Origin: a virus
Taxonomy: Duplodnaviria > Heunggongvirae > Uroviricota > Caudoviricetes
Direction: 5' to 3' (one strand)
IMG/VR virus record: IMGVR_UViG_3300030434_000006
Span: 955-64,954 of that record
Length of the DNA: 64,000 bases
Part shown: piece after piece, positions 1 to 64,000 of the stretch
Position numbering within the stretch: position 1 is the stretch's first letter
Layout: the number at the start of each line of letters is the position of its first letter
Program-made: the position numbers and the translations under genes
Notes under the pieces: generated by a model
Databases searched by the model: none
The model's input: only the letters and a program-made list of their open reading frames with translations
Told to the model about the DNA's origin: nothing

Positions 1-66
1 CCCCGCGCGTCATCAACCCTGAGCATCAACGACCCGGCGCTCAACGAACTCCTGCAGGACTAACAC

Positions 67-426
67 ATGCAAAACGAAATTGACTGCCTGATGCGCGTAG
101 ATCAGGGCGGGGTAGTGGTGAAAGCCGGGGAGTCAGACGCCTGGCTTGCCCGGCTTGAGGAATGGCTGAGGACGCCGCAGGGCAGCGTTTACGGCCTGCC
201 CGGATGGGGTAACACCATGCAGGACTACAAACATGAGCCAGTCGGCTCTGAGACCGGCCATTTAACCGAGGTCGCTATTGAGGCCGCACTGATTAAAAAG
301 CTGCGTATCGATCTGCCAGGGCTGGGGCTACGAGCTATCCGCTGCGCGCCGCAAAACGTCGATACGTGGCAGATCACCTTTATCACATCTTACGGCCCGC
401 TGGCCGTGTCCATGAACAAAAGTTAA
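67..426 (+). CDS. baseplate assembly protein, gpW/gp25-like
   Basis: 119 aa; motif LRTPQGSV..P.WG resembles P2 gpW LRTPVGSRVMRRDYGS; sits immediately upstream of a J-like baseplate gene as in P2 (V-W-J-I-H-G). Confidence 0.5.
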   Translation: MQNEIDCLMRVDQGGVVVKAGESDAWLARLEEWLRTPQGSVYGLPGWGNTMQDYKHEPVGSETGHLTEVAIEAALIKKLRIDLPGLGLRAIRCAPQNVDTWQITFITSYGPLAVSMNKS

Positions 427-438
427 CCGGGGTAAATT

Positions 439-1872
439 GTGAGTATTCAGGAATTACTGGAAAAGTTTAACGGCCAGCTGCAGGCCAACAGCTGGTGGAG
501 AAAATTCACCAACAGCCAATTCATTCAGATGATGGCCGTGTTTGGGGCGCAGATTATCTACGCCGCGCAGACTACCGCTGAGCGCGGCCTGACGGAGGGG
601 TTTATCTCCACAGCAACGAAGCGCTCAAGCATTCTGGCCGCAGCCGAAGATCGCAACTATCTCGGCCATTTAATCACACCGTCATGGGGCAGTGTGAAGA
701 TCACCAACAAAACGGATGAAGTCATTCAGCTGCCAATTTATGCGGAGTTTCTGTCCAATGCGCAGCTGCCCTATGTCACAACTGACGTGGTGATCATCCC
801 TGCTGGCGGCAGCGTCGTGGTGAACGACGTCCGCCAGATGGAACACGTCAACGTGTCATCCGCGATCGACGCTGAAGCGCCGTTTTACACGGTAATGCTG
901 CCGCGTGACATCACGGAGGAAACCGTCTCTTTGGATGTGTTTGTGACGGAAAACGAGAACAAATCGCTATGGGAAAATAACCCGCTGTTTCGTTTATCCC
1001 GTGGGTCCAGCCAACATTACGTGCTGGTTTACAAGCCATCTGAGCAGCTGGGCGTACGCTTTGGTGACGGTGCGATCGGCAAGATGCCGAAGACCGGTAG
1101 TAAGGTCGATCTGGATGTATGGTGCAGCCGTGGCGACACTACGCTGACGCAGGGCCAGAAGCTGACGCCCGCGGGCAACATTGCCGACATGAACAGCAAG
1201 ATCGAGGTTGTGACAATGACGCCAATAACGGGCGGCAGCGGCTTCGAAAGCACGGAGGAAACGCGCAACCGGGCGCAGTACTACGTGGCGTATGACGAGC
1301 AGGTTGTCTGGGGTGGTGACTATAAGTACTTCCTGAATCGTGCAGTGCCGGGTATGTCCTGGATCAGTGCCTGGGGTGAGCAGGAGCAGGAGATTTCAAC
1401 CGGCATTAAGTCGCTGAGCAACATCAACACGATCTTCTTTTGCGGGCATAAGCCGGGCTACACGCAGGCTGAGCTTGAGACCATGATCATGACGGCTATC
1501 AAGGCTATTCCGAATGAGATCAACAAGAAATTCCGCTACGTCCCGACACAGGAGGAACCATTTACGATCTCACTGACCGCGCTGGCGAAGAAGAACGTCA
1601 TACTGTCAGACGCTAAGAAAGCCGTTCAGGAGGCACTGGAGGCTCGTTTCGGACGCGATGCCACAACGTTTGGTGACAGCGATCAGAATGGCGTTGCAGC
1701 CGGTAAGCATTTCTCACAGGTGCAGGTTAAAGACCTGTGGCGCGTGATTGAAGAGCTGAACCTGTTTATCTCCTATGAGCTGACCCCGCACGATATGAAA
1801 ACGGCCCTGCAGCTGAATGATTTTATCTATCTCGATGTGGCTAACTCCACGTTTGATATTAACTACCTGTAA
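439..1872 (+). CDS. baseplate J-like protein
   Basis: 477 aa ORF with GTG start 13 nt after the W-like gene; assignment rests on position in the W-J-I-fibre order; no sequence motif recalled. Confidence 0.4.
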   Translation: MSIQELLEKFNGQLQANSWWRKFTNSQFIQMMAVFGAQIIYAAQTTAERGLTEGFISTATKRSSILAAAEDRNYLGHLITPSWGSVKITNKTDEVIQLPIYAEFLSNAQLPYVTTDVVIIPAGGSVVVNDVRQMEHVNVSSAIDAEAPFYTVMLPRDITEETVSLDVFVTENENKSLWENNPLFRLSRGSSQHYVLVYKPSEQLGVRFGDGAIGKMPKTGSKVDLDVWCSRGDTTLTQGQKLTPAGNIADMNSKIEVVTMTPITGGSGFESTEETRNRAQYYVAYDEQVVWGGDYKYFLNRAVPGMSWISAWGEQEQEISTGIKSLSNINTIFFCGHKPGYTQAELETMIMTAIKAIPNEINKKFRYVPTQEEPFTISLTALAKKNVILSDAKKAVQEALEARFGRDATTFGDSDQNGVAAGKHFSQVQVKDLWRVIEELNLFISYELTPHDMKTALQLNDFIYLDVANSTFDINYL

Positions 1873-1881
1873 GGTACGGCC

Positions 1882-2973
1882 ATGATCAGAAATTGGGTAA
1901 AAGACCGTCTTACGAAGGAAAAACAGGGCTCTGAGTTGTGGTCGGGGTTTGCTAACGCTCTGCAGGATATTTTTGAGGACACGGTAGAGCCGATTCTGGA
2001 GCGCATTACTAACCGCAAAAGCTACTACACAATGGATAAGGACGATCTGACGCTGCGCATGAGCGAATATGGCCGCTTCTTCATCGTGGCGGAGACCACG
2101 GACACCAGCAGGCCTGTGCTGCTGGCGCAGCGCCTGGACGAAGTGCATTTTAAAGGCACAGATAAGCCGATCACTTCAACGTTCTGGCGCGAGTTCGATA
2201 ACCTGCCGGTCAGCTGGCAGGAGCTGTATGCGCCTGTGGATCAGGAGCTGGCACCCTATGGCACTTTCTTTACCACAAAAGAAGGTCTGGCGATTGCAGA
2301 AGAGAAGTATGGCGAGTTCTTCCTGACGTCACGGGCGCAAATCTCTGTTGCGCTGAATGAACTTTATGAGCGGTATGGCTATATGGAGCAGGATTTAGCC
2401 GTACAGAAGCTGCTGACACAGTTTGACCGGATCATTGCGCCGCTACTACCGCTTCATATTGTGTTTGACGGCTTAGCGCTCTTTATCTCGTTTGAGCTGA
2501 GCGCCGACGCTGAGAACATCCGGCTAATCAGCGCCGGTATCGACTATCAGGCCAAATTGTCATACGCGGATCTTCAGTCTGAGATCAAAGATCTGCACAT
2601 GGCCACACAGCAGCAGTGTGATATTCCTGCAGTGCCGCTGCGGCAGGTAAGGCGCTGCGAACGTTACGACATGTTTGCCGCTGATGCCTGGACGAATGAC
2701 TACCGCGCCAAGCCGGACGCAGCGCCAGCACCCATTGATATTGCCAGCGCTGCCAGTGACAGCCGCGCCCGGTTATTCACTGACGGTGGCGTGCAGTACA
2801 TTGCCATTCAGAAGGGCGATAGCCAGGGCGTCACAGCAACCGGTACGGACGGGAGTAGCTTAACAATGGCTTTTCCCTTTGACGGGACGCCGGAGTTTAT
2901 CCTGGCGCTGCCCGACGACGGCAATGGCACCAGCACGATCGCTACGCTTTTTTATGAGCAATTTGTCGCGTAG
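1882..2973 (+). CDS. baseplate/tail protein (gpI-position)
   Basis: 363 aa, tightly packed after the J-like gene; positional inference only. Confidence 0.3.
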   Translation: MIRNWVKDRLTKEKQGSELWSGFANALQDIFEDTVEPILERITNRKSYYTMDKDDLTLRMSEYGRFFIVAETTDTSRPVLLAQRLDEVHFKGTDKPITSTFWREFDNLPVSWQELYAPVDQELAPYGTFFTTKEGLAIAEEKYGEFFLTSRAQISVALNELYERYGYMEQDLAVQKLLTQFDRIIAPLLPLHIVFDGLALFISFELSADAENIRLISAGIDYQAKLSYADLQSEIKDLHMATQQQCDIPAVPLRQVRRCERYDMFAADAWTNDYRAKPDAAPAPIDIASAASDSRARLFTDGGVQYIAIQKGDSQGVTATGTDGSSLTMAFPFDGTPEFILALPDDGNGTSTIATLFYEQFVA

Positions 2974-2985
2974 TTGACCATCGGA

Positions 2986-3003
2986 TTTTACAAACTCCAT
3001 ACC
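2986..3003 (+). promoter_or_regulatory. late-operon conserved element TTTTACAAACTCCATACC (copy 1 of 5)
   Basis: 18-mer matching consensus AATTACARACTCCRTACC; ends 32 nt before the ATG at 3035. Confidence 0.5.
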
Positions 3004-3008
3004 CTCTG

Positions 3009-3034
3009 GCCTCTTAACTCTGAGAGGCTTTTTT
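3009..3034 (+). terminator. hairpin gcctct-N8-agaggc plus T6; its 3-prime arm overlaps the SD of the next gene
   Basis: perfect 6-bp stem and TTTTTT directly before the ATG at 3035; may act as an attenuator rather than a full stop. Confidence 0.4.
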
Positions 3035-3478
3035 ATGGCTGATACTATCTCTGTCAGCAGCAAGCTGTTTAAAGCGAAGCTGCTGGATTACTACTACATC
3101 CGTCGCGCCGAATCTTCCATCGGCAAGGGTTCCCGTTTCCAGATGGTAAAAGCCTACTGGGGCAAGTCAACACTGGTCAGCAGCAACGCCGCTGGTGGCT
3201 GGAACATTGCTGATATTCCCTCCACGTTCAGCAACGACAACCTGACCGGTAAATTCACTGAAACACCTCTGATTCTCACCAGTACCGGCGCGGATATCTC
3301 GATCACTATTCAGCTGGATGATTCCATTCTTCCGGAAGGTAAAGCCTATGACCTTAATACGCTGACGCTGGTGGACGCCGACGGCAACGCGTTTGCCGTG
3401 CTATGCCTGCAGCAGGACACCGTATTTCGTGGTAAGGCCTACCGCCTTATCGTCACCATTGAACAGAAAACGGCGTAA
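3035..3478 (+). CDS. tail protein preceding the tail fibre (P1 R-position)
   Basis: 147 aa, SD GAGAGG, directly upstream of the tail-fibre gene; positional analogy to P1 R-S-U. Confidence 0.3.
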   Translation: MADTISVSSKLFKAKLLDYYYIRRAESSIGKGSRFQMVKAYWGKSTLVSSNAAGGWNIADIPSTFSNDNLTGKFTETPLILTSTGADISITIQLDDSILPEGKAYDLNTLTLVDADGNAFAVLCLQQDTVFRGKAYRLIVTIEQKTA

Positions 3479-3483
3479 TCCAG

Positions 3484-6400
3484 ATGAGTGATAACGAAAT
3501 TACCGACATCGGCGTTATGTCAGGTAAGGCGTATGGTACCGCGCCGCTGTCGGCGGATATGCAGTATCTGGAAACCTACACCAGTTCCGCGCTAAACCGA
3601 AAACTGAAAGGCATTGTGCGATCTGGTTTTTACCTGGGCTTCTCGCCGGTCGCCGGTTCCGGGCTGAATGTCGTCATTACCTCGAAAGAGGCGGAAGGCG
3701 GGCAGGGCGCGGCCTCGATCGATGTGAACGCACACCAGATTACTGTGCAGCACCTGGCCGATCTAACACTACCGGTCGTGGCGGGTAAAACCACCCGTAT
3801 TGTGCTGGAAGCTAACTACAAGCTGGGTGTTAAGACTGACCAGGTAGATATTACCTCCACAGTTGAGGCCGCACGCGTTTTTGCGCAGGATATCTCTGTT
3901 GCGCTGAAGCCGAACCAGCTGGAGCTCTGCCGCGTGCTTGTGCCAACCGGTACCTCGCAGGTTACGCAGGCGATGATCGTCACCAACTACCGTATTAACC
4001 GGCAGGTCGGGATCACGCTGGATTCCATCTACACAAGTGACGACGAGCTGATTGCGGCCAACCTTAAGGGGCTGAAAATCCTCAAAGGCATGATCGATAA
4101 CAACATGGTCATTGCCAATAATGGCTCGGATATTCATGACAAAGCGATGTTCCGTAAGAACATCGAGCTGGATAAGCTGGTCAACGAGAAGCAGCTGATC
4201 GCCGGCGAGAATCTGGCTGATCTGCCAGACGTGCCGGAGGCCCGTGGCCACCTCGGCCTCGGTACCGCTGCACTGGCAGACCAGCAGACAAACCCAATGG
4301 ATATGACGGCAGGTGCGCTGATGGCCGTGGGCGCGTTTGGCGTGGGTGCGCCGTCATTCGTACTGGACAGCAAAATCACCTTACTCACTGAAGTGTCTGT
4401 GACTGAGCAGAATGCCTTCTGGACACTAAGCGGCACCTTCAGTGACGGCCCGATTGATCTTGGCAAAACCACGCAGACGTTGCGCGGCCAGCTATTCAAC
4501 ATGCGCCGGAAATATGATGCTGACGCTGCACTCCTGCAACTGCTGGTGGCGCAGGGTGGCATGATGTATCTGCGTCTGGCAGGTAAAGTTTCAGGCGACT
4601 GGGTGTGGTCCGGGCTATCAGCAGGTGCGGATAAAAACGGCTGGCGGAAGGTGATGGACAGCGCCAGCATGACGCTGGCGGACCTGGTTAAGGCGGGCGT
4701 GGCTAAAGCAGGCGATAACAACGATATCACCAGTACTAGTCAGCTGACCAATATCAACACGCCTAAGCTGACGGTATCTAAAAATCTCGACGTCGGTTCT
4801 CAAATCAGCGCGGGATTCCGTATTGGTGTGATCCGTTCTGAACCTTCTGTACCGTCAATGACGTTTTTGCGGACCGATCAGCCGGATGACAAACCTCCGG
4901 CATACGAAACAGACATCATGCAGATCGTTGGCCGTGTGGCGGCGGTGAGCGGTGATGCCTGGAGCGGAAGGATTCTCGGTGGCATAACTACCACGAACAT
5001 GACGCACGGCGGCGGCAAAATTTCGATTGATGCGCGTACATCAACAGGTGTGATTGCGGCTCGTCTTGCTCTCAACAGTGGAGACGGCTTAGCCACATTA
5101 CAGGGCGCTGGCGGACTGGCTATCACCGGTGGCGGTGGTCTGTCGTCTGACGGCGCGGCCCTTATCACTGCTGATATGATTGCGTTGCAGCTGAAGCCTA
5201 AAACTAAAGACAAAGCCTATTACCTCCGCGGGCGAAAAGCGGACAACACGCTGCACTGGTATATGGGCCAGTCTACGGACAGTACCGATACAGTGACTTG
5301 GGGTAACTCTATCCCGAATACGTGGCTGACACTTGCAGGCGACGGTACGGGTGAAACCAACGTTTCGACGATGAACTTCCGTAATAACGCCATTGTCGGT
5401 GGCAACCTTACTGTAGCTGGCGGGGCAGACTTTACCGGCCCCGTAAACGTGCTGGCGAAAGGTGCGACAGCCGTAGGCGATCTGACAAATGCTGCGCTGG
5501 TGGTTACTGGCAGCAGTAATGATGGCACTCAGGGGATCACGGTTAACAGCTTTGCGCCCACAGTCACATTCATTGACCGCGACGCAGACGCGGCAGGCTT
5601 CCGCTTAAGAGGCGATGGCAGCAGCCTGCGTCTTGACGTTGATGGCAGGGATAACGGCGTAACGTGGAATCAGAATATCGCGCTATTCAGCGATAAAGGG
5701 CATCTTGCATTAGGCAGCGGCAGTGACAGCACCAGCCGTATGCTGACACTTGGAAGCACCACGCCCGGAAAAGGCAATATGTCCGGAGCGTCGCAGATTG
5801 TTGCGATGGCATACGCAAATATCGGAGCAGATGCGACTACACGCGGCATTGGTTTCGGTGTGGAAATGTCAGTAGGTGACGGTAATACTGGGCAAACCGT
5901 GGCTGAAGTTGTTGAGTTTTGGGGTAACAGCAGTGTTGTTAACAAAAATGCAGCTGTAGCGCTCATGTCATCGTTCCGCGGGCATGACAAAGCCAGCCCT
6001 GTTATTGCAACGGCCTATGCCTTTGAGGGGCTACAGACGGCACGCGAAGGTTTAAACCGCTGGAACCTGTTTATGCAGGGAACCGCGCCAAACTATATGC
6101 GCGGACAGACCATCATTGGCGGAACGGATATCGCATTACCTGTTAGCAGTGTGGGACTGGATGTACGCACAGACGCGCGTTTCAAAGGGCAAGTGTCTAT
6201 TGAAAAGAAAGTCACTATTGCGGATGAAATTGTTCAAAAAAATGGTGGGTTTGCTTTCCGTGCCAAGTCTTCTGATTATGCGGCCATTCTCAGAAATGAT
6301 AATGAGAGTTTTTACTTACTCGTTACAAACAAAGGTGATACTGATGGTAAATATAATGACCTCCGACCCATCGCATTCAACCTGGCTAACGGCACGGTCA

Positions 6401-7278
6401 GAATGGAGCAAGGATTAGTTGTCCTTAAGTCAATTGATGTAGACGGCAGAATTACTGCCAGTAATTTAAATGCTATCAACCGTATTTCTATTGGAAATGC
6501 CCCTTCCGGAAATTTCAATAGTGCGTCCGGTTCAATCAATATAGGCGACTCGGATACAGGCTTGCTCTGCCCTGGTGATGGCATTCTTGATGTTTATGCA
6601 AATAACACTCTAACCTCTCGATTTACTCCTAATAATCTTCTTGTTTACGGCCAGATAACTACAAAAGATGCCAATGCATTACGCATTCGCGTTGGTGACA
6701 GCCAAATGAGTATGATTCACCGATTTGATGGCTCGAATTATTACATGCTGGTTACGAATGCAAATGATCCTGATGGCGGCTGGAATAATTTGCGTCCATT
6801 TTCATTTAATGGGAGTACCGGAGTTGTCACTATGTCGCACAATGTCAATGTCGGAGGGGCGTTAAGCGTCTCAGGAAGTGGCTGGTTTGGTGGCAACGTT
6901 AGCGTGCAATGGGGCGGTCGAGGGGTAACTTATCAGGAAAACGGCGACATTGTACGCATGGGCAATGTTACTGATGGATACACGATGTTCAGTAATTTCG
7001 GGGGTAGCACGAGTCTTTCCGGTGCATTGTCCTGGATTCGTAACCAGGGTTATAACGAAATGACCAGCAATGCTATGGCCGATTTCGGACGTGGCGGCCA
7101 GCAGTATTCTGGCGGTTCTGGCAATGGTACGGGACGGGCTTATGAGGTTCCCGCTGGGTGTGTTTTAACAGGAATTAACACCAACGTCTCAGACGGTCGC
7201 GGAATGGGTGTTTATTTCAGGCAGTTGATTGGGCGTAAAATTAATGGTGGTCAGTTTGGGATTGGGGATTTTGCATAA
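3484..7278 (+). CDS. tail fibre protein (P2 H / T4 gp37-type C-terminal domain)
   Basis: 1264 aa; C-terminal GDSDTGLLCPGDGILDVYANNTL matches P2 H GDNDTGFKQNGDGILDVYANSQR; duplicated DxDG..NNLRP.(A/S)FN modules; Gly/Thr-rich repetitive shaft. Confidence 0.8.
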   Translation: MSDNEITDIGVMSGKAYGTAPLSADMQYLETYTSSALNRKLKGIVRSGFYLGFSPVAGSGLNVVITSKEAEGGQGAASIDVNAHQITVQHLADLTLPVVAGKTTRIVLEANYKLGVKTDQVDITSTVEAARVFAQDISVALKPNQLELCRVLVPTGTSQVTQAMIVTNYRINRQVGITLDSIYTSDDELIAANLKGLKILKGMIDNNMVIANNGSDIHDKAMFRKNIELDKLVNEKQLIAGENLADLPDVPEARGHLGLGTAALADQQTNPMDMTAGALMAVGAFGVGAPSFVLDSKITLLTEVSVTEQNAFWTLSGTFSDGPIDLGKTTQTLRGQLFNMRRKYDADAALLQLLVAQGGMMYLRLAGKVSGDWVWSGLSAGADKNGWRKVMDSASMTLADLVKAGVAKAGDNNDITSTSQLTNINTPKLTVSKNLDVGSQISAGFRIGVIRSEPSVPSMTFLRTDQPDDKPPAYETDIMQIVGRVAAVSGDAWSGRILGGITTTNMTHGGGKISIDARTSTGVIAARLALNSGDGLATLQGAGGLAITGGGGLSSDGAALITADMIALQLKPKTKDKAYYLRGRKADNTLHWYMGQSTDSTDTVTWGNSIPNTWLTLAGDGTGETNVSTMNFRNNAIVGGNLTVAGGADFTGPVNVLAKGATAVGDLTNAALVVTGSSNDGTQGITVNSFAPTVTFIDRDADAAGFRLRGDGSSLRLDVDGRDNGVTWNQNIALFSDKGHLALGSGSDSTSRMLTLGSTTPGKGNMSGASQIVAMAYANIGADATTRGIGFGVEMSVGDGNTGQTVAEVVEFWGNSSVVNKNAAVALMSSFRGHDKASPVIATAYAFEGLQTAREGLNRWNLFMQGTAPNYMRGQTIIGGTDIALPVSSVGLDVRTDARFKGQVSIEKKVTIADEIVQKNGGFAFRAKSSDYAAILRNDNESFYLLVTNKGDTDGKYNDLRPIAFNLANGTVRMEQGLVVLKSIDVDGRITASNLNAINRISIGNAPSGNFNSASGSINIGDSDTGLLCPGDGILDVYANNTLTSRFTPNNLLVYGQITTKDANALRIRVGDSQMSMIHRFDGSNYYMLVTNANDPDGGWNNLRPFSFNGSTGVVTMSHNVNVGGALSVSGSGWFGGNVSVQWGGRGVTYQENGDIVRMGNVTDGYTMFSNFGGSTSLSGALSWIRNQGYNEMTSNAMADFGRGGQQYSGGSGNGTGRAYEVPAGCVLTGINTNVSDGRGMGVYFRQLIGRKINGGQFGIGDFA

Positions 7279-7634
7279 TGGCTAAGGCAAAACGTTCTTT
7301 TAAAAACGTTAAATTCGCTGGAATGAAATTACATGATAAGGCATTCCCTGCTAATGAGGAATTTGGCTATCCCGGCATGCCAGTAACTTGCTTTGTTGAT
7401 GATAAAGGCCGCGACTGGTATGACGAACGGGAAGACAAAAAGTGGGGTGCTATAGTTGCCACCTGGCCGGACGGTCATATCGGTGCCTTTGAAAAAGACG
7501 CCATGAATTTCATTCCGGTTGAAGGCTACACGGTATGGGAAGTTGATCCGGCAGACATGCCAGAAACTGACAAGATGAAGTTATTTGGTTTTTATTCTTA
7601 TGACGGCAAAGTTTTCACAAAGATTGCCGACTAA
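7278..7634 (+). CDS. putative tail fibre assembly protein / chaperone
   Basis: 118 aa; start overlaps the tail-fibre stop (TAATG) and a terminator follows; positional (P2 G / P1 U slot), shorter than classical Tfa. Confidence 0.4.
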   Translation: MAKAKRSFKNVKFAGMKLHDKAFPANEEFGYPGMPVTCFVDDKGRDWYDEREDKKWGAIVATWPDGHIGAFEKDAMNFIPVEGYTVWEVDPADMPETDKMKLFGFYSYDGKVFTKIAD

Positions 7635-7664
7635 GCGCAAAATTTCAAGCTAAAAAATCTCACT

Positions 7665-7695
7665 CACAGCGCTTCCGGGCGCTGTTTTTTTCTTT
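7665..7695 (+). terminator. rho-independent terminator
   Basis: cagcgc-ttccgg-gcgctg stem-loop followed by T7. Confidence 0.75.
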
Positions 7696-7704
7696 ACCTC
7701 TCTA

Positions 7705-7722
7705 AATTACAGACTCCGTACC
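7705..7722 (+). promoter_or_regulatory. late-operon conserved element AATTACAGACTCCGTACC (copy 2)
   Basis: ends 38 nt before the GTG at 7760. Confidence 0.5.
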
Positions 7723-7759
7723 CTCTCGCCACCTGATTACCAGGTGCTAAGGGGGGTAT

Positions 7760-8077
7760 GTGACCGATGTAGAAAAAATGCTCGCGGTTTCGCTTCTCCT
7801 GTCTTTGCTGAGTGGCACAGGCGTTTTCCTGCTGGGAGTGCGCGAATACCGGATCCGACCAACTGTATTCAACTTTACTACTGAGCTTGTGCTGGCGCTG
7901 ATTACTGGCCTCACGGCCTATTTCTTTGCCCGCCAGCAGGGACTGGATGAAATCGTGATTTACCTCGCTGTGTTAGTTGCAAGCAACAACTGGCGAGAAC
8001 TCTCAACTGTATTTAAAGAACGACTCATTGCGGCAATAAACGGCGTATTTGGGTCAAAAGGAGGCTCCGGCCCATGA
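7760..8077 (+). CDS. holin-like membrane protein (P1 LydA-position)
   Basis: 105 aa, GTG start after the SD AAGGGGGG; three predicted TM segments and a charged C-terminus; first gene of an operon whose sizes parallel P1 lydA-lydB-hdf-darA-ddrA-ddrB. Confidence 0.45.
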   Translation: MTDVEKMLAVSLLLSLLSGTGVFLLGVREYRIRPTVFNFTTELVLALITGLTAYFFARQQGLDEIVIYLAVLVASNNWRELSTVFKERLIAAINGVFGSKGGSGP

Positions 8078-8529
8078 TTGATTACCAGAACCTGTTTATC
8101 ACAGCGATGGCGGCGGCGATGGTTGTCGATCGCTGCGCCTTTGCCCGTAAAAAAGTGTCCCTGCTGGGATGTGGTGTGGCTACCGTGCGCGGCAACGCGC
8201 TGGCATTCCCGGTCCGCCTGAGCATTGCCTGTGCGGGCAAACTCGCGGGAGCCAAAATTGAGTACTGGCTGCGCGACAGCAACGATCCGACAGTGGTTAT
8301 CTCCGGAAAACAGCGCACGCTGGACCTCTCACCAAAGGGTGTGAGCGAAGAGTTTCTGCTGATCGATACGCGTTATCTTGAACCGGGCGAGTGGTCACTG
8401 ACAGTGCGCGTTACCCACGGTAACAGCCGCCTGAATCCGCTTTACCGCATTTTTCCACTGCAGGATACCGTCACCAGAACCTACCAGCTGAGCAAATCAG
8501 AGGAGGGGGATTACCGTGTCGAATCCTAA
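8074..8529 (+). CDS. hypothetical protein (LydB-position)
   Basis: 151 aa; ATGA overlap with the holin-like gene. Confidence 0.3.
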   Translation: MIDYQNLFITAMAAAMVVDRCAFARKKVSLLGCGVATVRGNALAFPVRLSIACAGKLAGAKIEYWLRDSNDPTVVISGKQRTLDLSPKGVSEEFLLIDTRYLEPGEWSLTVRVTHGNSRLNPLYRIFPLQDTVTRTYQLSKSEEGDYRVES

Positions 8530-9133
8530 AACCTACGTTCTGCTGAGCTTTGACGAGCTCAACGAGAAGGGGCTGGCAAAGCTGAAAAAGGCAATCGCCA
8601 CCAGCGGCTTTGAAGTAGCCAAAATTACCAACGCCGGCGCAGCCCGGAAAAAGGATGGCGTACTCACTAAAACCTTTAGCCTCACCGGCATGGACGAGCA
8701 GGTCATGACCGTGCAGGTCAACGACAGCGGCGACATTTCCGGCCTGAAACTGAACGGTAAAAACGTGCCGTTTACCCACGTCACCACGCTGCCCGACCTG
8801 GGACGCCAGCTGGCCGCGTTATTTAAAAAAGGCTCGACGGCATTCCAGAAGGCGCTGGCGCGCAAGATGGCACGCGCCGCCGCCAGCAAGGACGACTCAC
8901 CGCAGCCAAAACGCGGAGTGAAATCGTCCGTACAGCTGCTGGCTGAAGTGCGCCAGCAGCGTGACGCGTACAAAGCAGGTATTGAGGAAACTCAGAAGAA
9001 GGCCGACCAGCTGACGCGGGATGCCGACGCGGCACAGAAAAACGCGGACAGCTTACAGACAGAGCTTAATCAGGAGCAGGCGATCACCCGCCAGCTGAAA
9101 GAGCAGATCGCCCAACTGGAAGAGGCAGCATGA
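8516..9133 (+). CDS. coiled-coil protein (Hdf-position in a dar-like operon)
   Basis: 205 aa; Q/A/E-rich predicted coiled-coil C-terminus. Confidence 0.3.
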   Translation: MSNPKTYVLLSFDELNEKGLAKLKKAIATSGFEVAKITNAGAARKKDGVLTKTFSLTGMDEQVMTVQVNDSGDISGLKLNGKNVPFTHVTTLPDLGRQLAALFKKGSTAFQKALARKMARAAASKDDSPQPKRGVKSSVQLLAEVRQQRDAYKAGIEETQKKADQLTRDADAAQKNADSLQTELNQEQAITRQLKEQIAQLEEAA

Positions 9134-11631
9134 TGAATGAGATTTTAAGCAATCGTATGGTGCTGGACTTCCAGAGCCGCACACCGGGCGCAGTGCTGGC
9201 GCAGGCAGTTTATGACGGCCTGATGACCGGCAGTAGCGCGGATATGATGCTGGAAAGCGCCACGATCGACGATATCGATCACACTTACCTGGGAAGTGAA
9301 AGCCTGGTGCCGGATGCGATGTTTGAAGCAATCAGCACTGAGCGCATGCGTCTGGCGCAAACCATGCGCGCCTTTGTGAAAGCCTTAAACCGTGGCCTGA
9401 ACGGGACCAACATCAGTGCCGGCACTGACGATGCTGGTGCGGATACGACCGGGCAGAAAACCGTGGGCGGCGCGGTGATTGGTAAAGTGCGCCGTGTGGC
9501 CAGCATACCGGTTATGAGTGCGCTGATCCCATTATCAGACGGGCAAAGCGTGTCGCTGGTGTTCCACTCTCCGACCGCTGATAACGGCAAAATCCGCAAT
9601 CAGGATACGCTGGTGGCGTTTCAGTTCCTGATCAACAAGCGCGATGTGACGCACATTGTGGCCCCGATCGGCGGACGGGATGTATCGCTGCAGCAGGTCA
9701 CGCAGGCGCTTTCTAACCTGATCGAGAAGAACACCGGCAAGTTCACAAAGCAGAAGGACGCACAGACGAAGCTGCGCGCCGAAGTGGAAACCACGCAAGC
9801 CGAAACGGACAAGCTGGCGGAGCAGCAGTCTGCACTGCTGGAGGTGGTGGATGCACAAACCGCGCGCGTGCAGATGCAGCAGGATAATGAGCAGACGCTG
9901 CGCGGCAAAGTCGCGGCACAGCGCCAGATTAATGCTGACCTTACCGGACAGCTGGCGGCGCTGCAGCAGGCGAAAGCCAGTGAGCCTGAGAGCACGGACA
10001 CTTTCAGCGATCGCACTATCCAGGTTAAAGCGCGCCTGAACATGGACGGACAGGCGACGCTGAGCAATGGCGCGACGGTCCGATATCACAGCTATGACCA
10101 TGACGGAGAGCTTAAAGGCAAAGTGATCATCATCGAAGCGGACGGGACCACGTTTGAAATGCCGTCCAAATCCAGCCAGGGCGCAGAGATGGGTAAAGCG
10201 GCTACCAAACTGCTGAAAGCCTACCGCACCGGCGCGGCGGAGCCATATCGCATTGCGGCAGGTGCGGCAGCGCCGGTAGAGCCAGAGCCAACGCCTGGCC
10301 AACGTAAGCTGTCAGCGCGTGCCACTGAAATGACCAAAGGCGAAGGTGCGGAGCGTGACGGGCGCCTGCTTATGTCTGTTGAGGGGCCAGAGGACTTCAT
10401 GCGTTATGCAGAGAAGGAGCTGGATAAAGATTTTACTAACTCTCAGACCGAAGAAGCAGGCGAGAAAGAGGGTGATATTGCGCTGTTCTATGGAGTGGAT
10501 CGTGGGGATAAATCGCTCTTTATGGCAGCCTGGAAGCAGCTCAAATCCGACTGGATGAATGGCGCTGAGTTACCTGTAAAAGAACCCGCACCACAGCCAC
10601 AACCTGAACCACAGCCAGAGCCACAACCACAACCACAGCCAGAGCCAGAGCCAGAGCCACAACCGGAACCAGTTACACCCGCAGCCGTCTGGCGCTATGC
10701 GCTGGTAAACCGGCCAGTGGGTATTGGCGCGGTACCGCCTGAATATGCTTCCGTTGCAGACCAGCCAGCAGAAGGCCAGCCATACAGCGGCTTTGCGCGT
10801 AACGGCATTATTTCCTACGACCGTCCACTTACTGACAAAGAGATTGCTGACTTTGAGCTGAAGCTGATCCCGACGCATGCGGATCTCGATGCGCTGGCCG
10901 TAACCGTGGCCGACAAGATGAGCGATTACTCCGCGCAGTATCTGGAAATGTCCGCAGAAGACCCGGACACCTATGCAAAACAGGTGCGTATGGTTGCCCG
11001 TAAAAACCTGACTGGCGTGGCCTACCCTGAAGGCGAAGACCTGACCTACTTCAAACAGGCCATTAATGCCAGATTGCAGACCCTGGCCGCAGGTGAGCCA
11101 AAGCAGGAAGAGACAGACGTGACTGACGACCGTGAAAACACTGACCCATTCTGGATGGCGGCGAAACGCCTGGGCGATCTCGTAGGCTGGGCGTCTGACC
11201 TGGTAAATGCCTGGGCCGAAGCGCTGGGTTATGGCAGTGAGCAGATCAAGCAGGCAGCGGACTACGTGGAAGCTAATCAGAGTCCTGAGTATCTGAAGGC
11301 AGCGGAGACCGCGATGATTACCGGCAAGCGTATTCCGCTGGTGGAGGAACTGAGCACAGGAGAGCCACAGCCAGAACCGCAGCCAGCACCGGAACCAGTG
11401 CCGGAAGCTGACACCGAAGCACAGAAGGCGATTGATTACCTCCAGGGACTGACCGCGCTCGATACCGACGATATGGACGTGATCCGCGCTGGGCGTAGCC
11501 AGGTCCGTGAAGCCATCGCAGCACTGACGGCCGCGGGCGTGTTCGATGAAAACGAGTCCCTGGTCAATGACGCCGTGCAGCACCTGAGCGATCTGCTGGT
11601 GGCCGTGCAGCGTAATGGGGTGGCCGCATGA
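9130..11631 (+). CDS. large internal-head-protein candidate (DarA-position) with PQPE linkers
   Basis: 833 aa; two proline-rich linkers (PQPEPQPEPQPQPQPEPEPEPQPEP and EPQPEPQPAPEPVPE); the size and order match P1 darA. Confidence 0.35.
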   Translation: MMNEILSNRMVLDFQSRTPGAVLAQAVYDGLMTGSSADMMLESATIDDIDHTYLGSESLVPDAMFEAISTERMRLAQTMRAFVKALNRGLNGTNISAGTDDAGADTTGQKTVGGAVIGKVRRVASIPVMSALIPLSDGQSVSLVFHSPTADNGKIRNQDTLVAFQFLINKRDVTHIVAPIGGRDVSLQQVTQALSNLIEKNTGKFTKQKDAQTKLRAEVETTQAETDKLAEQQSALLEVVDAQTARVQMQQDNEQTLRGKVAAQRQINADLTGQLAALQQAKASEPESTDTFSDRTIQVKARLNMDGQATLSNGATVRYHSYDHDGELKGKVIIIEADGTTFEMPSKSSQGAEMGKAATKLLKAYRTGAAEPYRIAAGAAAPVEPEPTPGQRKLSARATEMTKGEGAERDGRLLMSVEGPEDFMRYAEKELDKDFTNSQTEEAGEKEGDIALFYGVDRGDKSLFMAAWKQLKSDWMNGAELPVKEPAPQPQPEPQPEPQPQPQPEPEPEPQPEPVTPAAVWRYALVNRPVGIGAVPPEYASVADQPAEGQPYSGFARNGIISYDRPLTDKEIADFELKLIPTHADLDALAVTVADKMSDYSAQYLEMSAEDPDTYAKQVRMVARKNLTGVAYPEGEDLTYFKQAINARLQTLAAGEPKQEETDVTDDRENTDPFWMAAKRLGDLVGWASDLVNAWAEALGYGSEQIKQAADYVEANQSPEYLKAAETAMITGKRIPLVEELSTGEPQPEPQPAPEPVPEADTEAQKAIDYLQGLTALDTDDMDVIRAGRSQVREAIAALTAAGVFDENESLVNDAVQHLSDLLVAVQRNGVAA
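10590..10672 (+). repeat. tandem hexanucleotide repeat (CCACAG/CCAGAG/CCACAA)n encoding the PQPE linker
   Basis: about 14 near-identical 6-bp units read directly in the sequence. Confidence 0.8.
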
Positions 11632-12023
11632 GCCTGACCGCACTGCAAAAGCTGGACTTAGCCGACCAGCTGGACGAACTGATCATTAAAGCGCCGACCG
11701 TGAAGGGGCTGGACCTGCTGGATCTCAATGACCAGATGGAGGCGATCATGCTCCAGCTGGGTTATGGCGCTGCGCCAGCACCCGCCACCAGCGAACCGGC
11801 ACCCGCGCCGGTCACTGAGCCACAGCCGGATTCCGTGAAGGAAGATCAGCCCGTTCCCGAAGTGGTTACTGACTTTCTGGCCGGTAAGTTCACCAGCCAG
11901 GCGCAGCTGGATTTTGTTGAGACGCTGCGCCGTGTCGGGGACTACATCGGCGTTTATCTGGAGCTGGACGACGCGAGACAACAGACCGCCAGCTGGATAG
12001 CTGCCAGCGGCCTCGCTGCTTAA
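11628..12023 (+). CDS. hypothetical protein (DdrA-position)
   Basis: 131 aa; ATGA overlap with the previous gene; contains a PAPAPATSEPAPAPVTEPQP linker. Confidence 0.3.
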   Translation: MSLTALQKLDLADQLDELIIKAPTVKGLDLLDLNDQMEAIMLQLGYGAAPAPATSEPAPAPVTEPQPDSVKEDQPVPEVVTDFLAGKFTSQAQLDFVETLRRVGDYIGVYLELDDARQQTASWIAASGLAA

Positions 12024-12027
12024 TCAA

Positions 12028-12052
12028 CACCCCGTTTCGGCGGGGTTTTTTA
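12028..12052 (+). terminator. rho-independent terminator (possibly partial)
   Basis: ccccg-tttcgg-cgggg followed by T6. Confidence 0.55.
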
Positions 12053-12066
12053 TTCCCGGAATCATA

Positions 12067-13446
12067 ATGCTGAACGAGAAATTACGAAATCTGCTGAGCG
12101 ATGCTGGCAGCATATTTGCCCTGATTGGGCTGGTGGGCTCACTGCGCAAAGCGCAGACCACAACGGGGCGATCGTCATACGTCGTGACCGGTAAAGGGCA
12201 GGAAGTAAAGACGGCGTTTAAGGTGGTGGATGCGCGCCACCTGATTATCTCTAATAACCTCGACGGCACCATAAACCCGCTTTTCCCGGCTGAGCTGCAG
12301 CCACGCGACCGCACGCGCCTGACCAGTAAAGTGCAGGTCTCCAAAATCGCGGGCAACCTCCGACCGGCGAAGCTGACCGATTCAGGCATGAGCAGCCACG
12401 GCGCGCCAATCGTGGGCGCTGATAACGTGGTTGAGTCGGGCAATGGCCGCTCGATGGGGATCACCCGCGCTTATGAGCAGGGACAAGCCGACGAGTACCG
12501 GCAGTATCTGATCGACCACGCAAAAGACTACGGCCTGAAAGCGTCGGATATCGCGCAGATGGACATGCCGGTACTGGTGCGTGAGCGCATTACCGACGTT
12601 GACCGTGCGCAGTTTGCGAAAGACTCCAACCTCTCCGATTTGCAGGAAATGGCGGCGAGTGAGAAGGCCTTTGTCGATGCCGAAATGCTCGATGAGCGTC
12701 TGATGGCCATCTTCAATCCGTCCGACGACGGCAACCTTCTGGCACGCTCAAACGACGGCTTTATCCGGGCATTCATGAAAGAGATTGGCGACACAGCGAC
12801 CGCAGGCCTGCTCACCGAAGATGGGCGCCCGACGAAGCAGCTGATTGACCGTATGCAGAATGCGATCTTTGCCCGTGCCTACAAAGACGAGCGGCTGGTT
12901 AAGCTGGTATCCGAAGAGCCGGACCCGGAAATGCGCAATATCCTGACAGCGCTCAACACGGCGGCAAGCGAGTTTGCACAGATGCAGATGCTATCCGGCG
13001 ATGTTCACCGGCAGGCCGTCACCGGGCTGGTGGACGGGGTGCAGTCGGTGGATGGTCTCGATCAGCAGGCTATCGCCGCGTTGCAGGATGCTATCAAGCT
13101 GGTTCGCCAGGCTAAAGACAGCGGGCAGGCCATACAGGAAGTGCTGGCGCAACAGGGGCTGTTTGAGGAATCCAGTAAAGAGGCCGAAGCGCTGGCGCTG
13201 TTTATCGTGGCAAACAATCGCAGTGCGAAACGCATAGGGACCGCGTTTAAAAAGATGGCGCAGAAGATTAACGACGAGCTGTTACACCAGCAGCAGGCGC
13301 TGGGGGATATGTTCGGCGGCGGTGATCTGACGCTGACCGACGTCCTCACCGCTGTATCCGGGGAGATCGAAGAGGAGTTTGGCGAAGGTAAAGGCATAAA
13401 TTTTGCCATGTTCGAATCCGCAGCCGTACCTGAGAGCGTTTCGTAG
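12067..13446 (+). CDS. hypothetical protein (DdrB-position, last gene of the dar-like operon)
   Basis: 459 aa, acidic; no motif recognised. Confidence 0.3.
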   Translation: MLNEKLRNLLSDAGSIFALIGLVGSLRKAQTTTGRSSYVVTGKGQEVKTAFKVVDARHLIISNNLDGTINPLFPAELQPRDRTRLTSKVQVSKIAGNLRPAKLTDSGMSSHGAPIVGADNVVESGNGRSMGITRAYEQGQADEYRQYLIDHAKDYGLKASDIAQMDMPVLVRERITDVDRAQFAKDSNLSDLQEMAASEKAFVDAEMLDERLMAIFNPSDDGNLLARSNDGFIRAFMKEIGDTATAGLLTEDGRPTKQLIDRMQNAIFARAYKDERLVKLVSEEPDPEMRNILTALNTAASEFAQMQMLSGDVHRQAVTGLVDGVQSVDGLDQQAIAALQDAIKLVRQAKDSGQAIQEVLAQQGLFEESSKEAEALALFIVANNRSAKRIGTAFKKMAQKINDELLHQQQALGDMFGGGDLTLTDVLTAVSGEIEEEFGEGKGINFAMFESAAVPESVS

Positions 13447-13465
13447 TACCCCAGCATTTTTAATA

Positions 13466-13489
13466 TGGCCACGCAATGTGGCCTTTTTC
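13466..13489 (+). terminator. rho-independent terminator
   Basis: ggccac-gcaat-gtggcc followed by T5. Confidence 0.7.
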
Positions 13490-13497
13490 CCATCGGA

Positions 13498-13515
13498 AAT
13501 TACAAACTCCATACA
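13498..13515 (+). promoter_or_regulatory. late-operon conserved element AATTACAAACTCCATACA (copy 3)
   Basis: ends 36 nt before the endolysin ATG at 13552. Confidence 0.5.
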
Positions 13516-13551
13516 GTCAGGCTCTTCAACAACACAGAGAGCGGAACCATC

Positions 13552-14043
13552 ATGGACCAATCCCCGAACCGTAAAGCCTTTGGCGACATGCTGGCCTTTT
13601 CCGAAGGCACCAGTACACACCCGTTAACCCGTATGCGCGGCTACGACGTCATCGTGACCGGGCTGGGCGAAAAGCAGGGCGAAATCTTCACCGATTTCAG
13701 CGATCACCCGTTTGCACATCGTCAGGCAAAACAGATTAATCACAGCGGCCTGGCATCAACCGCAGCGGGCCGCTATCAGCAGCTTTACCGCTACTGGCCT
13801 GCCTACAAAAAGCAGCTGAGCCTGCCTGATTTTAGTCCCGCCTCACAGGAGCGATTACTCGATCAGCTGCTGAAAGAACAGGGTGCTTATGCCGACATTC
13901 TGGCTGGGCGGATCCGCACGGCGATCGGCAAAACCAACGATATCTGGGCATCGCTCACCGGTTCTCCTTATGGTCAGAAAACGCACAAGATTGATGTGCT
14001 GCTGACGGCCTATGTGAACGCTGGTGGCACAGTTACCGACTAA
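13552..14043 (+). CDS. endolysin, lambda R-type lytic transglycosylase (GH104)
   Basis: NRKAFGDMLAFSEGT, GYDVIV, FTDFSDHP, AAGRYQ, LSLPDFSP.SQ, IWASL and GGTV align residue-by-residue with lambda R; internal ATG at 13552 chosen (SD AGAGAG). Confidence 0.85.
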   Translation: MDQSPNRKAFGDMLAFSEGTSTHPLTRMRGYDVIVTGLGEKQGEIFTDFSDHPFAHRQAKQINHSGLASTAAGRYQQLYRYWPAYKKQLSLPDFSPASQERLLDQLLKEQGAYADILAGRIRTAIGKTNDIWASLTGSPYGQKTHKIDVLLTAYVNAGGTVTD

Positions 14044-14930
14044 TAGCAGCGAAAGCCTTCAGGCATGACTGAGTAATCCACACCCGCCGAAAAGCTGCCG
14101 CTCAATGGGTCAGAGTAGCGGCGGCCTTTCGGCTTCCTGCCACCAGCAGGCTTTGCCCTGAAGGTAGACTTCAGCGCCTGGTAGGCTTCATGCAGTACAC
14201 CGCCTTTTCGTTGAAAATCTTCAGCGCTACGTTCGTTCTGCGCAGCTGACGACGCAGCCGCCAGCTGCTTTTGCGTGTTCTGGTAGAACCCGAATTTTTT
14301 CACCGCAGCCGATTGTGATTCTGACGATTTTTCAACCACAGAGTTTAATGGCTCCCCATTTTGTATTTCTCTTTTACTGGAGGGATCTCTTAATTCTTGT
14401 TGGTCAGTTTGACCAGGGGGATCCTGTTCATTCTGACTAGGGGGGCTGTGGATAAAATCGTTTTTAAAGAAGGCGTTAGCGATGACTCTCCGGACTATGA
14501 TCTGGCGTCCGGACGGCTTCAGATTTGCCTCTTTCAGGGCTTCCAGGCTGGCCCGGACAAAGGACAGCGCTTTACTGGTAAACGTGTATTTGCTGGGCTT
14601 GCTGACGCTGTGATTTTTCTCGTCACGCTGCTCTTCATAGCTGAGGATCCCCAGCTTGACGGCTGCACGATAAGCACGCTGAACGGTAGAGATACTACAA
14701 CCGGCTTCTTCTGCCAGATTCCTGAGCGATTTGATAATGATGAAATCGGACGTGGAACCGGCCAGATTGCAGGCGAATTTTAAAACACGGGTAACTGACT
14801 TCGGGAGGGGGGAAAGTTCGATAATGTGGGTGAGATCAAAGCCTGTAATTCGGACAGATCTGTGCTCGTTATTTGAGCGAAATGCGGGAAAAGTGTTGCC
14901 GGGATCGGCGCTTTTAGCTACTATAGACAC
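14040..14930 (-). CDS. HTH DNA-binding protein with low-complexity S/Q-rich C-terminal half
   Basis: 296 aa; helix-turn-helix-like segment CSISTVQRAYRAAVKLGIL; function unknown (regulator or initiator-like). Confidence 0.3.
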   Translation of the reverse strand: MSIVAKSADPGNTFPAFRSNNEHRSVRITGFDLTHIIELSPLPKSVTRVLKFACNLAGSTSDFIIIKSLRNLAEEAGCSISTVQRAYRAAVKLGILSYEEQRDEKNHSVSKPSKYTFTSKALSFVRASLEALKEANLKPSGRQIIVRRVIANAFFKNDFIHSPPSQNEQDPPGQTDQQELRDPSSKREIQNGEPLNSVVEKSSESQSAAVKKFGFYQNTQKQLAAASSAAQNERSAEDFQRKGGVLHEAYQALKSTFRAKPAGGRKPKGRRYSDPLSGSFSAGVDYSVMPEGFRCY

Positions 14931-15293
14931 GCTTTTGAGTCCTTGATATTTGGGACATGGACATGCCTTAATTCCTTGCTACTGAGAATTAAGAGATGAT
15001 GTCCTCCACGAGACAGCAGGTGCAATGCCTGAGTCAGTGGTTTAAAAGCAACTTCCGACCAAAGAAGTTGTACGGCACAACGCCGGTGTGGTCTCGACAA
15101 CCACACAAAGTTGTTTAAAAATCGTCTGCGCTAACAGGCGATTTTTTTTCGTCCTCACATTCAGTCGCCAAACTGAATTTGAGCGCGGATAATAAACGCG
15201 ATCCGATAAAGGATCAACACTCAGTTTTTTCCTAATTTTTAGTTTTGACTAAAACGTGCCCCAGTTTTCAGGGCACGATTTCTTTTCCCCTTC

Positions 15294-16295
15294 TTATCGT
15301 GTGTTAATCCACAGCAGCGGTGCTGAGTCCACGGCTGGCGGGCGCGTCTCTGGTAATGTGTGCTGGTGGGCGGTTCCGATCGGCAGCGTGGCCGTCGCAT
15401 TTGTACCGATTGATTCCAGCATTGCCGCGACGATCTGCGCATCTTCCGGCGTGTCCATCCGGCATAGTGCCGCCTGCTGGGCTTTACTTAAAAAAAGCGG
15501 CATGTTAGCCAGCGCATCCTTCATAATCCGGCGGCGCGCCTTTGCAACAGTACCTGCACTCTCGAGCATTAGCTGCGCGTTGCGCAGACGTTCCTCCAGC
15601 TCCAGACGCTTTCCATGCTCGATGTGAAGCGCAGATTCCATCAGCGAAGAATCCGCAGACTCTAGCATTGCCGCCTGGCCGCGCAGGGTTTCAAAATGCT
15701 GGATAATGTCGGCCGCCTGGTTCTCCGAATACCCCTTTTCAATCAGGCCCGCTTGCATAGCGTCGGCGCGTTCGCTGGCCGACTCCAGCAGCAGAGCTGG
15801 GTGATCCTGACTGATATAGTTCGGATTGGTCACATAATCGAAGCCGTGGAAGCTGGTCACTTTGGAAATGGCGTTATCATCACCACCTGTCGCCCACGAC
15901 CAGCCACCAGCGCGGGAACGGTTCATGCCGTCAACGATGTTGCCAGGCTCAGTGTCCAGAATCTCCTGAACGTGAGTCACAATGCCGTTATCGTCCACGC
16001 TGACATCCAGCGTACGGTTAGACGGTACGTTTTCCAGCGTCACCGGTTTCCCATCAACCATGACAACCGCAAATTCCGGCAGATTGAGCCGCCCGGTCTT
16101 AGCGTAATAGGCGGCGCGACGTCCGTGGCCGTAATATCCGAACATTTCCCCCAGCTGGATTCTCTCCAGAGTTTCGGGGCTGGCGAACGTCTCGCGGACA
16201 GAGCGCAGCAGGTAGTTGCGATCATTCTGTGGAGTAAATCGACGAATTTTATCAATCAATGAAAAACGATCCGTCACCGTACGGAGTGCTTCCAT
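15294..16295 (-). CDS. head morphogenesis protein (P1 Pro-position; protease/scaffold candidate)
   Basis: 333 aa; adjacent to the 565-aa head gene and to darB as in P1 darB-prt-pro; preceded by a late element. Confidence 0.3.
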   Translation of the reverse strand: MEALRTVTDRFSLIDKIRRFTPQNDRNYLLRSVRETFASPETLERIQLGEMFGYYGHGRRAAYYAKTGRLNLPEFAVVMVDGKPVTLENVPSNRTLDVSVDDNGIVTHVQEILDTEPGNIVDGMNRSRAGGWSWATGGDDNAISKVTSFHGFDYVTNPNYISQDHPALLLESASERADAMQAGLIEKGYSENQAADIIQHFETLRGQAAMLESADSSLMESALHIEHGKRLELEERLRNAQLMLESAGTVAKARRRIMKDALANMPLFLSKAQQAALCRMDTPEDAQIVAAMLESIGTNATATLPIGTAHQHTLPETRPPAVDSAPLLWINTR

Positions 16296-16367
16296 AAATA
16301 CCTCATATTCACAGGGTTATGCCCCGCAGAGCGGCGGCAGCGCTGGCGATAGCCTGCGTGAAAAGAT

Positions 16368-16385
16368 GGTAGGGAGGTTGTAATT
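16368..16385 (-). promoter_or_regulatory. late-operon conserved element AATTACAACCTCCCTACC (copy 5, minus strand)
   Basis: 16/18 match to the consensus; 73 nt upstream of the ATG at 16295 on the minus strand. Confidence 0.4.
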
Positions 16386-16426
16386 TATCGGGGTAGCGAT
16401 TCTTCGATTATCAGTGGATCTAATAA

Positions 16427-16442
16427 CCAGTGGATAATTTCA
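16427..16442 (-). promoter_or_regulatory. TGAAATTATCCACTGG element (family copy d)
   Basis: 15/16 identical to the copies at 36835 and 57099; contains a DnaA-box-like TTATCCACT. Confidence 0.4.
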
Positions 16443-16504
16443 TATTAGAAATATTGAATTTATCCGCGCCGGGGATATAGTGTGCGCGCCACTGTAAAAC
16501 AGTG

Positions 16505-16722
16505 GTCGGGATTGGAACCCCGAACGAATGTACGAGGAGGCACTTAGTGCCTCCGGCGCTACCACGTCTGGAGTTTGCCAGATGTTTCAATGGTGGCGTT
16601 GGCGGGGCTACCTTCGGGTAGGCCGGTCTCCTCGTACGCCGGTAGTTCCAACCCTGTCAACGTCACCACCCGGAGATTGGAACCTCCCGTAGTGACGCTT
16701 CCTTTTGTACGAGGAGCACTCC
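16505..16722 (+). promoter_or_regulatory. repeat-rich leader with a W/R-rich small upstream ORF
   Basis: three copies (two direct, one inverted) of GATTGGAACC..GTACGAGGAG; the SD of the gene at 16723 lies inside the third copy and is complementary to the inverted copy CTCCTCGTAC; uORF at 16582..16692 begins MFQWWRWRGYLRV. Confidence 0.4.
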
Positions 16723-16980
16723 ATGCCTGATATCCCTTATACGCCGTCCCAGGCAGTGCTTAGGTTCGCCAATGCCATGCTTGCCATAAGCCAGACAGAC
16801 AGTAGCATCTGTCGCCGTGCCAAATGGGGTGATAAACCTATTCACGTATTTACGCAGGCCGACTCAGACAGCCAGATGCAATTTATATTCATGGGCGAGT
16901 CCGGCGCGTTATCAATTTATGATCCAACACCTGAAGATATTTTGTCAGCCGACTGGCAGGTTATTTCGCTTCTGCACTGA
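16723..16980 (+). CDS. small protein, possible DUF2829/Tad2-like fold
   Basis: 85 aa from ATG 16723 (SD GAGGAG); CRRAKWGDKPIHVF and DILSADWQVI resemble DUF2829 motifs KVARKGWNGKG and DLLAEDWEIV (from memory). Confidence 0.3.
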   Translation: MPDIPYTPSQAVLRFANAMLAISQTDSSICRRAKWGDKPIHVFTQADSDSQMQFIFMGESGALSIYDPTPEDILSADWQVISLLH

Positions 16981-17043
16981 GAAGGTTGGATTAGCCGCGC
17001 AGGATCAGCTCATGTGCGGCTATGAATAATATTCAGCCTGACT

Positions 17044-18741
17044 TTATTTGTCTGGTGAGGTTACAAAACGAGCAAAGGCTATGAGTTCTTCACGGGACCA
17101 GCTGGCCGGATCACTGCCGTCAGGAGCAGATTCATTCATCATGCCGCCGCCGCCCTCATCCTCCTGAGCGTCCGCTTTCTTCCTGCTCTTCTCAAACTCC
17201 GCTAGCATTTTGTCGAGCGTGCCGCCGTCCATCTTCAGCTGATCACTGAACAGGTAGCGCATGAATGTGTCGTTCTCCGCCAGCTTGTTGTTGGCCTGCA
17301 GCGCATCCATGACCTGCACCATCAGGGTAATGAAGTTGGCGCGGGCGTCCATTTCGCGGCTTTCTTCTTCCTGAATGGCGGTGTTCATCGAGTTGAACTG
17401 AACTACATAGGGCCGATCCTTAACCGGGTAAACCTTGCCGTATTTGAACGCCAGGTGAATATCGATCAGCCGGTAAATCATTTCCTGCGCGCCCTGTCGC
17501 AGCCACTGCGCCCGGAGTGCCGCCTGTATAGCCGTCTGAATCCAGCCGCCTTCACCCAGCCCGCCCGCCATCTGATCGGCCCACCCCAGCATAGTCGAGT
17601 CGATACCGAGCGCAGCGCACAGCTGGCGCAGGTGAAACATCACGTCCTCAATGCCGGTAATGTCCGCGGGTATCGACTGCGTGTCGATCGTAATGCCGTT
17701 TTTACCGTCTCCCATCACCGGGATCACATGGTTCATCACGGTTGGCATAGTGTTGCCGTTAACCGCTTTTTTCTGGAGTGCTTCGCCGTGGCGCTTGAGC
17801 GTCTGCGACACAGTGCGGGTGTAGTTCGCACCGACAACCGGATCGAGTGAGTTGGTTGTCAGGGCAATCAGGCGGTCAATTTTGGCGGCGTTGTAGCGCG
17901 TTGCCTTCAGCGCATTCAGCGCGCCGACCAGATTCAGGAAAGGCTCATAGGCATGCGCCAGGAAGCTAGTGCCGTAATTCTGCGTCTCCGCAACCTCCTT
18001 GTCCTCTTCCTCTGATAGCAGAGAGTAACCACGATTGCCGGACGTCACGGGCTGAACGTTGCGCGTCGGGGTCCAGTACGGATTTTTCATCGGGACCAGA
18101 GACCACGGCGTAGATAGTGTGCGGGTATGGGTGTCTGGCGAAAGCACATAATCCCCGCCGAAGCCCACCAGCTGATCGCCTTTGTAAAACTCCTGAATGA
18201 AGTAGGGCAACGAGTAATAGCTATTTTCCAGGCTGGTGATCCCTTTCCCTGAGCGGGCATAAGGGCGCACATAGGACACGCCGAAAATCGCCATTGTCAT
18301 AGCCAGCGACGGCAGGTGTCGGTTAATCATCGCGCCCAAATCATCCTGTAGCTCTTTGGCCCGCGCCGCGCCTTCTGCGTCGGACGGGTCAACCGGCACA
18401 ATAGAGAACGCCAGCCCGGTTTTTTTGTCCGGCGCGAGTGCGTGGCCAATGTGGATATTCAGAGCGGCTGAGCACGTTGGGCTATTCGCCATTTCTTCCA
18501 GAATCGCATAGCGCTGCAGCCTGTCCAGCGGCAGCTCCGCGCCCAGGAAAAGACTGTCGCCGGCGGAAGTCATTTCCCCGGCATTTCCCTCTTTGTAGGC
18601 CATTGCCGCCAGCCCGGAGCGCGAGACGACCACGTTCTGTCCGTTGGTCCATGCGAGGCTTTGCGGTGCTTCTGCTGCCGCGCCCCGGAATGCCTGCCTC
18701 AATGCGCTTAAAACAGACAGTGCCTTATTTTTAGTAGCCAA
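17044..18741 (-). CDS. portal protein candidate (or major head protein)
   Basis: 565 aa minus-strand structural gene between the 333-aa head gene and darB (P1 prt position); no motif certain. Confidence 0.35.
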   Translation of the reverse strand: MATKNKALSVLSALRQAFRGAAAEAPQSLAWTNGQNVVVSRSGLAAMAYKEGNAGEMTSAGDSLFLGAELPLDRLQRYAILEEMANSPTCSAALNIHIGHALAPDKKTGLAFSIVPVDPSDAEGAARAKELQDDLGAMINRHLPSLAMTMAIFGVSYVRPYARSGKGITSLENSYYSLPYFIQEFYKGDQLVGFGGDYVLSPDTHTRTLSTPWSLVPMKNPYWTPTRNVQPVTSGNRGYSLLSEEEDKEVAETQNYGTSFLAHAYEPFLNLVGALNALKATRYNAAKIDRLIALTTNSLDPVVGANYTRTVSQTLKRHGEALQKKAVNGNTMPTVMNHVIPVMGDGKNGITIDTQSIPADITGIEDVMFHLRQLCAALGIDSTMLGWADQMAGGLGEGGWIQTAIQAALRAQWLRQGAQEMIYRLIDIHLAFKYGKVYPVKDRPYVVQFNSMNTAIQEEESREMDARANFITLMVQVMDALQANNKLAENDTFMRYLFSDQLKMDGGTLDKMLAEFEKSRKKADAQEDEGGGGMMNESAPDGSDPASWSREELIAFARFVTSPDK

Positions 18742-18820
18742 AGTTATACGCCCTATTTAATAAACCTTTAGAATCAGATAAAGCATATTCGCTTTATGCA
18801 ATCTGAGGAAAAGTTACACA

Positions 18821-21800
18821 GTGGAAAATCCAGTAAACAGGGCTGTGCAGGAGGCGGGATCGGTTGAGGAACTGATCCGGCTGGTCATGCGCCTGCACAA
18901 ACAGCGAACCGTAGTAGCGTTTGGCGTGACCAAGCGTGAAGGCGTGAGCCTGCAGCGTGAGCGCCGGAATGCAAACGACAATGCGATCGAGCTGCTTAAC
19001 TCACTGCCCCAGGGCTTCGACGGCAATAAACTGACCGACGATCAGCGCCGGGTATTGGCGGGCTACAGCGGCGAGGGCGGTCTGGAAGGCAGCGGCGGCA
19101 GTCAGTATGAGTACTACACACCGCCATTCATGGCGGAAGGTATCTGGGATCTGTTTTCCGATTACGGTATTACCAGCGGTCACATGCTGGAGCCGTCTGC
19201 CGGTACTGGCGTTTTTCAGGAGACAAAACCGGCTGGCGCCATGATGACGTCGGCCGAGATTTCGGACACGTCGGGACGCATTAACCAGCTGCTGCACCCG
19301 GAGGACGATGTTCGCCTGGGCGCGTTTGAGAAGCTGGCGGCATCAGTGCCGGATAACAGCTATGACCATGCCGTAGGCAATGTGCCGTTTGGCGACTCGC
19401 GCACTGGCTTTGCCGAGCTCGATCCCGCTTACCGCGATGAAACTAACGTCGGCCACTACTTTGTGATGCGCACCATCGACAAGGTGAAGTATGGCGGGCT
19501 GGTGGTGCTGGTGGTGCCGAACGGCATGACCGACGGCGGCGGCAACAACAAAAAGCTGCGCGATCGCGTTTCCCGTGTGGCGGAGTTCCTGGGCGCGCAC
19601 CGCATGCCGTCCGGCACGTTTGCCGAAAGCGGTACCGCAACGGTGGTGGATGTGTGGGTACTGCGAAAGCATACCGAAGCGCTGATGCAGCTGGTGCATG
19701 ATAGCGATGAACAGTCGCTTGAGGCGGCAAGCGTGCTATGGCCAACGTTCATCCGGGGCAAATGGTTCGAAACCGAAGGCCGTCGCTTTGTTCACGGTGA
19801 AACTGAGCGATCTGACTTCAATAACATCCTGGTGGTGAAGAAAGATGGCCAGCTGACCAATGCGGCAATGAAGGCCGCGCTGTCGCGCCGCTTTGATAGC
19901 CGTATCGACTGGGATCGGCTGGGTACGCCTGCCGCTGTCTGGCAGTCGCCGGTTGAAGGTGATAAGCGCCTCATGGCTGGCGTCTGGCACACCTATGACG
20001 GCACACGTTTTATCAAAGACGCCACCACCGCATCGAGCGGGATCGACGCGGAGCGGTTCGGCGCGGCGACGTTTGGCGACCTGCAGACAAAAACGCGCAC
20101 CATCAACGGCATGCTGTCGCTGGACAGCCGCGCCCTGTATGCCGCCAGCATGGAATACCCGCAGCTGTTTGACGATCGCATTCACGCCGCGATCCGTTTC
20201 GCTATGCAGCAGAAGCCCGGCCACCGATGGCGCGTTATGCGTGCCTCGATTATCGGTCTGCGCATCAATGACGCGCTGAATACGCAGATGCTGGGCGGCG
20301 ACGCCAGCGGCATCATTGCCGACGCTGCCCGCCTGGTGAGCGAAGAGGTGGGCCAGTACGGCACGCCGAAAGGCCTGAAACTGGCGGGGCTGTCTGACGC
20401 CAGCGCAAAGGGCTGGCTGAGTTTTCAGGCCAACGTCAGCCGTGAAGGCGATCTGTCGGCGCTGCTGAACGGCACCATCGACCGTAGCGAGGCTGTGGCA
20501 GTTGATTTCGCCAGCCCGGAGCAGGTGGTATCACATCTTTTCAGCGACGTTGATCTGGTTCCGGTTGCACTGGCCGCCTTCCGCGCCGCGTTTACCGGCC
20601 AGCTGCCGGAGGATGACGACGCGCTGCTGGCGCACCTGGCGACCTTCCCGGAGATCGCCCTCGATGGCAACGGCAACGTCATGCCACTGGCCCGCGCCAC
20701 CAGCGGGAACGTGCGCGGCAAAGTCTCCCGCCTGGCGGGGCTGATTGACGACGCGCCGGATGGCCCGGTAAAGGCGAACTATGTCCGCCAGCTGGAAGCC
20801 ATTAACGAGAAGCGCAATCACACGCCGATCGAAGACATTACGGTTAACCTCAATGCCCGCTGGCTGGACCGCCGCCTGATCAAAGAGTTTCTGATCGAGC
20901 AGGGCTTTGATGACTTCAAATACACGCAGGACCTGGAAAACGACAACGGTTATCTGACCGCAGAAGACAATTACGCAGGCAAAGACGGCGTTTTCTCTGG
21001 CTACCAGGTTCGCTCTGTCAACAGCAAAGGCGGCGTGACCGAGTTCAAGCGCGCCAGCTACAAAGACGGCTTCTACAATCAGCTGGAAAACTACCTGAAT
21101 GGCGTGAAGCCACGCGGGATAAATGCCAATGCGTACCTGAAGCGCATCAGCGATCTGGAGTCACATTTCAACGACTGGCTGCGCACGCACCCGGATGTGG
21201 AAACCGTCGTCAGCGACTACAACGACGCCTTTAACGGCTACGTTCCGTTTGAGCACTCGTCTGCCTCGCTGCAGCTGCAGCAGATCAGCGGCAAACGTAT
21301 TCCTCTGAGCTATCAGAATGCGGAAGTCCGGCGCCTGTCGGAAGACGGCCGCGGCATCATGGGCTTTGGCACGGGTCTGGGTAAAACCACCACGGCGCTG
21401 GCGCTGGAAGCCTATAACTACGAGGTGGGGCGCAGTAAGCGAACTGTCTACGTTGTGCCAAAAGCGGTCCTCCAGAACTGGTATCACGAAGCCCAGGGCT
21501 TCTACAGCGCCGAGGCCTTCCAGAACATTCTGTTTGTCGGGCTGGATGAAGTGCGCGGCGAAGATGGCCAGATCATGCAGGCCCAGGAGCGCGACGAGAA
21601 CAACGAGCCGAAACTGGACAAAGACGGCCAGCCGGTGATGCGTAATGTCGTGAAAGAGTCCGCGGCCGCAACCGTGCTTGAGCGCATGAATATGATCCCG
21701 GTTTCCAACTACCGCGCCGTGGTGATGACCAAAGAGCAGTTTGGCGATATCCCGATGCGCCCGGAGACAATCGAGGAAAACTCCAGCCAAGCGGTCTTTA

Positions 21801-24800
21801 ACCAGATTGAGAATGGCCGCACGGACCTGATGAAGTCCACGCACCGCGCCGCCACGTCCCGTAACAAACTCCGCGACAAAGCCGCCGATACCGGCACGAA
21901 GAAAAAGAGCCAGATCCCGTACTTTGAGGATATGCACTTTGACAGCGTGATCGCAGACGAAGGGCATAACTACCGCAACTCGCACAGCGCCGGACGTGAA
22001 GCAGGCCAGCTGGCCTACCTGCCTAATCCGTCTGTCTCCAAGATTGCCCGCGATATGGCCGTAAAAAGCCAGTACATGATGAAAAAGTACAACGGCCGTG
22101 GCGTCGTTATGCTGACCGCCACGCCGCTGGTCAACTCCCCGATTGACGCCTTTAACATGCTGTCACACGTCGTGTCGCTGGATGAATGGAAGGCGATGGG
22201 GATTCTGACGCCGGATGACTTTGTGCGGGTGTTCGGTGAAACCGAATCCGTGACGGTGCAGAAGATTTCAGGCGAACTGGAGGACAAGCAGGGGCTGGTG
22301 GGCTTCAAAAACCTGGACGGTCTGCGCGGCATCTTCCATCGCTGGACGACGCTCAAGTCTGCTGCTGACGTGAAAGACAGCGTGAAGATACCAGGCCTCG
22401 ACGAGAAAACCGTGGGTGTGCCGATGACCCGCGACCAGAAGGAGCTTTATGAAGAGCTGCGCCAGCGCGCCAGCCGTATCGGGCAGCAGGAATCCCTGCA
22501 GGACAATGGCGACGGTACTATGTCCATCGTACAGAACGACGACGATTTCATTTTCTCTGTTATCCGCGACATGGATAAGGTGGTTATCGATCCGGACCTG
22601 TACCGCTCTGCTATAACGTTCCGCTTCCGTGAAGAGGACACTGAGCTGGCGAAACAGGTGGCGCGGGCGCTGCCGGGTGAGGCTGGTGGCCAGCTGCTTG
22701 CCGGTGATGATGAAGAGACCGCTGAGGACGCGGAAACCGGTCTAACCGACACGCGCACCAGTAAGGTAGTCAAGACCACGCTGAAGAATCGCGGGGGCGT
22801 CGTGGAGCTGGTGGTGAGCGACACGCTGGAGCAGCAGGTACTGGATGCGATCGCCGCTGCCGGTATCAGCATGGAAAACGTCTCGCACCCGGTACCGCCG
22901 AAGTATGCCGCGCTGATTGAAAACCTGAAGGCAGGCCTGCCAGACGGTAAGCAGATCATTTTCATGGATGAAAAGTCCCAGCACAACAAGCTGCGCCGCA
23001 TCATCGCCAGCGCCCTGGGCCTGGCGGAGCAGCAGATAGGCATCATCAACGCCACAACAGTCAGCAAAGCGTCTGGCGTGAAGTTGAAGCCCGTGAAGAA
23101 ACCGGTTGAGCCGGTGGAAAAAGCGGACGGTAGCTTTAAGGAAGGCGCATGGGATAAGTACTATCAGGATCTGGCGCGCTATGAGGATTATCAGGCCGCG
23201 CAGAGTGACGCCTCGCTGGCCGGTATGGAAGGGATCGCCGCCGACTACAACGAAGGCCGCACGCCAATCATCATCTGCAACAAAAAGGCCGAAGTGGGGA
23301 TCAACCTGCACAAAGGCACCGCCGATACGCACCATCTGACACTCCCCTGGACGCCAGCCAGTATCGACCAGCGTAACGGACGCGGCGCCCGCGTGGGCTC
23401 CGAGCGCGACACCATGCGCGTGCATTACTACTGTGGCAAAGGGTCATTTGACGAGTTCCGTCTGGAGACGCTGCAGCGCAAGAAAAACTGGATCAACGAC
23501 GTCATGAAATCCGACGTATCCAGCATTAAAAACGGCGATGTGGAGTCGAAAGAAGAGCAAAGCCTGCTGCTGGCCGCTAATCCGGAAGAGCGCCGCGCCC
23601 GCGTCGATGCACAGCTGAAAGCGAAGCGTGAAGCCGACCGTCAGCAGGCCGAGCGCGAAGCTGCTGCCGCGCTGGATATCTATCTGAAGGCAAGCGTCGC
23701 CGCTGCTACACCTGTTGAAGTGCTTGAAGACAATATTACCAAGCTGTCTGCTGCCTTTGATGCGATCAACGGCGAGATTGCTGGCTATCGCGAGGACGTC
23801 ACCGAAGCGGAAGCAGCCTATAACCTTGAAGTTGAGAAGTATGGCAAACGGTCAGCAGATCAGTGGCGCGGTCAGGACCGTCGCGTAGCGCGTGCTGCAC
23901 TCCGTGATGGCCTGGCGAAGCAGAAGAAGCTGGAGCAGGAGCTGGGCGGCGCACGCAAGGCGCTGACTCGCTCCAAAAGTGCATCCAGCACCATCAAGCG
24001 CTCCCGCGGGGAAGTCGAACGCGCAATTAAGTCCGGCGCGCTGGAAGTCGATCCGGACGTGCTGCGCGCCCCGGAGCAGTACATGAAACTGCCCGATGGT
24101 CAGCTGGTGCGTATTGGCGCGACCTATGAAATCTGGCTCAACGATGACCGTGAAGAAAAGGGCGTATTCCAGATCCGCAAATTCTTCCCGGAGAAAAATA
24201 CGGTTGAGGTTGAGCTGATCCACAAGCCGCTGCGCAGCTATACCGGTCCGAATGTCGGTGGCTTTGCTGAAATGCCTTCTGCGCTGGTGGGCGACCGCGT
24301 GGATATCACCAGTGACCAGGCAAAAGCGCTTCAGACAGCAGCGAAGGGCATCGAGCCGATAGACCTGGCGGACAGACTGAGCCGTGCTGACTTTTACGCG
24401 GCCATTCACGCTGGCGTGCTGAATGTGCGCACGGACGGATGGCTGTACCGCGACAGCGACGGCAGGCTGAAACTGGCATACCTCAGCGGCACGATCAGCG
24501 CCAGCGAAGAGCGACCGGCTGAAACGTGGCTGTACCCGGACCACACCGACGAGCAGTTGAAGCGTGAGCTTTATCAGTACAGCGTGGACAACAACATCTA
24601 CAGCGCGCAGGGCTTCTTTAAGGCAATGTTTGGCCGTAACTACGACACAGCATTGCAGGCTTACGGGAAGCAGGCGGGCATGGCGGACGTGGTTAAAGTC
24701 TTTAACAGACTAGTGGCCGAGTTCGAAGCGAATGACCCCAAAAAGCGGTCAGTGACCGGCGCGAATGATGAAGAGGCTCATGCCGCCTTCCTGGATTCGG

Positions 24801-25690
24801 CGCAGGACCGTTACTACTGGAGCAACGTTATCAGCCTTCGTCAGTTCCGTAACGGCATGGAGGGCTTCTCTAACCGTCATGAGTACGAAGCGCTATTCGA
24901 ACAACTGCGTAACGAGATGGCCGACGGCAAGGTGCAGGCTGTCAAATCACTGACAGAACAGTATGCCGCCGCCGCGCTGCAGCAGTTCCGCCAGATGAGC
25001 GAGAGTGATAGCCAGGCCGGTATTGCCGTGCTGCTGGTGAAGTCTAAGTTTGATGCTTACAGTGACGTTGACCGGGCAGCAACCGTAACGGAGTCACCGG
25101 CAGCAATTTATCTGCGCGCCGGCGTTTCACTGGGTGCGCTCGATGACGCCGGAATCAACGTCGAAACGTTCGCCTCATCCAGCGCTATTAAGCGGCAGCT
25201 AACGATGGTTTATCTGTGGCTGGATCGAATGGAAAAAGGCGATTACCGCGAGTACGCGACGACGTGGGACGACTATAAAGCGCTGATGACCGGCAAGCTG
25301 TCGCCTGACGTTGTGGAGGCCCGCCGTGAAGAAACCAACAGACTCGCGGCGGCCGCGGCAACGACCGTGCGTACCGTTCAGGCAGAGAAGCAGTCCGATG
25401 GCTTCCTGGTCATGACAAACGAGCAGGAGCTGGTGGCTTCGCGCAAGTGGAAGAACCGCACCTTTAAAATCGACTTCCCGGCTGGTGGCGCTTATGTCCT
25501 GACGGACACCAGTGATAAGCCGGTGCTTAAGCGCAAAGCGGTGCGTGATCTCATCAAAGAGAAGTACGGCGCGAAATTCTGGAATTTTGAAGAAGATCCG
25601 GTAGCCGGAAACGAGTTTACACAAGCCGCCTGGCTTATCCCTTCCTCCCACGATCTCAATGCGTTACGCAACGATATTGTAAACGCATAA
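18821..25690 (+). CDS. DarB-like antirestriction protein: N6-adenine methyltransferase fused to SNF2-type helicase
   Basis: 2289 aa; MTase motif I LEPSAGTGVF and motif IV GNVPFG; helicase Walker A GFGTGLGKTTTA, DEGH box IADEGHNYRN, motif VI QRNGRGARVG; size and domain order match P1 DarB (2255 aa). Confidence 0.7.
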   Translation: MENPVNRAVQEAGSVEELIRLVMRLHKQRTVVAFGVTKREGVSLQRERRNANDNAIELLNSLPQGFDGNKLTDDQRRVLAGYSGEGGLEGSGGSQYEYYTPPFMAEGIWDLFSDYGITSGHMLEPSAGTGVFQETKPAGAMMTSAEISDTSGRINQLLHPEDDVRLGAFEKLAASVPDNSYDHAVGNVPFGDSRTGFAELDPAYRDETNVGHYFVMRTIDKVKYGGLVVLVVPNGMTDGGGNNKKLRDRVSRVAEFLGAHRMPSGTFAESGTATVVDVWVLRKHTEALMQLVHDSDEQSLEAASVLWPTFIRGKWFETEGRRFVHGETERSDFNNILVVKKDGQLTNAAMKAALSRRFDSRIDWDRLGTPAAVWQSPVEGDKRLMAGVWHTYDGTRFIKDATTASSGIDAERFGAATFGDLQTKTRTINGMLSLDSRALYAASMEYPQLFDDRIHAAIRFAMQQKPGHRWRVMRASIIGLRINDALNTQMLGGDASGIIADAARLVSEEVGQYGTPKGLKLAGLSDASAKGWLSFQANVSREGDLSALLNGTIDRSEAVAVDFASPEQVVSHLFSDVDLVPVALAAFRAAFTGQLPEDDDALLAHLATFPEIALDGNGNVMPLARATSGNVRGKVSRLAGLIDDAPDGPVKANYVRQLEAINEKRNHTPIEDITVNLNARWLDRRLIKEFLIEQGFDDFKYTQDLENDNGYLTAEDNYAGKDGVFSGYQVRSVNSKGGVTEFKRASYKDGFYNQLENYLNGVKPRGINANAYLKRISDLESHFNDWLRTHPDVETVVSDYNDAFNGYVPFEHSSASLQLQQISGKRIPLSYQNAEVRRLSEDGRGIMGFGTGLGKTTTALALEAYNYEVGRSKRTVYVVPKAVLQNWYHEAQGFYSAEAFQNILFVGLDEVRGEDGQIMQAQERDENNEPKLDKDGQPVMRNVVKESAAATVLERMNMIPVSNYRAVVMTKEQFGDIPMRPETIEENSSQAVFNQIENGRTDLMKSTHRAATSRNKLRDKAADTGTKKKSQIPYFEDMHFDSVIADEGHNYRNSHSAGREAGQLAYLPNPSVSKIARDMAVKSQYMMKKYNGRGVVMLTATPLVNSPIDAFNMLSHVVSLDEWKAMGILTPDDFVRVFGETESVTVQKISGELEDKQGLVGFKNLDGLRGIFHRWTTLKSAADVKDSVKIPGLDEKTVGVPMTRDQKELYEELRQRASRIGQQESLQDNGDGTMSIVQNDDDFIFSVIRDMDKVVIDPDLYRSAITFRFREEDTELAKQVARALPGEAGGQLLAGDDEETAEDAETGLTDTRTSKVVKTTLKNRGGVVELVVSDTLEQQVLDAIAAAGISMENVSHPVPPKYAALIENLKAGLPDGKQIIFMDEKSQHNKLRRIIASALGLAEQQIGIINATTVSKASGVKLKPVKKPVEPVEKADGSFKEGAWDKYYQDLARYEDYQAAQSDASLAGMEGIAADYNEGRTPIIICNKKAEVGINLHKGTADTHHLTLPWTPASIDQRNGRGARVGSERDTMRVHYYCGKGSFDEFRLETLQRKKNWINDVMKSDVSSIKNGDVESKEEQSLLLAANPEERRARVDAQLKAKREADRQQAEREAAAALDIYLKASVAAATPVEVLEDNITKLSAAFDAINGEIAGYREDVTEAEAAYNLEVEKYGKRSADQWRGQDRRVARAALRDGLAKQKKLEQELGGARKALTRSKSASSTIKRSRGEVERAIKSGALEVDPDVLRAPEQYMKLPDGQLVRIGATYEIWLNDDREEKGVFQIRKFFPEKNTVEVELIHKPLRSYTGPNVGGFAEMPSALVGDRVDITSDQAKALQTAAKGIEPIDLADRLSRADFYAAIHAGVLNVRTDGWLYRDSDGRLKLAYLSGTISASEERPAETWLYPDHTDEQLKRELYQYSVDNNIYSAQGFFKAMFGRNYDTALQAYGKQAGMADVVKVFNRLVAEFEANDPKKRSVTGANDEEAHAAFLDSAQDRYYWSNVISLRQFRNGMEGFSNRHEYEALFEQLRNEMADGKVQAVKSLTEQYAAAALQQFRQMSESDSQAGIAVLLVKSKFDAYSDVDRAATVTESPAAIYLRAGVSLGALDDAGINVETFASSSAIKRQLTMVYLWLDRMEKGDYREYATTWDDYKALMTGKLSPDVVEARREETNRLAAAAATTVRTVQAEKQSDGFLVMTNEQELVASRKWKNRTFKIDFPAGGAYVLTDTSDKPVLKRKAVRDLIKEKYGAKFWNFEEDPVAGNEFTQAAWLIPSSHDLNALRNDIVNA

Positions 25691-25720
25691 TTCAGGAGCG
25701 GCCCGCGAGGGCCGTCGAAC

Positions 25721-26149
25721 ATGACGACACTCATTGATACCATCAAGCCAACCGAAACCTACATCGAGAGCCTGCTACCGCTGGCGCTGGACGGGCGAAC
25801 CGAAGAGGCCTTTTTAGTAAACTATCTGGAAAATTTAGTAAAGCGCGTGAGCAGTGCGAGGTTTGCGTACCGGGCTTTTGGGCCGTGGTGGCCTGCCGTC
25901 AAAACGTTATTGCTGGAACGTGCTACTACTAAATTTGGGCAGATAGTCGAAAGCGATGTAGCTGAAATATACTCGCTTTCACGTCCTGCTCTTACGGTCA
26001 TAGCTGCGCACCTGTACGCTGACGACCGTACCGAAAACGATGCCGTATTCAGCGCGGTACATCTGCTTCCCGTGATGCCTTCGGCGGATGATACTGAACC
26101 TTACATGTATGTCAGCTATGATGAATCCATAGAGAAAAGAAGATTTTAG
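25721..26149 (+). CDS. hypothetical protein
   Basis: 142 aa ORF downstream of darB. Confidence 0.3.
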   Translation: MTTLIDTIKPTETYIESLLPLALDGRTEEAFLVNYLENLVKRVSSARFAYRAFGPWWPAVKTLLLERATTKFGQIVESDVAEIYSLSRPALTVIAAHLYADDRTENDAVFSAVHLLPVMPSADDTEPYMYVSYDESIEKRRF

Positions 26150-26157
26150 GAGACACC

Positions 26158-26439
26158 GTGCCGCGAGAGAACAAGTACCTTAAGCTGGAGGAACTGGAAG
26201 CCTATGCCTATGCCAATGGTGCTGAGCTGAATTTTTACCCCCCGACTGGGGTATTTACGATGCGTAATCGCCAGGATCATGAAGCATGGGTATGGGTCAT
26301 TAATCCCTACACACAGGAGAGAGTTAAGCGGGTACGGGAACTGGATAAAAGTAGCTGGATTTCTGCGCTGCAGGATGCGTTAAATCGGCTGAAAAATGCC
26401 GGAGAAGCCTTGCCGCAGGTGAAAAGTGACGAAAAGTAG
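26158..26439 (+). CDS. hypothetical protein
   Basis: 93 aa, GTG start after the SD AGGAGA. Confidence 0.3.
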   Translation: MPRENKYLKLEELEAYAYANGAELNFYPPTGVFTMRNRQDHEAWVWVINPYTQERVKRVRELDKSSWISALQDALNRLKNAGEALPQVKSDEK

Positions 26440-26504
26440 TTATTTTAATTGACGATAAATTAGAAAACCCTTAGATTGCGTTAAGCAGCTAAGGCAGCGA
26501 CAAA

Positions 26505-26536
26505 GAAAAAGCCCGACCATAAGGCCGGGCTTTCAC
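26505..26536. terminator. bidirectional hairpin terminator
   Basis: agcccgacc-ataa-ggccgggct; T-run on the minus-strand side, weaker T-run on the plus side. Confidence 0.5.
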
Positions 26537-26593
26537 TTTGCAGGGGTTCAGTTTGGCGACGTACACCCCTGCACCTAACAAAGAGAATATACC

Positions 26594-26758
26594 ATGAATA
26601 ATTTTGCGCAGCGTGATTTTGTTAATGCCACCTCAAACAAGGCTCTTTCAGCAAAAGCCACGCCTTTTTCTAATGTGATCGGCAGGTTCCTTGTACTTTG
26701 CTTCAGTACGCTCGGTATCGTTTACAGCCTTGCGTTCATGTGGATGGCCCACCAGTAA
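26594..26758 (+). CDS. small hydrophobic peptide (54 aa), not in the ORF track
   Basis: MNNFAQRDFVNATSNKALSAKATPFSNVIGRFLVLCFSTLGIVYSLAFMWMAHQ; single C-terminal TM helix; weak SD. Confidence 0.3.
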   Translation: MNNFAQRDFVNATSNKALSAKATPFSNVIGRFLVLCFSTLGIVYSLAFMWMAHQ

Positions 26759-26894
26759 AAAGATAACTGCCTGTAATAACTATCTTTCAAAGATGTAGAT
26801 TACAGGCTTGTTTTTTCCCGTCTCAGCGTTAAAAATACCCCCCAACGCAGATCCACTTTTTAGACTAATTAATCATCGGTTGGCAATTTCGGAT

Positions 26895-27485
26895 ATGCGC
26901 TTCAGTGAAGAGTGGTTGCACTCCTATAAAAAAAATCAAAAAAACCGCACCAAAGCAGCTGTTAAATCTGCTGGTGGAGCGTCGGTAAAATCCGGCAAAA
27001 CCTCTGCCTGGTTAGCGGCAGCTTTAGAAATATCGGTTCACGCAAAAGCGCTGGCCGCTCTCGTCAAAAATCCCGATCTGCGCAAAGGCAAACAAGAGCA
27101 TTACGATCAGGTTCGAATCTTTGACCATTTTCACCGTCACAACAGGGTTATTTATGACCATCTGTATGCCGTACCAAACGGAGGATTTCGCTTAAAGGCG
27201 ACCGCCGCAGCGATCGAGGCTGAGGGCGCAAAGCGGGGCGTTCCGGATATGTCCCTGGAAATACCGGCAGGCATCTATCACGGAATGCGGGTAGAGCAGA
27301 AACACGGTAAGAATATGCCTTCTGAGTTTCAGCTGACGTGGATGCGTCGCCTGAAAGAGCAGGGGTACTACGTTCTTTTATCATTTTCACCTGAAGAGAC
27401 GATCAGCGTGATGGAACAATACGCAGTTCTCAAAGCAGGCGAAGCAATGCCAGCGCATGAGAATGACGGTTTCTGGAGCGAATAA
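26895..27485 (+). CDS. VRR-NUC domain nuclease
   Basis: GVPDMSLEIPAGIYHGMRVEQKHGKN gives the PD-(D/E)xK signature and ...SEFQLTWMRRLKEQGYYVLL matches the VRR-NUC consensus; internal ATG chosen (ORF begins 26808). Confidence 0.55.
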   Translation: MRFSEEWLHSYKKNQKNRTKAAVKSAGGASVKSGKTSAWLAAALEISVHAKALAALVKNPDLRKGKQEHYDQVRIFDHFHRHNRVIYDHLYAVPNGGFRLKATAAAIEAEGAKRGVPDMSLEIPAGIYHGMRVEQKHGKNMPSEFQLTWMRRLKEQGYYVLLSFSPEETISVMEQYAVLKAGEAMPAHENDGFWSE

Positions 27486-28004
27486 GTGCTTTTTGACGCG
27501 CAGTTTTTTACCGGATGCCCCACCTTTGAGCAGTATGCGCGCCGTAAAAAGACGCGCGACGGCTTGGGCCGTGGGCTTTCGGTTTTTGCCGACATGGCTA
27601 TGGACGTCGGCATTTTCAAAGTACCGAAGCAGGAGCTTATGTCGCGCAGCGGCATGAGTAACCGCCAGCTGAACTATTTCGGCGGCGTGAAGGGGATCAG
27701 TTACATCTTGAGAAAATCATTAACAGAAGGACGCGGACGCATGACTACGGCACAGATCGAAGGTTTGAGCAAAATTGGAATCGGTGCCATTACGTGCAGC
27801 TATGACCGCGCCTTGCTGAAGATGAAAGAGGATCCGGAATTGCTGATGCGCCGGGAAGCGTGGGAGGCGGGTTACTTTGTGTCGCTTGAGCAGGAGCATG
27901 AAGGCTGTGACGTGCTGATACTGACCCGACCGGACGGCGGCGTTGAGATACACGAACTGAGCATTAACGATATGCGCGTCAGCGACTGGGTAGTTATCAG
28001 CTGA
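27486..28004 (+). CDS. hypothetical protein
   Basis: 172 aa, GTG start; stop overlaps the next start (ATGA). Confidence 0.3.
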   Translation: MLFDAQFFTGCPTFEQYARRKKTRDGLGRGLSVFADMAMDVGIFKVPKQELMSRSGMSNRQLNYFGGVKGISYILRKSLTEGRGRMTTAQIEGLSKIGIGAITCSYDRALLKMKEDPELLMRREAWEAGYFVSLEQEHEGCDVLILTRPDGGVEIHELSINDMRVSDWVVIS

Positions 28005-28300
28005 TGGGCCAGGATAAGCCATACCACTACCATACTGTCTGCTACATGGGCGACAACGGGAAGATGAGATCCGGAATCGTCCAGCTGGCCACACGTCAGA
28101 TTTCCCGCCAGACGCTTGAAAACGTCCGGGCTACGCTTAGCTTTGACGAAAACGCAGTGCTGATCTCGCACAGCTACCTGGGCAGGATGACGCAGACAGA
28201 GTATGAGACCGGCGAGATCAAGGTGCCGTCTGTACTGCTGAACGTGCTGATGATTATCACTGTGGCCGCCATAGCCGTAACGGCGCTGAAACTGCTGTAA
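28004..28300 (+). CDS. tail-anchored small membrane protein
   Basis: 98 aa, C-terminal TM helix VLLNVLMIITVAAIAVTAL. Confidence 0.3.
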   Translation: MGQDKPYHYHTVCYMGDNGKMRSGIVQLATRQISRQTLENVRATLSFDENAVLISHSYLGRMTQTEYETGEIKVPSVLLNVLMIITVAAIAVTALKLL

Positions 28301-28363
28301 CCCTCTGCTGGTGGCGGAGTCCACGATAACGCCACCAGCAATCTCGCCTTAATTGTTTAATCA

Positions 28364-28384
28364 AATCTAAGAAAACTCTTAGAC
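28364..28384 (+). repeat. 21-bp element AATCTAAGAAAACTCTTAGAC (left copy of a perfect inverted repeat; internally palindromic)
   Basis: exact reverse complement found at 29754..29774. Confidence 0.85.
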
Positions 28385-28398
28385 AGTGGTTAATTTCG
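28383..28398 (+). promoter_or_regulatory. ACAGTGGTTAATTTCG element (family copy a)
   Basis: 14/16 identity to the copies at 36835 and 57099; abuts the left IR. Confidence 0.35.
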
Positions 28399-28441
28399 AG
28401 TTATCATCCGCCGCAAATTACACGCGGATCTGATTCTCAAT

Positions 28442-29731
28442 ATGACTACACTCGCTCCACTCCAGCAGCTGCAAAATCTCCCTGTATGCAACGTCGATGA
28501 CGATGTTCTGCACCAGGCGTTTGTCACCGCTTACAGCCAGCTTAATTCCATCCGTAAACGCCTGACGCTTGATGACCTGGAGCTGCGCCTCCTTGATAAC
28601 TGCACGAACGCTCTGGAGCAGATCCAGATCGATATCGGCATGCGGCTCAATCATGAGGCTGATACCTACAACCTGCTATTAGACACACTGGAGCAGGTAC
28701 AGCAGCAGCTGGGTGCGCAGTCCGCACTGGTCAACGAAGTAACGAAAATTCGTCTCGATGCCGAGAGCGCCATTGAAGAGGCCCGTGAGTCGGCTACTCA
28801 GCGAGTGCTGGAGGCGGACAACCGCGTAATCAATGCAGAGAATCAGCTTGAGGGTATCAGGTCTGCCCTGACCACCGCGCAGCTGGCGTTTACCTCTGTC
28901 TCACAGGAATATGAACAGTATCGCCGCAAGAATCCTGAGCGCCTGGCGCGAGACCTGAATGAGCGTGACAAAACCATTTCACAGCAGCGCGCCGATCGCA
29001 AAAAAGACAGCCTTAAGCGGCAGGAGCTACAGAGCAAACTCAATATCGCGGATAAGGTTGTCGGAGAAGAGCGCCGCCAGCGCGCCGCAACAGCCAATGA
29101 CCTGATGAAGACGACCGCTCTTTATAACCACCTGAAGGAACGCGTTGAATTTCATGATGGCCGGGAAGATGTGCAGCAGTTCCTTCTTCAGCTGCCGGAT
29201 GGCTCTGGCGACGTGGGCTGCTACATCTACAACTTCCACTTTGGCCTGAGCGTTTTCCACGGTGTCCGGGATGTGTCTATCGAGACGGCTGATTTCCACT
29301 TCCAGATCCGTACCGCGATGATGCTGGCAATGGACGTGGTGCCGGGGATATGGGGCAACCCGGTCTTCCGCCTGCTGCCTGAGCTTGCGCCGATGTGGGA
29401 CACGGCTATCAATGACGAGCTGCACACACGGATCATGAAGCGTCTGGCGCAGGATTTCCCGCGTCTTCACCAACGCATTCTTGACGGCAAGGCTGCGCCT
29501 GTTTCCGAGCTGGCCATACCGACACGCCTCCTTAACGTTCTGACAAAGGCCGGGTATGAGACGGTTGCAGATGCTGGTGGTGAGTTACCTGACGAGCTGG
29601 CAAAAGTGAGGGGGCTGAGTGAGGCCTCAGTCAATGATATTCGTGCTGCCGTGAACAGCTGGTGCATAAAGTGGGCGCAGGCGAACGGCGACATTGAGAA
29701 CATCAGAAACCCCAAAGTAAAACGCCGCTAA
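28442..29731 (+). CDS. coiled-coil protein with C-terminal RNAP alpha-CTD-like helix-hairpin-helix domain
   Basis: 429 aa; long Q/E/R-rich heptad region; C-terminal IPTRLLNVLTKAGYETVADAGGELPDELAKVRGLSEASVNDIRAAV parallels the RpoA CTD (RSANCLKAEAIHYIGDL...LGKKSLTEIKDVL). Confidence 0.4.
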   Translation: MTTLAPLQQLQNLPVCNVDDDVLHQAFVTAYSQLNSIRKRLTLDDLELRLLDNCTNALEQIQIDIGMRLNHEADTYNLLLDTLEQVQQQLGAQSALVNEVTKIRLDAESAIEEARESATQRVLEADNRVINAENQLEGIRSALTTAQLAFTSVSQEYEQYRRKNPERLARDLNERDKTISQQRADRKKDSLKRQELQSKLNIADKVVGEERRQRAATANDLMKTTALYNHLKERVEFHDGREDVQQFLLQLPDGSGDVGCYIYNFHFGLSVFHGVRDVSIETADFHFQIRTAMMLAMDVVPGIWGNPVFRLLPELAPMWDTAINDELHTRIMKRLAQDFPRLHQRILDGKAAPVSELAIPTRLLNVLTKAGYETVADAGGELPDELAKVRGLSEASVNDIRAAVNSWCIKWAQANGDIENIRNPKVKRR

Positions 29732-29753
29732 CCCCTCCCTTCATGCTTTGAAA

Positions 29754-29774
29754 GTCTAAGAGTTTTCTTAGATT
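29754..29774 (+). repeat. 21-bp element GTCTAAGAGTTTTCTTAGATT (right copy, inverted)
   Basis: perfect reverse complement of 28364..28384. Confidence 0.85.
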
Positions 29775-29956
29775 TTCATTGCTTCATTACTCCGTATTGT
29801 GTACATTCCTCCCCGCTGACAAGAGCTTTACGGCTCCGTGCAAAAATCATAATAGGCATTTGGCGGATTACTCATAACTGTCTGTTTAATCCGCTCTTTT
29901 TTCACAAATCAGAGTCTATTCCAGAGTAGGCTTTGCTGTGTGTAGTAGGGTTTTTG

Positions 29957-29982
29957 GCCCGGTAGTTTCCGGGCTTTTTTTT
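29957..29982 (+). terminator. rho-independent terminator
   Basis: gcccgg-tagttt-ccgggc followed by T8. Confidence 0.7.
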
Positions 29983-30160
29983 CAGGTTCAGCCGTGAGTG
30001 CATCAGGGTGTGCTGACGGCTGAAACGGGGAAAACGCTTTAGCAAGCGAGGCAAACGCACTGCAAATCTGGCGAGGTTTCCTGACCTCATACGTGACGCA
30101 AGCGGACAGGTTGACCAGATACCTAAGTGTCCGCGCCGGGTATGCACCGGCAAGTATTCA

Positions 30161-30224
30161 GCAGGTTTAGCTCAGTCGGTAGAGTGTTCCATTGTCGGCG
30201 GTTCAATTCCGTCAACCTGCACCA
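30161..30224 (+). pseudogene. truncated tRNA-like element (acceptor, D-arm and T-arm present; no anticodon arm)
   Basis: 7-bp acceptor GCAGGTT/AACCTGC, D-arm TAGCTCAGTCGGTAGAGT, T-arm GGCGG-TTCAATT-CCGTC, then ACCA; only 11 nt where the anticodon arm should be. Confidence 0.35.
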
Positions 30225-30396
30225 GTTCGTAACGGGCCGCCCCCGGTTATTAGCTTTTTCCGGGTGTGTTATGAGTAGGGTGAACGGCAAGTAGCCCCTC
30301 CTGTCATGGCAGTGAACGCGGTTGATGGACTAATCCCGCGCATAGAACGCCCCATGAGGCTTAAACACGTTCCCGCCTGATCCTCGTAAGGGATCA

Positions 30397-30478
30397 CCAT
30401 TTGTGAGCGCGCTGGTACATCTGACGTTTTACCTGGCGTTTGGCGAAAGATTACCTCTTACAGCGTGCTCACAAATGG
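30397..30478 (+). other. long imperfect hairpin (18-bp arms CCATTTGTGAGCGCGCTG / CAGCGTGCTCACAAATGG) inside the ORF-free GC-rich region
   Basis: 17/18 complementary arms with a 46-nt loop; further long-range complementarity at 30701/30766. Confidence 0.4.
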
Positions 30479-31174
30479 GGGAATGCGGCTATGCGCACGC
30501 GGGACGGAACAGTTACCTGACGTTTTGCAAATTCCTTTACATGACCCGTCCGTAGATTCCGTATCGGACAGCTGGTGGCACCAGCCCCCCATGCGCTACA
30601 CGTCAACACCAGGCGGTGCCCTGTTTACTGGCTAATTTGGCTGGTGGCGGGGCAGGGTATCGGCAGGCCTCAACACGCCGTGGCTGCTGGGAAAGACCAG
30701 CCCACAACGGCGAGGACATTGAAGGGTGACTTAAACGAGCACCCGGCGCGTGGTTGATCAGTGTTCTCGGCCGTTGTGGTGATCGCTTTAACACACCGTA
30801 GGAGTTGTGGATCCGGAATCCACGGGGCGGAAGCCTTGCCTGTGAATTAACACGGGCGGTCAGCGATGGGCTGCGAAAGCAAAGCGGGTTTAAGTCCCGC
30901 CTCAGTGAACAATCGCGTTAACGGGAAACGGTCACCGCAACTCTATTGAACCCGGCCAGTAACGACAAGCCAGCGATCCCTGCTGGTGGCTGAAAGTGGG
31001 GCATTTGGGACATGTGGGTGCGGAGCCTGGGCGTTTTATTTCCTTTTCGTCTATTTGGTTATCCGGTCAACACAGAATGTGCCAGCCAGCGGGATAACGT
31101 CATTGCAGGTTGAGCGCCTGGGCGATTAGTTCTGACAGCTGGAAGAGACAGCATTCCTCCACAAAGGACGCATT

Positions 31175-31303
31175 ATGTCGTTATCAGAGTTTGCTGCAGA
31201 GCACCCATTTCTCACCGTGATTTACGCGCTGGTGGCCATCTATGGCATTGAGACGTTTGTAAAAGCATGGCGAAGTGGGTTGAAAAGAAAACGTCGTCGG
31301 TAG
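31175..31303 (+). CDS. small membrane peptide (42 aa), not in the ORF track
   Basis: MSLSEFAAEHPFLTVIYALVAIYGIETFVKAWRSGLKRKRRR; SD AAGGA; one TM helix and a basic tail. Confidence 0.3.
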   Translation: MSLSEFAAEHPFLTVIYALVAIYGIETFVKAWRSGLKRKRRR

Positions 31304-31376
31304 TGCCTATAGAAAAGGGCGTTGCGCTGTTTTGCATAGTGTCCCTCTCTGAATGTATTACTTGTGAGGACGCAGT

Positions 31377-31580
31377 TTGGCTGGCTTTTACTTGAAACTT
31401 CTTTGCCTGTTATTTATTGGATTCATGGCTTACGGCCATTTAGCGCCGTGGTTAATATCCAGTAAAGACACCGTTCTTTGCATAGCCGGATTTTTTTTAC
31501 TGGCAACCATGCCTGTTTACGCATGGTTAATTTTGAAATGGGTCAGAAAAGTTATTTCTGTATTACTGAAAAGGCATTAA
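31377..31580 (+). CDS. small two-TM membrane protein
   Basis: 67 aa, immediately upstream of the SPFH gene. Confidence 0.35.
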   Translation: MAGFYLKLLCLLFIGFMAYGHLAPWLISSKDTVLCIAGFFLLATMPVYAWLILKWVRKVISVLLKRH

Positions 31581-31583
31581 AGC

Positions 31584-32423
31584 GTGAAAACTAAATTAGT
31601 AATGGCTTCACTGGCAATTGGATCAGCTCTGCTGCTGTCCGGCTGCGAGCGCGTGACCGTTCCGACCGGCTATGTAGGCGTAAAAGTTGAGCTTTATGGT
31701 GATGATAAAGGCGTTCAACAGCAAGAAGTTGGTACCGGGCGTTACTGGCTATCCATGAACGAAGAAATTTATCAATTTCCAACATTTAATCAGCTGTACA
31801 ACTATGATGCACCGTTTGTATTTCAGACAGCAGACTCAATGGATATTAAGGCCAAAGTAGGTGTTGAGTATTACGTTGACCCGACTAAAGTCACGTCAAT
31901 TTTCCAGAAATACCGAAAAGGCGTTGAAGAAATAACCGAAATTAACATTCGCCAGAACATTAGCGATGCGTTAATTAATCACTCTGGCCGTATGGATATT
32001 AATTCCCTTGCTGCTGGTGGCAAAACTGAACTGCTAAATGCAGTTACAGCTGATTTGAAAGCTAAACTCGATCCGCTGGGGATTCGCATCGTTAAGCTGT
32101 CATGGATTAGCGATCTCGAATACCCGCAAAAGGTTAAAGAGTCGATTAACGCTAAGATTGAAGCAACTCAGCGCGCTCTGCTGCGTGAAAACGAAATTCA
32201 GCAGTCAAAAGCGGAAGCACAAAAGGCTATCGAGATCGCCCGTGGTGAAGCGGATGCAACGATGCTGCACGCTAAAGCTGAATCAGCTGCTATCGCTATG
32301 CGTGGTGAAGCCCTGCGCCAGAACCCTGAAGTTTTGCAGCTGGAGGGCATTAATAAGTGGAACGGTACACTGCCACAATACATGGGTAATGGCACACCAA
32401 TGCCATTTATCAGCGTTAAGTAG
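31584..32423 (+). CDS. SPFH/band-7 domain lipoprotein
   Basis: 279 aa; signal peptide with lipobox LLSGC; stomatin/HflK-like core and a C-terminal coiled coil. Confidence 0.65.
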   Translation: MKTKLVMASLAIGSALLLSGCERVTVPTGYVGVKVELYGDDKGVQQQEVGTGRYWLSMNEEIYQFPTFNQLYNYDAPFVFQTADSMDIKAKVGVEYYVDPTKVTSIFQKYRKGVEEITEINIRQNISDALINHSGRMDINSLAAGGKTELLNAVTADLKAKLDPLGIRIVKLSWISDLEYPQKVKESINAKIEATQRALLRENEIQQSKAEAQKAIEIARGEADATMLHAKAESAAIAMRGEALRQNPEVLQLEGINKWNGTLPQYMGNGTPMPFISVK

Positions 32424-33163
32424 TGATTCAGGGCTTCTCCGGAAGCCCGATACTTCACAACAGGTAATAGCATTGGCGTGACAGCCTCATAAGCTAATCC
32501 ATGCAGCCGACGGATAATCCCCAGTCGATCCGTTCAGTGCTATTTCCGTTGTGGTGCATTCGCAGTTGCTGCTGCGATCGCAAGACTGGCCCCCGCTTCT
32601 TCAGTCGCGTACACAGGGGTTAAAGCCGCCAGTAACCAGGTTGACCAGTCACTTGAGAGGTTATTTGCCGGGTATGGCACCGGCCACCACTAACGCTTTG
32701 CCTGATATATCAGGCATCATCAGTGACCATACAGTCAGTTTATCCGGATGCAGAGCGCATGAGTGACAGCACTTACACAAAGACCATCAGAGCCATGCAG
32801 TTTGTCATGTTTCACTGTCTGCTTAATGCCGGACTGTTTGCCGGTCACAAATGGCTTATCGCGCAGCTGGTTGCGGGGTGAGACAGGACAACAGGTAAGA
32901 GCGCCAGCAATGTGCTTTTACCGTTGTGTTGTCGCTTAAAGGAAGCAACCGCCGTTCCATGTAACAGCCGTAAGGCCTGATGGGGACAGACGGACGGTAG
33001 CCGGTTCGAATCCGGTCAGCACAATGCCATTACAGCCACCCGGCCACGCGCCGGCGCAGGCTTCAAATTATCGCCGTGCGTATCCCACGCCGGATTTAAC
33101 CAGGTGAACTTTAATCACCGGCGCCTGCCGGGGATTCTGCACGCCTGCAGGAAGAGAAAACGC

Positions 33164-33391
33164 ATGAAGAAGATCGCACTGATGGGCGCAATTATGGGAA
33201 GCCTCAGCTGGGTTGCCCGCCGTCCGCCGACCGTTCCGGTCCCGCAGGTAAGAACGCTGCTGGTGGATGAGACCCGTCCACCCGTGCAGGAAGAGATCGA
33301 ACAGGGAATACGTCGTTTGGCCACAAGCAATACAGACGTGAAGAAGCAAAGACAGGCAGCGCAGAAGCGCAAGCAGAAACGGGGCTACTGA
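33164..33391 (+). CDS. small basic protein
   Basis: 75 aa from internal ATG (SD AGGAAGAG); KKQRQAAQKRKQKRGY tail. Confidence 0.3.
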   Translation: MKKIALMGAIMGSLSWVARRPPTVPVPQVRTLLVDETRPPVQEEIEQGIRRLATSNTDVKKQRQAAQKRKQKRGY

Positions 33392-33393
33392 TA

Positions 33394-33978
33394 ATGATGA
33401 CCGCTCAACAATTAAATGCAACGATCGCCATGATTGCAGACGCAGAAGCCGACTATGCAGGCGATTACATGGCGCTGCTGGCTGTCATTGCCCGCTTGGG
33501 ATACACCATTACAGAGACGTCTGAGACCAAAACTGACGGATACGCAGCCGTTATCAGCAAAAGCGGCCTGACTATGACCGGTTTTGGCGAAACCCTGAAC
33601 CACGCCGCCTGTGCCGCGCTGATTAAGCTGAATGATCTTATCCTGCGCAACGAAGCGATGATTGATACCGGTGAACTGAGTTTCAGGCAGGAGCAAGCAC
33701 CGCTGGCCGTCGCGCAGCTGTGGCTGTCTGAGGGCTGCAAAGTGGCGAGGGCAACATGGGGGAAGGGCGTTCATCTGCGCCTCACCAGAGGGCTGACACG
33801 CGCAGCACTGAATGGATCAGACATGTATGGCGTACCGGCCCGCTACTTTGATTGCAGCCAGGATGTGGCCGTAACGCAGATGCCCCAGCTTTTGCTCATT
33901 GATACCGAAAAGCTAACGGTTTCCGACTGGGCGCCAGCCTCAACAGATCTTCTCGCAAGCGACTGGAGGCTGGTGTAG
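33394..33978 (+). CDS. two-domain protein with C-terminal DUF2829/Tad2-like domain
   Basis: 194 aa; EGCKVARATWGKGVHLRL and SDWAPASTDLLASDWRLV resemble Tad2 motifs QGKKVARKGWNGKGMYL and PWLASQTDLLAEDWEIV (recalled). Confidence 0.4.
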   Translation: MMTAQQLNATIAMIADAEADYAGDYMALLAVIARLGYTITETSETKTDGYAAVISKSGLTMTGFGETLNHAACAALIKLNDLILRNEAMIDTGELSFRQEQAPLAVAQLWLSEGCKVARATWGKGVHLRLTRGLTRAALNGSDMYGVPARYFDCSQDVAVTQMPQLLLIDTEKLTVSDWAPASTDLLASDWRLV

Positions 33979-34376
33979 TGGAAACAGTTAAAATCAGTGA
34001 CCTGCCAGCGCTGGAATGGCGCGCTGCCAACTGCCAAATTACGTCTGTCTCCTGTAAACGCAGTTATCCCAGTGCCGGTACAGAAACTTCGGCTATGAGC
34101 GTCGGAGGCACGGTGACGCTCGAACTCCGAAAGAACTGTGGTGTGCGTTTCGCATGGCGGGCAGAGCAGCTGGTGGAGCATTTCGGTTCTACTCCCGGAT
34201 TTGCCTACAGCGTGGACGCCGCGAAAGCTGGTACATCTCAGCAACTGATTTTTGTGGGTGATGCAGGGGGGCATGTGCCATTAAGCGATTACAGCGCAGT
34301 CATCCAGCAGTTAGGAAGTGACATAGTAACTTTGTGGTCCCCGACCGTCAGCCACTACCTGAGAAGCCTCCGCTGA
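33978..34376 (+). CDS. hypothetical protein
   Basis: 132 aa, start overlaps the previous stop. Confidence 0.3.
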   Translation: METVKISDLPALEWRAANCQITSVSCKRSYPSAGTETSAMSVGGTVTLELRKNCGVRFAWRAEQLVEHFGSTPGFAYSVDAAKAGTSQQLIFVGDAGGHVPLSDYSAVIQQLGSDIVTLWSPTVSHYLRSLR

Positions 34377-34728
34377 CAGCCTGATACATGATCTACCGGG
34401 TGAAGATGCTCACCCGGCACCGGCAGCAATCCACACATCGCATAAACTCTAAGTAAAAAATTCGGGTTTACAGTGATAATCCCTCTGAAAACTATATTTA
34501 TAGGCGGTCCAGTTATGCGGTATCGAGCGTACTGAAATGCACTGCCAGTACTGCGATCGTCATTCACTCATACAGCCACCAGCCAGTTTAGGCATGCGCC
34601 GTTCGCCCCCGGAATCGTCTCTAAAACGCACTTATACCTGCTAATAATGGCGATATTTAAACCATTACCACTTGTGCAGATTATACAATCCTTAGAATTG
34701 CTTGTAGTAAATTCAAGCGGAGCAGTAT

Positions 34729-35136
34729 ATGGAGCAAAAGGTGAGCAGTATAGAGGTGGCCGATCTGTTGATTCGCAGAAAGGACTACATGACCGTGGCC
34801 GAAGTCACTAAGCTGGTGGAAACGGAATACCCGCACCTGTTGGTGAACACCGGCATTATCTCGAATATCCTGCGCTCCTTTGTCCGTTCGCCGTTCGCAC
34901 AATGCCGGGTACATCCCGATGCCTATCCCCGGCAGTATCGCCTGGAGGCCATGAACGGCTACATCTTCAAGGTGCGGGGAAGAAAGGATCTTAATTACGA
35001 CTCGCTGTGTGTGGAAAGCGCCACAAAGCGTGTGCTGCAGAAGAAGGAAATGGAACAGCTGTCGGTATGCGCGCTGGCGCGGCAACTGATGGATATGTGC
35101 AGACGGGGAAGGATGGAAAATGCCCCGCTCATGTGA
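34729..35136 (+). CDS. hypothetical protein, possible small DNA-binding regulator
   Basis: 135 aa; same orientation as, and upstream of, the pacA-like gene. Confidence 0.25.
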   Translation: MEQKVSSIEVADLLIRRKDYMTVAEVTKLVETEYPHLLVNTGIISNILRSFVRSPFAQCRVHPDAYPRQYRLEAMNGYIFKVRGRKDLNYDSLCVESATKRVLQKKEMEQLSVCALARQLMDMCRRGRMENAPLM

Positions 35137-35151
35137 ACGGGGCAGAGCGGC

Positions 35152-35694
35152 TTAGCCTGAAACTCTGTGGCGTTGCAGCTTTAAGGCGCTTGATGTAACA
35201 CCTTTGGGTGCTTCTTCTACACGCTTGGATGAATTGTCATCCGGATTATGAGTAACGCTAACCGCCTCCGGCTGACTCTCGGCCTGTGCTGGTTGAGCAG
35301 CTTCGCTGGAAGGCTTCTCAGCCTGTACCGGTTGAGCCTTTTCAGCTGGTGACGCTCCAACGACAGCGGCTGCTGGTTCTGCCACTGGTGCCTGTACCGG
35401 CTGCATACCCGGCGTCGTTGGAGTGATTTCACCCAGCGTGACGCTGATTAGCGAAAGCAGACGCTGCAGCCGCTCACGCTTGGTCATTGTCATGAACGTA
35501 TCACCATACGTCTCTTCCATCAGCGCGAGGATTGGTGCAAGCCCCATCTGCTCCACTGCATAGCCCGAACGAATAACGTTTATCACAAAGGCGCGCTTTG
35601 CGGGATTCGTCTTCAGCTTGTTATAGTCTTCGAGCATAGAGCGGCTGAACAGCCCGCCTTCCTCCAGCCCGGTAAATTTAATCACCTGTGCCAT
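35152..35694 (-). CDS. parR: ParR-like partition adaptor
   Basis: 180 aa directly downstream of parM, separated by 2 nt; structured N-terminus, then a disordered P/A/Q-rich C-terminus. Confidence 0.45.
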   Translation of the reverse strand: MAQVIKFTGLEEGGLFSRSMLEDYNKLKTNPAKRAFVINVIRSGYAVEQMGLAPILALMEETYGDTFMTMTKRERLQRLLSLISVTLGEITPTTPGMQPVQAPVAEPAAAVVGASPAEKAQPVQAEKPSSEAAQPAQAESQPEAVSVTHNPDDNSSKRVEEAPKGVTSSALKLQRHRVSG

Positions 35695-35696
35695 AG

Positions 35697-36824
35697 TTAG
35701 CCCTTCTCGTTGGTCCGGCTACGAATATCGCTTACAGACGCCGCACTACTGATATCAGCCAGAATATCGGCCTCAGAGGCCTGCAGCGCCAGATAGACGC
35801 CACGCGCAATAGCCATTTCAGGGTTATTCGGCACAACAACAACATCATGCCAGCCATCGGTGTGATCGGTCAGTCCTGGCAGCTTGCCAGCGATATAGTT
35901 AGCGCCGCCACCAACAACCAGAACAACGTCAACATCGCGGGTATTACGGTGAAGCGCACGCACGTCCTGCCAGATTTTCTCTGCCAGCTCAGATGCGGCC
36001 TGGTTGATGACTTCACTGATATCAATACGCTTCGATTTAGCGCTTTCCAGACGGGAGCCGATATAGCCCTGACGAATGATGGCATCAACGCTATCAACGC
36101 TGAGATCGGATGCGCCGAACGATTTACCCAGCTTTTCTTCAAACTCTGGCAGCAGCGCATGTACACGCTCGATCATCTTCTGAACGCCGTGCTCATAGCT
36201 GGCCTTTTTCACAGGCATCAGGTCTTTATCAACCAGGGCGATATCACAGGTAAAGCGTCCCAGGTCTACTACCAGCGTCTGCTCAGCGTCAGCCAGCTCC
36301 GGATTATCAGCCTGTGCCGAAACGATGGCAGGAACGGCTTCAGGGAATACTTCGACGTGAATGATGTTAGCCGGTTCGCTACCGTCGCGGTAATTGGTGA
36401 CAGGCGTCTTCAGGCTGGCAACCTTCTCACGGATACGGGCTTCGTTAATCACACCCATAGCGCTGTAGAACTGATTCACCGGCAGCGTTTCACCAATGAT
36501 CACATCACGGCCGCCGAGGCCAGCACGGTGCAGTGCATCGGCAATCAGGACGCGGTGAGCGGGTGAGACCTGATAGTTAGGGTCGCAGGTGTCATACAGG
36601 TCATAGCCTTTCTTCATGACGGTGTAGGCGCGTTCTTTGCCGCTGGCATCCGTTGTCAGCCACGTTGACTGGGATTCAGCCGCGAAAGACTGCTGGTGGC
36701 CTTCCAGTATCAGTGAAGGGGTGACAGAGGTGATCCAGCGCCCTGTGCCATCTTCAGCATAAGTCAGCGCTACGTTGCCAGAGCCTGCGTCTACTGCCAC
36801 TAAAACAGCTTTATTCTTAGTCAT
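35697..36824 (-). CDS. parM: ParM/StbA actin-like plasmid segregation ATPase
   Basis: 375 aa; N-terminal VAVDAGSGNV phosphate-1 motif and actin-fold spacing (DLGRFTCD, VVGGGANY). Confidence 0.65.
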   Translation of the reverse strand: MTKNKAVLVAVDAGSGNVALTYAEDGTGRWITSVTPSLILEGHQQSFAAESQSTWLTTDASGKERAYTVMKKGYDLYDTCDPNYQVSPAHRVLIADALHRAGLGGRDVIIGETLPVNQFYSAMGVINEARIREKVASLKTPVTNYRDGSEPANIIHVEVFPEAVPAIVSAQADNPELADAEQTLVVDLGRFTCDIALVDKDLMPVKKASYEHGVQKMIERVHALLPEFEEKLGKSFGASDLSVDSVDAIIRQGYIGSRLESAKSKRIDISEVINQAASELAEKIWQDVRALHRNTRDVDVVLVVGGGANYIAGKLPGLTDHTDGWHDVVVVPNNPEMAIARGVYLALQASEADILADISSAASVSDIRSRTNEKG

Positions 36825-36834
36825 TTAATTTTAT

Positions 36835-36850
36835 CCAGTGGTTAATTTCA
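36835..36850 (-). promoter_or_regulatory. TGAAATTAACCACTGG element 10 nt upstream of the parM start (family copy b)
   Basis: identical to the 57099..57114 copy. Confidence 0.45.
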
Positions 36851-36931
36851 TACTACGAACGAGGAATCAAAGTACCACATATTCCGGTTTTGTCCATTAG
36901 TAAGGCACCAAAACGGCGCGTTAGCTGCGAT

Positions 36932-36953
36932 AGTGATCATTAATGTGATCACT
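36932..36953. promoter_or_regulatory. palindrome AGTGATCA-TTAATG-TGATCACT with two GATC sites
   Basis: perfect 8-bp arms; lies in the parM / pacA divergent intergenic region. Confidence 0.4.
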
Positions 36954-36956
36954 ACA

Positions 36957-36974
36957 AATTACAGACTCCATACC
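36957..36974 (+). promoter_or_regulatory. late-operon conserved element AATTACAGACTCCATACC (copy 4)
   Basis: ends 35 nt before the pacA-like ATG at 37010. Confidence 0.5.
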
Positions 36975-37009
36975 ATCCCGGTTTATTGGCCTCTTTTGAA
37001 CGATAAACC

Positions 37010-38284
37010 ATGTCCAAAGTTAACTGGGATGACCACAGAAAAGCCTTCATCGAGCAGAAGGCGCAGAACGGGATAACCGTCAAAGAGTACTGTGAGCACT
37101 ACGGTCTGCCGTTTAACACCGCACGCCGGGAGCTGAACGGCAAAGCGCTGGCCGCAATGCGTGATCTGGCTGGTGATCACAATCATGATCATTCGAGTGA
37201 TCACGCTTCTGATCATCAAAATGATCACACCAGACAAGAAGACCTGATCATCCGCCGAAACGGGCGCAAAGTCAGGCACAGCGCAGCTTTAGAGGGGGTA
37301 CTGGAACCACGCGCTGACGCAGCAGCGCAGCCAGGCGGGAAGAAAAAGCCCAATGCTTCACATGCCAAAAAGATCATAAATGCCAGTGATCAGGATTCCG
37401 GTCGCCCTAAGCACACCCCAAAGCCACGCGGGGAGGGAAAACCGTTTGAGGAAGGGCATGAAACCAAGCTGGTGGCCAACCGGCGCGGCTACCCACGGCC
37501 AGAGGATTATGAATCAGCATTAGAGGTGCTGGGCGAGGGCGTGGAAGCCAGCGCCATGACGGTGCTGTTTGACTCGCTGGCTCACATGGACCTTCTGAAG
37601 CGCACCACGGCGCGGGCGGTCGAACTGTTTGAGCTGGAAGCCAGTAACCTGAAGAACGGCGGCAAAAAGGATGATGACGAAGGCGGCGGCGGGCCACACC
37701 CAATCCTCAAGATGACCAAGCTGATGATCGAGGTCGGTTATCTGGTCAATGACCACGCTACGCGGGTGGCGGCAATCGCCAGCGGCACCGATAAGAACCG
37801 GCGCGACAATGAGAAGCATGCACTGACGCATAACGCCGGTGAGGTGATCAGCCGTGCCTACCAACTGCGCGAGGAAAAGGACTGGGATTTACTGGAGACG
37901 GCGGAGTACATCGAGCGGCACGGTATCAAACTGCCAGAGTCACTATCCAGACGCCTTGAGAACGAGCTCAAGAACGCCGAACCGCCAGTTGATGAAACCG
38001 GCGCGGTTACAGAGGACCAGCTGGACCAGGATGCACGTAAGTTCCGGGAACAGCAGGCCACCAGCGCGGCGTTTGTTGAGGCGCGCCGTGCGGAAGTGGC
38101 AGCGCTGGTGGATGGCAGCGGATTCGGTGACGTCCAAGCAGACGGAGAGAACCGCGCCGGCGAAACAGCGGGCGAGGGTAATCTCAGCGGCAACTTTGAC
38201 TACATGGCCACGGCGGAGCTGTACGGAGACGACGACGATATCCCGCCTGACATAGACGTCATACAGGGCGAGGACGACGCCTGA
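37010..38284 (+). CDS. terminase small subunit, PacA-like
   Basis: 424 aa directly upstream of, and overlapping, the large terminase; N-terminal DNA-binding-like segment; contains the TGATCA hexamer array. Confidence 0.55.
   Translation: MSKVNWDDHRKAFIEQKAQNGITVKEYCEHYGLPFNTARRELNGKALAAMRDLAGDHNHDHSSDHASDHQNDHTRQEDLIIRRNGRKVRHSAALEGVLEPRADAAAQPGGKKKPNASHAKKIINASDQDSGRPKHTPKPRGEGKPFEEGHETKLVANRRGYPRPEDYESALEVLGEGVEASAMTVLFDSLAHMDLLKRTTARAVELFELEASNLKNGGKKDDDEGGGGPHPILKMTKLMIEVGYLVNDHATRVAAIASGTDKNRRDNEKHALTHNAGEVISRAYQLREEKDWDLLETAEYIERHGIKLPESLSRRLENELKNAEPPVDETGAVTEDQLDQDARKFREQQATSAAFVEARRAEVAALVDGSGFGDVQADGENRAGETAGEGNLSGNFDYMATAELYGDDDDIPPDIDVIQGEDDA
37162..37250 (+). other. pac-like site: TGATC(A/T) hexamers at 12-bp periodicity inside pacA
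   Basis: hexamers at 37162, 37174, 37186, 37198, 37210 and 37222, plus 37245; together they encode GDHNHDHSSDHASDHQNDH. Confidence 0.55.
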
Positions 38285-39795
38285 TGAGCGGTAAGAAGCG
38301 CATAAAGAGCGTTACTACAGACCCGCGCTGGCGCGACATGGTTATCCGCTACCGCTATAACTGGGCGCTGGCCGTCGTTGAGCTGTTTGGCATGATCCCC
38401 ACCTGGCAGCAGGAAGAGATCATGAACTCCGTACAGGAGACGGGGAGCCAGACTACCGTGACGTCCGGACACGGAACGGGTAAATCATCCCTGACGGCCA
38501 TGATGCTGCTGATCTACATGATCATGTACCCGGATGCCCGCGTAATCATCGTGGCCAACAAAATCGGGCAGGTTAAGACCGGCGTTTTCAAGTACGTCAA
38601 AACCTACTGGGCGAACGCCGCCAGACGTCACCCGTGGCTTCAAAACTACTTCACCCTGACCGACACTATGTTTTACGAGAAGTCGCGTAAGGGCATCTGG
38701 GAGGTGCTCTGTAAGGGCTATCGCCTGGGTAACGAGGAAGCGCTTGCCGGTGAGCACGCAGCACACATTCTGCTGATCCTTGATGAGGCGTCGGGTATCT
38801 CTGACAAAGCGATCGCAATCATGCGTGGTGCGCTGACAGAAGAAGATAACCGCATGCTGATGATGTCGCAGCCTACTCGCCCCAGTGGTTACTTCTATGA
38901 CTCGCACCATTCGTTAGCCAGACACCCGGATAACCCTAACGGCTTCTGGAATGCCATTGTCCTCAATTCCGAGGAAGCGCCGCACGTTACCCTGAAATTC
39001 ATCCGTGAAAAGCTGGTGGAGTACGGGGGCCGCGATTCACTGGAATACATGGTGAAGGTGCTGGGCCGCTTCCCGCGCAACGTCAGCGGCTATCTGCTGG
39101 GGCGTGACGAGTGCGATCGCGCAGCGCGCCGGAAAGTGTATCTGGAAAAGGGCTGGGGATGGGTGGCCACCGCCGACGTCGGTAACGGGAGGGATAAGTC
39201 GATCCTCAATATCTGCAAGGTATCCGGGTACGGCGATGCGCGCCGCGTCGTGTCGTTTAAGCTGCTGGAAATGCCCGGCACAATGGACCCGATCTCGTTC
39301 GGTGACTACATCGCTAACGAATGCACCCAGGAGCGATATCCGGGCATCACCATTGCGGTAGATGGCGACGGCGTGGGTTCAGGTACGCTCAAGCAGCTGG
39401 AGCGCCGGGGCGTTAATGCAATCAGTATCCGCTGGGGCCAGCCGCCTTTCAGTAAGAAGGTGAGAGAGCGATTCAAGAATCAGCGCGCCTGGTCGAACAT
39501 CATGGCCGCTGACGCGATCCGGTCGGGCCGGATGCGCATTGATATGTCACAGCACACGGCAGAGCAGGCCTCAAAGATTCCGTACTTCATGGATGAAATG
39601 GGGCGAATTATGATGGTGCCGAAGCCTCAGATGCGTCAGAAACTTAACATCAAATCACCTGACCGCTGGGATACCTACTGCTTCATCTTCCTGATTGGCT
39701 ACCGTCCGGCAGAGGCCGAACTGAGCGAAGATATGGCTGACTTTACGCAGAGCAAACTGGATGAGCTGTCGGAGCTGGACGCGCTGCTGGGCTGA
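38284..39795 (+). CDS. terminase large subunit, PacB-like
   Basis: 503 aa; Walker A VTSGHGTGKS; Walker B-like ILLILDEASG; size matches P1 PacB. Confidence 0.75.
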   Translation: MSGKKRIKSVTTDPRWRDMVIRYRYNWALAVVELFGMIPTWQQEEIMNSVQETGSQTTVTSGHGTGKSSLTAMMLLIYMIMYPDARVIIVANKIGQVKTGVFKYVKTYWANAARRHPWLQNYFTLTDTMFYEKSRKGIWEVLCKGYRLGNEEALAGEHAAHILLILDEASGISDKAIAIMRGALTEEDNRMLMMSQPTRPSGYFYDSHHSLARHPDNPNGFWNAIVLNSEEAPHVTLKFIREKLVEYGGRDSLEYMVKVLGRFPRNVSGYLLGRDECDRAARRKVYLEKGWGWVATADVGNGRDKSILNICKVSGYGDARRVVSFKLLEMPGTMDPISFGDYIANECTQERYPGITIAVDGDGVGSGTLKQLERRGVNAISIRWGQPPFSKKVRERFKNQRAWSNIMAADAIRSGRMRIDMSQHTAEQASKIPYFMDEMGRIMMVPKPQMRQKLNIKSPDRWDTYCFIFLIGYRPAEAELSEDMADFTQSKLDELSELDALLG

Positions 39796-39866
39796 CCACC
39801 AGCAGGCAACCACTATAGTCAGTAAACGAATGAAATTCGGTCAGGCTGACTGATTTACGGCCACAA

Positions 39867-39895
39867 AAAAGGGCGCTTATGCGCCCTTCTGTTTT
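39867..39895. terminator. bidirectional terminator
   Basis: aagggcgc-ttat-gcgccctt; T-run on the minus side (aaaaaa on plus) and ctgttttct on the plus side. Confidence 0.7.
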
Positions 39896-39921
39896 CTCTG
39901 CTGGTGGCAGAGCATTGATTA

Positions 39922-41001
39922 TTATTTGCTCTGATTTTTCAGGTTACTTTCCAGCTCACGCAGCAGGCTATACATGTTGCGCATGTTCTTTCCGGCGCGT
40001 GGCTCTTCGCCACCGTAACGCTTGCGGATCTCCGGCATGGTCAGCTGTTCGGTATCGCCTGCAGCCACCTTCTTATCCAGCAGCGCCCAGTCGTATGCTT
40101 CCAGCTTTTCCAGCAGGTCACGGTTTTCGTCAATTTCAGCCTTAAACAGGCGTGCTTCCTGCGCGTCCTTTGCCTTAGCAATCTTCGCCTTCGCCCTGGT
40201 CTCAAACTGAGTGCGGCGCGTGTTCACCGTATACGCCACAGAAGAACGCTGAGCGGCCAGCTGCTTGCTGTAATCCACGTCTTCCATCGTGTACAGCTTG
40301 GCATTCGGCAGTACTGAGCATGCCACGGGAGAAATCGCGTCGTAAGAGGACGTGTACCCGCCGTTACTGTTAACGTTCAGCCTGATATCACGCTCTTTGT
40401 TCAGGTTTTCACCGTAGATAAGCATGCCGTGCGCGCCATAACGGAACGATTCGCCCTCATCTTTTTTGTCGTCGGTGTAGCGCGCAGTCACCTGAATGTC
40501 AGAGTAGTTGCTGGTGCGGGCGCGGTACATTGCGCCTGGCGCTGCGGCTTCAAACGCCTTCATTTCGTCTTCCAGCGACATGATGGCACCGGCAGCGAAC
40601 GGAACCTTACGCAGCTTGCCGATCTGCTTTTCGTAGCGCTTCAGGATATCTTCACGGGTGTGGTTCGCGGTCGCCGTAGCGCGGAAGCGGTTGATAGTGA
40701 CTTGCTTCGGCTCAACGATCAGGGTCGGCACCGGCAGGTAAAGGTTAGTCGTGATCGCGATAGAACGCGCCTGGCGTTTCTCTTCTGCCAGGTCGGCAAA
40801 GCTCTGCCAGTCGGCCAGCAGGTGTTCTGCGCGCTGAAAGGTCTTCTTATCAGTGATAAAGCCGATCGGGCGGCATTCCTCACCCATAGCGTTTTTATCA
40901 ATGAAAATCTGGTTGTCCGTGATGAGAGTCAGCCACTCTTTTTGTACCTGTAGAAAATGTTTATAGCGCTTCTCAAATTCTACATCGCTGAAGTTAGGCA
41001 T
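39922..41001 (-). CDS. hypothetical protein divergent from the lox/cre-like locus
   Basis: 359 aa; occupies the position that c1 holds relative to loxP-cre in P1, but shows no recognisable similarity. Confidence 0.3.
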   Translation of the reverse strand: MPNFSDVEFEKRYKHFLQVQKEWLTLITDNQIFIDKNAMGEECRPIGFITDKKTFQRAEHLLADWQSFADLAEEKRQARSIAITTNLYLPVPTLIVEPKQVTINRFRATATANHTREDILKRYEKQIGKLRKVPFAAGAIMSLEDEMKAFEAAAPGAMYRARTSNYSDIQVTARYTDDKKDEGESFRYGAHGMLIYGENLNKERDIRLNVNSNGGYTSSYDAISPVACSVLPNAKLYTMEDVDYSKQLAAQRSSVAYTVNTRRTQFETRAKAKIAKAKDAQEARLFKAEIDENRDLLEKLEAYDWALLDKKVAAGDTEQLTMPEIRKRYGGEEPRAGKNMRNMYSLLRELESNLKNQSK

Positions 41002-41386
41002 AATTGTATTCCAAAAAAATTAATGAGCGGTGCAAGTCTCTCTGGACTTAATGGAGGCGAATATAGACAGAATCAGTAGCCATGTAAAATTAACTCTCCT
41101 TAGAATTGCAATAATAAGAATAGTCTGCATTGTGCATCTGTCAGATATTTCCGCTGTACACGCTTATTAACAAACTGTGTGTTCAGGGTTGTGTAACAGG
41201 TATCAGGTGCAAAGCGCCTGGGCAAATGGTCCCGACTGATAATAGTTACCTTTAGCAATCAATTTGCATGCCAAATGATCATATATGAAGGTATGGTGCC
41301 GATCACGAACAATAACGTAACGAATTTGCAAATTTTTCGATTTGGCTACTCTTTCAGGCAGTCGCTTTACAAAAAGTGTCAAAATA

Positions 41387-41422
41387 GGAAACTTTAAATA
41401 ATAAGTCTTATATAAAGTTTCC
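41387..41422. other. lox-like recombination site candidate (14-8-14)
   Basis: GGAAACTTTAAATA-ATAAGTCT-TATATAAAGTTTCC; arms 13/14 complementary, 8-bp asymmetric spacer; 190 bp upstream of the Cre-like gene. Confidence 0.5.
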
Positions 41423-41611
41423 CCTGATTCATGTATGCTTGATCAGTGGTTGATGATCAAATGATCAGGTAAACGAAGCCGCTGGCAAAATGTATGCTTT
41501 CTGAGCGGTTTTGCATCAGGCGTCGCTACGTGAAATCTGACGTATCACACCCCTGCTGTTTTCGTAGATTTCGCGTAGCGTTGTCTCTCTGATTTGGGAT
41601 GAAATATATAA

Positions 41612-42643
41612 ATGAAACATCTGGCTCAAATAAAGACCGGCGCACTCCCGGCAGAATTAACGCAATTAACGCCGGAAGACATTGCAAATAACCTGCGCAG
41701 ATTCATCGCAGATAAGGCCGCTTATTCCGAGAATACTTTCCGCGACCTGTTATCCGTTATCCGGCGCTGGGCCTTCTGGTGCAACGAGCGCGATGTGGGC
41801 TACCTGCCGATCGACCCCGAGCTGGCGCGGGAGTACTTTCTGCAGATGGCAGAAAGCGGCCTGGCATCGAGCACGATCGACAAACACTATGCCATGATGA
41901 ACATGCTGTGCCGGGAAAGCGGCCTGCCGGATCTCCGGGGAAGCGTGGACCTGAAACGTTCCATGAAACGCATCCGCCGCGAGGCCGTGCTGCAGGGTGA
42001 ACGCACCGGCCAGGCTGTGCCGTTCCGCCTGCCGGACCTGCAGCTGCTGTCGCACCTCATGGGCCGCTCCGACCGGCTGACCGATCAGCGAAACCTGGCA
42101 TTTCTGTTTGTGGCCTACAACACCCTGTGCCGTATGTCCGAACTCAGCCGCATCCGGGTGCGCGACCTGGATATCAGCGACAGTGGCCATGTGGTGATCA
42201 ACCTGTCACACACTAAAACGATGGTGACGGCCGCGGGCGTGGTCAAGCACCTCAGCCGCGCCGCTGCCGGTCATCTGATGCACTGGCTGGAGCTGTCCGG
42301 GCTGATTCATCATCCGGACGCGATGGTTTTCGGTCCGGTCCGCCACAACAACACGGCTGGCGTGTCGGAAAAGCCAATGTCTGCACCGGCGACCGAGAAG
42401 ATTTTCAAAGACGCATGGGATCTGCTGGGGAAAGAGCCGGTGCAGGATAACAAAGGCCGCTACGCCAAATGGTCCGGCCACAGCGCCCGCGTGGGTGCCG
42501 CGATGGATATGGCCGAACGTGACGCGACGATTACTCAGATCATGCAGGAAGGCACCTGGCAGGATCCGAAAACCGTTATGCGCTACCTTCGCCGCTCTGA
42601 AAGTCAAAAAGGAAAAATGTCTGGCATACTGGACGGAGAATAG
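41612..42643 (+). CDS. Cre-like tyrosine site-specific recombinase
   Basis: 343 aa (same length as P1 Cre); NLAFLFVAYNTLCRMSELSRIRVRDLD matches Cre NLAFLGIAYNTLLRIAEIARIRVKDIS; WSGHSARVGAAMDMA matches WSGHSARVGAARDMA; catalytic Tyr in VMRYLR. Confidence 0.85.
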   Translation: MKHLAQIKTGALPAELTQLTPEDIANNLRRFIADKAAYSENTFRDLLSVIRRWAFWCNERDVGYLPIDPELAREYFLQMAESGLASSTIDKHYAMMNMLCRESGLPDLRGSVDLKRSMKRIRREAVLQGERTGQAVPFRLPDLQLLSHLMGRSDRLTDQRNLAFLFVAYNTLCRMSELSRIRVRDLDISDSGHVVINLSHTKTMVTAAGVVKHLSRAAAGHLMHWLELSGLIHHPDAMVFGPVRHNNTAGVSEKPMSAPATEKIFKDAWDLLGKEPVQDNKGRYAKWSGHSARVGAAMDMAERDATITQIMQEGTWQDPKTVMRYLRRSESQKGKMSGILDGE

Positions 42644-42646
42644 AGA

Positions 42647-42668
42647 TTTAGATTTATTGAAATCTAAA
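42647..42668. promoter_or_regulatory. perfect 9-4-9 palindrome TTTAGATTT-ATTG-AAATCTAAA
   Basis: begins 4 nt after the cre-like stop; shares the AATCTAA half-site with the IRs at 28364/29754 and the palindrome at 62359. Confidence 0.45.
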
Positions 42669-42736
42669 GAAATAATAATTGTAACGTTAACATTTATCCC
42701 CCACAATTCGGGCCATCCCGCATCCTGCGAATACCG

Positions 42737-43069
42737 ATGGCCAGACAACAAATCTTACTGACACGAACGTTCACCATTGACGGCCACCAGCTGACCTTCA
42801 CCGCAATCAAGCGCGGCGTAGTGGCACTGGTGGAATATGGCGTGTCTACGCTGTCAGAAGCCGTCCCGCTGCTAACCCTCGAAAAACCCAGGATCGACCA
42901 ATATAGCGCCTGCTACTACGTGGAAAACATCACCGAGCGCGCTGCAAATAAGCTACTGGAGTATTTCAGAAGCGAATTTGCAGCCGTTGTCGGGCTGGTG
43001 GACCGCGCTTTCACCCGGCAGGAAACCAACACCTTAAGCAGCCGGGAACGGCTCTTTACGGGGAAATAA
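42737..43069 (+). CDS. hypothetical protein
   Basis: 110 aa. Confidence 0.3.
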   Translation: MARQQILLTRTFTIDGHQLTFTAIKRGVVALVEYGVSTLSEAVPLLTLEKPRIDQYSACYYVENITERAANKLLEYFRSEFAAVVGLVDRAFTRQETNTLSSRERLFTGK

Positions 43070-43527
43070 TGTCTGTAACCGGCAACGTCGTTAACTTCTT
43101 CGTGGCTGTGGCAATGGCACACGACGTCTCTAACCCTATCGGCACCTATTCCAGCGGCTCTTATGTCGATTCCTGCACCGGCCAGTACTGGGGCGAGGAA
43201 ATATTCAGGCACCCCAAAACCGTCGCATCACTCGTTAAATTCGGCGCGATCGAATACGCCCGCGATCCGGACCAGGGCGAAATCATCCGCTTTGAGGACC
43301 GCCGCGAAGTGCTCAGCGAGTTTGCGCGTGGCTATGCCGACGCAGAAGACGGCCAGTGTACCGAGGAAGGCGCGATCGAGTCCGTCGTGCCGCATGCCTA
43401 CCTGTCAGGCGCGCAATTCTGCCGCAGGCGCAGCAAGCTGGGCGGTATGGCTTTCAGGCTGGATCAGGGCCGCGTGTGTCACGGCGTGCTATGCGTTGAT
43501 ACGGGCGAGAAGTGGACACAGGACTAA
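43069..43527 (+). CDS. hypothetical protein
   Basis: 152 aa, start overlaps the previous stop. Confidence 0.3.
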   Translation: MSVTGNVVNFFVAVAMAHDVSNPIGTYSSGSYVDSCTGQYWGEEIFRHPKTVASLVKFGAIEYARDPDQGEIIRFEDRREVLSEFARGYADAEDGQCTEEGAIESVVPHAYLSGAQFCRRRSKLGGMAFRLDQGRVCHGVLCVDTGEKWTQD

Positions 43528-43537
43528 AGAAAAAGGG

Positions 43538-43561
43538 AACCATTGCTGGCTCCCTTTTTCC
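43538..43561 (+). terminator. rho-independent terminator
   Basis: gggaacc-attgct-ggctccc followed by T5. Confidence 0.55.
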
Positions 43562-43634
43562 GTTCGTTCTGGTTCAGACGTTAACCACTGGATGTAGGTA
43601 TCCGAAATAAACCAATGGCAAGGATAACAGAACA

Positions 43635-44126
43635 TTGAAGCGCCTTTTACCAAAACTTAAAGTTTTTCGCGCCCGATATCCGGAAACGGCCTCAGCTGTG
43701 CTGATGCTGCTGAAGGATGAGCGTATCGCCACGCGCCGCCGCTTTACCCGCGCCCTGCCGGACACATCAACGCACGTCATCCGGGGAACGCTGCTGGACC
43801 TCCTGAAAAACGGACTGATCACGCGATCCATTGATAACGAGTACAGCCTGGCGGTGACGCCCGCTTATGCCGCCAGACTGACGCCCCTGAAAATGGGGAA
43901 GACCGAAGAGTACATTCTGATGCTGCTCGATCAGAACCGGTACATCACCGCCAGACAGGTACGCCAGGAGTTTGACGTAAGCCATTCCCTCTTTCTGCAG
44001 TCCGTGAAGAAACTGATTGCTCGCGGGCTGGTGGAGTACACAGACGTCCCTCTCTATGAGAACTCTGTCCGCAAACGCCGCCATTACACCTTTAAATCAC
44101 CGGAGTTAAGCCATGCCTCAAATTAA
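43635..44126 (+). CDS. putative winged-helix DNA-binding protein
   Basis: 163 aa; two MarR-like wHTH-looking segments (RGTLLDLLKNGLI and QSVKKLIARGLV). Confidence 0.3.
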   Translation: MKRLLPKLKVFRARYPETASAVLMLLKDERIATRRRFTRALPDTSTHVIRGTLLDLLKNGLITRSIDNEYSLAVTPAYAARLTPLKMGKTEEYILMLLDQNRYITARQVRQEFDVSHSLFLQSVKKLIARGLVEYTDVPLYENSVRKRRHYTFKSPELSHASN

Positions 44127-44697
44127 GATCAAACGTCTCACACCAGACGCAAAACTGCCGTTCCGTGGTTCGGACGGCGCTGCAGCGTGGGATATCACCG
44201 CGCTGGACGTGAAAAATAACGTCGTACTGACTCAGGGCGCAACCCGTCAGCCGCGTGCGTGGTGGGTCACGACCGGGCTGGCCGTGGAGATCCCATCAGG
44301 CTACTGCATGAAGATTTATCCTCGTTCCGGGCTGGCTGTGAACAACTTCCTGCGCCTGGCGAACAACGTGGCCATCATCGACAGCGATTACCGTGGCGAG
44401 ATCAAATTGCGCATGATTGCCGATGAAGGCGGTCAGTTCATTGAGCCGAAGGCTGGCATGGTCATCGCGCAGGCAACGATCGAGAAAGTTGAGTCAGTCA
44501 CCTGGAAAGAAGTCGATCAGCTGTCAGAAACTGCCCGTGGCGATGGCGGCTTTGGGTCTACTACGCCGGTACAGACCAACCCGACGCCTGTCGAAGACGA
44601 TACCAGCACGACCCCTGCCGACTCGCAGGAACCCGCTCAGGTTGAAGAGTCAGCGGTGAACGAAACCAGCACCAGCACTAAGACCACCAGCAAATAA
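44113..44697 (+). CDS. dut: dUTPase
   Basis: dUTPase motif 3 IDSDYRGEI, motif 5 RGDGGFGST, plus an acidic P/T-rich tail. Confidence 0.8.
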   Translation: MPQIKIKRLTPDAKLPFRGSDGAAAWDITALDVKNNVVLTQGATRQPRAWWVTTGLAVEIPSGYCMKIYPRSGLAVNNFLRLANNVAIIDSDYRGEIKLRMIADEGGQFIEPKAGMVIAQATIEKVESVTWKEVDQLSETARGDGGFGSTTPVQTNPTPVEDDTSTTPADSQEPAQVEESAVNETSTSTKTTSK

Positions 44698-44706
44698 GGC
44701 GCTATC

Positions 44707-45501
44707 ATGACTCAGTACATTATCAGTAAGACCACGGCCATTGAGGTCAATGAGAAGAACGAGATCGGCCCGGAAAACCTTGAGATTGCGCTTGTGGCCG
44801 CGCTGGGCTTTGAGCCGCAGGAAGTTGAAGGCGTCACTGTATGGGCTAACAAAAATGAGCGCTTCTGGCTGCTGCACAGCCTGGAATTGCCGCAGGATGC
44901 CGCTAAACGTCAGGAAGCGGTAAACGCCATCAATGAGAAGACCGGCGCGCTGCCCTTGGCTCCGACGTTGGATAAGAGCTTTGCGCAGCTGCTCATGCGT
45001 CAAATGTCGATGAATATTAGTGGCGAGGCATTTGTGGATGGTTCGCTTACCGGCCTGTGGCGCGTGGAGACGGTCAGCCCGTACATGCCCCATAACGCAC
45101 AGCTGCACGGCATTCTGACCGGCAGGTTACAGCATGTCAGCGTGGCGCACACCTCTCTGCCACTGGCCGTGTGTGTCCTGTTCCTCCAGGCGTTAGGCGT
45201 TGGCCAGCATGCTTATGTGTATATCCCGGACGGCGTAGAGGCCGAGCCACAGCTGATCTACATCACAGTTGAGAATGAGAAAGCCCTGAAGGCAATTGCC
45301 CCGGAAGCGAGTCTTTTCCGCATGGAAGGCCTGGACAAGTTTGCGGTTGTCGGACTGGATGCTGATATGGTGAAAGAGGCCATCGAAAAGGCGCAGCTGC
45401 AGCGCACTATCCTGCTGGCAAAGGCGAAAACCAACGCCCCACAGCCTCAGCCGGAGCTGGTGGCCGCAGCGGCAGCGGCTGAACCGCAAAAAGCGGAATA
45501 A
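44707..45501 (+). CDS. hypothetical protein
   Basis: 264 aa. Confidence 0.3.
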   Translation: MTQYIISKTTAIEVNEKNEIGPENLEIALVAALGFEPQEVEGVTVWANKNERFWLLHSLELPQDAAKRQEAVNAINEKTGALPLAPTLDKSFAQLLMRQMSMNISGEAFVDGSLTGLWRVETVSPYMPHNAQLHGILTGRLQHVSVAHTSLPLAVCVLFLQALGVGQHAYVYIPDGVEAEPQLIYITVENEKALKAIAPEASLFRMEGLDKFAVVGLDADMVKEAIEKAQLQRTILLAKAKTNAPQPQPELVAAAAAAEPQKAE

Positions 45502-45640
45502 AAGGCGTTAGTACCTGCCAGAATTAGCAGGTAAAGATGCTTCAGGCTGGTGATGAAATGGCTTGTATAAATCTAAGGGTTTGGTAATTTACAAACCGGA
45601 TGTTTCTTGATTGATGTTGCCATTAGCCTTTGCTCTCCAA

Positions 45641-45666
45641 AGCCCCTTAATCGGGGCTTTTTTTAT
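45641..45666 (+). terminator. rho-independent terminator
   Basis: aaagcccc-ttaat-cggggctt followed by T7. Confidence 0.7.
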
Positions 45667-45754
45667 GCCTGTCGATACCCGGAAGGCATTACCTCTGTTG
45701 CGTCTTATACTCATCACAGGAGCTGTATAACGCTAATCAGAATGGAGCATTGCA

Positions 45755-46132
45755 ATGGCCTTTCAGAGCCCCGCCCAGAACTACACTGAAACGCGCCTGA
45801 ACCTGGGCGATCTGGTATCTCTTTCCCCCTTCTCAACCTATCTGATGCGCAGCGAATCCGACTGCCCCGGCGCCGGGATTGTCAAAGGGTCCGTGCTGGC
45901 CATCGATCGCGCCCTGACGCCGGCGCACGGCCAGCTTATAGTGGCGGAGTTCGAAGGCGACCTGACACTGAGGCGGCTGTTGCTCAATCCGGTTCCCGCC
46001 CTCCAGGCACTGGACGCGGACGAGACAGTAACACTGCTCGATGTGAGCCAGGAGCTTCCTGTGTGGGGTGTGGTGGCTTATGCCTTAACCGATGTGGCCG
46101 GGATCGGCTTTAATGGGCCTGCAGGAGGTTAA
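45755..46132 (+). CDS. UmuD-prime-like protein (pre-processed form, P1 HumD-like)
   Basis: 125 aa; S24 peptidase C-terminal fold without the N-terminal cleavable arm; SD GGAG; directly upstream of umuC. Confidence 0.55.
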   Translation: MAFQSPAQNYTETRLNLGDLVSLSPFSTYLMRSESDCPGAGIVKGSVLAIDRALTPAHGQLIVAEFEGDLTLRRLLLNPVPALQALDADETVTLLDVSQELPVWGVVAYALTDVAGIGFNGPAGG

Positions 46133-46134
46133 GC

Positions 46135-47397
46135 ATGTTTGCGCTGGCAGATGCCAATAACTTCTATGCCTCCTGTGAAACCGTGTTCAGGCCCGATCTG
46201 CGCGGTAAACCGATTGTCGTCGTTTCGAACAACGACGGCTGCGTGATCGCACGTTCGGCGGAGGCAAAGCGCCTGGGTATCAAAATGGCGGCGCCGCTGT
46301 TTCTGAATGAGCGTTTTTTCAGGCAGAACGGCGTGCATGTGTTCAGTTCCAATTATGAGCTGTACGGCGATATGTCAGCCCGGATGATGGCCATACTGGG
46401 CGAGATGGCTGCTGGACAGGAGGTTTACTCTATCGACGAGTCATTTCTGGACGTCACCGGCATCAGCAATGTGATCCCGCTTGAGACGTTCGGACACCAG
46501 ATGCGTGAGCGTATCCGAAAGGAAACAGGGCTGATAATTGGCGTAGGGTTCGGACCAACGAAGACGCTGGCCAAGCTGGCTAATCATGCTGCGAAAAAAT
46601 GGACGCAGACAAAGGGCGTGGTCGATTTATCCAGCCGGACCCGGCAGCGAAAGCTGCTTCACCTGACCGACGTCGGCGATATCTGGGGTATCGGCCCGCG
46701 CATTACCAAGCGCATGCACCAGCTGGGCATCACCACTGCTCTGCAACTGGCGGACAGCAATATCAGCATGATCCGGAAAAACTTTGACGTCATCGTTGAG
46801 CGTACCACCCGCGAGCTCAATGGCGAGTCCTGCATCGCACTGGAAGACGCGCCGCCGCCAAAGCAGAACATCCTTAACTCGCGCTCATTTGGTGAGAAGA
46901 TCACGGACCTGGAGGACATGAAGCAGGCCGTCACACTCTACGCCACCCGTGCCGGAGAAAAGCTGAGAGAGCAGAACTCGCGTTGCCGACATATCAGCGT
47001 GTCGATCTCTACCGCTAGGCACGCAAACGAGCCTCAGTATTCGAATACCGCCTCATGCGTCTGCGACTACCCCACCAGCGACACTCGGGACATTATTGAG
47101 TCTGCGCTGCGCGGGCTGAGCACTATCTGGCGCGACGGCTACCGGTACGCAAAAGCAGGCGTCATGCTGGGGGATTTTTACCAGTCTGGCGTGGCGCAGT
47201 TTGACATGTTCAGTGAGCAGCAGCCGCGTGCAAATGCAGATGCTCTGATGGCCGCGCTGGACGCTATCAATCGCTCCGGGAGGGGAAAGGTATTCTTCGC
47301 GGGACAGGGAGAGCAAGACAGCGCATGGCAGATGAAGCGAGAAATGCTGTCGCCTCGATATACCACGCGGCTGAAAGATATACCACGCATAAAATAA
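46135..47397 (+). CDS. umuC: Y-family DNA polymerase subunit UmuC-like
   Basis: MFALADANNFYASCETVFRPDLRGKPIVVVSNNDGCVIARSAEAKRLGIKM is near-identical to the UmuC N-terminus. Confidence 0.85.
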   Translation: MFALADANNFYASCETVFRPDLRGKPIVVVSNNDGCVIARSAEAKRLGIKMAAPLFLNERFFRQNGVHVFSSNYELYGDMSARMMAILGEMAAGQEVYSIDESFLDVTGISNVIPLETFGHQMRERIRKETGLIIGVGFGPTKTLAKLANHAAKKWTQTKGVVDLSSRTRQRKLLHLTDVGDIWGIGPRITKRMHQLGITTALQLADSNISMIRKNFDVIVERTTRELNGESCIALEDAPPPKQNILNSRSFGEKITDLEDMKQAVTLYATRAGEKLREQNSRCRHISVSISTARHANEPQYSNTASCVCDYPTSDTRDIIESALRGLSTIWRDGYRYAKAGVMLGDFYQSGVAQFDMFSEQQPRANADALMAALDAINRSGRGKVFFAGQGEQDSAWQMKREMLSPRYTTRLKDIPRIK

Positions 47398-47461
47398 CGT
47401 GACTGCTTAGTAAGTCTGCTAACTATAGTGAACGTTCCGCCCCATCCGCACGCCGGGTTAC

Positions 47462-47878
47462 TTACGTCCGGCGCTGGTTAATTTCTTCTCGCAGCGCGTC
47501 GCGCTCCTTCTCTGCGTCCACCAGCCGCTGTGAGAGCATCATCAGGCCATTATGGTGCGAGTATGCCTCCAGCTGGGCTTTTACTTCTTCCAGCTGCGCC
47601 TGCAGCGCGCCCCACTGCTCCGCATGCCGTCGTGTCACCGCCTCGATAAATATTTCCGCTGCAGCGTCGGGATCGCCTTCAAACGTCACCCTGCCCTTGT
47701 TCACTGTAAGCTGCGCCCGCGTGCCGTCTGTTGCGCAGAAAGTTACCACCAGCGGCGCCGGGGCGATCGGCAGAGAATATGCTGCGCCGGCGATTAACGT
47801 AAATTCGCCGGCGTTGAATGTATCGAGCAATGCGGCCGCATCGTTGGCAGTGCTGTTTAAGTCGGTTGGGGTGGTCAT
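47462..47878 (-). CDS. hypothetical protein
   Basis: 138 aa, coiled-coil C-terminus. Confidence 0.3.
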   Translation of the reverse strand: MTTPTDLNSTANDAAALLDTFNAGEFTLIAGAAYSLPIAPAPLVVTFCATDGTRAQLTVNKGRVTFEGDPDAAAEIFIEAVTRRHAEQWGALQAQLEEVKAQLEAYSHHNGLMMLSQRLVDAEKERDALREEINQRRT

Positions 47879-47943
47879 GCTGGTGGCCTCTGAGTCATTG
47901 TGACGGCCAGGATAAGCGGTTTGTGATTTAGAACGAGAGCGCC

Positions 47944-48327
47944 TTACTCAGACGCAAACTCGACTGTTAATGTTCCACAATCCAGCATGCCGAACTGCTT
48001 CTTATCAGGGAATTTTCCGTCATAAAACGGGATCAGCCAGATTTTGTCCGGGCCTTTGATTTCGTTATCTATGAACCTTATGCCATTTTGATTGGCGACC
48101 TTAGAAGCATCCCCCCAGCTCTTCCAGCCATTCGGCTGTTTGAGACGTGCGCTTAGCACTGCTTCTTTTGCCTGGTCATTAGTATAATTTTTACACTCTT
48201 CCAGGTTTGATACGCTGTAATACTGATCGCCCGTTTTGAGGTAAAGCAGAGTACCAACGCCACCCAACGCTAATAAAACACCACCAGCTAATACCAAAGC
48301 GATTCCTTTAACCACCCGTCCTGCCAT
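47944..48327 (-). CDS. membrane-anchored hypothetical protein
   Basis: 127 aa; N-terminal TM helix then a soluble domain. Confidence 0.3.
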   Translation of the reverse strand: MAGRVVKGIALVLAGGVLLALGGVGTLLYLKTGDQYYSVSNLEECKNYTNDQAKEAVLSARLKQPNGWKSWGDASKVANQNGIRFIDNEIKGPDKIWLIPFYDGKFPDKKQFGMLDCGTLTVEFASE

Positions 48328-48592
48328 AACGCCCTCGCTTACTGATATTCATTAGCCCACATTATATACAAATAGCAATCATTATCAATTACAGTCAATA
48401 ACACTACCATAACTCACTGTATTTGTTTGTTTTTTTATTTTTAGACTTCTCAAACCCTGCCGCCTAGTTTTTAAAGCAGTTAGATATACTAAATTATACT
48501 GTATAAATACCCATATGTTTCTGGCCGATGCTTAGTCGGCATTGTTATCCTCTTTACCGCATTAACACGATGATAAACATAAGGAGATACAT

Positions 48593-49402
48593 ATGAGCGA
48601 AGGCACTATGGTAGTAACCGCACCCCCTGTAAGTTCTGGCGGAGCTCCTGCCGGTTTTGGTAGCTATAACCCAGGCGGCGCTACCTCTGTCCCGCCTGGT
48701 CAGGCACAAGCACAGATGTTTCATGAAGTTCTCAATGGTAGCTTTTTCAATAGCCAAAATGCTGTGGATTACGTTAATAAGAACGATCTTACGTCTCTAC
48801 TACAGTGGGTTAAAAACAATTGTTATCTGAACGATTGCATCGTAGGCCCGACAATGGGTACTACTGGCATTTCAGCAATGGCGGGTAATGGTGCTCAGTG
48901 GCGTGACTGGCAATTAGGCAATATGAGCGATCAGTTAAGTGGTGGTCCTTATAGCGTAGTTTCTGCACTGGCTAATTTCTTTTGGGGTAACGGTCGTCCA
49001 ATGAATGTTGATATCAACAACATTGGTTTACAGCTGGCACCGCAGAAAATTCTTGGCTTTAACGATCAGTTAATGGCTATGAGCGCACCGGGCAGCTACA
49101 ACTTCAGCCTTAAATTTGCTTATGACACCGGCGTAGACAGCCTTGTATCAAATTACTATCTCGGAAGTATTACGCTTCAGATGGAAGGCACGTTAAACCG
49201 TGATGCGTCTGGTCAGTGGACATTCAACGGTGTGGTCCGTGGCTATCAGGATAAGTATGACTTCAATGCCTCCACGCACCGTACTAAGACTAATGAAGAC
49301 ATGACAACTATCGGTAACTTTCTCGGCCAGCAATTTCAGGGCGTAACTTACCCGATCAATATTAATGGCCAATTAGATGGTGTTTCTTTCTCCGGTCAAT
49401 AA
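48593..49402 (+). CDS. hypothetical protein (low-GC island)
   Basis: 269 aa, strong SD AAGGAG; Gly/Asn-rich, beta-rich composition. Confidence 0.35.
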   Translation: MSEGTMVVTAPPVSSGGAPAGFGSYNPGGATSVPPGQAQAQMFHEVLNGSFFNSQNAVDYVNKNDLTSLLQWVKNNCYLNDCIVGPTMGTTGISAMAGNGAQWRDWQLGNMSDQLSGGPYSVVSALANFFWGNGRPMNVDINNIGLQLAPQKILGFNDQLMAMSAPGSYNFSLKFAYDTGVDSLVSNYYLGSITLQMEGTLNRDASGQWTFNGVVRGYQDKYDFNASTHRTKTNEDMTTIGNFLGQQFQGVTYPININGQLDGVSFSGQ

Positions 49403-49421
49403 AATCGGGCTTCTTTAATGT

Positions 49422-49450
49422 TAAGCCTGCCATGTGCAGGCTTTTTTTTA
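49422..49450 (+). terminator. rho-independent terminator
   Basis: agcctgc-catgt-gcaggct followed by T8. Confidence 0.75.
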
Positions 49451-49554
49451 TGGCAGGTACGGAAATCGTAAGGAAATTGTAAAAACAGGCTTAAGCATAC
49501 GGTACAATTCCACCCTATAGCTTTGAAAATGACGCAAGAAAGGTTTTCCCGCCA

Positions 49555-50442
49555 ATGATTTACGATTGTTTCCTGTACTACGACGAAGATATGCTTTTAG
49601 AGCTCCGCCTCAATACGCTTTATGAGCATGTTGATCGGTTCGTGATCGTGGAATCGCTATACACGTTTACCGGCAAGCGGCGCGACAAACTGAGCTTTGA
49701 TATCGAAAAGTTTGCGGCTTTTCGTGACAAGATTATCTACGTTGTGAATGACTCTGTGCCAACCATATATCAGCATGAGTTTGTGTCCGGTAGTTCTGTA
49801 GTAAAAGCCGGTGAGTCGGACCCATGGGAAAACGAGACAATAGCGCGTAATTCCATCATGCGCGGCCTCGACTCCGCCCAGGACGACGATATCATTATGA
49901 TATCTGACGTTGATGAAATACCCCGCCCGGGAGCCCTGAAGCAGTTCAGCCCGCGTCTTCTCTGCACGACGCTATATCTGAATTTCTATAACTATAAGTT
50001 CAACGTCCAGGTGCTCAACGACGACGGTTCTGCGCGTCTTTGCCGTCTTCCGAAGATGACCACAATGAAAAACCTAAAAGGCTTCTTCCACGGCCAGCCA
50101 GAGCTGCTGCGCAACGTTAAACGCAAAGGTACACCCATAAGGGAAAGCTGGTGGCGTTGGAAGCTGCTGAAGATGCGTACCAAGATAGTTGAAGACGCTG
50201 GCTGGCACTTCTCATGGGTAATGACCGATGCCCGGATAAGCGAGAAGATGGAGACGATTTCCCACACGGAAAACAATCTCCCGGAGTTCAATAATCCGGA
50301 TCACATCCGCCGCTGTGTTGAGCAGAATATAGATATCTGGAACCGGCCCCGGAAAATGGTTATCAGGCCCATAACGATTGAGTTCATGCCCGCCTGGCTG
50401 GTGGTTAATCAGGCCCGATTTAATGACTTTATAAAACGATAA
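49555..50442 (+). CDS. glycosyltransferase family 17-like (GnT-III-like)
   Basis: N-terminus MIYDCFLYYDEDMLLELRLNTLYEHVDRFVIVES and a DVDEIP DXD motif, as recalled for the bacterial GT17 family; low GC. Confidence 0.5.
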   Translation: MIYDCFLYYDEDMLLELRLNTLYEHVDRFVIVESLYTFTGKRRDKLSFDIEKFAAFRDKIIYVVNDSVPTIYQHEFVSGSSVVKAGESDPWENETIARNSIMRGLDSAQDDDIIMISDVDEIPRPGALKQFSPRLLCTTLYLNFYNYKFNVQVLNDDGSARLCRLPKMTTMKNLKGFFHGQPELLRNVKRKGTPIRESWWRWKLLKMRTKIVEDAGWHFSWVMTDARISEKMETISHTENNLPEFNNPDHIRRCVEQNIDIWNRPRKMVIRPITIEFMPAWLVVNQARFNDFIKR

Positions 50443-50651
50443 GCAAATCATCGTAACCCGCTCTAAGCGGTTGTTTTTATGTGTTAAGCAGGTAATAAAA
50501 GGCTAGTTCTGAATTCAGGATAACTGGCTTAAGCATTATCGAAGGCCTTGCGGCAAAAAGTATCTTATGTAGGTGAGCTTACAGCCTCTAAAGCATCTGT
50601 AATGTGTGTATGATGACGAAAAATTAGACATCTAAAATGGTATTTACTACG

Positions 50652-50687
50652 CAAAAAGTAATACAAAAAGTAGTACAAAAAGTACTA
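50652..50687 (+). repeat. 3 x 12-bp tandem repeat CAAAAAGTA(A/G/C)TA
   Basis: read directly; followed by the hairpin caaaccgg-ttgt-cggtttg; lies upstream of the gene at 50781. Confidence 0.7.
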
Positions 50688-50780
50688 CAAACGCACTTTA
50701 TGTAATACAAACCGGTTGTCGGTTTGCTATTGTCAAATCCAATAGGAAATTCATATAAAAAATTCAGGATAGAAATCGAA

Positions 50781-51422
50781 ATGCCAGTACTCAAACAGGG
50801 GGACTCCAATATGTCGGTAATGCCAATGACATACAGCCCGAGCACAATACAGCGTCGATTTGAAATCTTAGATGAGCTTGTCATCCGTGGCGAGACTTAC
50901 TGGATTGCTTTCGACAGCAAAACTCCTTTTGCCGCAGTCATTAACGCCAATCCATCGAGTGTTAATGGTGAACTGCGTCACAAGTCTGTTGCTATGCTGG
51001 AATTGGCCCGCCCTGCGAGTTTTGATGGCGTTCTGAGTGTTAAAGATTTCTGGGCTGATACTGATGCCGTTCAGGTTGATGGCGTAGTAGTAGATGGCGC
51101 TGTACAGGACGTGGGTTTAGCAACTCGCCTCTATGAGACCCTTGTTCTTAAAAAGAACATTACGCTTATGAGTGATAACACTCATTATGCAGGCGGTCAG
51201 GCGCTGTGGAAACGTATTGCGGCCAAATCAAAAGACCTTATTGTTTTCGTATTCGATACCGATGAAGGCAAATTTTATCCCTATGATGGGCAACGTGTTC
51301 AGTATGACGGCGCAGTCATTCCAGACGACAAAATCTGGAGCGTACATCCTGACACAAGCTGCTATGGTGTGATCCTAGTGGCTGAAGATGTTAAGCGCTA
51401 TCCTCAAATGGTAGCAGCATAA
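50781..51422 (+). CDS. hypothetical protein
   Basis: 213 aa from internal ATG with the SD AGGA; ORF begins 50724. Confidence 0.35.
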   Translation: MPVLKQGDSNMSVMPMTYSPSTIQRRFEILDELVIRGETYWIAFDSKTPFAAVINANPSSVNGELRHKSVAMLELARPASFDGVLSVKDFWADTDAVQVDGVVVDGAVQDVGLATRLYETLVLKKNITLMSDNTHYAGGQALWKRIAAKSKDLIVFVFDTDEGKFYPYDGQRVQYDGAVIPDDKIWSVHPDTSCYGVILVAEDVKRYPQMVAA

Positions 51423-51423
51423 A

Positions 51424-51449
51424 AAAGGGCCGCTTAATGCGGCCCTTTT
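51424..51449. terminator. bidirectional terminator
   Basis: A6-gggccgc-ttaat-gcggccc-T5. Confidence 0.75.
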
Positions 51450-51455
51450 TGTATC

Positions 51456-51896
51456 TTAACCCGCGCAATTCTCCCGTAAAAACGTATCGCCGCACTTACT
51501 GCAATACCACTGCCTATCGTAATTCTCCCGCGCCCTGCGCCGGTTATGCCGGTTGATGCGCGCCACCAGCGCGGTTAGCAGCAATGCGACTAATACGCCT
51601 GCTATAGTTGCTCCTGTCACTGTGGTTGCCGGTATATCGAGTATCAGCCAGGTAGACAGCAGGAACGAAGCGACAAACGTAAATACCTCCAGTTTGCCGC
51701 CCGCTGGTGCATTGCGCGAAGCAGCAACCGACTGCCGCGTTGATCTGCCCTGCCGCCTGCTTCCACCCGATCCGCGATTCGATATCCAGCCTGTGTGGCT
51801 GACGCTGCGCGTGTTAGAGGTTCCCTGCTCATAGACCGCCCTGCTGCTCTTGACGCTTCCTGATCCGCAGTGCGGGCATTTAATCCTGCTTTCCAT
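51456..51896 (-). CDS. membrane protein with N- and C-terminal zinc-ribbon motifs
   Basis: 146 aa; CPHCGS at the N-terminus, a central TM pair, CSKCGD at the C-terminus. Confidence 0.35.
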   Translation of the reverse strand: MESRIKCPHCGSGSVKSSRAVYEQGTSNTRSVSHTGWISNRGSGGSRRQGRSTRQSVAASRNAPAGGKLEVFTFVASFLLSTWLILDIPATTVTGATIAGVLVALLLTALVARINRHNRRRARENYDRQWYCSKCGDTFLRENCAG

Positions 51897-51971
51897 TTTC
51901 TGCCGTTCTGAATTGCTTAAGTTGATAACCGGCCACCAGCCGGAATGCTGGTGGTCAGTCAGTGAGAAGTG

Positions 51972-52334
51972 TTAACGCCATTTTGGCAGGCCCAACTGGT
52001 CAAACTCAACGTAAAGCGGGATGCCGGTTGTGTGCCGGTGGCCCACCAGAGACTCCCGGCGCTCTGGTATTTCGTCAACTTCGACAGCTGTTTTATACAG
52101 GTGGACTGCCTCGCTCGGATCTTCAAAGCACCAGCGATACTGATAAACGTCCGTTGGCGTGATCCCCATGCAGACGCTGAGCGTATACAGAAGACGGAGA
52201 AGGCCTGACCAGCTGCCATCCGGCAATTTGCGGGCGTGAATGATGCCGCATTTAGTGGCGAGATAGTCATGAACTTCACTGTCCGGCCAGTCCTCAAAAG
52301 ATAGCCAGCCGTACTTACTTAGCCGGTCGTCCAT
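51972..52334 (-). CDS. hypothetical protein
   Basis: 120 aa. Confidence 0.3.
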   Translation of the reverse strand: MDDRLSKYGWLSFEDWPDSEVHDYLATKCGIIHARKLPDGSWSGLLRLLYTLSVCMGITPTDVYQYRWCFEDPSEAVHLYKTAVEVDEIPERRESLVGHRHTTGIPLYVEFDQLGLPKWR

Positions 52335-52642
52335 CAGCGCCCGGATGCCGGATTTTTGCTGGTGGCCAGCGCGGAGGTTTTCGACGGCTTGCGCATGATA
52401 TAGGTCGGAAACTCTATGCTTGCCGCCTTATCGTAAAACAGCGCCATCGTGCGCGCCTCTGCGCCACCACCAGCGGCGATCTCGACATTCCCAGCCGGTT
52501 GCCCGTAAAGATCGCTAAACCACTCTGAAAGCGCCTGAGCAACGCTGTAGCAGGCGGGATTTACATCGGTACTGCCATCAGGCTGCTGCTCCAGTTTGAA
52601 GCCGTGCGCCAGAAACAGCGCCCTGATTTCCTGTTTAATCAC
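52334..52642 (-). CDS. hypothetical protein
   Basis: 102 aa. Confidence 0.3.
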   Translation of the reverse strand: MIKQEIRALFLAHGFKLEQQPDGSTDVNPACYSVAQALSEWFSDLYGQPAGNVEIAAGGGAEARTMALFYDKAASIEFPTYIMRKPSKTSALATSKNPASGR

Positions 52643-52859
52643 TGGTGTTCTTATCCTGTTGCTTTGCTTCGCCCGCCGACAGGCATACAGCGTCGAGGTG
52701 ATGCTGTATCCATTCTGACAGTTTCATCCCTTCCCGCTGTGCCTGCGCGACATAGCGGTTTTTAACATCGGGATCTACGCGCATCTGAATCTGAGCCGTC
52801 GCGGGGGCGGCTCCTTTAACTGAGTTTAAAGCCCGTGGATCGCGTGCTTTATCGGTCAT
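52635..52859 (-). CDS. small DNA-binding protein, possible ribbon-helix-helix
   Basis: 74 aa; N-terminal basic strand then a KLSEWIQHHL helix. Confidence 0.3.
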   Translation of the reverse strand: MTDKARDPRALNSVKGAAPATAQIQMRVDPDVKNRYVAQAQREGMKLSEWIQHHLDAVCLSAGEAKQQDKNTSD

Positions 52860-52861
52860 GA

Positions 52862-53818
52862 TTAGCCTCGGTTAATTGCCCCTTCTGCCGGGGCATATTG
52901 TTGATAGACGTCAGTGAAATACTCATTACAAAATCCCAGCGTGCAATCCATTTCCTGTAACGCCGTCAGCGCATCAAGCGGGCTTCCATCATATTCAAAC
53001 AGTGAGAACTCATACGGCAGGGTAAACCGGGCCGCCGTGATGTACACCATAAACGGCAGGTTATACTGTTCGGCCTTTTCGCCCATGACCATGTTCCACT
53101 CAAACGCGAACTGATATTCGCCTTCGGTGTCTGTCATGGTGGCCGTGCCGGTAACGGTATCCGCAGTATGTGATGTGATCACGATCTGCTGAGGGTCCCA
53201 CCAGTCCAGCTCAAACATATTGCTGAGCACCATCCGGTGCGCCGGTGCAGTACCCGGACGCCAGCCTGATTTAAGGATGAAGTCGATGTGATCGCGGTAG
53301 CCCAGGTTGATCTCTTCAAACGTGTGTTCATCGCCACTGTAGCCAAAACAGAGGTGATTACGCAGCCAGACAACGGTCGCCAGGTCGGTGCAGCTGGTGG
53401 CCACCAGCTCGTAATTGGTTTTGATATCTGCGTAGGCTTCCGCCGTGATAAAGCCAGGCTGCTGGCTCTGTTTGATTGCACCGGTCAGAGTGTAAGACAT
53501 GTGCTGAAGCGCAGCGGTCGCGGTCATTTCGCTATGGGCTGGAATGGAAGCAACAGATTGCGGTGCAGCTGTGGTCTGCTCTTTGAGTTTGCTCACAATT
53601 TCTTCAAACCATGCCTTAAAGCGCTTACGAAATACGCTGGCGGTAAGAGGGCTACAATCACGCACCGAATACAGCTCTTCAACATAGATTCTGTCGCCGT
53701 CGGTCCATGTGATTGAGCCGTAGCTCGTCAAATTAGAGGCATTCAGAGAAGGTTGGATACCACGGGCCAGCAGATCATTAACGAGAGAGAAAAAGGTCGC
53801 TTTCAGCATCGGTTTCAT
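52862..53818 (-). CDS. hypothetical protein
   Basis: 318 aa; no motif recognised. Confidence 0.3.
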   Translation of the reverse strand: MKPMLKATFFSLVNDLLARGIQPSLNASNLTSYGSITWTDGDRIYVEELYSVRDCSPLTASVFRKRFKAWFEEIVSKLKEQTTAAPQSVASIPAHSEMTATAALQHMSYTLTGAIKQSQQPGFITAEAYADIKTNYELVATSCTDLATVVWLRNHLCFGYSGDEHTFEEINLGYRDHIDFILKSGWRPGTAPAHRMVLSNMFELDWWDPQQIVITSHTADTVTGTATMTDTEGEYQFAFEWNMVMGEKAEQYNLPFMVYITAARFTLPYEFSLFEYDGSPLDALTALQEMDCTLGFCNEYFTDVYQQYAPAEGAINRG

Positions 53819-53933
53819 TGTGGGGAGGTCCTTAGTGCCTGGAGCCGCCAGGGCGGTGGCGCTAAAGCAGCGCCATGAAGTGAAATATACAGGTGGTGAT
53901 TTTGCTTGTCAATACAAGCAAATTAATTTGCTA

Positions 53934-54233
53934 TCAATCTCGCGGTTTACCATTCAGCACCAGCTGTTTCACTTCACTAATCGTCTCTTCGGCCCAGTCA
54001 CGATCGAAACCCGGCATAGCGTCAAATGCACCAGCGATATCAGCCGGGATTGCGTCGATATACTCCAGCCCTGCCATTGCCACCTCAACCAGCTCCGAAC
54101 CGGAACGGCGTAACGCCAGCAGCTCTCTGGCCATCATCTGCGCCAGCGCATGATTGGGCGCAAATACCAGGTTGTTCTGCGGCTCAGCGGCGAACATTTC
54201 CAGCTCTTTATCAGTCACGCGATCGTTGATCAT
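53934..54233 (-). CDS. hypothetical protein
   Basis: 99 aa. Confidence 0.3.
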   Translation of the reverse strand: MINDRVTDKELEMFAAEPQNNLVFAPNHALAQMMARELLALRRSGSELVEVAMAGLEYIDAIPADIAGAFDAMPGFDRDWAEETISEVKQLVLNGKPRD

Positions 54234-54243
54234 TGCGGTTTCC

Positions 54244-54597
54244 TCAGCTCTCAGTGGCGATCATGTTTATTGCGGGCTCAAAGTCTGCAGGCACGGTATG
54301 CCCTTCTATGAATGCCAGGCGCATAGCGATGTTATGACGGCCGCGGGACAGCAAAAACGCTACTGCGCCGGCGCAATGCGCTTCTTTCCCTGACGGGGTG
54401 TAAACTTCGCCGTCTTCGCCCTCTTCCTCGCCAGTGTGGTGCGTGGTTTTGTGGCAGTAGAATGACGAGTAATCGTCCCGCAGCAGGTGCGCTTTGATGC
54501 CCTCAAGGCGTCCGGGATTCAGCTTGATGCCACCAGCTTTCAGGAACGGACAGTTAGCGCAGGGCGCTTTGAGGCGGAAGAACTTACGCAGGTCCAT
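54244..54597 (-). CDS. Cys/His-rich putative zinc-binding protein
   Basis: 117 aa; CANCPF...FYCHKTTHH...HCAG. Confidence 0.3.
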   Translation of the reverse strand: MDLRKFFRLKAPCANCPFLKAGGIKLNPGRLEGIKAHLLRDDYSSFYCHKTTHHTGEEEGEDGEVYTPSGKEAHCAGAVAFLLSRGRHNIAMRLAFIEGHTVPADFEPAINMIATES

Positions 54598-54928
54598 GAC
54601 TGTTCTCTTTTGTGAGTGGTGGCTGCGACGGCGCTATTTTGTGCTCCAACGTTATTTGTGAGGTAACTGCTGAATCCACAAAGCGGCGGCGGTCGATAAT
54701 ACGTTGCGCCTGACGTATGCGGTTTAGCTGCCGCAAATTGATTAGCTCGTCAGCCATAGCCTTAACGATGGCTGGTGGAGCATGGCGATCATTCAGGTCG
54801 TCATAAAGGCGACAAATGGCTGTGCTGTTATCCGGATGAACGTCATCGCTTTTACCAGCAATGGCTTTGATCACGTCGTCCGCGCTAGCGCTGACTTTCA
54901 GCAAAACCGACAGGTTTAGTTTGCTCAC
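54584..54928 (-). CDS. hypothetical protein
   Basis: 114 aa. Confidence 0.3.
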   Translation of the reverse strand: MSKLNLSVLLKVSASADDVIKAIAGKSDDVHPDNSTAICRLYDDLNDRHAPPAIVKAMADELINLRQLNRIRQAQRIIDRRRFVDSAVTSQITLEHKIAPSQPPLTKENSHGPA

Positions 54929-54932
54929 TTAA

Positions 54933-55130
54933 TCACCCTGCATTGACTGAGACTGAGATAGGCCCGTAGTGGATAGCAAGCCAGAGAATAAGAGAGCTAC
55001 AGCCAGCAGCTACAATGCTTAAATATGAGGTTCGTCCACTAAAAGAAATGGCTACCCAAAAGTTACCGACGCTCAAAACTAATAGAAATAGCCCGAAACA
55101 GAACAAAACGATCTCACCAAAAATTGCCAT
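54933..55130 (-). CDS. small two-TM membrane protein
   Basis: 65 aa, hydrophobic. Confidence 0.3.
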   Translation of the reverse strand: MAIFGEIVLFCFGLFLLVLSVGNFWVAISFSGRTSYLSIVAAGCSSLILWLAIHYGPISVSVNAG

Positions 55131-55799
55131 TCAATCCTCTACCACGCGCTTAAACTCAATCACCCATACCCACGGGTTTGCCTGCCAGCTCTCCTCTCCA
55201 TAGATAGACTTCCATAACGTCACGAAGGAACCGCGTGCGCTCAACTGGTGCTGAGTCCAGGCAGGCTGATAATGACGCCAGAAACCGCCCCGCAACTGCT
55301 CCACACCGTCCGCACGTGCATCGGCCTCACTGATGTTATTCAACCTCTCCACACGAACGCCGGTAATCTCCAGCGTTATGCGGGAAGCCCAGCGCGGCAT
55401 GTGGATGGATGGTCGCCAACGAAGTTGACCTTCCCACTGACGCCCAATGTCGCTTTCGCGATACCAAACAGCACCAGGTGTATATTCCGATGGCTCAACC
55501 CGGATTGAATGCGTCTCACGGACCCAAAGGCGATCACCTACTGCACCGAACGGGCAGGTGTAGCCTTCATCCTCGCTGGCCACACCAAATACCTGCTTCT
55601 TAGAAGACTGCAAGTAACCGTCTTTATCGACAACGCCTGGCGTATACCAGCGCGAGGTAAAGTCCGTTTCCAGCTCCATATTCATCGGAGAGAAATCTTC
55701 AGATGGTTGAACCTTCATGATCCGGCGCGTCTGCGTCTTCCTGCCGTCGAGAACTGCACGAACCATGTCGCCATTTAAGAAAATTGGACGTTCTTTCAT
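55131..55799 (-). CDS. ASCH/PUA-like domain protein
   Basis: N-terminal MVRAVLDGRKTQTRR matches the ASCH GRKTxTxR motif; 222 aa. Confidence 0.5.
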   Translation of the reverse strand: MKERPIFLNGDMVRAVLDGRKTQTRRIMKVQPSEDFSPMNMELETDFTSRWYTPGVVDKDGYLQSSKKQVFGVASEDEGYTCPFGAVGDRLWVRETHSIRVEPSEYTPGAVWYRESDIGRQWEGQLRWRPSIHMPRWASRITLEITGVRVERLNNISEADARADGVEQLRGGFWRHYQPAWTQHQLSARGSFVTLWKSIYGEESWQANPWVWVIEFKRVVED

Positions 55800-56275
55800 T
55801 GCTGCTCTCCGTCTTTGATGAAGGTAAACCAGTGCGTTAAGCCACGCTTGCCGCTGATGTGGCCAAACAGGGGTTTCTGGTCAGTCAGCGCCAGAATGTC
55901 CCGCGCCCGGATCTGCGTTTCATTCCATTTAAAAATCAGCAGGCCGTTCGGCCGCAGCACGCGGAAAGCCTCAGTAAAACCGGCGCGCAGATCATTGCGC
56001 CAGGTCCCGCGATTGAGCACTCCATACTTGAGCCGTTGCCACCCCTTTTCGCCAGCCCGCTCCAGGTGCGGCGGGTCAAAGGCAATCACGTAAAAAGAGT
56101 TATCCGGGAATGGCAAGGATCGGAAGTCGGCTATCACGTCCGGGCTAATGACAAGCTCCCGGTCGGGCAGCTGGTGGGTCTCTTCCCGGATATCGGAATA
56201 CAGCACGCGGGGATCGGCTTTATCGAACCACATCATTCGCGGGCCACAGCACATGTCTAATACGGCCTTATCCAT
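55796..56275 (-). CDS. small phage-type N6-adenine DNA methyltransferase
   Basis: motif I LDMCCGP and motif IV FDPPHL; internal ATG chosen (ORF extends to 56473; alternative start at 56323). Confidence 0.5.
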   Translation of the reverse strand: MDKAVLDMCCGPRMMWFDKADPRVLYSDIREETHQLPDRELVISPDVIADFRSLPFPDNSFYVIAFDPPHLERAGEKGWQRLKYGVLNRGTWRNDLRAGFTEAFRVLRPNGLLIFKWNETQIRARDILALTDQKPLFGHISGKRGLTHWFTFIKDGEQQ

Positions 56276-56912
56276 GCGTACGCGCTCCCGCACACTGCCA
56301 GTCAGCGCAGCCTTCAAAGACATACGGATTGAGTTGCCAGTGAATGCGCCCACAGTCCGGGCAGTTGAGGCGCGTCTTTCCTGTGCCTGGCTTGCGGCGG
56401 CGGGCGCGGCTGATGTGCGCCGGTACTCGCAGACCAGCACCCTGCACCATGCGGCGATGATCCAGCATGGCAATGGGGAACGTGCGGCGCTTTACTGCGT
56501 CAGCCGTGGCGAACGGTAGCCAAACCAGCTCAGCCGTATCGCCCGGTCTATCGAAAATGGTCGCTTGTGTGAAGTCGGTCGTCGGCAGGCCGCCGTTGCG
56601 GAGCCAGTACAGATCATTGCCATCCCAGCGCCCTTTCTGAAATGCAACGTACTTACTGCAATCAGGAGTAATGACCGACTCACCGGGTACGTGCTGGTGG
56701 TCAACGTGAACGACGGCTAGCGCATCCACGCTGTCTGCGCAAACGGGTTGATCGATAGTGCGGCCTGTATTCCAGCGGCTCTGTGCTTCTGCCAGGGTAT
56801 AGACGTGTGCTTTTTCGATATTGGTGTTGTAGCCGTGACCATCGTGGCACCAGAAAGAGGCATTACTGCCTACCGTATCTCTGGTACAGATCATGTAAAA
56901 GCGGTCGCTCAT
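56268..56912 (-). CDS. hypothetical protein with C-terminal zinc ribbon
   Basis: 214 aa; FWCHDGHGY and NCPDCGRIHW...CADWQCAG. Confidence 0.3.
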   Translation of the reverse strand: MSDRFYMICTRDTVGSNASFWCHDGHGYNTNIEKAHVYTLAEAQSRWNTGRTIDQPVCADSVDALAVVHVDHQHVPGESVITPDCSKYVAFQKGRWDGNDLYWLRNGGLPTTDFTQATIFDRPGDTAELVWLPFATADAVKRRTFPIAMLDHRRMVQGAGLRVPAHISRARRRKPGTGKTRLNCPDCGRIHWQLNPYVFEGCADWQCAGARTHG

Positions 56913-57088
56913 CAGGCATCACCACTTTCACGGCTAAAGGCAATTACTACATGGTTTACAGCCTCCACAACGGCAGCAAACTGCGCCTTATTGACGCTGG
57001 TACCGGGATGGAGTCTTGCTATTTCAGCGAGTAAAGCACTGATGAGTAACGGCTGGCTCAGATTGAGGGATTTAGCAGTGCCGGTCAT
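56912..57088 (-). CDS. small alpha-helical protein, first gene of the minus-strand accessory operon
   Basis: 58 aa from ATG 57088 (the ORF track used TTG at 57115). Confidence 0.3.
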   Translation of the reverse strand: MTGTAKSLNLSQPLLISALLAEIARLHPGTSVNKAQFAAVVEAVNHVVIAFSRESGDA

Positions 57089-57098
57089 GTGTAATATT

Positions 57099-57114
57099 CC
57101 AGTGGTTAATTTCA
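57099..57114 (-). promoter_or_regulatory. TGAAATTAACCACTGG element 10 nt upstream of the ATG at 57088 (family copy c)
   Basis: identical 16-mer to 36835..36850. Confidence 0.45.
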
Positions 57115-57594
57115 ACCAGAAGTTTATTACATTCTAAAGATTATTTAAATTTAATGTTAACCTTGATTTTGACAGACAAAACTGAGACCCGCTGGCTTGA
57201 ACTGTAGCCAGCAGGGCATCAGATAAGCATAAATTTAAAACGGGATGTATCGGGGGATCAGCTTAAGGTATTCGATTTAGCTATGTAGGCGTCAAACGCG
57301 CGCAACATCGCGGGCAATCCGCACAAGGTTGCGACAGTTGCCAGCGCCAGTAATGCAAAGAAAAGCGTCATTAAAACAAAAGCAAAGTTTGCTGTGTCAG
57401 TCATATCCGTACAACTCCAAGCCAGAAAAAGTTAACGCATTTCATTGATTTATGCGCTTTCGGTTTTTTCTGATTGTATGCACACTCTAAGAGGCGATCA
57501 AGAAGTGATCAGCGCTACTACTAAAAGTAGTGGCACTAATCACTTTGAAGTTACACTTAAGTTAAATTACTGATAATGATGTACTTATCTCAAA

Positions 57595-58860
57595 TTATTT
57601 CATCCTTACGATGGGTAACTCTTCCCACCGCGTCAGATAGCGCGGAGATAACATTTCCCTCTTCATCTGGTAGGCCGGATTGACACCCTGACCGGCAATA
57701 AAAAGTGTGCCGCGCTGGTAGCTATTCAGCTTGTCCATCACGGCCATCAGCTTATCGCTGCCGGGGCGCGGCGGTGACTCGTCAAAAAGGTTCAGTTGCT
57801 GCTCTGAGCCGCAGAACTCCCCAAGCATCACTCCGGCCTTCGCATACTCATAGCCGTCCCGCCAGATAGCTCTGAGGCCGCGCACGGCTGCATCAATCAG
57901 ATCGCGGGTATCCTGTGTGGCCGTCGTAAACGAATGGCTGGCGCCGCGTGAATAATACGGGCGGCGCGGATCGTGTTTGCTGGTCTGGATGAATACCGTG
58001 ATATTCCGGCAGTACTGCTTTTCACGCCGCAGCTTTTCACCGGCGCTGGTGGCAAAGAAGCACACGGCGTTACTTACTTCATCCAGGCTGGTGAGGCGTT
58101 TGCCGAACGAACGGCTTACCACCAGCTGCTGCTTAGTCGGCGGGTTCTCTTCGAGCTCGAAGCAGCGTTCGCCGCGCAGCTCCCGTACGGTGCGCTCCAG
58201 CATCACATTGAAGTTTTTGCGGATCATGGTTGTGTCAGCGCGGGCAAGGTCGAGCATCGTCTTGATGTTCATCAGCTGCAGCCTGGCCCCTATCTTTCTG
58301 CCGACGCCCCACGTCTCGGAGACGTCGAGCAGTGATAGCAGCTTGTCGCGCCGTTTCGGGTCGGTCAGCACCACCACGCCGCCTGTTTTAGGCCAGGTCT
58401 TTGCTGCGTGCGTGGCTACCTTGCAGAGCGTCTTTGTCTCGGCTATCCCTATTCCGCACTTCATCGTGGTGTGCTGGATAACGGTGCGCCGGATCTCTTC
58501 TCCGAATGTCTGGAAGTCCACCAGCTTTTCCATGCCGTCCAGAGAGCCAAACACTTCGTCGATCGAGTACGCTTCCAGGTTCGGGACATACTCGCCCACT
58601 ATCGTATGGAAACGCTTGCTGAATGCGTCATACAGCGTGTAGTTGCTGCTGAACACCACCACGCCGTAGCGCCGGATGGTATCGCGGATTTTAAACAGCG
58701 GATCGCCCCGCTTCAGGCCTACGTTTTTCGCCTCGCGGTTCAGCGCCGCAATACAGCCGTCATTGTTGGTCGCCACCACGACAGGACGCCCGTACAGGTC
58801 CGGCCTGAATGCCAGCTCGGCCGACACGTAGAAGGCGTTAACGTCACTGTGCAGGAACAT
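57595..58860 (-). CDS. umuC: Y-family DNA polymerase subunit UmuC-like (second copy)
   Basis: MFLHSDVNAFYVSAELAFRPDLYGRPVVVATNNDGCIAALNREAKNVGLKRGDPLF. Confidence 0.85.
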   Translation of the reverse strand: MFLHSDVNAFYVSAELAFRPDLYGRPVVVATNNDGCIAALNREAKNVGLKRGDPLFKIRDTIRRYGVVVFSSNYTLYDAFSKRFHTIVGEYVPNLEAYSIDEVFGSLDGMEKLVDFQTFGEEIRRTVIQHTTMKCGIGIAETKTLCKVATHAAKTWPKTGGVVVLTDPKRRDKLLSLLDVSETWGVGRKIGARLQLMNIKTMLDLARADTTMIRKNFNVMLERTVRELRGERCFELEENPPTKQQLVVSRSFGKRLTSLDEVSNAVCFFATSAGEKLRREKQYCRNITVFIQTSKHDPRRPYYSRGASHSFTTATQDTRDLIDAAVRGLRAIWRDGYEYAKAGVMLGEFCGSEQQLNLFDESPPRPGSDKLMAVMDKLNSYQRGTLFIAGQGVNPAYQMKREMLSPRYLTRWEELPIVRMK

Positions 58861-59290
58861 TGTCAGTACGGTGGATGACGTATGTCACCACCCCCCATAT
58901 TTCCAGACCATCAGGCTCGACAGGGATCGGCTTATAGCGCGGGTTCATGGCCAGCAGCATCGGTACTGGCCTCAGCTGCAGCTTTTTTACCGTAAACTCC
59001 CCGTCCACAGAGGCAATCACGATCTGGCCGTCTGCCGCCGCCTTCGATTTATCCACCACCAGCAGATCGCCGTCAAAAATACCGGCCCCGATCATTGACT
59101 CACCCTCGCAGCGCACAAAATAAGTGGCCGTTTTGGCCCTGACGCAATACTCGTTCAGATCCAGCGGAGTGTCTTCGTACCCGATGGCAGGAGACGGAAA
59201 ACCCGCTGCTACCGTTTCAATAAACTGCCTGAAAGCCTGTCTGGGCGCGGCTTCGTCAGGTATTGCTATTATCTCTAAGCGCATAATCAC
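58844..59290 (-). CDS. umuD: UmuD-like S24 peptidase (full length)
   Basis: 148 aa, GTG start; Ser/Lys dyad context GESMIGAGI...VVDKSK; overlaps umuC by 17 nt. Confidence 0.6.
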   Translation of the reverse strand: MIMRLEIIAIPDEAAPRQAFRQFIETVAAGFPSPAIGYEDTPLDLNEYCVRAKTATYFVRCEGESMIGAGIFDGDLLVVDKSKAAADGQIVIASVDGEFTVKKLQLRPVPMLLAMNPRYKPIPVEPDGLEIWGVVTYVIHRTDNVPAQ

Positions 59291-59301
59291 CCCTCCTTTA
59301 C

Positions 59302-59320
59302 ACTGTATAAAAATACAGTA
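59302..59320 (-). promoter_or_regulatory. LexA box ACTGTATAAAAATACAGTA
   Basis: CTGT-N8-ACAG with an AT-rich spacer, 12 nt upstream of the umuD-like start. Confidence 0.7.
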
Positions 59321-59403
59321 TAAGTTTAGAAGTATGGAATTGACCAGTGGATGATTTCATATAAGAATATGTACATTCTAAAATTTTATGAATTTTTGCA
59401 CTT

Positions 59404-59619
59404 ATGAAATTAGGTTTGAAGCAGATCGAATTAGACAAAATGCGCGGCTATTGGAAAGCAAAAGGCTTTGTAGAAGCAGGCAGAACTGAGCCGCTGCGTA
59501 TCAACCGCACCGACTGCTACATCACGTTTCAACGTAAAAACTGGGTATGTATAGACCTGAAGGGTAATACCATTAATAGCAGGCCAATGCTTTTTGCTCT
59601 GCTAAAACACACACTCTAA
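59404..59619 (+). CDS. hypothetical small protein (low-GC segment)
   Basis: 71 aa. Confidence 0.25.
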   Translation: MKLGLKQIELDKMRGYWKAKGFVEAGRTEPLRINRTDCYITFQRKNWVCIDLKGNTINSRPMLFALLKHTL

Positions 59620-59967
59620 ACTTCCACACAATTCTGCGTTTATCTCTGCCTGCGCAAGTCATGTTCTCATAGCTTGCGCTACCTTCCTCACGACTAATCA
59701 TCAGGGGGCTTTTTTAGTCCTTTTTTTGGTCTGTGACATTTACAAAAACATTTTTCGGGCTGCAAGGTGCATCGTGGCTGGCTTTGCTCATCTTGCATGA
59801 TTACAGAACGTAAAACCCTATATATGGCGGGCTTGCGCGAGAATAACTGCTACACATATCATCCTGTTTAAGAGAGAGATGGATAGTGCTGTGCCGGTCA
59901 ACACGGACTCCCTGAAAAGCAGGGTAAGATGATTGCAAAAGCCGAGGAAATAGCCTTATTTCAGGCA

Positions 59968-59995
59968 CAAAAAAACCGCCCAAAGGCGGCTTTTT
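59968..59995. terminator. hairpin terminator
   Basis: A8-ccgcc-caaa-ggcgg-ctttttt. Confidence 0.6.
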
Positions 59996-60152
59996 TGAAA
60001 GTGATGCAGCCAGAAGGCTCCACCCTTCTTTCTGCTCACCGGCGAAATTTTTTCTATCCCGCAGGCGATTACTTTGCTCAGGCTCAGTATACGCATAGGG
60101 GTTACGATAACAAGGTCCGTAACAAAATAAGATACACGTCACGTATGTCTTA

Positions 60153-60209
60153 TGTGGATAAACACTACAGCCACGTTCATGGTGAGTAACGTTGTGGATA
60201 AACACTACA
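60153..60209 (+). repeat. two direct 17-bp repeats TGTGGATAAACACTACA, each with a perfect DnaA box (TTATCCACA on the minus strand)
   Basis: copies at 60153 and 60193; a degenerate iteron-like TTCATGGTGAG lies between them. Confidence 0.6.
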
Positions 60210-60517
60210 TCTTGGGGTTATTGAGTATTACACCATCAATATACAGGCCTGAACTAGATGATTTATTGATATGCGGCAAGCGATATTTATACCTAAATCG
60301 CAAATATACAGTTAGGTAACATTGCATTTGTAGGTAATCATATATCTGTTCCACGTCACCAGGCACTCCAATCCTGGCACCGGTGAACGCATGGCGTGGC
60401 CACTAAAATTCCGTAAAGCTCGTAGGCGATTACTTTGCTCAAAGTATCTCTGCGGGTCTGATGTAATAACGTCGCCGGTGGCGCGATTCATCAGCGGAAC
60501 GACAGAGGAAAGGCCAA

Positions 60518-60655
60518 ATGAGTCGATTAAAAATCGTCTCCCTGTCTGTGTCAGTACTTTTGACACTTGCAGGAGTGGTTGCAGCTTCTGGTAGTGCTGG
60601 ATGGTCTGTAACGACAAACATCATTACCCAAATCACCGTTAACCACGGCAAATAA
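60518..60655 (+). CDS. small secreted-peptide candidate (45 aa), not in the ORF track
   Basis: MSRLKIVSLSVSVLLTLAGVVAASGSAGWSVTTNIITQITVNHGK; SD GGAAAGG; signal-peptide-like N-terminus; terminator follows. Confidence 0.3.
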   Translation: MSRLKIVSLSVSVLLTLAGVVAASGSAGWSVTTNIITQITVNHGK

Positions 60656-60656
60656 A

Positions 60657-60684
60657 ACAAGCCGCCTTCGGGCGGCTTTTTTTA
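60657..60684 (+). terminator. rho-independent terminator
   Basis: gccgcc-ttcg-ggcggc followed by T7. Confidence 0.75.
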
Positions 60685-60699
60685 TGCTCTTTCCGCCAT

Positions 60700-61135
60700 G
60701 TTGTCAGATTCATGGTAGTCAGCGCCAATGTTGCTCTGTTCATGGTGAAGAGCCTCTATTCCCGGAAATTCAGCATAACTCCAGCCGTAGCTGGTGGACT
60801 TACCATGAATCCAGCAACATCCCCATGAAACCAGCAACATTCTCCGTTAAGCATGGCCTAAGCTCTTTGAGTGCTTTCGTCATGGTCATAGCCTTGCATA
60901 GCTACTGTGTCAGAGTTGTTGCTGGTTTCATGGTGAGTGCCTGAAGGAGCATGGTGTACATTGCTGGTTTCATGGTAATTCGCTATATAAATCACAGTAA
61001 ATGTTGTTGGTTTCATGGTAACGAAGGGCTTTCGAGCAAAAAATACTCTGTATCGAATGACCACTAGCATTAATCGCCGGTACTCCAGCAACGCTTCCAT
61101 GAAACCAACAACACCAGCCATGAAACCAGCAATTA
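60700..61135. repeat. incA-like control locus: 7 clear plus about 2 degenerate iterons CCATGAAACCARCAAY, in both orientations
   Basis: copies at 60802(+), 60823(+), 60917(-), 60961(-), 61005(-), 61096(+) and 61118(+); lies immediately 3-prime of repA, as in P1. Confidence 0.75.
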
Positions 61136-62017
61136 TTATTCTTTGTGTGGCAGAAGGTCAGGCTTACGTGAGTGAATCTGGAAGTAGACCGCGCCATTCT
61201 TCTTAACTTCTGTAAACGACAGGTATCCAATGTCAGCCAGCTCTTTCATGGCTTTACGGACAACGTTGTTCTGAGTGCTGATAGTGGAGTTCAGGTTGAG
61301 GCGATCACGAAGACGCTCTAACGACACTTGTAGGAAGCCGGTAGGCAGACTCTCAATGTACACATAGAGAGCCTGTGCCGACTCTTTACGCGGCAGTGCC
61401 TGGATTGCTTTTAGCTGGAGTAACACCTTGTGATCAAAGGCGTAAAGCTCCCATAGCCGGGAATCCCCTTCCAGAGTGATGATGTCTTTCTCAGTATCAA
61501 AATGGGCGCTATTAAGCAGGTGCGTAATCGTCGCTTTACTGCCGTCTTTATTTTTAAACGAGACAACAAGCGAGGCCAGTCTTAGAAATGAGTTGAAGAA
61601 GCGATCACGCGAACGCTGGTTAATATCATCGACGGCGATTCCACAGAGCTTTGCAAATTCGGTAAACGGTAGCTTAATGCGGTTGCTATCAGCGCCGTAC
61701 TTACTGAATGCCCGGATAGCACCAATCCACGTCTTAAAATCAGTGCTCATATCGAGCCTGCTGCCCTTAATCATGATATTGGTGTAACCCTCAGCTTTCG
61801 CTATCTCAAGCTGGCCGAAGTCTTCAGAGGCATCAATAGTAGCATTGCCACGCTGGGGCTTATTGCGGACGGCTGGCACAAATACACCCAAACGCATCAA
61901 CGCTATCGGCTGCACAGTCCGATTTGCTGTAGGTGTCAGTGTATAACTTTTAGCTTCCTGCTCAGCGCTATACACCAGAGCATCGCCTATCGTCTTGATT
62001 TCTTCGTCGTTTTCCAT
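61136..62017 (-). CDS. repA: P1-type plasmid replication initiator RepA
   Basis: 293 aa; NRTVQPIALMRLGVFVP, FGQLEIAKAEGY, RLDMSTDFKTWIGAI, WELYAFDHKVLLQ, LPRKESAQALYVYIESLP and HSRKPDL align with P1 RepA (286 aa). Confidence 0.85.
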   Translation of the reverse strand: MENDEEIKTIGDALVYSAEQEAKSYTLTPTANRTVQPIALMRLGVFVPAVRNKPQRGNATIDASEDFGQLEIAKAEGYTNIMIKGSRLDMSTDFKTWIGAIRAFSKYGADSNRIKLPFTEFAKLCGIAVDDINQRSRDRFFNSFLRLASLVVSFKNKDGSKATITHLLNSAHFDTEKDIITLEGDSRLWELYAFDHKVLLQLKAIQALPRKESAQALYVYIESLPTGFLQVSLERLRDRLNLNSTISTQNNVVRKAMKELADIGYLSFTEVKKNGAVYFQIHSRKPDLLPHKE

Positions 62018-62057
62018 CGAAACAACCTTCTATCGGTCAATGTGGGTAATTAGCTGT

Positions 62058-62300
62058 CCTACCATGAAACCAGCAACACCCTACCATGAAACCAACAACA
62101 TTCACCATGAAACCAACAATGTTTACCATGAAACCAGCAATGTCTACCATGAAACCAGCAACGCAAAACGTGAAATTTATATTTAAAATCATGTAATTAC
62201 ATCAACGGTGATCTTCTTTGATCTAAATAGGATCTATATAGGATCGATTTATATGATCTATCCAGTGGATAAGTGGATAACCTGCCGTGCTGATTAACTA
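62058..62300. other. oriR-like origin: 5 direct 21-bp iterons, AT-rich segment with 5 GATC, two DnaA-box-like repeats
   Basis: iterons at 62061, 62083, 62104, 62125 and 62146; GATC at 62210, 62220, 62231, 62242 and 62255; AGTGGATAA x2 at 62263..62280. Confidence 0.75.
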
Positions 62301-62358
62301 AGTGCCATAACCAGTGGACAATTACGGATTGCTTTACAGATTCCGCGAGGTGATCAAC

Positions 62359-62380
62359 AATCTAAAAAATATTTTAGATT
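62359..62380. promoter_or_regulatory. perfect 9-4-9 palindrome AATCTAAAA-AATA-TTTTAGATT
   Basis: 11 nt upstream of the ATG at 62391; same half-site family as 42647 and the IRs at 28364/29754. Confidence 0.45.
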
Positions 62381-62390
62381 TGGTTAAATC

Positions 62391-63047
62391 ATGGAAAGTG
62401 CAGATTTTCAGGCCGCACGGGAAAAGCAGGTAAAAGCACAGCAACGCCAACGAGAAAGACACGCAGCAAAACTAGCTGACCCGGAGTTTCGCCAGCAGCA
62501 GTACGCAAAGCAGAAAGCCAGCAGTAGCAGGATGCTTGCCAAACAAATTGAAAAGCGTAATTCCCCGGAGTGGATCGCACAGCAAAAAACCAAAGCGGCA
62601 AAACGCGCTGTAAGCGCATCTGAGCGTCTGAAAGAAAAAAAACCAGCACCAGTAGCAGCGAAACGGCAAACACGCGCCAGCACGTCAGGCAGAGGCCTTA
62701 AAGGACGCACACCGACCGCTGCCGAGCGCGTTGTTATGGATGCGCTGGGAAAGCTGCCCTGCATTGCCTGCCTCCAGCACGGGAAAGAGTCATTGCTTAT
62801 CAGCCTGCATCACATCGAAGGGCGAACTAAACCAGGCGCGCACCTTTTGCAGATCCCCCTTTGTGATCACCACCACCAGCACGCGGCACCAGCCGCAATT
62901 CGTGCAGATTTCCCCTGGCTAGTACCTGTACATGCGGACGGAATTACAGGCGGCAAGGCTGAGTTCTCCCGGCATAACGGCACTGAGAGTGAATTAATGG
63001 CTAAAGCCTATGTGCTGGCGGGTATAGATTTGATGCTGAATAACTAA
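62391..63047 (+). CDS. HNH-like nuclease-domain protein, possibly Ref-like
   Basis: 218 aa; disordered K/R/Q-rich N-terminal third, then a Cys/His cluster CIACLQHGKESLLISLHHIEGRTK...CDHHHQH; architecture recalls P1 Ref. Confidence 0.3.
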   Translation: MESADFQAAREKQVKAQQRQRERHAAKLADPEFRQQQYAKQKASSSRMLAKQIEKRNSPEWIAQQKTKAAKRAVSASERLKEKKPAPVAAKRQTRASTSGRGLKGRTPTAAERVVMDALGKLPCIACLQHGKESLLISLHHIEGRTKPGAHLLQIPLCDHHHQHAAPAAIRADFPWLVPVHADGITGGKAEFSRHNGTESELMAKAYVLAGIDLMLNN

Positions 63048-63117
63048 GTTTGTGAGTAGACGCTGAAACTAAACTCATTATTATACTTAACGTTTACTCA
63101 ACAATCTGGAGATTGAA

Positions 63118-63546
63118 ATGGCGATACTGGCAAGGGTGAAATGGAAAGCAGGCAACTATCCTAATTCGGATGGGGGCAAATACTTAGCTGAACTGTTCTA
63201 CTATGACGGTAAAAATCTGGTTAAAAAAGATACCAACACTGATCTAACAGAGCACTTAAACTATGAGTGTAAAATCCAGCTTTATCGCAGCCAGCAAACT
63301 ACTGCGCCAGAAACCATCTATAAAAATACGTTCTCAAGCCTGCAATCAGCTTTAAACTTTTTTAACAGTCTAGTTAGTGCCACAGGTGCGCAACATTGCG
63401 ACGCTACAAGAGAACATGATTTCATTGCTCCAGTTTTTACTAACAAAGAACTAACCAATACCATTATTGAAAAGTTAGACGAAGCAGTTCAGCGAATAAC
63501 TGGCAGTATCGAAGAGTTGGCAGAGGCTACGGCCCGCAGCAAATAA
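63118..63546 (+). CDS. hypothetical protein
   Basis: 142 aa, AT-rich gene; terminator follows. Confidence 0.3.
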   Translation: MAILARVKWKAGNYPNSDGGKYLAELFYYDGKNLVKKDTNTDLTEHLNYECKIQLYRSQQTTAPETIYKNTFSSLQSALNFFNSLVSATGAQHCDATREHDFIAPVFTNKELTNTIIEKLDEAVQRITGSIEELAEATARSK

Positions 63547-63560
63547 GCACGAACTCTTAA

Positions 63561-63588
63561 AAGGCCGCTAATCAGCGGCCTTTTTTAT
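63561..63588 (+). terminator. rho-independent terminator
   Basis: aaaaggccgct-aatc-agcggcctttt followed by a T-run. Confidence 0.7.
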
Positions 63589-63768
63589 TTTCAAAAAAAC
63601 TTCTTGACCCGTAACTACGCAAAGTACAAACCGCTTACAGTCGCCCCAAGCTGTTAGCGGTTCCCTGATGGAATTTTTGACAACTTACCTAATCTGCAAC
63701 GCGCGGTTGGGAACGTTAAAAGCCAGAGAGGCCGCTATATGCGGCCTTTCGCCTTTTCAGGGGTACAG

Positions 63769-64000
63769 ACGTGAAACAGAAAATCGCAGTAATCAGCCTT
63801 TCCACCAGCCAGCCGATGGCAATCACCGCCATTTACGAGGATCACACGCTCGTTATGTCAAAGCCGCAGACGCTGCCAAAGGGCATGCGAAAGCAGCTGG
63901 TTAAACTTGCCCCTTTCGTCGAGGCACTTCGCAAGCAGGGCTTTAAAGTGCTGGTGGATGAAGCCACTGGCAAAGTGGCAAACGAGGTAGGCGGCAACCA
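63769..64000 (+). CDS. hypothetical protein, truncated by the window end
   Basis: GTG-initiated ORF running off the end of the window. Confidence 0.2.

Follow-up and report, generated by a model that had tools for sequence, protein, structure and literature searches.

Between the pro and prt genes of a Pantoea P1-like phage-plasmid we find what is very probably a re-wired antisense-RNA module of the P1 immI type, controlling a small gene that encodes a Tad2-like protein. The module occupies positions 16427-16980 of the window, by which we mean the whole 64,000-nucleotide stretch of DNA that was analysed. The RNA mechanism is known, and it is the Tad2-like output that is new. Little is understood of how temperate phages time and limit anti-defence gene expression, and a sponge that disarms immunity should help on entry into a cell and harm a lysogen. 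Here the well-characterised antirepressor switch of P1 is wired to a Tad2-like gene, in an arrangement that is kept throughout a clade of P1-like phage-plasmids. Should the control that we infer be borne out, an anti-Thoeris-type gene would for the first time, as far as we could find, be seen to be regulated at the level of RNA. The searchable literature gave no report of antisense-RNA control of a Tad2 gene.

Architecture of the cassette

The cassette is flanked by the minus-strand genes pro (15294-16295) and prt, which encodes the portal protein (17044-18741). In P1 and D6 prt and pro directly adjoin, and the cassette is therefore an insertion. Its features are collected in Table 1. The leader contains three copies of a repeat, as had been noticed in the first-pass annotation, with GTACGAGGAG and TTGGAAC each present twice in direct and once in inverted orientation. 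The direct copies are GATTGGAACC at 16510 and 16675, and TGTACGAGGAG at 16529 and 16706, while the inverted copies are CTCCTCGTAC at 16628-16637 and GTTCCAA at 16645-16651. The last repeat copy includes the Shine-Dalgarno (SD) sequence GAGGAG, lying 7 nt 5' of the ATG at 16723. In dinucleotide-preserving shuffles of the 476-nt stretch, 2 of 5000 gave a 10-mer with two direct copies and one inverted copy.

The sequence features described in that annotation are present where it placed them, with some amendment of their form. The hairpin 5' of c4, drawn as a 9-bp stem with a separate TAG loop, does exist and takes the form GGAGGCAC-TTA-GTGCCTCC. The upstream reading frame (uORF) does end 30 nt before the gene, at 16692, and its ATG is now placed at 16582-16584. 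What was taken for a first SD sequence, which the hairpin could sequester, is the b1 decoy or target site with no gene behind it, and the hairpin (16536-16554) does partly sequester b1.

Table 1. Features of the cassette, in order of position in the window
Feature	Position	Strand	Basis
Operator-like motif CCAGTGGATAATTTCA, 11 nt 5' of the -35 hexamer	16427-16442	+	Motif recurrence
Putative sigma-70-type promoter, TTGAAT, 16-nt spacer, TATAGT	16454-16481	+	Consensus scan
c4-a1b1-type leader element, two hairpins with a1 exposed in the second loop	16475-16526	+	Rfam RF03163
a1 site TTGGAAC, complementary to a'	16512-16518	+	Matches annotated P1 a1
b1 site GTACGAGGAG, complementary to b'	16530-16539	+	Inverted repeat I7, 100% complementary
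Hairpin upstream of c4	Arms 16536-16544 and 16546-16554	+	Inverted-repeat search
C4 antisense RNA gene	16586-16673	+	Rfam RF01695 match
Predicted mature c4 RNA, ~79 nt	G16592-C16670	+	Homology to annotated P1 c4 ends
b' recognition loop CUCCUCGUAC	16628-16637	+	Fold; double-sided covariation with b2 at two positions
a' recognition sequence GUUCCAA	16645-16651	+	Fold; invariant; pairing with a1 and a2 in every variant
a2 site TTGGAAC	16677-16683	+	99% of cells pair with a'
b2 site GTACGAGGAG, holding the SD GAGGAG of the Tad2-like gene	16707-16716	+	Inverted repeat I8, 100% complementary
85-aa Tad2-like (DUF2829) gene	16723-16980	+	Pfam PF11195, fold, family profile
Imperfect inverted repeat I4 (arms of 13 nt), lying where tad2-like and prt converge	16992-17022		85% complementary

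No icd or ant gene lies downstream of c4 in the window; past the Tad2-like gene comes the convergent prt, 64 nt away. Inverted repeat I4 may form a hairpin at the end of the cassette. It is not a canonical terminator, and was not called in the terminator scan. Transcription of pro might come by read-through from prt, antisense to the cassette, or from a promoter of its own; the same scan shows consensus terminator-like sites on the minus strand.

Identity and fold of the small RNA

The small RNA encoded within the leader is almost certainly a member of the C4 antisense RNA family (Rfam RF01695). It matches the covariance model at positions 1-87 of 87 with a score of 81.8 bits against a cut-off of 45 (E = 6.5e-16), higher than those of the c4 RNAs of D6 (69.6 bits) and P1 (68.8 bits), and it is the sole C4 match at the gathering threshold in the 64-kb window. 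In a complete 90-kb relative the C4 of the cassette is again the only one. The trio of c4-a1b1, weak isrK and C4 matches is found alike in P1, D6 and the window. For the leader element (RF03163) the score of 40.0 bits in the window is below the cut-off of 46.7 (E = 5e-8), with 48.8 bits in a sister locus (L041), 51.0 in P1 and 55.9 in D6, and the isrK match (RF01394) of 31.6 bits is below its gathering cut-off. With the cassette as query, blastn against phage genomes gave no more than two matches, both short and c4-like, in phiP27 and Shae_phiSM. Their contexts were looked at briefly, and were uninformative.

The minimum free energy fold of c4 (-44.8 kcal/mol, z = -4.6) is identical to the centroid fold. 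Two hairpins stand on a long closing stem, b' forming the 10-nt loop of hairpin 2 and a' lying single-stranded in the junction 3' of hairpin 2, before the closing stem. In the stems 99% of cells are paired over 17 variants, and all the changes are wobble-compatible. Taking G16592 as +1, an acceptor-like stem is followed by A-C-C, and these ends align with those of P1 c4. Such a tRNA-like acceptor end fits processing by RNase P.

The first-pass annotation had the leader as a translational attenuator operating in cis, whereby ribosomes on a Trp/Arg-rich uORF would set the pairing between the inverted copy and the SD within one RNA. There is indeed a uORF in the window (16582-16692), the inverted copy is able to pair with the SD copy, and pairing of b' with b2 inside an unprocessed precursor is physically possible. 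The idea that the SD copy is controlled by pairing with the inverted copy was probably right, with repression itself expected by analogy with P1. It is the class of regulator that was wrong, as the inverted copy is part of a discrete C4 antisense RNA gene. The uORF lies inside that RNA gene, which matches the C4 model over its full length, and what reads as Trp/Arg codons is the GGUGGCGUUGG strand of the closing stem (17 bp, with wobble-compatible changes). It has no SD of its own, it contains an internal stop in one leader variant, and 11 of the 16 distinct leader variants have no ATG, GTG or TTG with which to start it. Moreover, a stable fold displays the inverted copy in a loop and a junction, which is the design of an antisense RNA acting in trans. 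We therefore regard the attenuator as extremely improbable. The uORF itself (MFQWWRWRGYLRV..., plus strand), overlapping c4 and having a start codon in 5 of the 16 variants, was rejected as a functional part on the latter ground.

Target sites and their covariation

The a1 site can form 7 of 7 base pairs with a' in all 16 leader variants, and a2 begins 7 nt past the predicted 3' end of c4. In the window the duplex of b' with b1 has a calculated energy of -23.5 kcal/mol and that with b2 -19.9 kcal/mol; in the other specificity types the cognate b'-b1 duplex lies between -11 and -17 kcal/mol. The b'-b2 helix is 98-100% paired in 16-17 distinct leaders, compared with 30-50% for controls in which the register was slid. 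At two positions of this helix both sides have changed together, from C-G to U-A and from A-U to G-C, and four further changes are wobble-compatible. The b1 site tracks the same changes in specificity as b' and b2. In a fixed alignment register b1 and b' are 72% paired, a figure that reflects a 2-nt shift of b1 in the type II leaders, and duplex folding was used instead. The conservation and covariation for which the first-pass annotation proposed to look in homologous loci are thus found, the repeats being kept across homologous leaders with compensatory changes.

Joint changes in the b' loop, b2 and b1 create at least three specificity variants in the 37 related loci. Type I c4 makes a poor duplex with a type II b2, at -9.8 kcal/mol, compared with -19.9 kcal/mol. 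From the duplex energies, type I c4 would be expected to fail on type II targets, and type II c4 to act on both. In one locus (L042) there is a single A-C mismatch between b2 and its own b'. The compensatory changes are confined to a few lineages, comprising types I and II plus the L038/L042 and L041 variants, and may represent perhaps only two to four independent events. The natural variants make compensatory mutants of loop and target obvious, and the system, if the inferred control holds, would therefore be directly testable. By analogy with P1, we consider it very likely that c4 represses the Tad2-like gene through b2 and a2.

The Tad2-like protein

The 85-aa protein matches Pfam PF11195 with 31.6 bits against a cut-off of 25, its residues 15-81 aligning with model positions 3-73 of 73. 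An AF2 model of moderate confidence (pLDDT 69.3) has an N-terminal helix and an antiparallel β-sheet, as in Tad2. The top 20 matches to this model in a Foldseek search of the PDB are all Tad2 structures (8wje, 8sme, 8smf, 8smg, 9eib and 8v3e), with a probability of 1.0, TM scores of 0.58-0.63, an rmsd of ~2.5 Å and 15-20% sequence identity. A profile of the family matches SPO1 Tad2 (E = 2e-5), ModTad2 and AcrIIA7. The link to Tad2 comes only via the Pfam HMM, the family profile and the fold search; phmmer with the single protein against PDB sequences gave no match, nor did searches of NCBIfam, PHROGs and PADLOC. The resemblance to Tad2 and DUF2829 that had been suggested from the sequence is thereby strengthened, and structure prediction, which had been proposed as a check, yields a predicted Tad2 fold and not one unrelated to DUF2829.

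In SPO1 Tad2 the residues contacting gcADPR are W25, N26, W73 and D79 (10.1101/2023.05.01.538930). In the HMMER alignment W25 corresponds to W35, which is invariant, and D79 to D72, which is near-invariant. The aromatic character of W73 is kept in Y66, and N26 is lost, being replaced by G36. The Tad2 domain motifs CRR.KWG and Y.P..D...DW are conserved across deep divergence, indicating selection on the protein itself. We put the chances at about even that the protein is a working anti-Thoeris sponge.

Orthologues of the protein are labelled 'MW1434 family type I TA system toxin' by PGAP, and a low-copy plasmid with a small ORF whose SD is covered by an antisense RNA has the formal layout of a type I toxin-antitoxin system. 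The 85-aa DUF2829 protein would then be the toxin and c4 the antitoxin in post-segregational killing, and some relatives have a knocked-out copy of the gene, as often happens with toxins. However, the MW1434 label derives from a purely bioinformatic list of candidates in S. aureus (PMC6266405), and the newer NCBI name for the clusters is 'Thoeris anti-defense Tad2 family protein'. Neither PADLOC nor NCBIfam gave a toxin match. The protein is acidic and soluble-looking (GRAVY -0.07) and has no hydrophobic segment; its highest mean Kyte-Doolittle value over 19 residues is 0.81, and there is thus no membrane helix. The predicted fold is that of the soluble Tad2 sponges. All this makes a toxin-antitoxin function very unlikely. 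The name of type I toxin has no experimental basis for these proteins, and is corrected here, as is a second annotation, that of the apparent uORF, which is non-coding.

Conservation in related loci

Over the 37 related loci and the distant homologues c4 hardly varies, whereas identity in the protein goes down to 29-35%. For five distant homologues, whose loci were fetched by exact look-up, all seven loci have a C4 RNA (77-85 bits) directly upstream of the gene, in the same slot between pro and prt. Used as a query, a single distant protein (P0016) gave no matches in genome or viral contigs. In tblastn searches the 85-aa protein had no match in phages, and among plasmids it matched only six phage-plasmid records, five from Pantoea and one labelled Acinetobacter venetianus.

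Near its 5' end the gene is broken by a nonsense or frameshift mutation in 4 of 32 loci, with c4 intact in each. The retention of c4 beside a broken gene indicates that it may be kept for some reason beyond control of the Tad2-like protein. One such reason might be that c4 serves as an expression platform or immunity determinant for cargo in the pro/prt slot, the ORF being, like icd in P1, chiefly a leader that must be translated for cargo further downstream to be transcribed. Anti-defence activity of the protein would then be secondary or absent. P1 c4 controls ant indirectly, through translation of icd (PMC8198154), and in some relatives the slot following the Tad2-like gene holds genes in the same orientation. 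In L039, for example, a PtuA-like/PDC-M01 two-gene system begins 8 nt past the Tad2-like stop codon. Against this, there is no cargo in the window or in 4 of the 16 leader variants, where nothing but 55-65 nt separates the gene from the prt stop codon. The conserved Tad2 motifs indicate selection on the protein, and a defence system that is silenced in the lysogen makes little sense. We consider such a platform unlikely, and retain the Tad2-like protein as the probable output of the module.

Putative promoter and operator-like motif

Both hexamers of the putative promoter are kept in 30 of 32 aligned leaders, and transcription is predicted to start just 5' of the first leader hairpin. The operator-like motif upstream is conserved in all the leaders. 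Sites related to it (CCAGTGGWTAATTTCA, with up to three mismatches) number 11 in the window, compared with 0.82 expected, and sites elsewhere include ones preceding ref-like, pmgS-like and pacA-like genes. The P1 counterpart of the ref-like gene is controlled by C1. The motif is placed where P1 has Oc4/Op51, and it is a candidate site at which the C1-type repressor of the phage might bind. The P1 C1 operator consensus was not found in the window. A 17-mer around TCTAATAA upstream of the promoter is unique in the window, and for this reason, together with the absence of the P1 consensus, the lead was dropped; it is the 16-mer next to it, CCAGTGGWTAATTTCA, that recurs.

Two other resemblances of CCAGTGGWTAATTTCA were seen. 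It is similar to the AAGTGAYTW -22 box of Lpa promoters, and at 8 of 9 positions to a DnaA box. A role as a P1-type late (Lpa) promoter found no support, as poor -10 hexamers follow the motif and no copy precedes prt or lyz.

Proposed mechanism

In P1 the c4 RNA is cut from its transcript and represses through a2 and b2 (Citron & Schuster 1990, as described in PMC8198154). For the phage-plasmid studied here we infer a similar course of events, the repression and its timing being by analogy. The sigma-70 promoter would transcribe a1, b1, c4, a2 and b2, followed by the Tad2-like gene. A c4 RNA of ~79 nt, with ends compatible with RNase P, would be excised from the transcript as in P1, and its free b' loop and a' junction would pair in trans with b2 and a2 of the mRNA. 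This would cover the ribosome-binding site and block translation of the Tad2-like protein, possibly to be followed by Rho-dependent termination. It may be noted that c4 and its target derive from a single transcript, at 1:1, which bears on how much of the protein would escape repression.

In an established plasmid-prophage, accumulated c4 together with the repressor would silence the anti-defence gene. On entry into a cell without c4 there would be a brief pulse of the Tad2-like protein, lasting until c4 had accumulated. The protein would most likely serve as a sponge that takes up a Thoeris-type nucleotide immune signal.

The types of c4 might further constitute an RNA-based immunity, in which a resident c4 silences the Tad2-like gene of incoming kin having the same a'/b' specificity. 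We think this doubtful. If true, the silenced incoming phage would be exposed to the signalling-based defence of the host, and the parallel changes in b', b1 and b2 would reflect an escape race comparable to P1/P7 heteroimmunity, with an anti-defence gene at stake in place of an antirepressor. The c4 RNA would then be a portable switch, 'pulse on entry, silent in lysogeny', for the anti-defence cargo of phage-plasmids.

Comparison with known systems

The closest parallel is the immI system of P1 and P7 (c4-icd-ant1/ant2; Citron & Schuster 1990; NC_005856), which has an RNA of the same family and fold. In the annotated P1 immI the elements follow one another as they do here, namely operator (in the window the operator-like motif), promoter or promoters, a1, b1, c4, a2, an SD-covering b2 and a small ORF. 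The spacing is also similar, with 30 nt between a2 and b2 (29 in P1) and 7 nt between c4 and a2 (4 nt in P1). The tRNA-like 5' G and 3' A-C-C ends of c4 are common to both, and specificity variants arise through matched changes in b', b1 and b2 here as in P1; the differences in b' between P1 and D6 are of the same design. The recognition sequences themselves differ, a' being GUUCCAA here and CUGUCAA in P1, and b' CUCCUCGUAC here and UCACUAAC in P1. The ORF under control has no relationship to P1 Icd, with which BLASTP gives no alignment, and is not followed by an antirepressor gene. The module also lies on the strand opposite to prt and pro, between them, and not in an immunity region beside kilA-repL as in P1.

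The P1-like phage-plasmid D6 (MF356679) has the closest portal protein, at 64% identity. Its c4 and c4-a1b1 elements are located one gene (repL-like) from pro, on the strand of prt, pro and repL, and drive icd and a Roi/Ant-like antirepressor, with no Tad2-like gene there. The leaders of P1 and D6, like that of the window, also match RF03163 and RF01394 (the IsrK region of Gifsy-1), weakly in the case of the window. IsrK is reported to function both as a small RNA and as a messenger.

The protein is similar to SPO1 Tad2, ModTad2 and HgmTad2 (AcrIIA7) in its small size (85 aa, compared with 89 aa for SPO1 Tad2). The conserved Trp and Asp at ligand-contact positions are shared with SPO1 Tad2, whereas N26 is changed to Gly and W73 to Tyr.

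Functionally, the module can be likened to the Aca-repressed anti-CRISPR operons, in which an anti-defence gene and its negative regulator are combined in one unit, giving a pulse of expression on entry followed by shut-off. The Aca regulator is a protein that binds DNA and works at the promoter, whereas the regulator here would be an antisense RNA directed at the ribosome-binding site.

The leader contains a C4 antisense RNA

Direct reading and a repeat scan place GATTGGAACC at 16510 and 16675, and TGTACGAGGAG at 16529 and 16706. There is one inverted copy, in which the reverse complement CTCCTCGTAC (16628-16637) is followed by GTTCCAA (16645-16651). GAGGAG lies inside the last direct copy, 7 nt 5' of the ATG of the 85-aa ORF at 16723, and a further hairpin, GGAGGCAC-TTA-GTGCCTCC, is found upstream. 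The occurrence of a 10-mer twice in direct and once in inverted orientation within a 476-nt stretch was matched in 2 of 5000 dinucleotide-preserving shuffles. The first-pass annotation had described these repeats and the Shine-Dalgarno sequence in the last copy, and both are borne out.

Searched against Rfam, positions 16586-16673 match the C4 antisense RNA family (RF01695) over the full length of the model, scoring 81.8 bits where the gathering threshold is 45 (E 6.5e-16). On the same model the founding member, the c4 RNA of the phage-plasmid P1, scores 68.8 bits, and that of the phage-plasmid D6 scores 69.6 bits. The c4-a1b1 family (RF03163) matches at 16475-16526 with 40.0 bits, below its cut-off of 46.7 (E 5e-8); c4-a1b1 and weak isrK matches accompany the c4 of P1 and D6 also, as they do in the window. 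Folded alone, the 88-nt stretch forms a closing stem of 17 bp plus two hairpins, with identical minimum free energy and centroid structures (-44.8 kcal/mol, z -4.6). The entire inverted 10-mer forms the loop of hairpin 2, and GUUCCAA lies in the single-stranded junction 3' of that hairpin. P1 c4 presents its recognition sequences a' and b' in the same manner, in loop and junction. The element is thus a genuine member of an RNA family whose mode of action is known. Alignment to the annotated ends of the P1 RNA predicts a mature c4 of G16592-C16670, with a tRNA-like acceptor stem followed by A-C-C.

A nearly invariant leader segment, CGCUACCA (16557-16564), imitates the 3' strand of the stem that closes c4 and can pair with the 5' strand of that stem, UGGUGGCG (16591-16598); the centroid structure of the complete leader contains this pairing. 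It may represent an alternative structure of the precursor with an effect on maturation of c4.

The first-pass annotation had read the leader as a translational attenuator with a uORF. Its pairing and its protein family were right, but the device is a C4 antisense RNA. The uORF is present (ATG 16582, stop 16692), but it lies inside the RNA gene, and its W-W-R-W-R run is encoded by the GGUGGCGUUGG strand of the stem that closes c4. Of 16 leader variants, just five have an ATG, GTG or TTG start in the uORF frame, and one variant carries a stop in that frame. We therefore reject it as a conserved coding feature, and with it the leader-peptide model; a cis attenuator is largely refuted.

Arrangement of the control elements

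The P1 record has the order operator Oc4, promoters P2c4 and P1c4, a1, b1, c4 (77 nt), a2, b2 and icd, where a1, b1, a2 and b2 are sites complementary to c4. In P1, a2 begins 4 nt after c4, the starts of a2 and b2 are 29 nt apart, and the icd start codon lies 11 nt after b2. In the window the starts of a2 and b2 are 30 nt apart, and the ATG lies 7 nt after b2.

Elements of the C4 module and related sites in the window
Feature	Position	Remark
Operator-like motif	16427-16442	
Promoter TTGAAT-16-TATAGT	16454-16481	predicted from sequence
a1	16512-16518	
b1	16530-16539	
a2	16677-16683	
b2	16707-16716	covers the Shine-Dalgarno sequence
CCAGTGGWTAATTTCA sites	16427, 28383, 36835, 43576(-), 43603(-), 57099, 59335(-)/59344, 62262, 62311, 38882	38882 lies inside an ORF

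The 16-nt motif next to the promoter, CCAGTGGWTAATTTCA, occurs 11 times in the window at up to 3 mismatches, with 0.82 expected. Most of the sites are intergenic, in promoter regions that precede ref-like, pmgS-like and pacA-like genes or flank umuD. The motif fits a candidate operator of a phage-wide C1-type repressor, in the position of P1 Oc4. The P1 operator consensus is absent from the window. The motif is similar, too, to a DnaA box and to the -22 box of P1 late promoters.

Co-variation of the RNA and its targets

The window belongs to a P1-like phage-plasmid of Pantoea, and over 8 kb it shares ~90% identity with P. agglomerans plasmids of ~90 kb; the cassette is identical in a 90.7-kb IMG/VR contig. 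We collected the homologous slot from four plasmids, 27 viral contigs and seven contigs encoding distant homologues of the protein, giving 16 distinct leaders among close relatives and five more distant. The c4 gene is almost invariant, and changes in its stems keep pairing, with 99% of cells paired compared with 30-50% for slid partners; the values that the counting tool derives from shuffles should not be read as probabilities.

Recognition loops (b') and their downstream targets (b2) in specificity types and individual homologous loci
Type or locus	b'	b2
I	CUCCUCGUAC	GUACGAGGAG
II	UUUCUUGUGC	GCACAAGGAG or GCACAGGGAG
L038	UUCCUCGUAC	GUACGAGGAA
L039	UUCCUCGUAC	GUACGAGGAG
L042-L044	UUCCUCGUAC	GUACAAGGGG (one A-C mismatch)
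L041	UCCCUUGUAC	GUACAAGGAG

Each version of the b' loop has a matching b2, that of L042-L044 including the mismatch. In the b'-b2 helix two positions show double-sided changes (C-G to U-A and A-U to G-C) and four further changes are wobble-compatible, with 98-100% of cells paired; these changes are confined to few lineages and thus represent few independent events. The b1 site tracks its own c4 too, with the type II register shifted by 2 nt. The calculated duplex energy of the type I loop is -9.8 kcal/mol on type II b2 compared with -19.9 on its own target, while the G-U-rich type II loop tolerates both. The energies suggest a real specificity between types. P1 and D6 differ from each other likewise, in b', b1 and b2 only. 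Two loci (L029 and L030) are recombinants, with type I a1/b1 and type II c4 and b2.

The regulated protein belongs to the Tad2 family

The 85-aa product matches PF11195 (Tad2-like, DUF2829) with 31.6 bits against a Pfam cut-off of 25, and the family profile reaches SPO1 Tad2 (E 2e-5), ModTad2 and AcrIIA7 by sequence. In a Foldseek search with an AlphaFold2 model built on 10 relatives (pLDDT 69, moderate confidence), the best 20 PDB matches are all Tad2 structures (SPO1 Tad2 and ModTad2; probability 1.0, TM ~0.6, rmsd ~2.5 Å), and those that follow have E > 0.3. By sequence and modeled fold the protein is a Tad2 family member. Ligand contacts in SPO1 Tad2 include W25, N26, W73 and D79 (10.1101/2023.05.01.538930). 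In the alignment W25 and D79 correspond to W35 and D72, which are invariant or near-invariant, while W73 becomes Tyr66 and N26 becomes Gly36.

PGAP names the orthologues 'MW1434 family type I TA system toxin', a label that traces to a bioinformatic candidate list (PMC6266405); under newer NCBI names the same clusters are 'Thoeris anti-defense Tad2 family protein'. A type I toxin-antitoxin system does not fit this protein, which has no hydrophobic segment. The protein is unrelated to P1 Icd.

The ORF is broken near its 5' end, with c4 and target sites intact, in L029 (1710-1967) and L030, by a TAG at codon 10, and in L031 (~2698-2955) and L032, by a 1-nt deletion. Several distant homologues are called as 68-69-aa proteins from an internal Met. 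A second Tad2-like gene (33394-33978, plus strand) encodes 194 aa with a C-terminal PF11195 domain (residues 110-194, 40.6 bits). Its orthologue in NZ_CP141613 also carries the MW1434 toxin label, and the Rfam scan of the window found no C4 near it.

The regulatory and biochemical consequences are all ones that we infer. By analogy with the P1 system (Citron & Schuster 1990, summarised in PMC8198154), c4 would be excised from the leader and would pair through b' and a' with b2 and a2, blocking translation of the Tad2-like gene. In the established plasmid-prophage the gene would then be kept off, with a brief burst of expression only on entry of the genome into a cell without c4. Silence in the lysogen would suit an anti-defense sponge, because the sponge would otherwise disarm the lysogen's own immunity. 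In a literature search, no paper was found that connects Tad2 with control by an antisense RNA. The system is clean and lends itself to testing, and it offers natural compensatory variants.

The genomic slot and its cargo

The cassette lies between two minus-strand head genes, as first annotated: pro (PHROG 1801), whose product is labeled 'head processing protein' in relatives, and the portal gene prt (PHROG 1497). Neither the 64-kb window nor a complete 90-kb relative has a C4 match other than that of the cassette. Distantly related versions of the protein (29-35% identity) occupy the same slot and are immediately preceded by a C4 (77-85 bits), which is absent from one homologue in an unrelated phage context.

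The gap from the Tad2-like gene to prt is 55-65 nt in the window and up to ~1.9 kb elsewhere. Longer gaps carry Cys-rich proteins of unknown function or a two-gene candidate defense system, PtuA-like ATPase/PDC-M01A (E 4e-186) and PDC-M01B (E 1e-110), found in L038 (2750-5165), L039 (2278-3540) and L042-L044 (3385-5784). Since the L039 system begins 8 nt after the tad2 stop, it may lie on the c4-controlled transcript. Where cargo follows, it is possible that c4 is a control platform for the slot and the ORF an icd-like leader, but not in the window itself. Other cargo (L014 3487-3933, L017 3483-3962, L023 4528-4836, L024 4489-4791, L004 6789-7097) comprises paralogous proteins of ~150 and ~100 aa without Pfam or PADLOC matches, sharing an N-terminal Cys-containing domain with the motif KYYV.FH.ESG.L.HR..C..LP...R.FIG..Y...QA..VA......CP.C.

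On the window's minus strand (16296-16523) the complement of the a1 hairpin plus a T-run scores as terminator-like (16523-16506). Rfam matches a tRNA at 30161-30221 (plus strand; 47.4 bits, 61 nt), but ARAGORN detects none in the window; the match may represent a phage tRNA that is truncated or unusual.

Comparison with P1 and D6

A DarB-like methylase/helicase (2289 aa, 18821-25690, plus strand) adjoins prt as in P1, and a RepL-type HTH protein (296 aa, 14040-14930, minus strand; PHROG 2418, PF26868 Phage_P1_RepL in relatives) directly follows pro as in D6. The prt and pro genes of P1 and D6 overlap or lie 13 nt apart, in P1 within one late operon, whereas in the Pantoea clade they are separated by a 748-bp cassette inserted on the opposite strand, followed by neither icd nor ant. 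D6 has a conventional c4-icd-ant module one gene beyond pro, and a neighbor of this kind may have given rise to the Pantoea module by rearrangement and cargo replacement. The RNA is thus a known one, and both its output and its place in the genome are new.

What the first reader, a model, noticed from the sequence alone, without database searches (positions are those of the whole stretch)
28364..29774. Gene for a coiled-coil plus alpha-CTD-like protein sits exactly between perfect 21-bp inverted repeats that are themselves palindromic
AATCTAAGAAAACTCTTAGAC (28364) and its exact reverse complement (29754) bracket the 429-aa gene, its 58-bp leader and 22 bp of trailer. Each copy contains a 7-4-7 palindrome (TCTAAGA-N4-TCTTAGA). 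Related 9-4-9 palindromes with the same AATCTAA half-site sit just after cre (42647) and over the translation start of the Ref-like gene (62359), and a half-site is at 45579. The possibilities are paired operators for a dimeric regulator (perhaps the flanked protein itself, allowing looping), centromere-like sites, or the ends of an invertible or excisable cassette.
Basis: seen in the sequence. Interest (0 to 1): 0.65.

Follow-up and report, generated by a model that had tools for sequence, protein, structure and literature searches.

The report
Paired repressor operators flanking phage pmgS gene
The two perfect inverted repeats around this gene are most likely ordinary double ("bivalent") binding sites for the immunity repressor of a P1-like plasmid-prophage, each sitting on the promoter of a separate transcription unit, not the ends of a mobile or invertible cassette.

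Summary
A 22-nt perfect inverted repeat (28363-28384 / 29754-29775) brackets a 429-aa gene, and each copy is a TCTAAGA-N4-TCTTAGA palindrome. The window is a P1/D6-like phage-plasmid of Pantoea, and the gene is the PmgS homologue. The palindromes are the strongest members of a dispersed motif, A(A/T)TCTAA: 13 copies in 64 kb, 12-13 of them in the 10.7% that is non-coding. This motif lies on or next to predicted sigma-70 promoters of the genes whose P1 counterparts are C1-controlled: c1, lpa, the c4/immI promoter, ref, pmgS, and the head of an RNA/tRNA/tci unit that resembles the P1 ban operon. The core (TCTAA) and the geometry (TCTAAG-N6-CTTAGA) match P1's bivalent C1 operators Op72ab and Op99ab. 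A C1 homologue is encoded at 39922-41001. Late (Lpa) promoters use a different motif. In nine relatives the gene never changes orientation. The cores are invariant in the close Pantoea clade but the central bases drift, and more distant relatives keep only one good half-site. The exact 22-nt identity is therefore lineage-specific. Verdict: C1-type bivalent operators on two adjacent early transcription units, a new member of a known kind and of low interest. C1 binding is inferred, not shown.

The parts
28363..28384 (.). Upstream bivalent operator AAATCTAAGAAAACTCTTAGAC. The cores TCTAAG (28366-28371) and CTTAGA (28378-28383) are separated by 6 bp.
   Evidence: The cores are invariant in 6 Pantoea-clade relatives while the centre varies.
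28380..28407 (+). Predicted sigma-70 promoter of pmgS: -35 TAGACA (28380-28385), 16-nt spacer, -10 TATCAT (28402-28407). The -35 lies inside the right half of the operator.
   Evidence: 10 of 12 consensus matches. The -35 is invariant, and the -10 is TATCAT or TAGAAT in all 9 relatives.
28442..29731 (+). PmgS-like gene, 429 aa: long coiled coil, small beta unit, and a C-terminal RNAP alpha-CTD-like helix-hairpin-helix domain.
   Evidence: BLASTP vs P1 PmgS E 6e-21 over the full length and vs D6 orf9 E 2e-39. Pfam PF03118. PDB phmmer hits to RNAP alpha CTD, E 0.017. Model with pLDDT 67.
29754..29775 (.). Downstream bivalent operator GTCTAAGAGTTTTCTTAGATTT. The extended palindrome is 29749-29778. 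As RNA it would be a 13-bp AU-rich hairpin at the 3' end of pmgS.
   Evidence: Hairpin -18.9 kcal/mol, z -6.4. Cores conserved and centre variable in relatives.
29778..29807 (+). Putative promoter of the next unit: TTGCTT (29778-29783), 18 nt, TACATT (29802-29807), immediately downstream of the operator.
   Evidence: Read from the sequence, below the scan threshold. TTG(C/A)TT and TTGTGTACATT are invariant in all relatives, including those that lack the palindrome.
29812..31170 (+). Non-coding stretch headed by the downstream operator. It holds two hairpin-plus-T-run terminators (29861-29903, 29956-29983) and a truncated tRNA-like element (30161-30221). It is the positional counterpart of the P1 Oban / dicF-like / tRNA / tci leader.
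   Evidence: P1 layout. D6 and MXU90 carry tRNAs and tciA/tciB at this position.
62359..62380 (.). Third bivalent operator AATCTAAAAAATATTTTAGATT. It covers the end of the -10 and the start site of the predicted ref promoter (TTTACA 62333, 17 nt, AACAAT 62356), 10 nt before the ref ATG.
   Evidence: Ref confirmed by PF16786, E 2e-34. Conserved in pEuc3.
41084..41106 (-). Monovalent operator ATTCTAAGGAGAGTTAATTTTAC, overlapping the -35 of the predicted c1 promoter (minus strand: TTTACA 41088-41083, 17 nt, TATATT 41065-41060).
   Evidence: PSNIH1 keeps the same core at the same spacing from the -35.
39922..41001 (-). C1-family immunity repressor homologue (359 aa), the proposed binder.
   Evidence: BLASTP vs P1 C1 E 8e-14. 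tblastn hits to 'phage repressor protein C1' of P1-like plasmids. It occupies the same position as P1 c1, between pacB and cre.
34676..34698 (-). Monovalent operator GCAATTCTAAGG..., about 30 nt upstream of lpa (34729-35136).
   Evidence: Lpa confirmed by PF25716, E 1e-29. Conserved in pEuc3 and PSNIH1. P1 has Olpa at the same place.
16440..16460 (-). TCTAAT-core site abutting the -35 (TTGAAT, 16454-16459) of the predicted promoter that drives the C4 antisense RNA (16586-16673).
26455..26477 (-). Monovalent operator AATCTAAGGGTTTTCTAATTTAT, upstream of the early pmg-like operon (26594-28300).
   Evidence: Conserved in pEuc3.
45570..45592 (+).
   Evidence: Conserved in pEuc3.
42646..42683 (.). 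Two back-to-back (everted) half-sites just after cre. Only the right one (42661, +) is conserved in pEuc3.
28306..28340 (+). Chi-containing hairpin (11-nt arms) that ends the upstream operon and separates it from the pmgS operator and promoter.
   Evidence: I22. P1 has a similar Chi hairpin after pmgS.

Best explanation
The two repeats are bivalent operators of the phage-plasmid's C1-family immunity repressor. Each consists of two inverted TCTAAG cores 6 bp apart. This is the arrangement of P1's Op72ab and Op99ab, where two asymmetric 17-bp operators overlap by 6 bp.

The upstream operator overlaps the -35 of the pmgS promoter. The downstream operator abuts the -35 of the promoter of the next unit, an untranslated RNA/tRNA-like leader that resembles the head of the P1 ban operon. 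In the prophage state, repressor bound at both sites, at a third bivalent site on the ref promoter, and at about 10 monovalent sites (c1, lpa, immI and others) would keep these early genes off.

The gene looks 'bracketed' only because two repressor-controlled units are adjacent, as OpmgR...pmgS...OpmgT are in P1. The AU-rich downstream palindrome may also act as a weak terminator for pmgS.

What is shown: the sequence, its enrichment, promoter overlap, conservation, and homology of the repressor and of the gene order. What is inferred: that C1 is the binder, and that binding represses.
For: (1) The motif family is regulatory. A[AT]TCTAA occurs 13 times in 64 kb, 12 of them in the 10.7% called non-coding; the 13th is at the edge of a doubtful ORF. 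Markov simulation of the non-coding DNA gives 2.5 +/- 1.5. AATCTAA is the most enriched 7-mer in non-coding DNA, 8 of 8.

(2) The sites sit on predicted promoters. At pmgS the site overlaps the -35. At ref it covers the -10 end and start site. At c1 it overlaps the -35. At the c4/immI promoter it abuts the -35. Another lies just upstream of lpa.

(3) These are the genes whose P1 homologues carry annotated C1 operators: OpmgRa/b, Oref, Oc1ab, Olpa, Obanab. P1 has 22 dispersed asymmetric operators, ATTGCTCTAATAAATTT (PMC8546580).

(4) The core TCTAA is shared with P1. The geometry is identical: P1 Obanab is ATTGC-TCTAAT-AAATTT-ATTAGT-GTAAT, and here it is TCTAAG-N6-CTTAGA.

(5) A C1 homologue is encoded at the syntenic position.

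(6) Footprinting across relatives fits sequence-specific protein recognition, not RNA pairing. In six Pantoea-clade relatives both cores are invariant while the central bases vary (AAAC, AACC, GACT, AACT, GTTT). More distant relatives (PSNIH1, the 'Acinetobacter' plasmid, Enterobacter BRE11) keep a good half-site at both positions and keep the promoter.

(7) PSNIH1, whose C1 is 46% identical, keeps TCTAAG at the same spacing from the c1 -35, and keeps GCAATTCTAA before lpa.

(8) Late promoters use a distinct motif, TTACAnnCTCCnTACC, with 5 sites at 1 mismatch or fewer. The palindromes are therefore not Lpa boxes.
Against: No binding or expression data exist, and the binder is inferred from analogy and position only. 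The full P1 operator consensus is not matched (best 12 of 17), so the homology of the sites rests on a 5-nt core plus geometry. The monovalent sites show a weak second half (T.A at the position of TTAGA). That could equally indicate a dimeric protein rather than a P1-like monomer. Some sites lie where P1 has no annotated operator: the prt/darB intergenic region, the region after cre, and the regions near the umuDC copies. The promoter downstream of the second palindrome was read by eye and fell below the scan threshold. The D6 genome paper, which might describe operators of this group, was not available.
Confidence: 0.7

Rival explanations
1. The palindromes are operators, but for a different dimeric DNA-binding protein of the element or the host. 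One candidate is the MarR-like winged-helix protein at 43635-44126. C1 would then use some other, unrecognised site.
For: Perfect 9-4-9 dyads are typical of dimeric HTH or wHTH regulators. A MarR-like gene exists, and its operon is preceded by half-sites at 42646-42683. The P1 operator consensus is not found in the window. The monovalent sites have a weak symmetric second half.
Against: The same core sits on the c1 and lpa promoters at conserved spacing in relatives, which is the hallmark of the immunity repressor. The geometry equals that of P1 bivalent C1 operators. No palindrome lies directly in front of the MarR-like gene. No other over-represented non-coding motif emerged that could serve as the C1 operator.
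Confidence: 0.15
2. The flanked PmgS-like protein binds the palindromes through its alpha-CTD-like domain, dimerised by the coiled coil, and autoregulates or loops its own gene.
For: The protein has a long coiled coil plus a helix-hairpin-helix alpha-CTD-like domain. The sites flank its gene.
Against: The same motif occurs at more than 10 unrelated promoters, including c1, lpa and ref. RNAP alpha-CTD binds A/T-rich minor groove, not dyads (established knowledge). In the alignment to B. subtilis alpha-CTD, the counterpart of the second-hairpin 'GKK' (G296-K298 in E. coli numbering) is 'SEA', so a key DNA contact is missing. In P1 the pmgR-pmgS unit carries annotated C1 operators.
Confidence: 0.04
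3. The repeats act only at the RNA or DNA-structure level, as hairpins that terminate or stabilise transcripts, and the sequence identity reflects recent duplication.
For: The downstream copy folds into a 13-bp hairpin (-18.9 kcal/mol, z -6.4) right after the stop codon, followed by a U-rich stretch. The loop varies while the stem is conserved.
Against: The upstream copy lies upstream of the predicted pmgS start site and after a separate Chi hairpin. The arms are conserved in sequence with no compensatory changes. The same half-site occurs singly at many promoters. The stem has too few G-C pairs to pass the terminator scan.
Confidence: 0.05
4. The repeats are the ends of an invertible or excisable cassette, or centromere-like partition sites.
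For: The arrangement is a perfect inverted repeat with an asymmetric 4-nt centre. In pEuc3 and P. conspicua the two sites are direct repeats instead. Cre and a ParM system are present in the element.
Against: pmgS has the same orientation relative to both flanks in all nine relatives, and in D6 and P1. In MXU90 and MMD61212 the centres of the two sites differ from each other, which is incompatible with spacer-homology-dependent recombination. Inversion at the centres would move the promoter together with the gene and change nothing. A separate 13-8-13 lox-like site lies upstream of cre at 41388-41421. The ParM upstream region has no TCTAA sites.
Confidence: 0.03

Closest known systems
Bivalent C1 operators of phage P1 (Obanab = Op72ab; Oc1ab = Op99ab)
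   Same: Two inverted TCTAA-type cores separated by 6 bp (P1: TCTAAT-AAATTT-ATTAGT). They overlap sigma-70 promoter hexamers. They are part of a dispersed set of operators for a C1-family repressor. One heads a unit that begins with untranslated RNA and tRNA sequence, like the P1 ban operon.
   Different: The flanks differ. P1 has ATTGC before the core, whereas here it is (A/C)AA(A/T), so the 17-bp P1 consensus is matched at 12 of 17 positions at best. The repressor is only 22% identical to P1 C1 and 76 aa longer. The monovalent sites here appear longer (about 21 bp, ending in TAATTT). Binding is untested.
P1 OpmgRa/OpmgRb and OpmgT (Op86a/b, Op88) around pmgR-pmgS-pap
   Same: The homologous gene (pmgS) lies between C1-controlled promoters. 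In P1 the two Op86 operators are inverted relative to each other and flank PpmgR, and Op88 starts the next unit.
   Different: In P1 the operators are monovalent, lie upstream of pmgR, and are 32 bp apart. Here a single bivalent site lies between the pmgR-like gene and pmgS, and there is no pap gene before the next operator.
P1 Lpa-dependent late promoters (9-bp -22 box, 4 bp, -10 hexamer)
   Same: A short symmetric element close to a promoter hexamer in a P1-like genome.
   Different: The P1 box is AAGTGACTT. In this element the late-promoter motif is TTACAnnCTCCnTACC, found upstream of the tail, lysis, pro and pacA genes. The palindromes precede early-type genes and overlap the -35 or the start site.
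Site-specific inversion or excision sites (cix/hix 12-2-12; lox 13-8-13)
   Same: Short dyad-symmetric sites with an asymmetric centre, in inverted orientation around a segment.
   Different: There is no variation in orientation among relatives. The centres are not conserved between the two sites. No recombinase is adjacent, and a separate lox-like site is present near cre.

Membership tests
C1-type (P1 immunity repressor) operators, bivalent form | The element encodes a C1-family repressor | tested here: met
   ORF 39922-41001(-) vs P1 C1: E 8e-14, 22% identity over 268 aa. tblastn hits to 'phage repressor protein C1' in P1-like plasmids. Syntenic position between pacB and cre.
C1-type (P1 immunity repressor) operators, bivalent form | The sequence matches the P1 17-bp consensus ATTGCTCTAATAAATTT | tested here: not met
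   The best match in the window is 12 of 17 (41105), and none of the palindromes reaches 12 of 17. Only the TCTAA core and the A/T-rich 3' part are shared. These are therefore not P1-immunity operators. At most they are a heteroimmune variant.
C1-type (P1 immunity repressor) operators, bivalent form | Two inverted cores separated by 6 bp (17-mers overlapping by 6, 28 bp in all) | tested here: met
   P1 Obanab is ATTGC TCTAAT AAATTT ATTAGT GTAAT, and Oc1ab spans 28 bp. The window has TCTAAG-AAAACT-CTTAGA, TCTAAG-AGTTTT-CTTAGA and TCTAAA-AAATAT-TTTAGA.
C1-type (P1 immunity repressor) operators, bivalent form | Many dispersed copies overlapping sigma-70 promoters of immunity and early genes (c1, lpa, immI, ref, pmgR/S, ban operon) | tested here: met
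   14 aligned half-sites at 11 loci. Promoter overlaps are shown. The P1 counterparts are annotated.
C1-type (P1 immunity repressor) operators, bivalent form | Physical binding by the repressor, and repression | not testable with these tools
   Needs EMSA or footprinting, ChIP, or reporter assays.
Lpa-dependent late promoter | A conserved box 4 bp upstream of a -10 hexamer, upstream of late (morphogenesis, lysis, packaging) genes | tested here: not met
   No P1-type box is present. A different motif, TTACAnnCTCCnTACC, marks the late genes. The palindromes overlap the -35 or the start site of sigma-70-type promoters of early-type genes.
Invertible or excisable cassette bounded by recombination sites | Both orientations (or presence and absence) among relatives, identical asymmetric core in both sites, and a cognate recombinase | tested here: not met
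   A single orientation in 9 relatives plus D6 and P1. The centres differ between the two sites in MXU90 and MMD61212. No recombinase gene is adjacent.
Plasmid centromere (parC/parS) | A repeat array next to the partition genes | tested here: not met
   The ParM gene at 35697-36824 and its upstream region 36825-37009 contain no TCTAA sites.
Intrinsic terminator | A G+C-rich stem followed by a U tract | tested here: inconclusive
   The downstream palindrome folds stably (-18.9 kcal/mol) and is followed by AUUGCUUCAUU. However, it has too few G-C pairs for the scan, which did not call it. The upstream copy has no U tract.
RNA polymerase alpha C-terminal domain fold (PF03118), for the flanked protein | Profile match above the curated threshold | tested here: met
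   29.0 bits against a cut-off of 23.8, aa 351-404. Weak PDB sequence hits to B. subtilis alpha-CTD, E 0.017. Foldseek with the whole model found nothing significant.

The most novel reading that the evidence does not exclude
The two bivalent operators, 1389 bp apart, might be bridged by repressor, as in C1-mediated looping at the P1 c1 locus. That would enclose pmgS in a repression loop. PmgS would then be an early, repressor-controlled protein that mimics the RNA polymerase alpha-CTD in order to redirect host transcription, not a 'morphogenetic' or scaffolding protein. Neither idea is excluded by the data, and neither is supported beyond the domain match and the site layout.
Probability: 0.08. 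Interest if true: 0.55.

Novelty: new member of a known kind. Interest (0 to 1): 0.22.

Why it matters
The result gives a working operator motif, A(A/T)TCTAA(A/G), with a bivalent form TCTAAG-N6-CTTAGA. It also gives a separate late-promoter motif for an undescribed group of Pantoea/Enterobacter P1/D6-like phage-plasmids. With these, their immunity regulon and early/late transcription units can be mapped by sequence alone. It shows that the position and geometry of C1-type operators outlast their sequence across P1, D6 and this group. It does not reveal a new kind of element.

Tried and rejected
(1) Megablast of the locus against the phage collection found nothing. The plasmid collection gave the relatives.

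(2) A search for the P1 C1 consensus and for ATTGCnnTAAT found no family of sites.

(3) A search for P1-type Lpa boxes found none, so the Lpa-box hypothesis for the palindromes was dropped once the true late motif appeared.

(4) I briefly considered that the monovalent sites (box + 5-6 nt + TAATTT) were promoters of the Lpa type. I rejected this because their orientation does not follow the adjacent genes. For example, 26477(-), 34698(-), 57131(+) and 59375(+) point away from or against the neighbouring genes.

(5) The Rfam E-value search of 29700-31400 gave only the tRNA-like hit and sub-threshold noise, with no DicF.

(6) The AlphaFold model of the protein was mediocre (pLDDT 67, pTM 0.34), and Foldseek against PDB gave no hit with E below 0.5.

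(7) The papers on the P1 genome (PMC523184) and the D6 genome (PMC5800970) are not held.

(8) ARAGORN found no tRNA in the window, although Rfam scores one.

(9) Some loci fetched in parallel (for example L002) never appeared in /data, so they were read through get_sequence instead.
Full report
**1. Observation.**
The sequence AATCTAAGAAAACTCTTAGAC occurs at 28364-28384 on the + strand and at 29754-29774 on the - strand, and nowhere else even with three mismatches. No such match occurred in 100 shuffles. The repeat finder extends the perfect match to 22 nt, 28363-28384 / 29754-29775. Each copy is a TCTAAGA-N4-TCTTAGA palindrome. The downstream copy extends to 13-nt arms with one mismatch (29749-29778). 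Between the copies lies one ORF, 28442-29731, of 429 aa. Its C-terminus (aa 351-404) matches Pfam RNA_pol_A_CTD above the curated cut-off and weakly matches solved alpha-CTD chains. The AlphaFold model shows long helices over aa 45-239. Exact TCTAA-N8-TTAGA occurs three times in the window (28366, 29755, 62361), against 0.03 expected.

**2. Context.**
The region is 86-88% identical to four 90-95-kb non-mobilizable Pantoea plasmids. It is about 77% identical to plasmids from Pantoea sp. PSNIH1 and from a strain labelled Acinetobacter venetianus. Their annotation shows a P1/D6-like phage-plasmid with portal, DarB-like, Lpa, ParM, terminase and Cre genes.

The 429-aa protein is homologous over its whole length to P1 PmgS (E 6e-21) and to D6 orf9, 'similar to P1 pmgS' (E 2e-39). 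The preceding 98-aa ORF matches the D6 pmgR-like orf10.

Other landmarks in the window:
- Lpa at 34729-35136 (PF25716).
- A C1-family repressor at 39922-41001(-), E 8e-14 vs P1 C1, with hits to 'phage repressor protein C1'.
- Ref at 62391-63047 and a Rep3 initiator with iterons.
- A C4 antisense RNA at 16586-16673.

**3. The palindromes belong to a dispersed regulatory motif.**
The half-site is not confined to the three palindromes. AATCTAA is the most enriched 7-mer in non-coding DNA, 8 of 8. A[AT]TCTAA occurs 13 times in 64 kb. Twelve lie in the 10.7% called non-coding, and the thirteenth is at the edge of a doubtful ORF. Markov simulation gives 2.5 +/- 1.5 and a maximum of 8 in 1000 runs.

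Aligned, the 14 half-sites give AA(A/T)TCTAA(A/G)(G/A)nTTTnnT(T/A)A. Most are monovalent, of the form A(A/T)TCTAA(G/A)G-N5-6-TAATTT. Three are perfect dyads. The complete relative pEuc3 has the same three dyads and about ten further monovalent sites in intergenic DNA.

**4. The sites sit on promoters of early and immunity genes.**
- *pmgS:* the right half of the upstream palindrome contains the -35 of a 10-of-12 consensus promoter, TAGACA-16-TATCAT. The -35 is invariant, and the -10 is TATCAT or TAGAAT in all nine relatives.
- *ref:* the dyad covers the end of the -10 and the start site of TTTACA-17-AACAAT.
- *c1:* a monovalent site overlaps the -35 of a 10-of-12 promoter on the minus strand.
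- *c4/immI:* a TCTAAT core abuts the -35.
- *lpa:* GCAATTCTAAGG lies about 30 nt upstream of the ATG.
- *Downstream palindrome:* it is immediately followed by TTGCTT-18-TACATT. This putative promoter was read by eye, but TTG(C/A)TT and TTGTGTACATT are invariant in every relative, including those that lack the palindrome.

**5. Comparison with P1.**
The annotated P1 genome shows C1 operators at the homologous places:
- OpmgRa/b flank PpmgR and 'control expression of pmgR and pmgS'.
- OpmgT starts the next unit.
- Oref, Olpa and Oc1a-e are at the ref, lpa and c1 loci.
- The divalent Obanab heads the ban operon, which starts with a dicF-like RNA region and tRNAs followed by tciABC.

P1 has 22 dispersed operators with the asymmetric consensus ATTGCTCTAATAAATTT (PMC8546580). 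The core TCTAA is shared.

P1's bivalent operators are two 17-mers overlapping by 6 bp. Obanab reads ATTGC-TCTAAT-AAATTT-ATTAGT-GTAAT and Oc1ab spans 28 bp. This gives cores separated by 6 bp, exactly as in TCTAAG-AAAACT-CTTAGA here.

The downstream palindrome heads about 1.4 kb of non-coding DNA with two terminator hairpins and a truncated tRNA-like element. In MXU90 and in D6 this stretch is followed by tciA/tciB, and D6 also has tRNAs there. The downstream palindrome is therefore the positional analogue of Oban.

D6 itself has TTAGA/TCTAA-containing sites immediately before and after its pmgS gene, and before lpa.

**6. Not late promoters.**
P1 Lpa boxes are AAGTGACTT-like and lie 4 bp before the -10. 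None occurs here. Instead, TTACAnnCTCCnTACC precedes the tail, lysis, pro and pacA genes, with 5 sites at 1 mismatch or fewer (the 2-mismatch scan found 9 sites against 0.8 expected). This is a separate motif, which leaves the TCTAA family as the repressor's.

**7. Relatives.**
In pEuc3, MXU90, MMD61212, GD03673 and P. conspicua both palindromes are present, with invariant TCTAAG and CTTAGA cores, while the central bases vary:
- Upstream centre: AAAC or AACC.
- Downstream centre: AAAC, GACT, AACT or GTTT.

In pEuc3 and P. conspicua the two sites share the centre AAAC, so they are direct repeats. In the window and in GD03673 the downstream centre is GTTT, which makes them inverted. The 22-nt perfect inverted repeat is therefore specific to this lineage and is not a conserved feature.

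In PSNIH1, the 'Acinetobacter' plasmid and Enterobacter BRE11 each position keeps one good half-site (ATTCTAAA..., AAATCTAAAATAAATTA), but the dyad is degenerate or absent. The PSNIH1 C1 is 46% identical, and that plasmid keeps the core at the same spacing from the c1 -35 and before lpa.

The orientation of pmgS relative to both flanks is the same in every relative, in D6 and in P1.

**8. Mechanism.**
Most likely (0.7), the element's C1 homologue binds two inverted, overlapping operators at each palindrome and represses the pmgS promoter and the promoter of the following RNA/tRNA-like unit in the prophage. The third dyad represses ref, and the monovalent sites control c1, lpa, immI and others.

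The gene is 'bracketed' because two C1-controlled units are adjacent. The downstream dyad may double as a weak terminator for pmgS (hairpin -18.9 kcal/mol). Cooperative bridging of the two sites is possible but untested.

What is shown: the sequence, statistics, promoter overlap, conservation and homologies. What is inferred: the identity of the binder and its repressive effect.

**9. Rivals.**
- *Another dimeric regulator (0.15).* This cannot be excluded without binding data. It would leave the c1 and lpa sites and the P1-like geometry unexplained.
- *Autoregulation by PmgS (0.04).* This is unlikely because the motif is spread over the whole regulon. In addition, the alpha-CTD-like domain lacks the counterpart of the G296-K298 hairpin (combined with established knowledge of alpha-CTD DNA contacts).
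- *A purely structural hairpin role (0.05).* This does not fit the upstream copy or the single half-sites.
- *Cassette or centromere readings (0.03).* These fail the tests in section 7. A separate lox-like 13-8-13 site lies upstream of cre.

**10. Novelty and score.**
Bivalent C1 operators are classical P1 biology. What is new is only their form in an undescribed Pantoea/Enterobacter branch of P1/D6-like phage-plasmids, together with that branch's late-promoter motif. This is a new member of a known kind, with interest 0.22.

Noticed in passing
window 2988-3003, 7707-7722, 13500-13515, 36959-36974 (+); 16368-16383 (-): A conserved motif, TTACAnnCTCCnTACC (fuller form AAATTACAGACTCCnTACCnTC), lies upstream of the tail, lysis, pro and pacA genes. 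It is probably the Lpa-dependent late promoter of this phage group and differs from the P1 AAGTGACTT box.
   Followed up: partly
window 29763-29766 vs pEuc3 (L001 22376-22379) and L015: The 4-nt centre of the downstream palindrome is AAAC in pEuc3 and P. conspicua, but its exact reverse complement GTTT in the window and in GD03673. This looks like a hairpin-loop inversion rather than four independent substitutions. It is what turns the two sites from direct into inverted repeats.
   Followed up: partly
window 30161-30221 (+): A tRNA-like element of 61 nt has acceptor, D and T arms and an encoded CCA, but almost no anticodon arm. Rfam tRNA scores it at 47 bits, while ARAGORN does not call it. 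D6 and P1 have real tRNA genes at the corresponding place.
   Followed up: partly
window 29812-29985 (+): A conserved non-coding stretch after the downstream operator has two hairpin-plus-T-run terminators (29861-29903 and 29956-29983). The second half folds at -30 kcal/mol, z -4.1. It may be a small RNA at the position of P1's dicF-like region. There is no Rfam match above threshold.
   Followed up: partly
whole window; e.g. 28306-28340: Chi (GCTGGTGG) occurs 77 times (51 on the + strand, 26 on the - strand), against about 2.8 expected. Several copies form the arms of terminator-like hairpins, for example the one just upstream of the pmgS operator. P1 has the same feature after its pmgS gene.
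   Followed up: partly
window 16586-16673 (+) and 16440-16481: A C4 antisense RNA (Rfam, 81.8 bits) is preceded by a predicted promoter, TTGAAT-16-TATAGT, with a TCTAAT-core site abutting the -35. This is the immI counterpart of P1.
   Followed up: partly
window 41388-41421: A lox-like 13-8-13 palindrome (AAACTTTAAATA-N-TATATAAAGTTT) lies about 190 nt upstream of the cre homologue (41612-42643).
   Followed up: no
window 60823-61130 and 62061-62160: Iterons (ACCATGAAACCAGCAA/ACAA, about 21-nt spacing) lie on both sides of the Rep3-type initiator gene (61136-62017, -). This resembles the incC/incA arrangement of the P1 plasmid replicon.
   Followed up: no
window 42646-42669: The '9-4-9 palindrome' after cre is everted (TTTAGATTT-ATTG-AAATCTAAA), so its half-sites point away from each other. 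Only the right half is conserved in pEuc3.
   Followed up: yes
window 45755-47397 and 57595-59290: There are two umuDC-like operons. The first is humD/umuC-like on the + strand and the second is on the - strand. Each has an A(A/T)TCTAA site nearby (45570, 57131, 59375), at places where P1 has LexA control rather than C1 control.
   Followed up: no
L006 (CP060164.1): A plasmid nearly identical to Pantoea pPSP-26e in this region is deposited under Acinetobacter venetianus. Its replicon typing and gene content are those of an Enterobacterales P1/D6-like phage-plasmid, so the host label may be wrong.
   Followed up: no

Follow-up and report, generated by a model that had tools for sequence, protein, structure and literature searches.

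In bacteriophage P1, the leader of the ban operon comprises, in this order, Oban/Pban, a 'dicF-like region', tRNA-Asn, tRNA-Thr, tciABC, trnI and ban (GenBank AF234172 annotation). In D6, the gap after the pmgS-like gene holds tRNA-Asn, Thr and Ser and is syntenic with the island analysed here. A further described system is the dicBF operon of E. coli Qin, where RNase E and RNase III excise DicF from a polycistronic transcript (PMC5069750), and STnc100 and PasD have been described as prophage-borne sRNAs that lie near tRNAs (bioRxiv 10.64898/2026.05.13.724894). Phage sRNA/tRNA islands of this type, among them the P1 ban leader, the dicBF operon and the late leaders of Stx phages, are known but poorly annotated. 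tRNA-derived structures without a role in decoding are also on record. In plant mitochondria, t-elements are degenerate tRNAs that mimic acceptor stem and T-arm and provide cleavage signals for RNase P and RNase Z within longer transcripts; the t-element of A. thaliana nad6 does not possess an anticodon arm, and the precursor of the C4 RNA of phages P1 and P7 is an RNase P substrate (PMC5499578). The logic behind t-elements and mascRNA is that a tRNA body is retained solely for recognition by tRNA-processing enzymes. The same logic underlies mascRNA/MALAT1 and the tRNA-miRNA transcripts of MHV68.

The window, i.e., the whole stretch of 64,000 nucleotides that was analysed, stems from a tailed phage (IMG/VR record IMGVR_UViG_3300030434_000006) and contains a protein-free island of about 1.2 kb in a P1-like phage-plasmid. 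Public annotations leave the entire 1.2 kb blank, and in P1 doubtful minus-strand ORFs (plp, upl) lie over the corresponding RNA modules. No protein-coding sequence is present across positions 29732-31174. A first-pass annotation made from the sequence alone had described the region as free of ORFs, and this holds: only short ORFs occur, and none is conserved across 23 aligned homologues. Variable sites are distributed evenly over the three codon phases (148/150/162), codon periodicity is absent across 29732-31174 and indels are chiefly 1-2 nt long. Flat codon phases, short indels and the lack of a conserved ORF rule out that the region is a protein-coding gene or the pseudogene of one. Conservation is nevertheless high. 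The core (29957-30941) is 75-99% identical in 22 related sequences from Pantoea and Enterobacter phage-plasmids, and its ends are sharp, the right one lying at about 30941-30947 in all relatives. The same annotation had called the region GC-rich, which is correct relative to the downstream genes (0.40-0.48) but not relative to the upstream gene (region 0.52-0.58 versus 0.54-0.59).

The structural signal of the island is that of plus-strand RNA: in 14 helices counted across homologues G·U pairs outnumber A·C mismatches by 224 to 9. The minimum free energy predicted for 29984-30941 is -388.9 kcal/mol for the plus strand (z=-4.1) and -347.3 kcal/mol for the minus strand (z=-2.1), a difference of 41.6 kcal/mol in favour of the plus strand. 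The region had also been described as highly structured, with a recommendation that covariation be analysed in relatives; besides the z-score, that analysis bears the description out, as many local hairpins keep their pairing through compensatory changes. The G·U excess and the strand asymmetry of the folds speak against a DNA-level element or a minus-strand RNA, and no iterons were found among the repeats of the region. In an Rfam search of the whole window, tRNA and, elsewhere in the window, C4 scored above threshold. No family other than tRNA matched the region (E up to 5-10), and RprA, STnc100, YrlA and tmRNA-like matches were sub-threshold or absent. The following features were recognized by alignment of the homologues, repeat analysis and pairing across relatives:

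29755-29772, no strand assigned: perfect palindrome TCTAAGA-N4-TCTTAGA, a candidate operator, from repeat analysis
29795-29822, plus strand: conserved block GTATTGTGTACATTCCTCCCCGCTGAC in the alignment, the surrounding left part being otherwise variable
29863-29900, plus strand: terminator-like hairpin with a 9-bp stem followed by CUCUUUUUUC, four pairs changed on both sides
29901-29983, plus strand: small-RNA-like unit made up of a hairpin, the RprA-core 14-mer and an intrinsic terminator, with seven compensatory pairs
29910-29935, plus strand: 11-bp hairpin of this unit
29933-29946, plus strand: 14-mer UUGCUGUGUGUAGU, identical to the RprA core
29956-29983, plus strand: intrinsic terminator
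29987-30024, plus strand: hairpin of 9+7 bp, three compensatory pairs
30073-30088, plus strand: short hairpin of variable sequence, 5 bp, four compensatory pairs
30102-30134, plus strand: hairpin whose 19-nt loop, GGUUGACCA-N4-CYURAGU, is conserved while its 7-bp stem varies
30135-30151, plus strand: hairpin GCCGG-GUAUGCA-CCGGC, invariant in the alignment
30161-30224, plus strand: tRNA-like element, allele A, with 7-bp acceptor stem, D arm, 11-nt linker, T arm and ACCA
30225-30278, plus strand: conserved linker AGUUCGUAACGGG and a small hairpin (30242-30264), from the alignment
30279-30396, plus strand: most conserved module of the alignment, 97-99% in the family
30397-30478, plus strand: 18-bp hairpin, from complementarity and pairing across homologues
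30479-30502, plus strand: motif GAAUGCGGCUAUGCGCACGCGG, common to the post-DicF segment of Qin and the start of the STnc100-like matches in P1 and D6
30502-30701, plus strand: further hairpins at 30502-30551, 30617-30654 and 30686-30701 (loop GAAAGA, stem CUGG/CCAG)
30703-30778, plus strand: long interrupted hairpin of 8+11 bp, five compensatory pairs
30779-30941, plus strand: 3' part of the conserved core with hairpins at 30806-30824, 30837-30858 and 30884-30900
30942-31151, plus strand: variable segment, from comparison with relatives
31175-31303, plus strand: ORF for a membrane peptide of 42 aa whose tail is basic; related plasmids have similar small ORFs behind the island

A second perfect copy of the palindrome resides at 28366-28383, upstream of the pmgS-like gene. 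In the Pantoea set the half-sites of the palindrome are kept and the 4-nt spacer is variable. As regards a possible placement of the island behind a repressor-controlled early promoter, a scan for the sigma-70 consensus did not predict any promoter, and an operator of the P1 C1 type is not present in the window. Conserved block 29795-29822 possibly represents the -10 and start region of a promoter. The two intrinsic terminators at 29863-29900 and 29956-29983, the first of which is deleted in relative L009, lie upstream of the core, so that transcription of the latter would need read-through or an unrecognized promoter. The idea that a terminator brackets the region on its left side has to be revised, as the one at 29956-29983 falls inside it and marks the start of the conserved core. 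The 14-mer in the adjacent unit is not conserved in more distant relatives, and Enterobacter relatives carry an RprA-like copy that comes close to the Rfam threshold (63.4 bits).

The core also contains the element at 30161-30224. Its resemblance to a tRNA, already proposed in the first-pass annotation, was confirmed with the Rfam tRNA model (RF00005), which matches 30161-30221 on the plus strand with 47.4 bits (gathering score 29, E=2.4e-8). The anticodon arm is aligned as a deletion, 15 positions of the model being replaced by three nucleotides. The minimum-free-energy fold consists of a 7-bp acceptor stem, a 4-bp D stem, a 5-bp T stem and the 3' ACCA, and the hallmarks of tRNAs are in place: a D arm with GG, a T arm with a UUC loop, and a 3' discriminator plus CCA. 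The anticodon stem-loop that decoding requires is missing. ARAGORN did not detect a tRNA anywhere in the window. Without any canonical tRNA there, the tRNA body has outlived its decoding function. The element is derived from a tRNA gene: allele A can be aligned with P1 tRNA-Thr, leaving a gap of 12 nt in the anticodon arm. In near-identical plasmids it is replaced by allele B, a 73-nt sequence unrelated to allele A, which aligns to an 86-nt tRNA from D6-like plasmids, again with 12 nt missing at the same alignment columns. Plasmids with 95-99% identical flanks differ in the allele they carry, and such exchange is seen in three separate backgrounds. Other relatives bear tRNA bodies with extended anticodon arms (+9-11 nt or +35 nt). 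Relatives from Enterobacter, Leclercia and E. coli contain the neighbouring modules with no tRNA-like element in the slot, and the element is thus not essential to the island.

On both sides of the element, RNA modules are recognizable far beyond the Pantoea plasmids. Several recur in the leader of the P1 ban operon, in the syntenic tRNA cluster of D6, in the dicBF operon of E. coli Qin or in lambdoid early-left leaders. The hairpin at 30102-30134 is paired in 94% of cells, four of its seven pairs are changed on both sides and none of 500 shuffles reached the observed score. Its homologues are the hairpin that precedes DicF by 33 nt in E. coli Qin and the 'dicF-like region' of P1, and the match shows strong covariation. 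A near-copy of the invariant hairpin that follows in the window occurs after the second hairpin at about 32669. Two further proposals of the first-pass annotation concerned the right half of the core. The 18-nt arms of one hairpin (30397-30414/30461-30478) are indeed 94% complementary, and among the cells compared across homologues 395 are Watson-Crick, 18 G·U and one A·C. Complementarity also exists between the 13-mers at 30701 and 30766, which had been described as long-range; they are part of a hairpin of about 19 bp (30703-30721/30759-30778) with five pairs changed on both sides. The GGAAAGAC motif is not enriched above chance in the window.

The module at 30279-30396 is predicted to form the stems CAYGG/CCRUG, CGCGG/CCGCG and AGGC/GCCU and a 3' hairpin. 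The module also occurs in D6-like plasmids and in the early-left leaders of lambdoid prophages, where about 180 nt separate it from a preceding pL-like promoter, an intrinsic terminator lies downstream and the repressor gene adjoins. Half of its approximately 105 nt are invariant between P1-like plasmids and lambdoid early leaders. It has no entry in Rfam and is a candidate for a new RNA family. The put RNAs are likewise located downstream of early promoters (PMC9378689), which is the position of the module in lambdoid prophages. The module differs from put of HK022 in having three to four stems over about 105 nt instead of two over about 70 nt and in lying, in the window, downstream rather than upstream of terminators. 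Homology to HK022 put found no support at the level of sequence, the module showing no similarity to the HK022 immunity region.

To the right of the core, conservation ends abruptly. Segment 30942-31151 is absent from relatives L001 and L002, and four others (L003, L023, L024, L032) carry an aberrant tRNA-like element of 84 nt at the 30942 junction, two of which (L024, L032) also keep a homologue of the window from 30968 onward. In other relatives the junction is split by an inserted segment including genes for TerB and DUF3927. The 42-aa peptide encoded behind it does not match any Pfam family. P1 TciB was considered as a relative and discarded, since the two do not align.

The island is best read as a mosaic of small structured non-coding RNA modules on the plus strand and not as one giant RNA. 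On balance, we think it probable that this Pantoea P1/D6-like phage-plasmid maintains a set of shuffling sRNA modules, into which the 'top half' of a tRNA has been kept as an RNase P-type signal or as a stable sRNA. The island would be transcribed as one or a few long plus-strand RNAs. Acceptor stem, T arm, D/T elbow and ACCA would be recognized by RNase P and tRNA 3'-end enzymes and, by virtue of this recognition, the element is proposed to act as a cleavage signal. Cleavage would separate the flanking, more strongly conserved RNA modules, and would also set free the element itself, as a stable RNA of about 64 nt with no decoding role. A processing signal of this kind would explain why tRNA bodies survive the loss of decoding.

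Alternatively, the element could be a dead tRNA-Thr pseudogene that has no function and hitch-hikes between two strongly selected RNA modules. It did arise from a tRNA by deletion, and several variants bear disruptive single changes, such as GC in place of GG in the D-loop (L012), AUCA in place of ACCA (L024, L026) or a mismatch in the T stem (L029), while the copy in L032 is clearly degenerate. In addition, the element is absent in some relatives, its flanks are more conserved than the element itself and covariation within the alleles is weak (15 and 62 of 500 shuffles reach the observed score). We still regard this explanation as rather unlikely, because the same 12 nt of the anticodon arm are missing from two unrelated tRNA bodies whose acceptor stem, T arm and ACCA are perfect, because near-identical plasmids have swapped the alleles in three backgrounds, and because pairing reaches 97-98% in the acceptor, D and T stems, where each allele has one compensatory pair. 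Decay of the region, the outcome that the first-pass annotation had named as speaking against its own proposal, is not what the same locus pairs reveal: allele A is 87.5% (L003) and 90.6% (L024) identical to the window and thereby exceeds the core average in the same lineages (81.5% and 83.5%). The exchange of alleles in near-identical backgrounds would also fit a free-standing functional 'mini-tRNA', either a decoy or competitor for a host or defence factor that recognizes acceptor stem, T arm or elbow, or an aminoacylatable RNA outside translation, the alleles being specificity variants. Both alleles agree at G1-C72, C2-G71, A3-U70, A73 and CCA, and tRNA-like sequences without an anticodon arm but with intact acceptor, D and T arms recur in unrelated phages (nine other distinct viral sequences, some inside tRNA arrays). 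However, the first three pairs may simply mark a recombination junction, and neither a partner protein nor a defence system nor any indication for a synthetase was found, which makes such a role improbable.

Explanations that address the region as a whole fare worse. The first-pass annotation had considered one or more large structured ncRNAs, and the contiguous conserved block, which in 22 homologous sequences is sharply delimited at 29957 and 30941, together with a fold z-score of -4.1 would suit a single ornate RNA that resembles GOLLD or ROOL, spans about 960 nt (29984-30941) and includes the tRNA-like element as a domain. GOLLD and ROOL are often phage-borne and adjoin tRNAs. Against this stand predicted long-range helices devoid of compensatory support, modules that occur separately and reordered in Enterobacter, E. 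coli, P1 and Qin, internal cassettes that assort independently, and Rfam, in which tRNA is the sole family and large RNAs such as GOLLD, ROOL and group I/II introns find no match apart from an 11.3-bit group II fragment at chance level; we therefore consider a giant RNA very unlikely. Least credible of all, and hardly to be expected, is an RNA antitoxin of a type I toxin-antitoxin pair for the 42-aa membrane peptide, or else a DNA origin or single-strand initiation site. A small hydrophobic peptide gene does follow the hairpin-rich island, and a processed RNA antitoxin had been put forward on first inspection. All structural signal resides on the plus strand, the same as that of the peptide gene, and the repeats of the region comprise no antisense overlap with or complementarity to 31175-31303. 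G·U pairing on the plus strand only argues against DNA hairpins as well as minus-strand RNA, iterons are lacking, and the 210 nt adjoining the peptide gene are the least conserved part of the region.

Returning to the mosaic of small RNA modules with its retained tRNA 'top half', it is tempting to extend the idea to other phages. As a tentative generalization, tailed phages may possess a selected class of non-decoding 'tRNA bodies', in which the anticodon arm has been removed or remodelled and which serve as RNase P-dependent punctuation of sRNA operons or, more provocatively, as allele-specific decoys or ligands that engage host or defence proteins reading acceptor stem and elbow. If the armless tRNA is a processing signal, viruses infecting bacteria make use of the t-element/mascRNA logic; if the alleles are specificity variants, they point to a tRNA-shaped ligand in phage-host conflict. 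Like t-elements, the element is a degenerate tRNA with acceptor stem and T-arm mimic flanked by conserved plus-strand RNA. It differs in that t-elements belong to another domain of life and in that cleavage of the phage element is a prediction. The literature searched did not contain a bacterial or phage equivalent of t-elements.

Among bacterial sRNAs, RprA is resembled in a 14-nt core that is followed by an intrinsic terminator, while the 5' part is unrelated and the score of the window for RF00034 (25.7 bits, E=0.43) stays far below the gathering score of 70. For STnc100 (RF02076, gathering score 47), the window gives no match with E up to 10 and has only a 22-nt motif in common with it; sub-threshold STnc100 matches in P1 and D6 begin at the motif they share with 30479-30502. 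A close correspondence exists with the P1 ban leader of a P1-family phage, which likewise is non-coding, extends over about 1.5 kb of the coding strand and contains small-RNA modules and tRNAs, with small membrane or Tci-type genes behind it. The two have in common the AGGUUGACCA-loop hairpin and the GAAUGCGGCU.AGCGCACGCGG motif, and allele A aligns to the tRNA-Thr of P1. Unlike the P1 leader, the island follows a pmgS-like gene, as in D6, and not dmt, has no C1-type operator and harbours a non-decoding body in place of tRNAs, and most of the remaining sequence is unrelated by BLAST. The 'degenerate tRNA cluster' suggested on first inspection thus came close: the position is that of the D6 tRNA cluster, and modules are shared with the tRNA-containing P1 leader. 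With Qin dicBF, the island shares the conserved hairpin upstream and the GGUGAAUGCGGCU.AGCGCACGCGG motif downstream of the small-RNA slot; it differs in that the slot holds the tRNA-like element and not DicF, for which Rfam gave no match in the window. The slot just downstream of the 'DicF-upstream' hairpin is thus occupied by DicF in Qin, by a terminated small RNA in P1 and by an armless tRNA in the phage-plasmid described here.

All ORFs in the gap at window positions 29732-31174 are short. None is retained throughout an alignment of 23 distinct sequences, which combines syntenic loci (25 were gathered via the upstream protein), plasmid matches and the window. In the conserved core (29957-30941), identity to the window is 75-99%. 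Variable sites are spread evenly over the three phases (148/150/162) and indels are chiefly 1 or 2 nt long. The first-pass annotation was thus right to call the region ORF-free; its description as GC-rich holds against the downstream genes, but not against the upstream gene, whose GC content is equal.

The pairing pattern is that of + strand RNA. Across 14 helices picked for conserved pairing, the + strand reading of the aligned sequences yields 2043 Watson-Crick, 224 G·U and only 9 A·C cells; A·C would be expected if the helices formed in DNA or in RNA of the minus strand. The stretch 29984-30941 folds with -388.9 kcal/mol (z=-4.1) on the + strand and -347.3 kcal/mol (z=-2.1) on the - strand. 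RNAalifold applied to the alignment returned some 25 local hairpins in which both partners of a pair have changed, and a few long-range helices, none with such pairs. Two features reported at first pass, a hairpin of 18 bp and a set of complementary '13-mers', are real and covary. The large structured ncRNA considered there as one option gives way to a mosaic of modules, as the long-range helices lack two-sided changes and relatives share single modules in changed order: less closely related plasmids, found in Enterobacter, Leclercia and E. coli, retain synteny, with a blank 1.2-1.7 kb gap after the pmgS-like gene, and have single modules alone in common with the window. The terminator taken as a bracket (29956-29983) opens the conserved core. 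The earlier observation is therefore confirmed and its interpretation partly right. Elements needed below are:

within 29732-29956 (left part): perfect palindrome TCTAAGA-N4-TCTTAGA, half-sites conserved, spacer variable
29863-29900: terminator-like hairpin, covarying
before the terminator 29956-29983: small-RNA-like unit with the exact RprA core 14-mer
30102-30134, + strand: DicF-upstream hairpin, variable stem, conserved loop GGUUGACCA-N4-CYURAGU
30479-30502, + strand: motif GAAUGCGGCUAUGCGCACGCGG, matching sequence 3' of DicF in Qin

A C4 antisense RNA of the P1/P7 immI type (16586-16673, + strand, 81.8 bits), an encoded Lpa late-promoter activator, a 2289-aa ORF occupying the place of darB (syntenic genes of relatives are annotated SNF2-related or darB-like) and a terminase region identify the window as a P1-family phage-plasmid. 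Near relatives of the region are confined to ~90 kb non-mobilizable Pantoea plasmids and one record labelled Acinetobacter; at megablast level, GenBank phages contain none. The upstream gene (28442-29731, 429 aa) encodes an RNA-polymerase alpha-CTD domain and is the counterpart of the phage D6 PmgS-like head-morphogenesis/scaffold gene (25% identity). On the 3' side of the RNA island, in every plasmid compared (window 31175-31303; L005 ~4650-4778; L035 ~4445-4563), lies a ~40-aa membrane peptide with a Lys/Arg-rich C-terminal tail, without a Pfam family or similarity to P1 TciB. Further downstream, a 194-aa protein (33394-33978), for which NCBI uses the name 'MW1434 family type I TA system toxin' in relatives, ends in a C-terminal domain resembling Tad2 (Thoeris anti-defence 2).

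ARAGORN detected no canonical tRNA in the 64 kb. The Rfam tRNA model matches 30161-30221 with 47.4 bits and its anticodon arm appears as a deletion, bearing out the armless tRNA-like element described earlier. Aligned with P1 tRNA-Thr, this 64-nt element (allele A) shows one 12-nt gap, within the anticodon stem-loop. In roughly half of the relatives its place is taken by allele B, which comprises 73 nt, has an acceptor stem (GCAUGGG/CCCAUGC) unlike that of A and a class-II-type D arm, and lacks an anticodon stem; against an aberrant tRNA of 86 nt from the D6-like plasmids of E. coli and Leclercia, allele B likewise shows a 12-nt gap, in the same alignment columns. The pairs L003/L023, L001/L010 and window/L008 differ in allele despite 95-99% identical flanks, so the slot swaps cassettes repeatedly. 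A pattern search of viral sequences for the common D arm 6-18 nt from the T loop retrieved nine more distinct sequences with this armless architecture; they come from 10 contigs and lie partly within phage tRNA arrays, partly alone. Relatives also carry aberrant tRNA bodies that are absent from the window, the 84-nt ones, whose anticodon arm is longer by 9-11 nt, directly 3' of the core end:

84 nt: L003 3979-4062; L023 6512-6595; L024 6521-6604; L032 6458-6541
105 nt, with 35-nt insert: L003 5851-5955; L024 7415-7519
130 nt: L007 4301-4430

Best supported is a non-coding + strand transcript that, like the dicBF operon and the ban leader, strings together several modules; all of its processing steps are inferred. 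Its tRNA body, incapable of decoding, would offer an acceptor stem, T arm, elbow and ACCA as targets of RNase P, 3'-end enzymes and the CCA-adding enzyme. Real tRNAs in the equivalent P1 and D6 islands, together with the lack of a canonical one in the window, suggest that the property retained is recognition by the tRNA-processing machinery, for which plant mitochondrial t-elements provide a precedent; the P1/P7 C4 RNA precursor is an RNase P substrate (both PMC5499578). The main rival is a remnant without function. Pairing in the stems reaches 97-98% within each allele, yet each has a single compensatory pair and the shuffle controls convince only moderately (15/500 and 62/500). Several single variants alter conserved tRNA positions, and the L032 copy is degenerate. 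Against this, allele A identity between lineages is 87.5% and 90.6%, compared with only 81.5% and 83.5% for the core. A less likely rival is an allele-specific mini-tRNA serving as decoy or ligand.

The left part is the least conserved. A second copy of its palindrome lies upstream of the pmgS-like gene, and a conserved block could be a promoter, although a consensus scan found none. Membership of the small-RNA-like unit in the RprA family was ruled out (25.7 bits). RprA-like 3' halves (AUUGCUGUGUGUAGUCUUUGCCC... plus terminator) occur in phage-plasmid and lambdoid leaders (L005/L007 3894-3996; L034 5265-5318; L114, L146), Enterobacter copies scoring 63.4 bits, slightly below the Rfam threshold; these are possibly phage mimics of a host sRNA.

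The most conserved module (30279-30396; 97-99% in the family) recurs in D6-like plasmids and lambdoid prophages. Lambdoid copies reside directly 3' of the DicA/CI-type repressor gene. A good promoter of pL type (TTGCCA-17-TATAGT, recognised by eye) lies ~180 nt before them and an RprA-like terminator after them. Among 13 diverse copies, 54/107 columns are invariant, and because so little varies the predicted stems contain only three compensatory pairs. The module has no Rfam family; its position provides a lead towards an HK022 put-like antiterminator role, while its sequence lacks similarity to the HK022 region. BoxB-like hairpins (stem-GGGAAAGACC-stem, loop GAAAGA) number about seven in a lambdoid early-left leader (L034 4860-5600); the window has one (30686-30701) with a covarying stem, and the bare octamer is not enriched there.

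A second ORF-poor RNA island follows the SPFH gene (32424-33160, + strand):

32424-32450, + strand: terminator-like hairpin, by eye
32458-32567, + strand: long hairpin, foot ACAACAGGUAA.../...CCGUUGUGGUG
32630-32665, + strand: second copy of the DicF-upstream-type hairpin, followed by GCCGGGUAUGGCACCGGC
near 33000, + strand: T-arm-like GCCGGTTCGAATCCGGT

In P1 (AF234172), the minus-strand ORFs plp and upl (69472-70041) overlie + strand RNA modules, including a tRNA-like minihelix GGUAAGGGUA...UACCCUUACC and CAACCAGAAGAUAAGCAUCUGG. D6 and Enterobacter plasmids conserve these modules; lambdoid prophages and many further phages, Stx-converting ones included, do so in part. Both ORFs may be spurious.

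In phage D6, the same gap holds tRNA-Asn, tRNA-Thr and tRNA-Ser, and over 990 nt this stretch shares 95% identity with the P1 ban operon leader, where the annotation lists Oban (a C1 operator), a 'dicF-like region', tRNA-Asn, tRNA-Thr, tciABC, trnI and ban. The hairpin of that 'dicF-like region' is the window hairpin 30102-30134, whose counterpart in E. coli K-12, within the dicBF operon of Qin, precedes DicF by 33 nt. Comparison of 12 distinct versions of the hairpin gives 94% pairing and two-sided changes at 4/7 pairs; 0/500 shuffles reached its score and slid registers pair at 29-43%. Sub-threshold STnc100 matches in P1 and D6 begin with GAAUGCGGCUAUGCGCACGCGG. The conserved hairpin and motif thus flank one slot with differing content: Qin has DicF there, P1 a short terminated RNA, and the window its tRNA-like element. 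A hairpin at 30073-30088 (within 30073-30097) is variable and likewise exists in two sequence types, which assort independently of the tRNA-like alleles and so point to frequent recombination between modules. RNase E and RNase III are known to excise DicF from the polycistronic transcript that contains it (PMC5069750). The region belongs to a known kind of object, the phage early-operon RNA/tRNA island, in which the conserved, allelic, anticodon-less tRNA body and the unannotated 105-nt RNA module are the under-described features.
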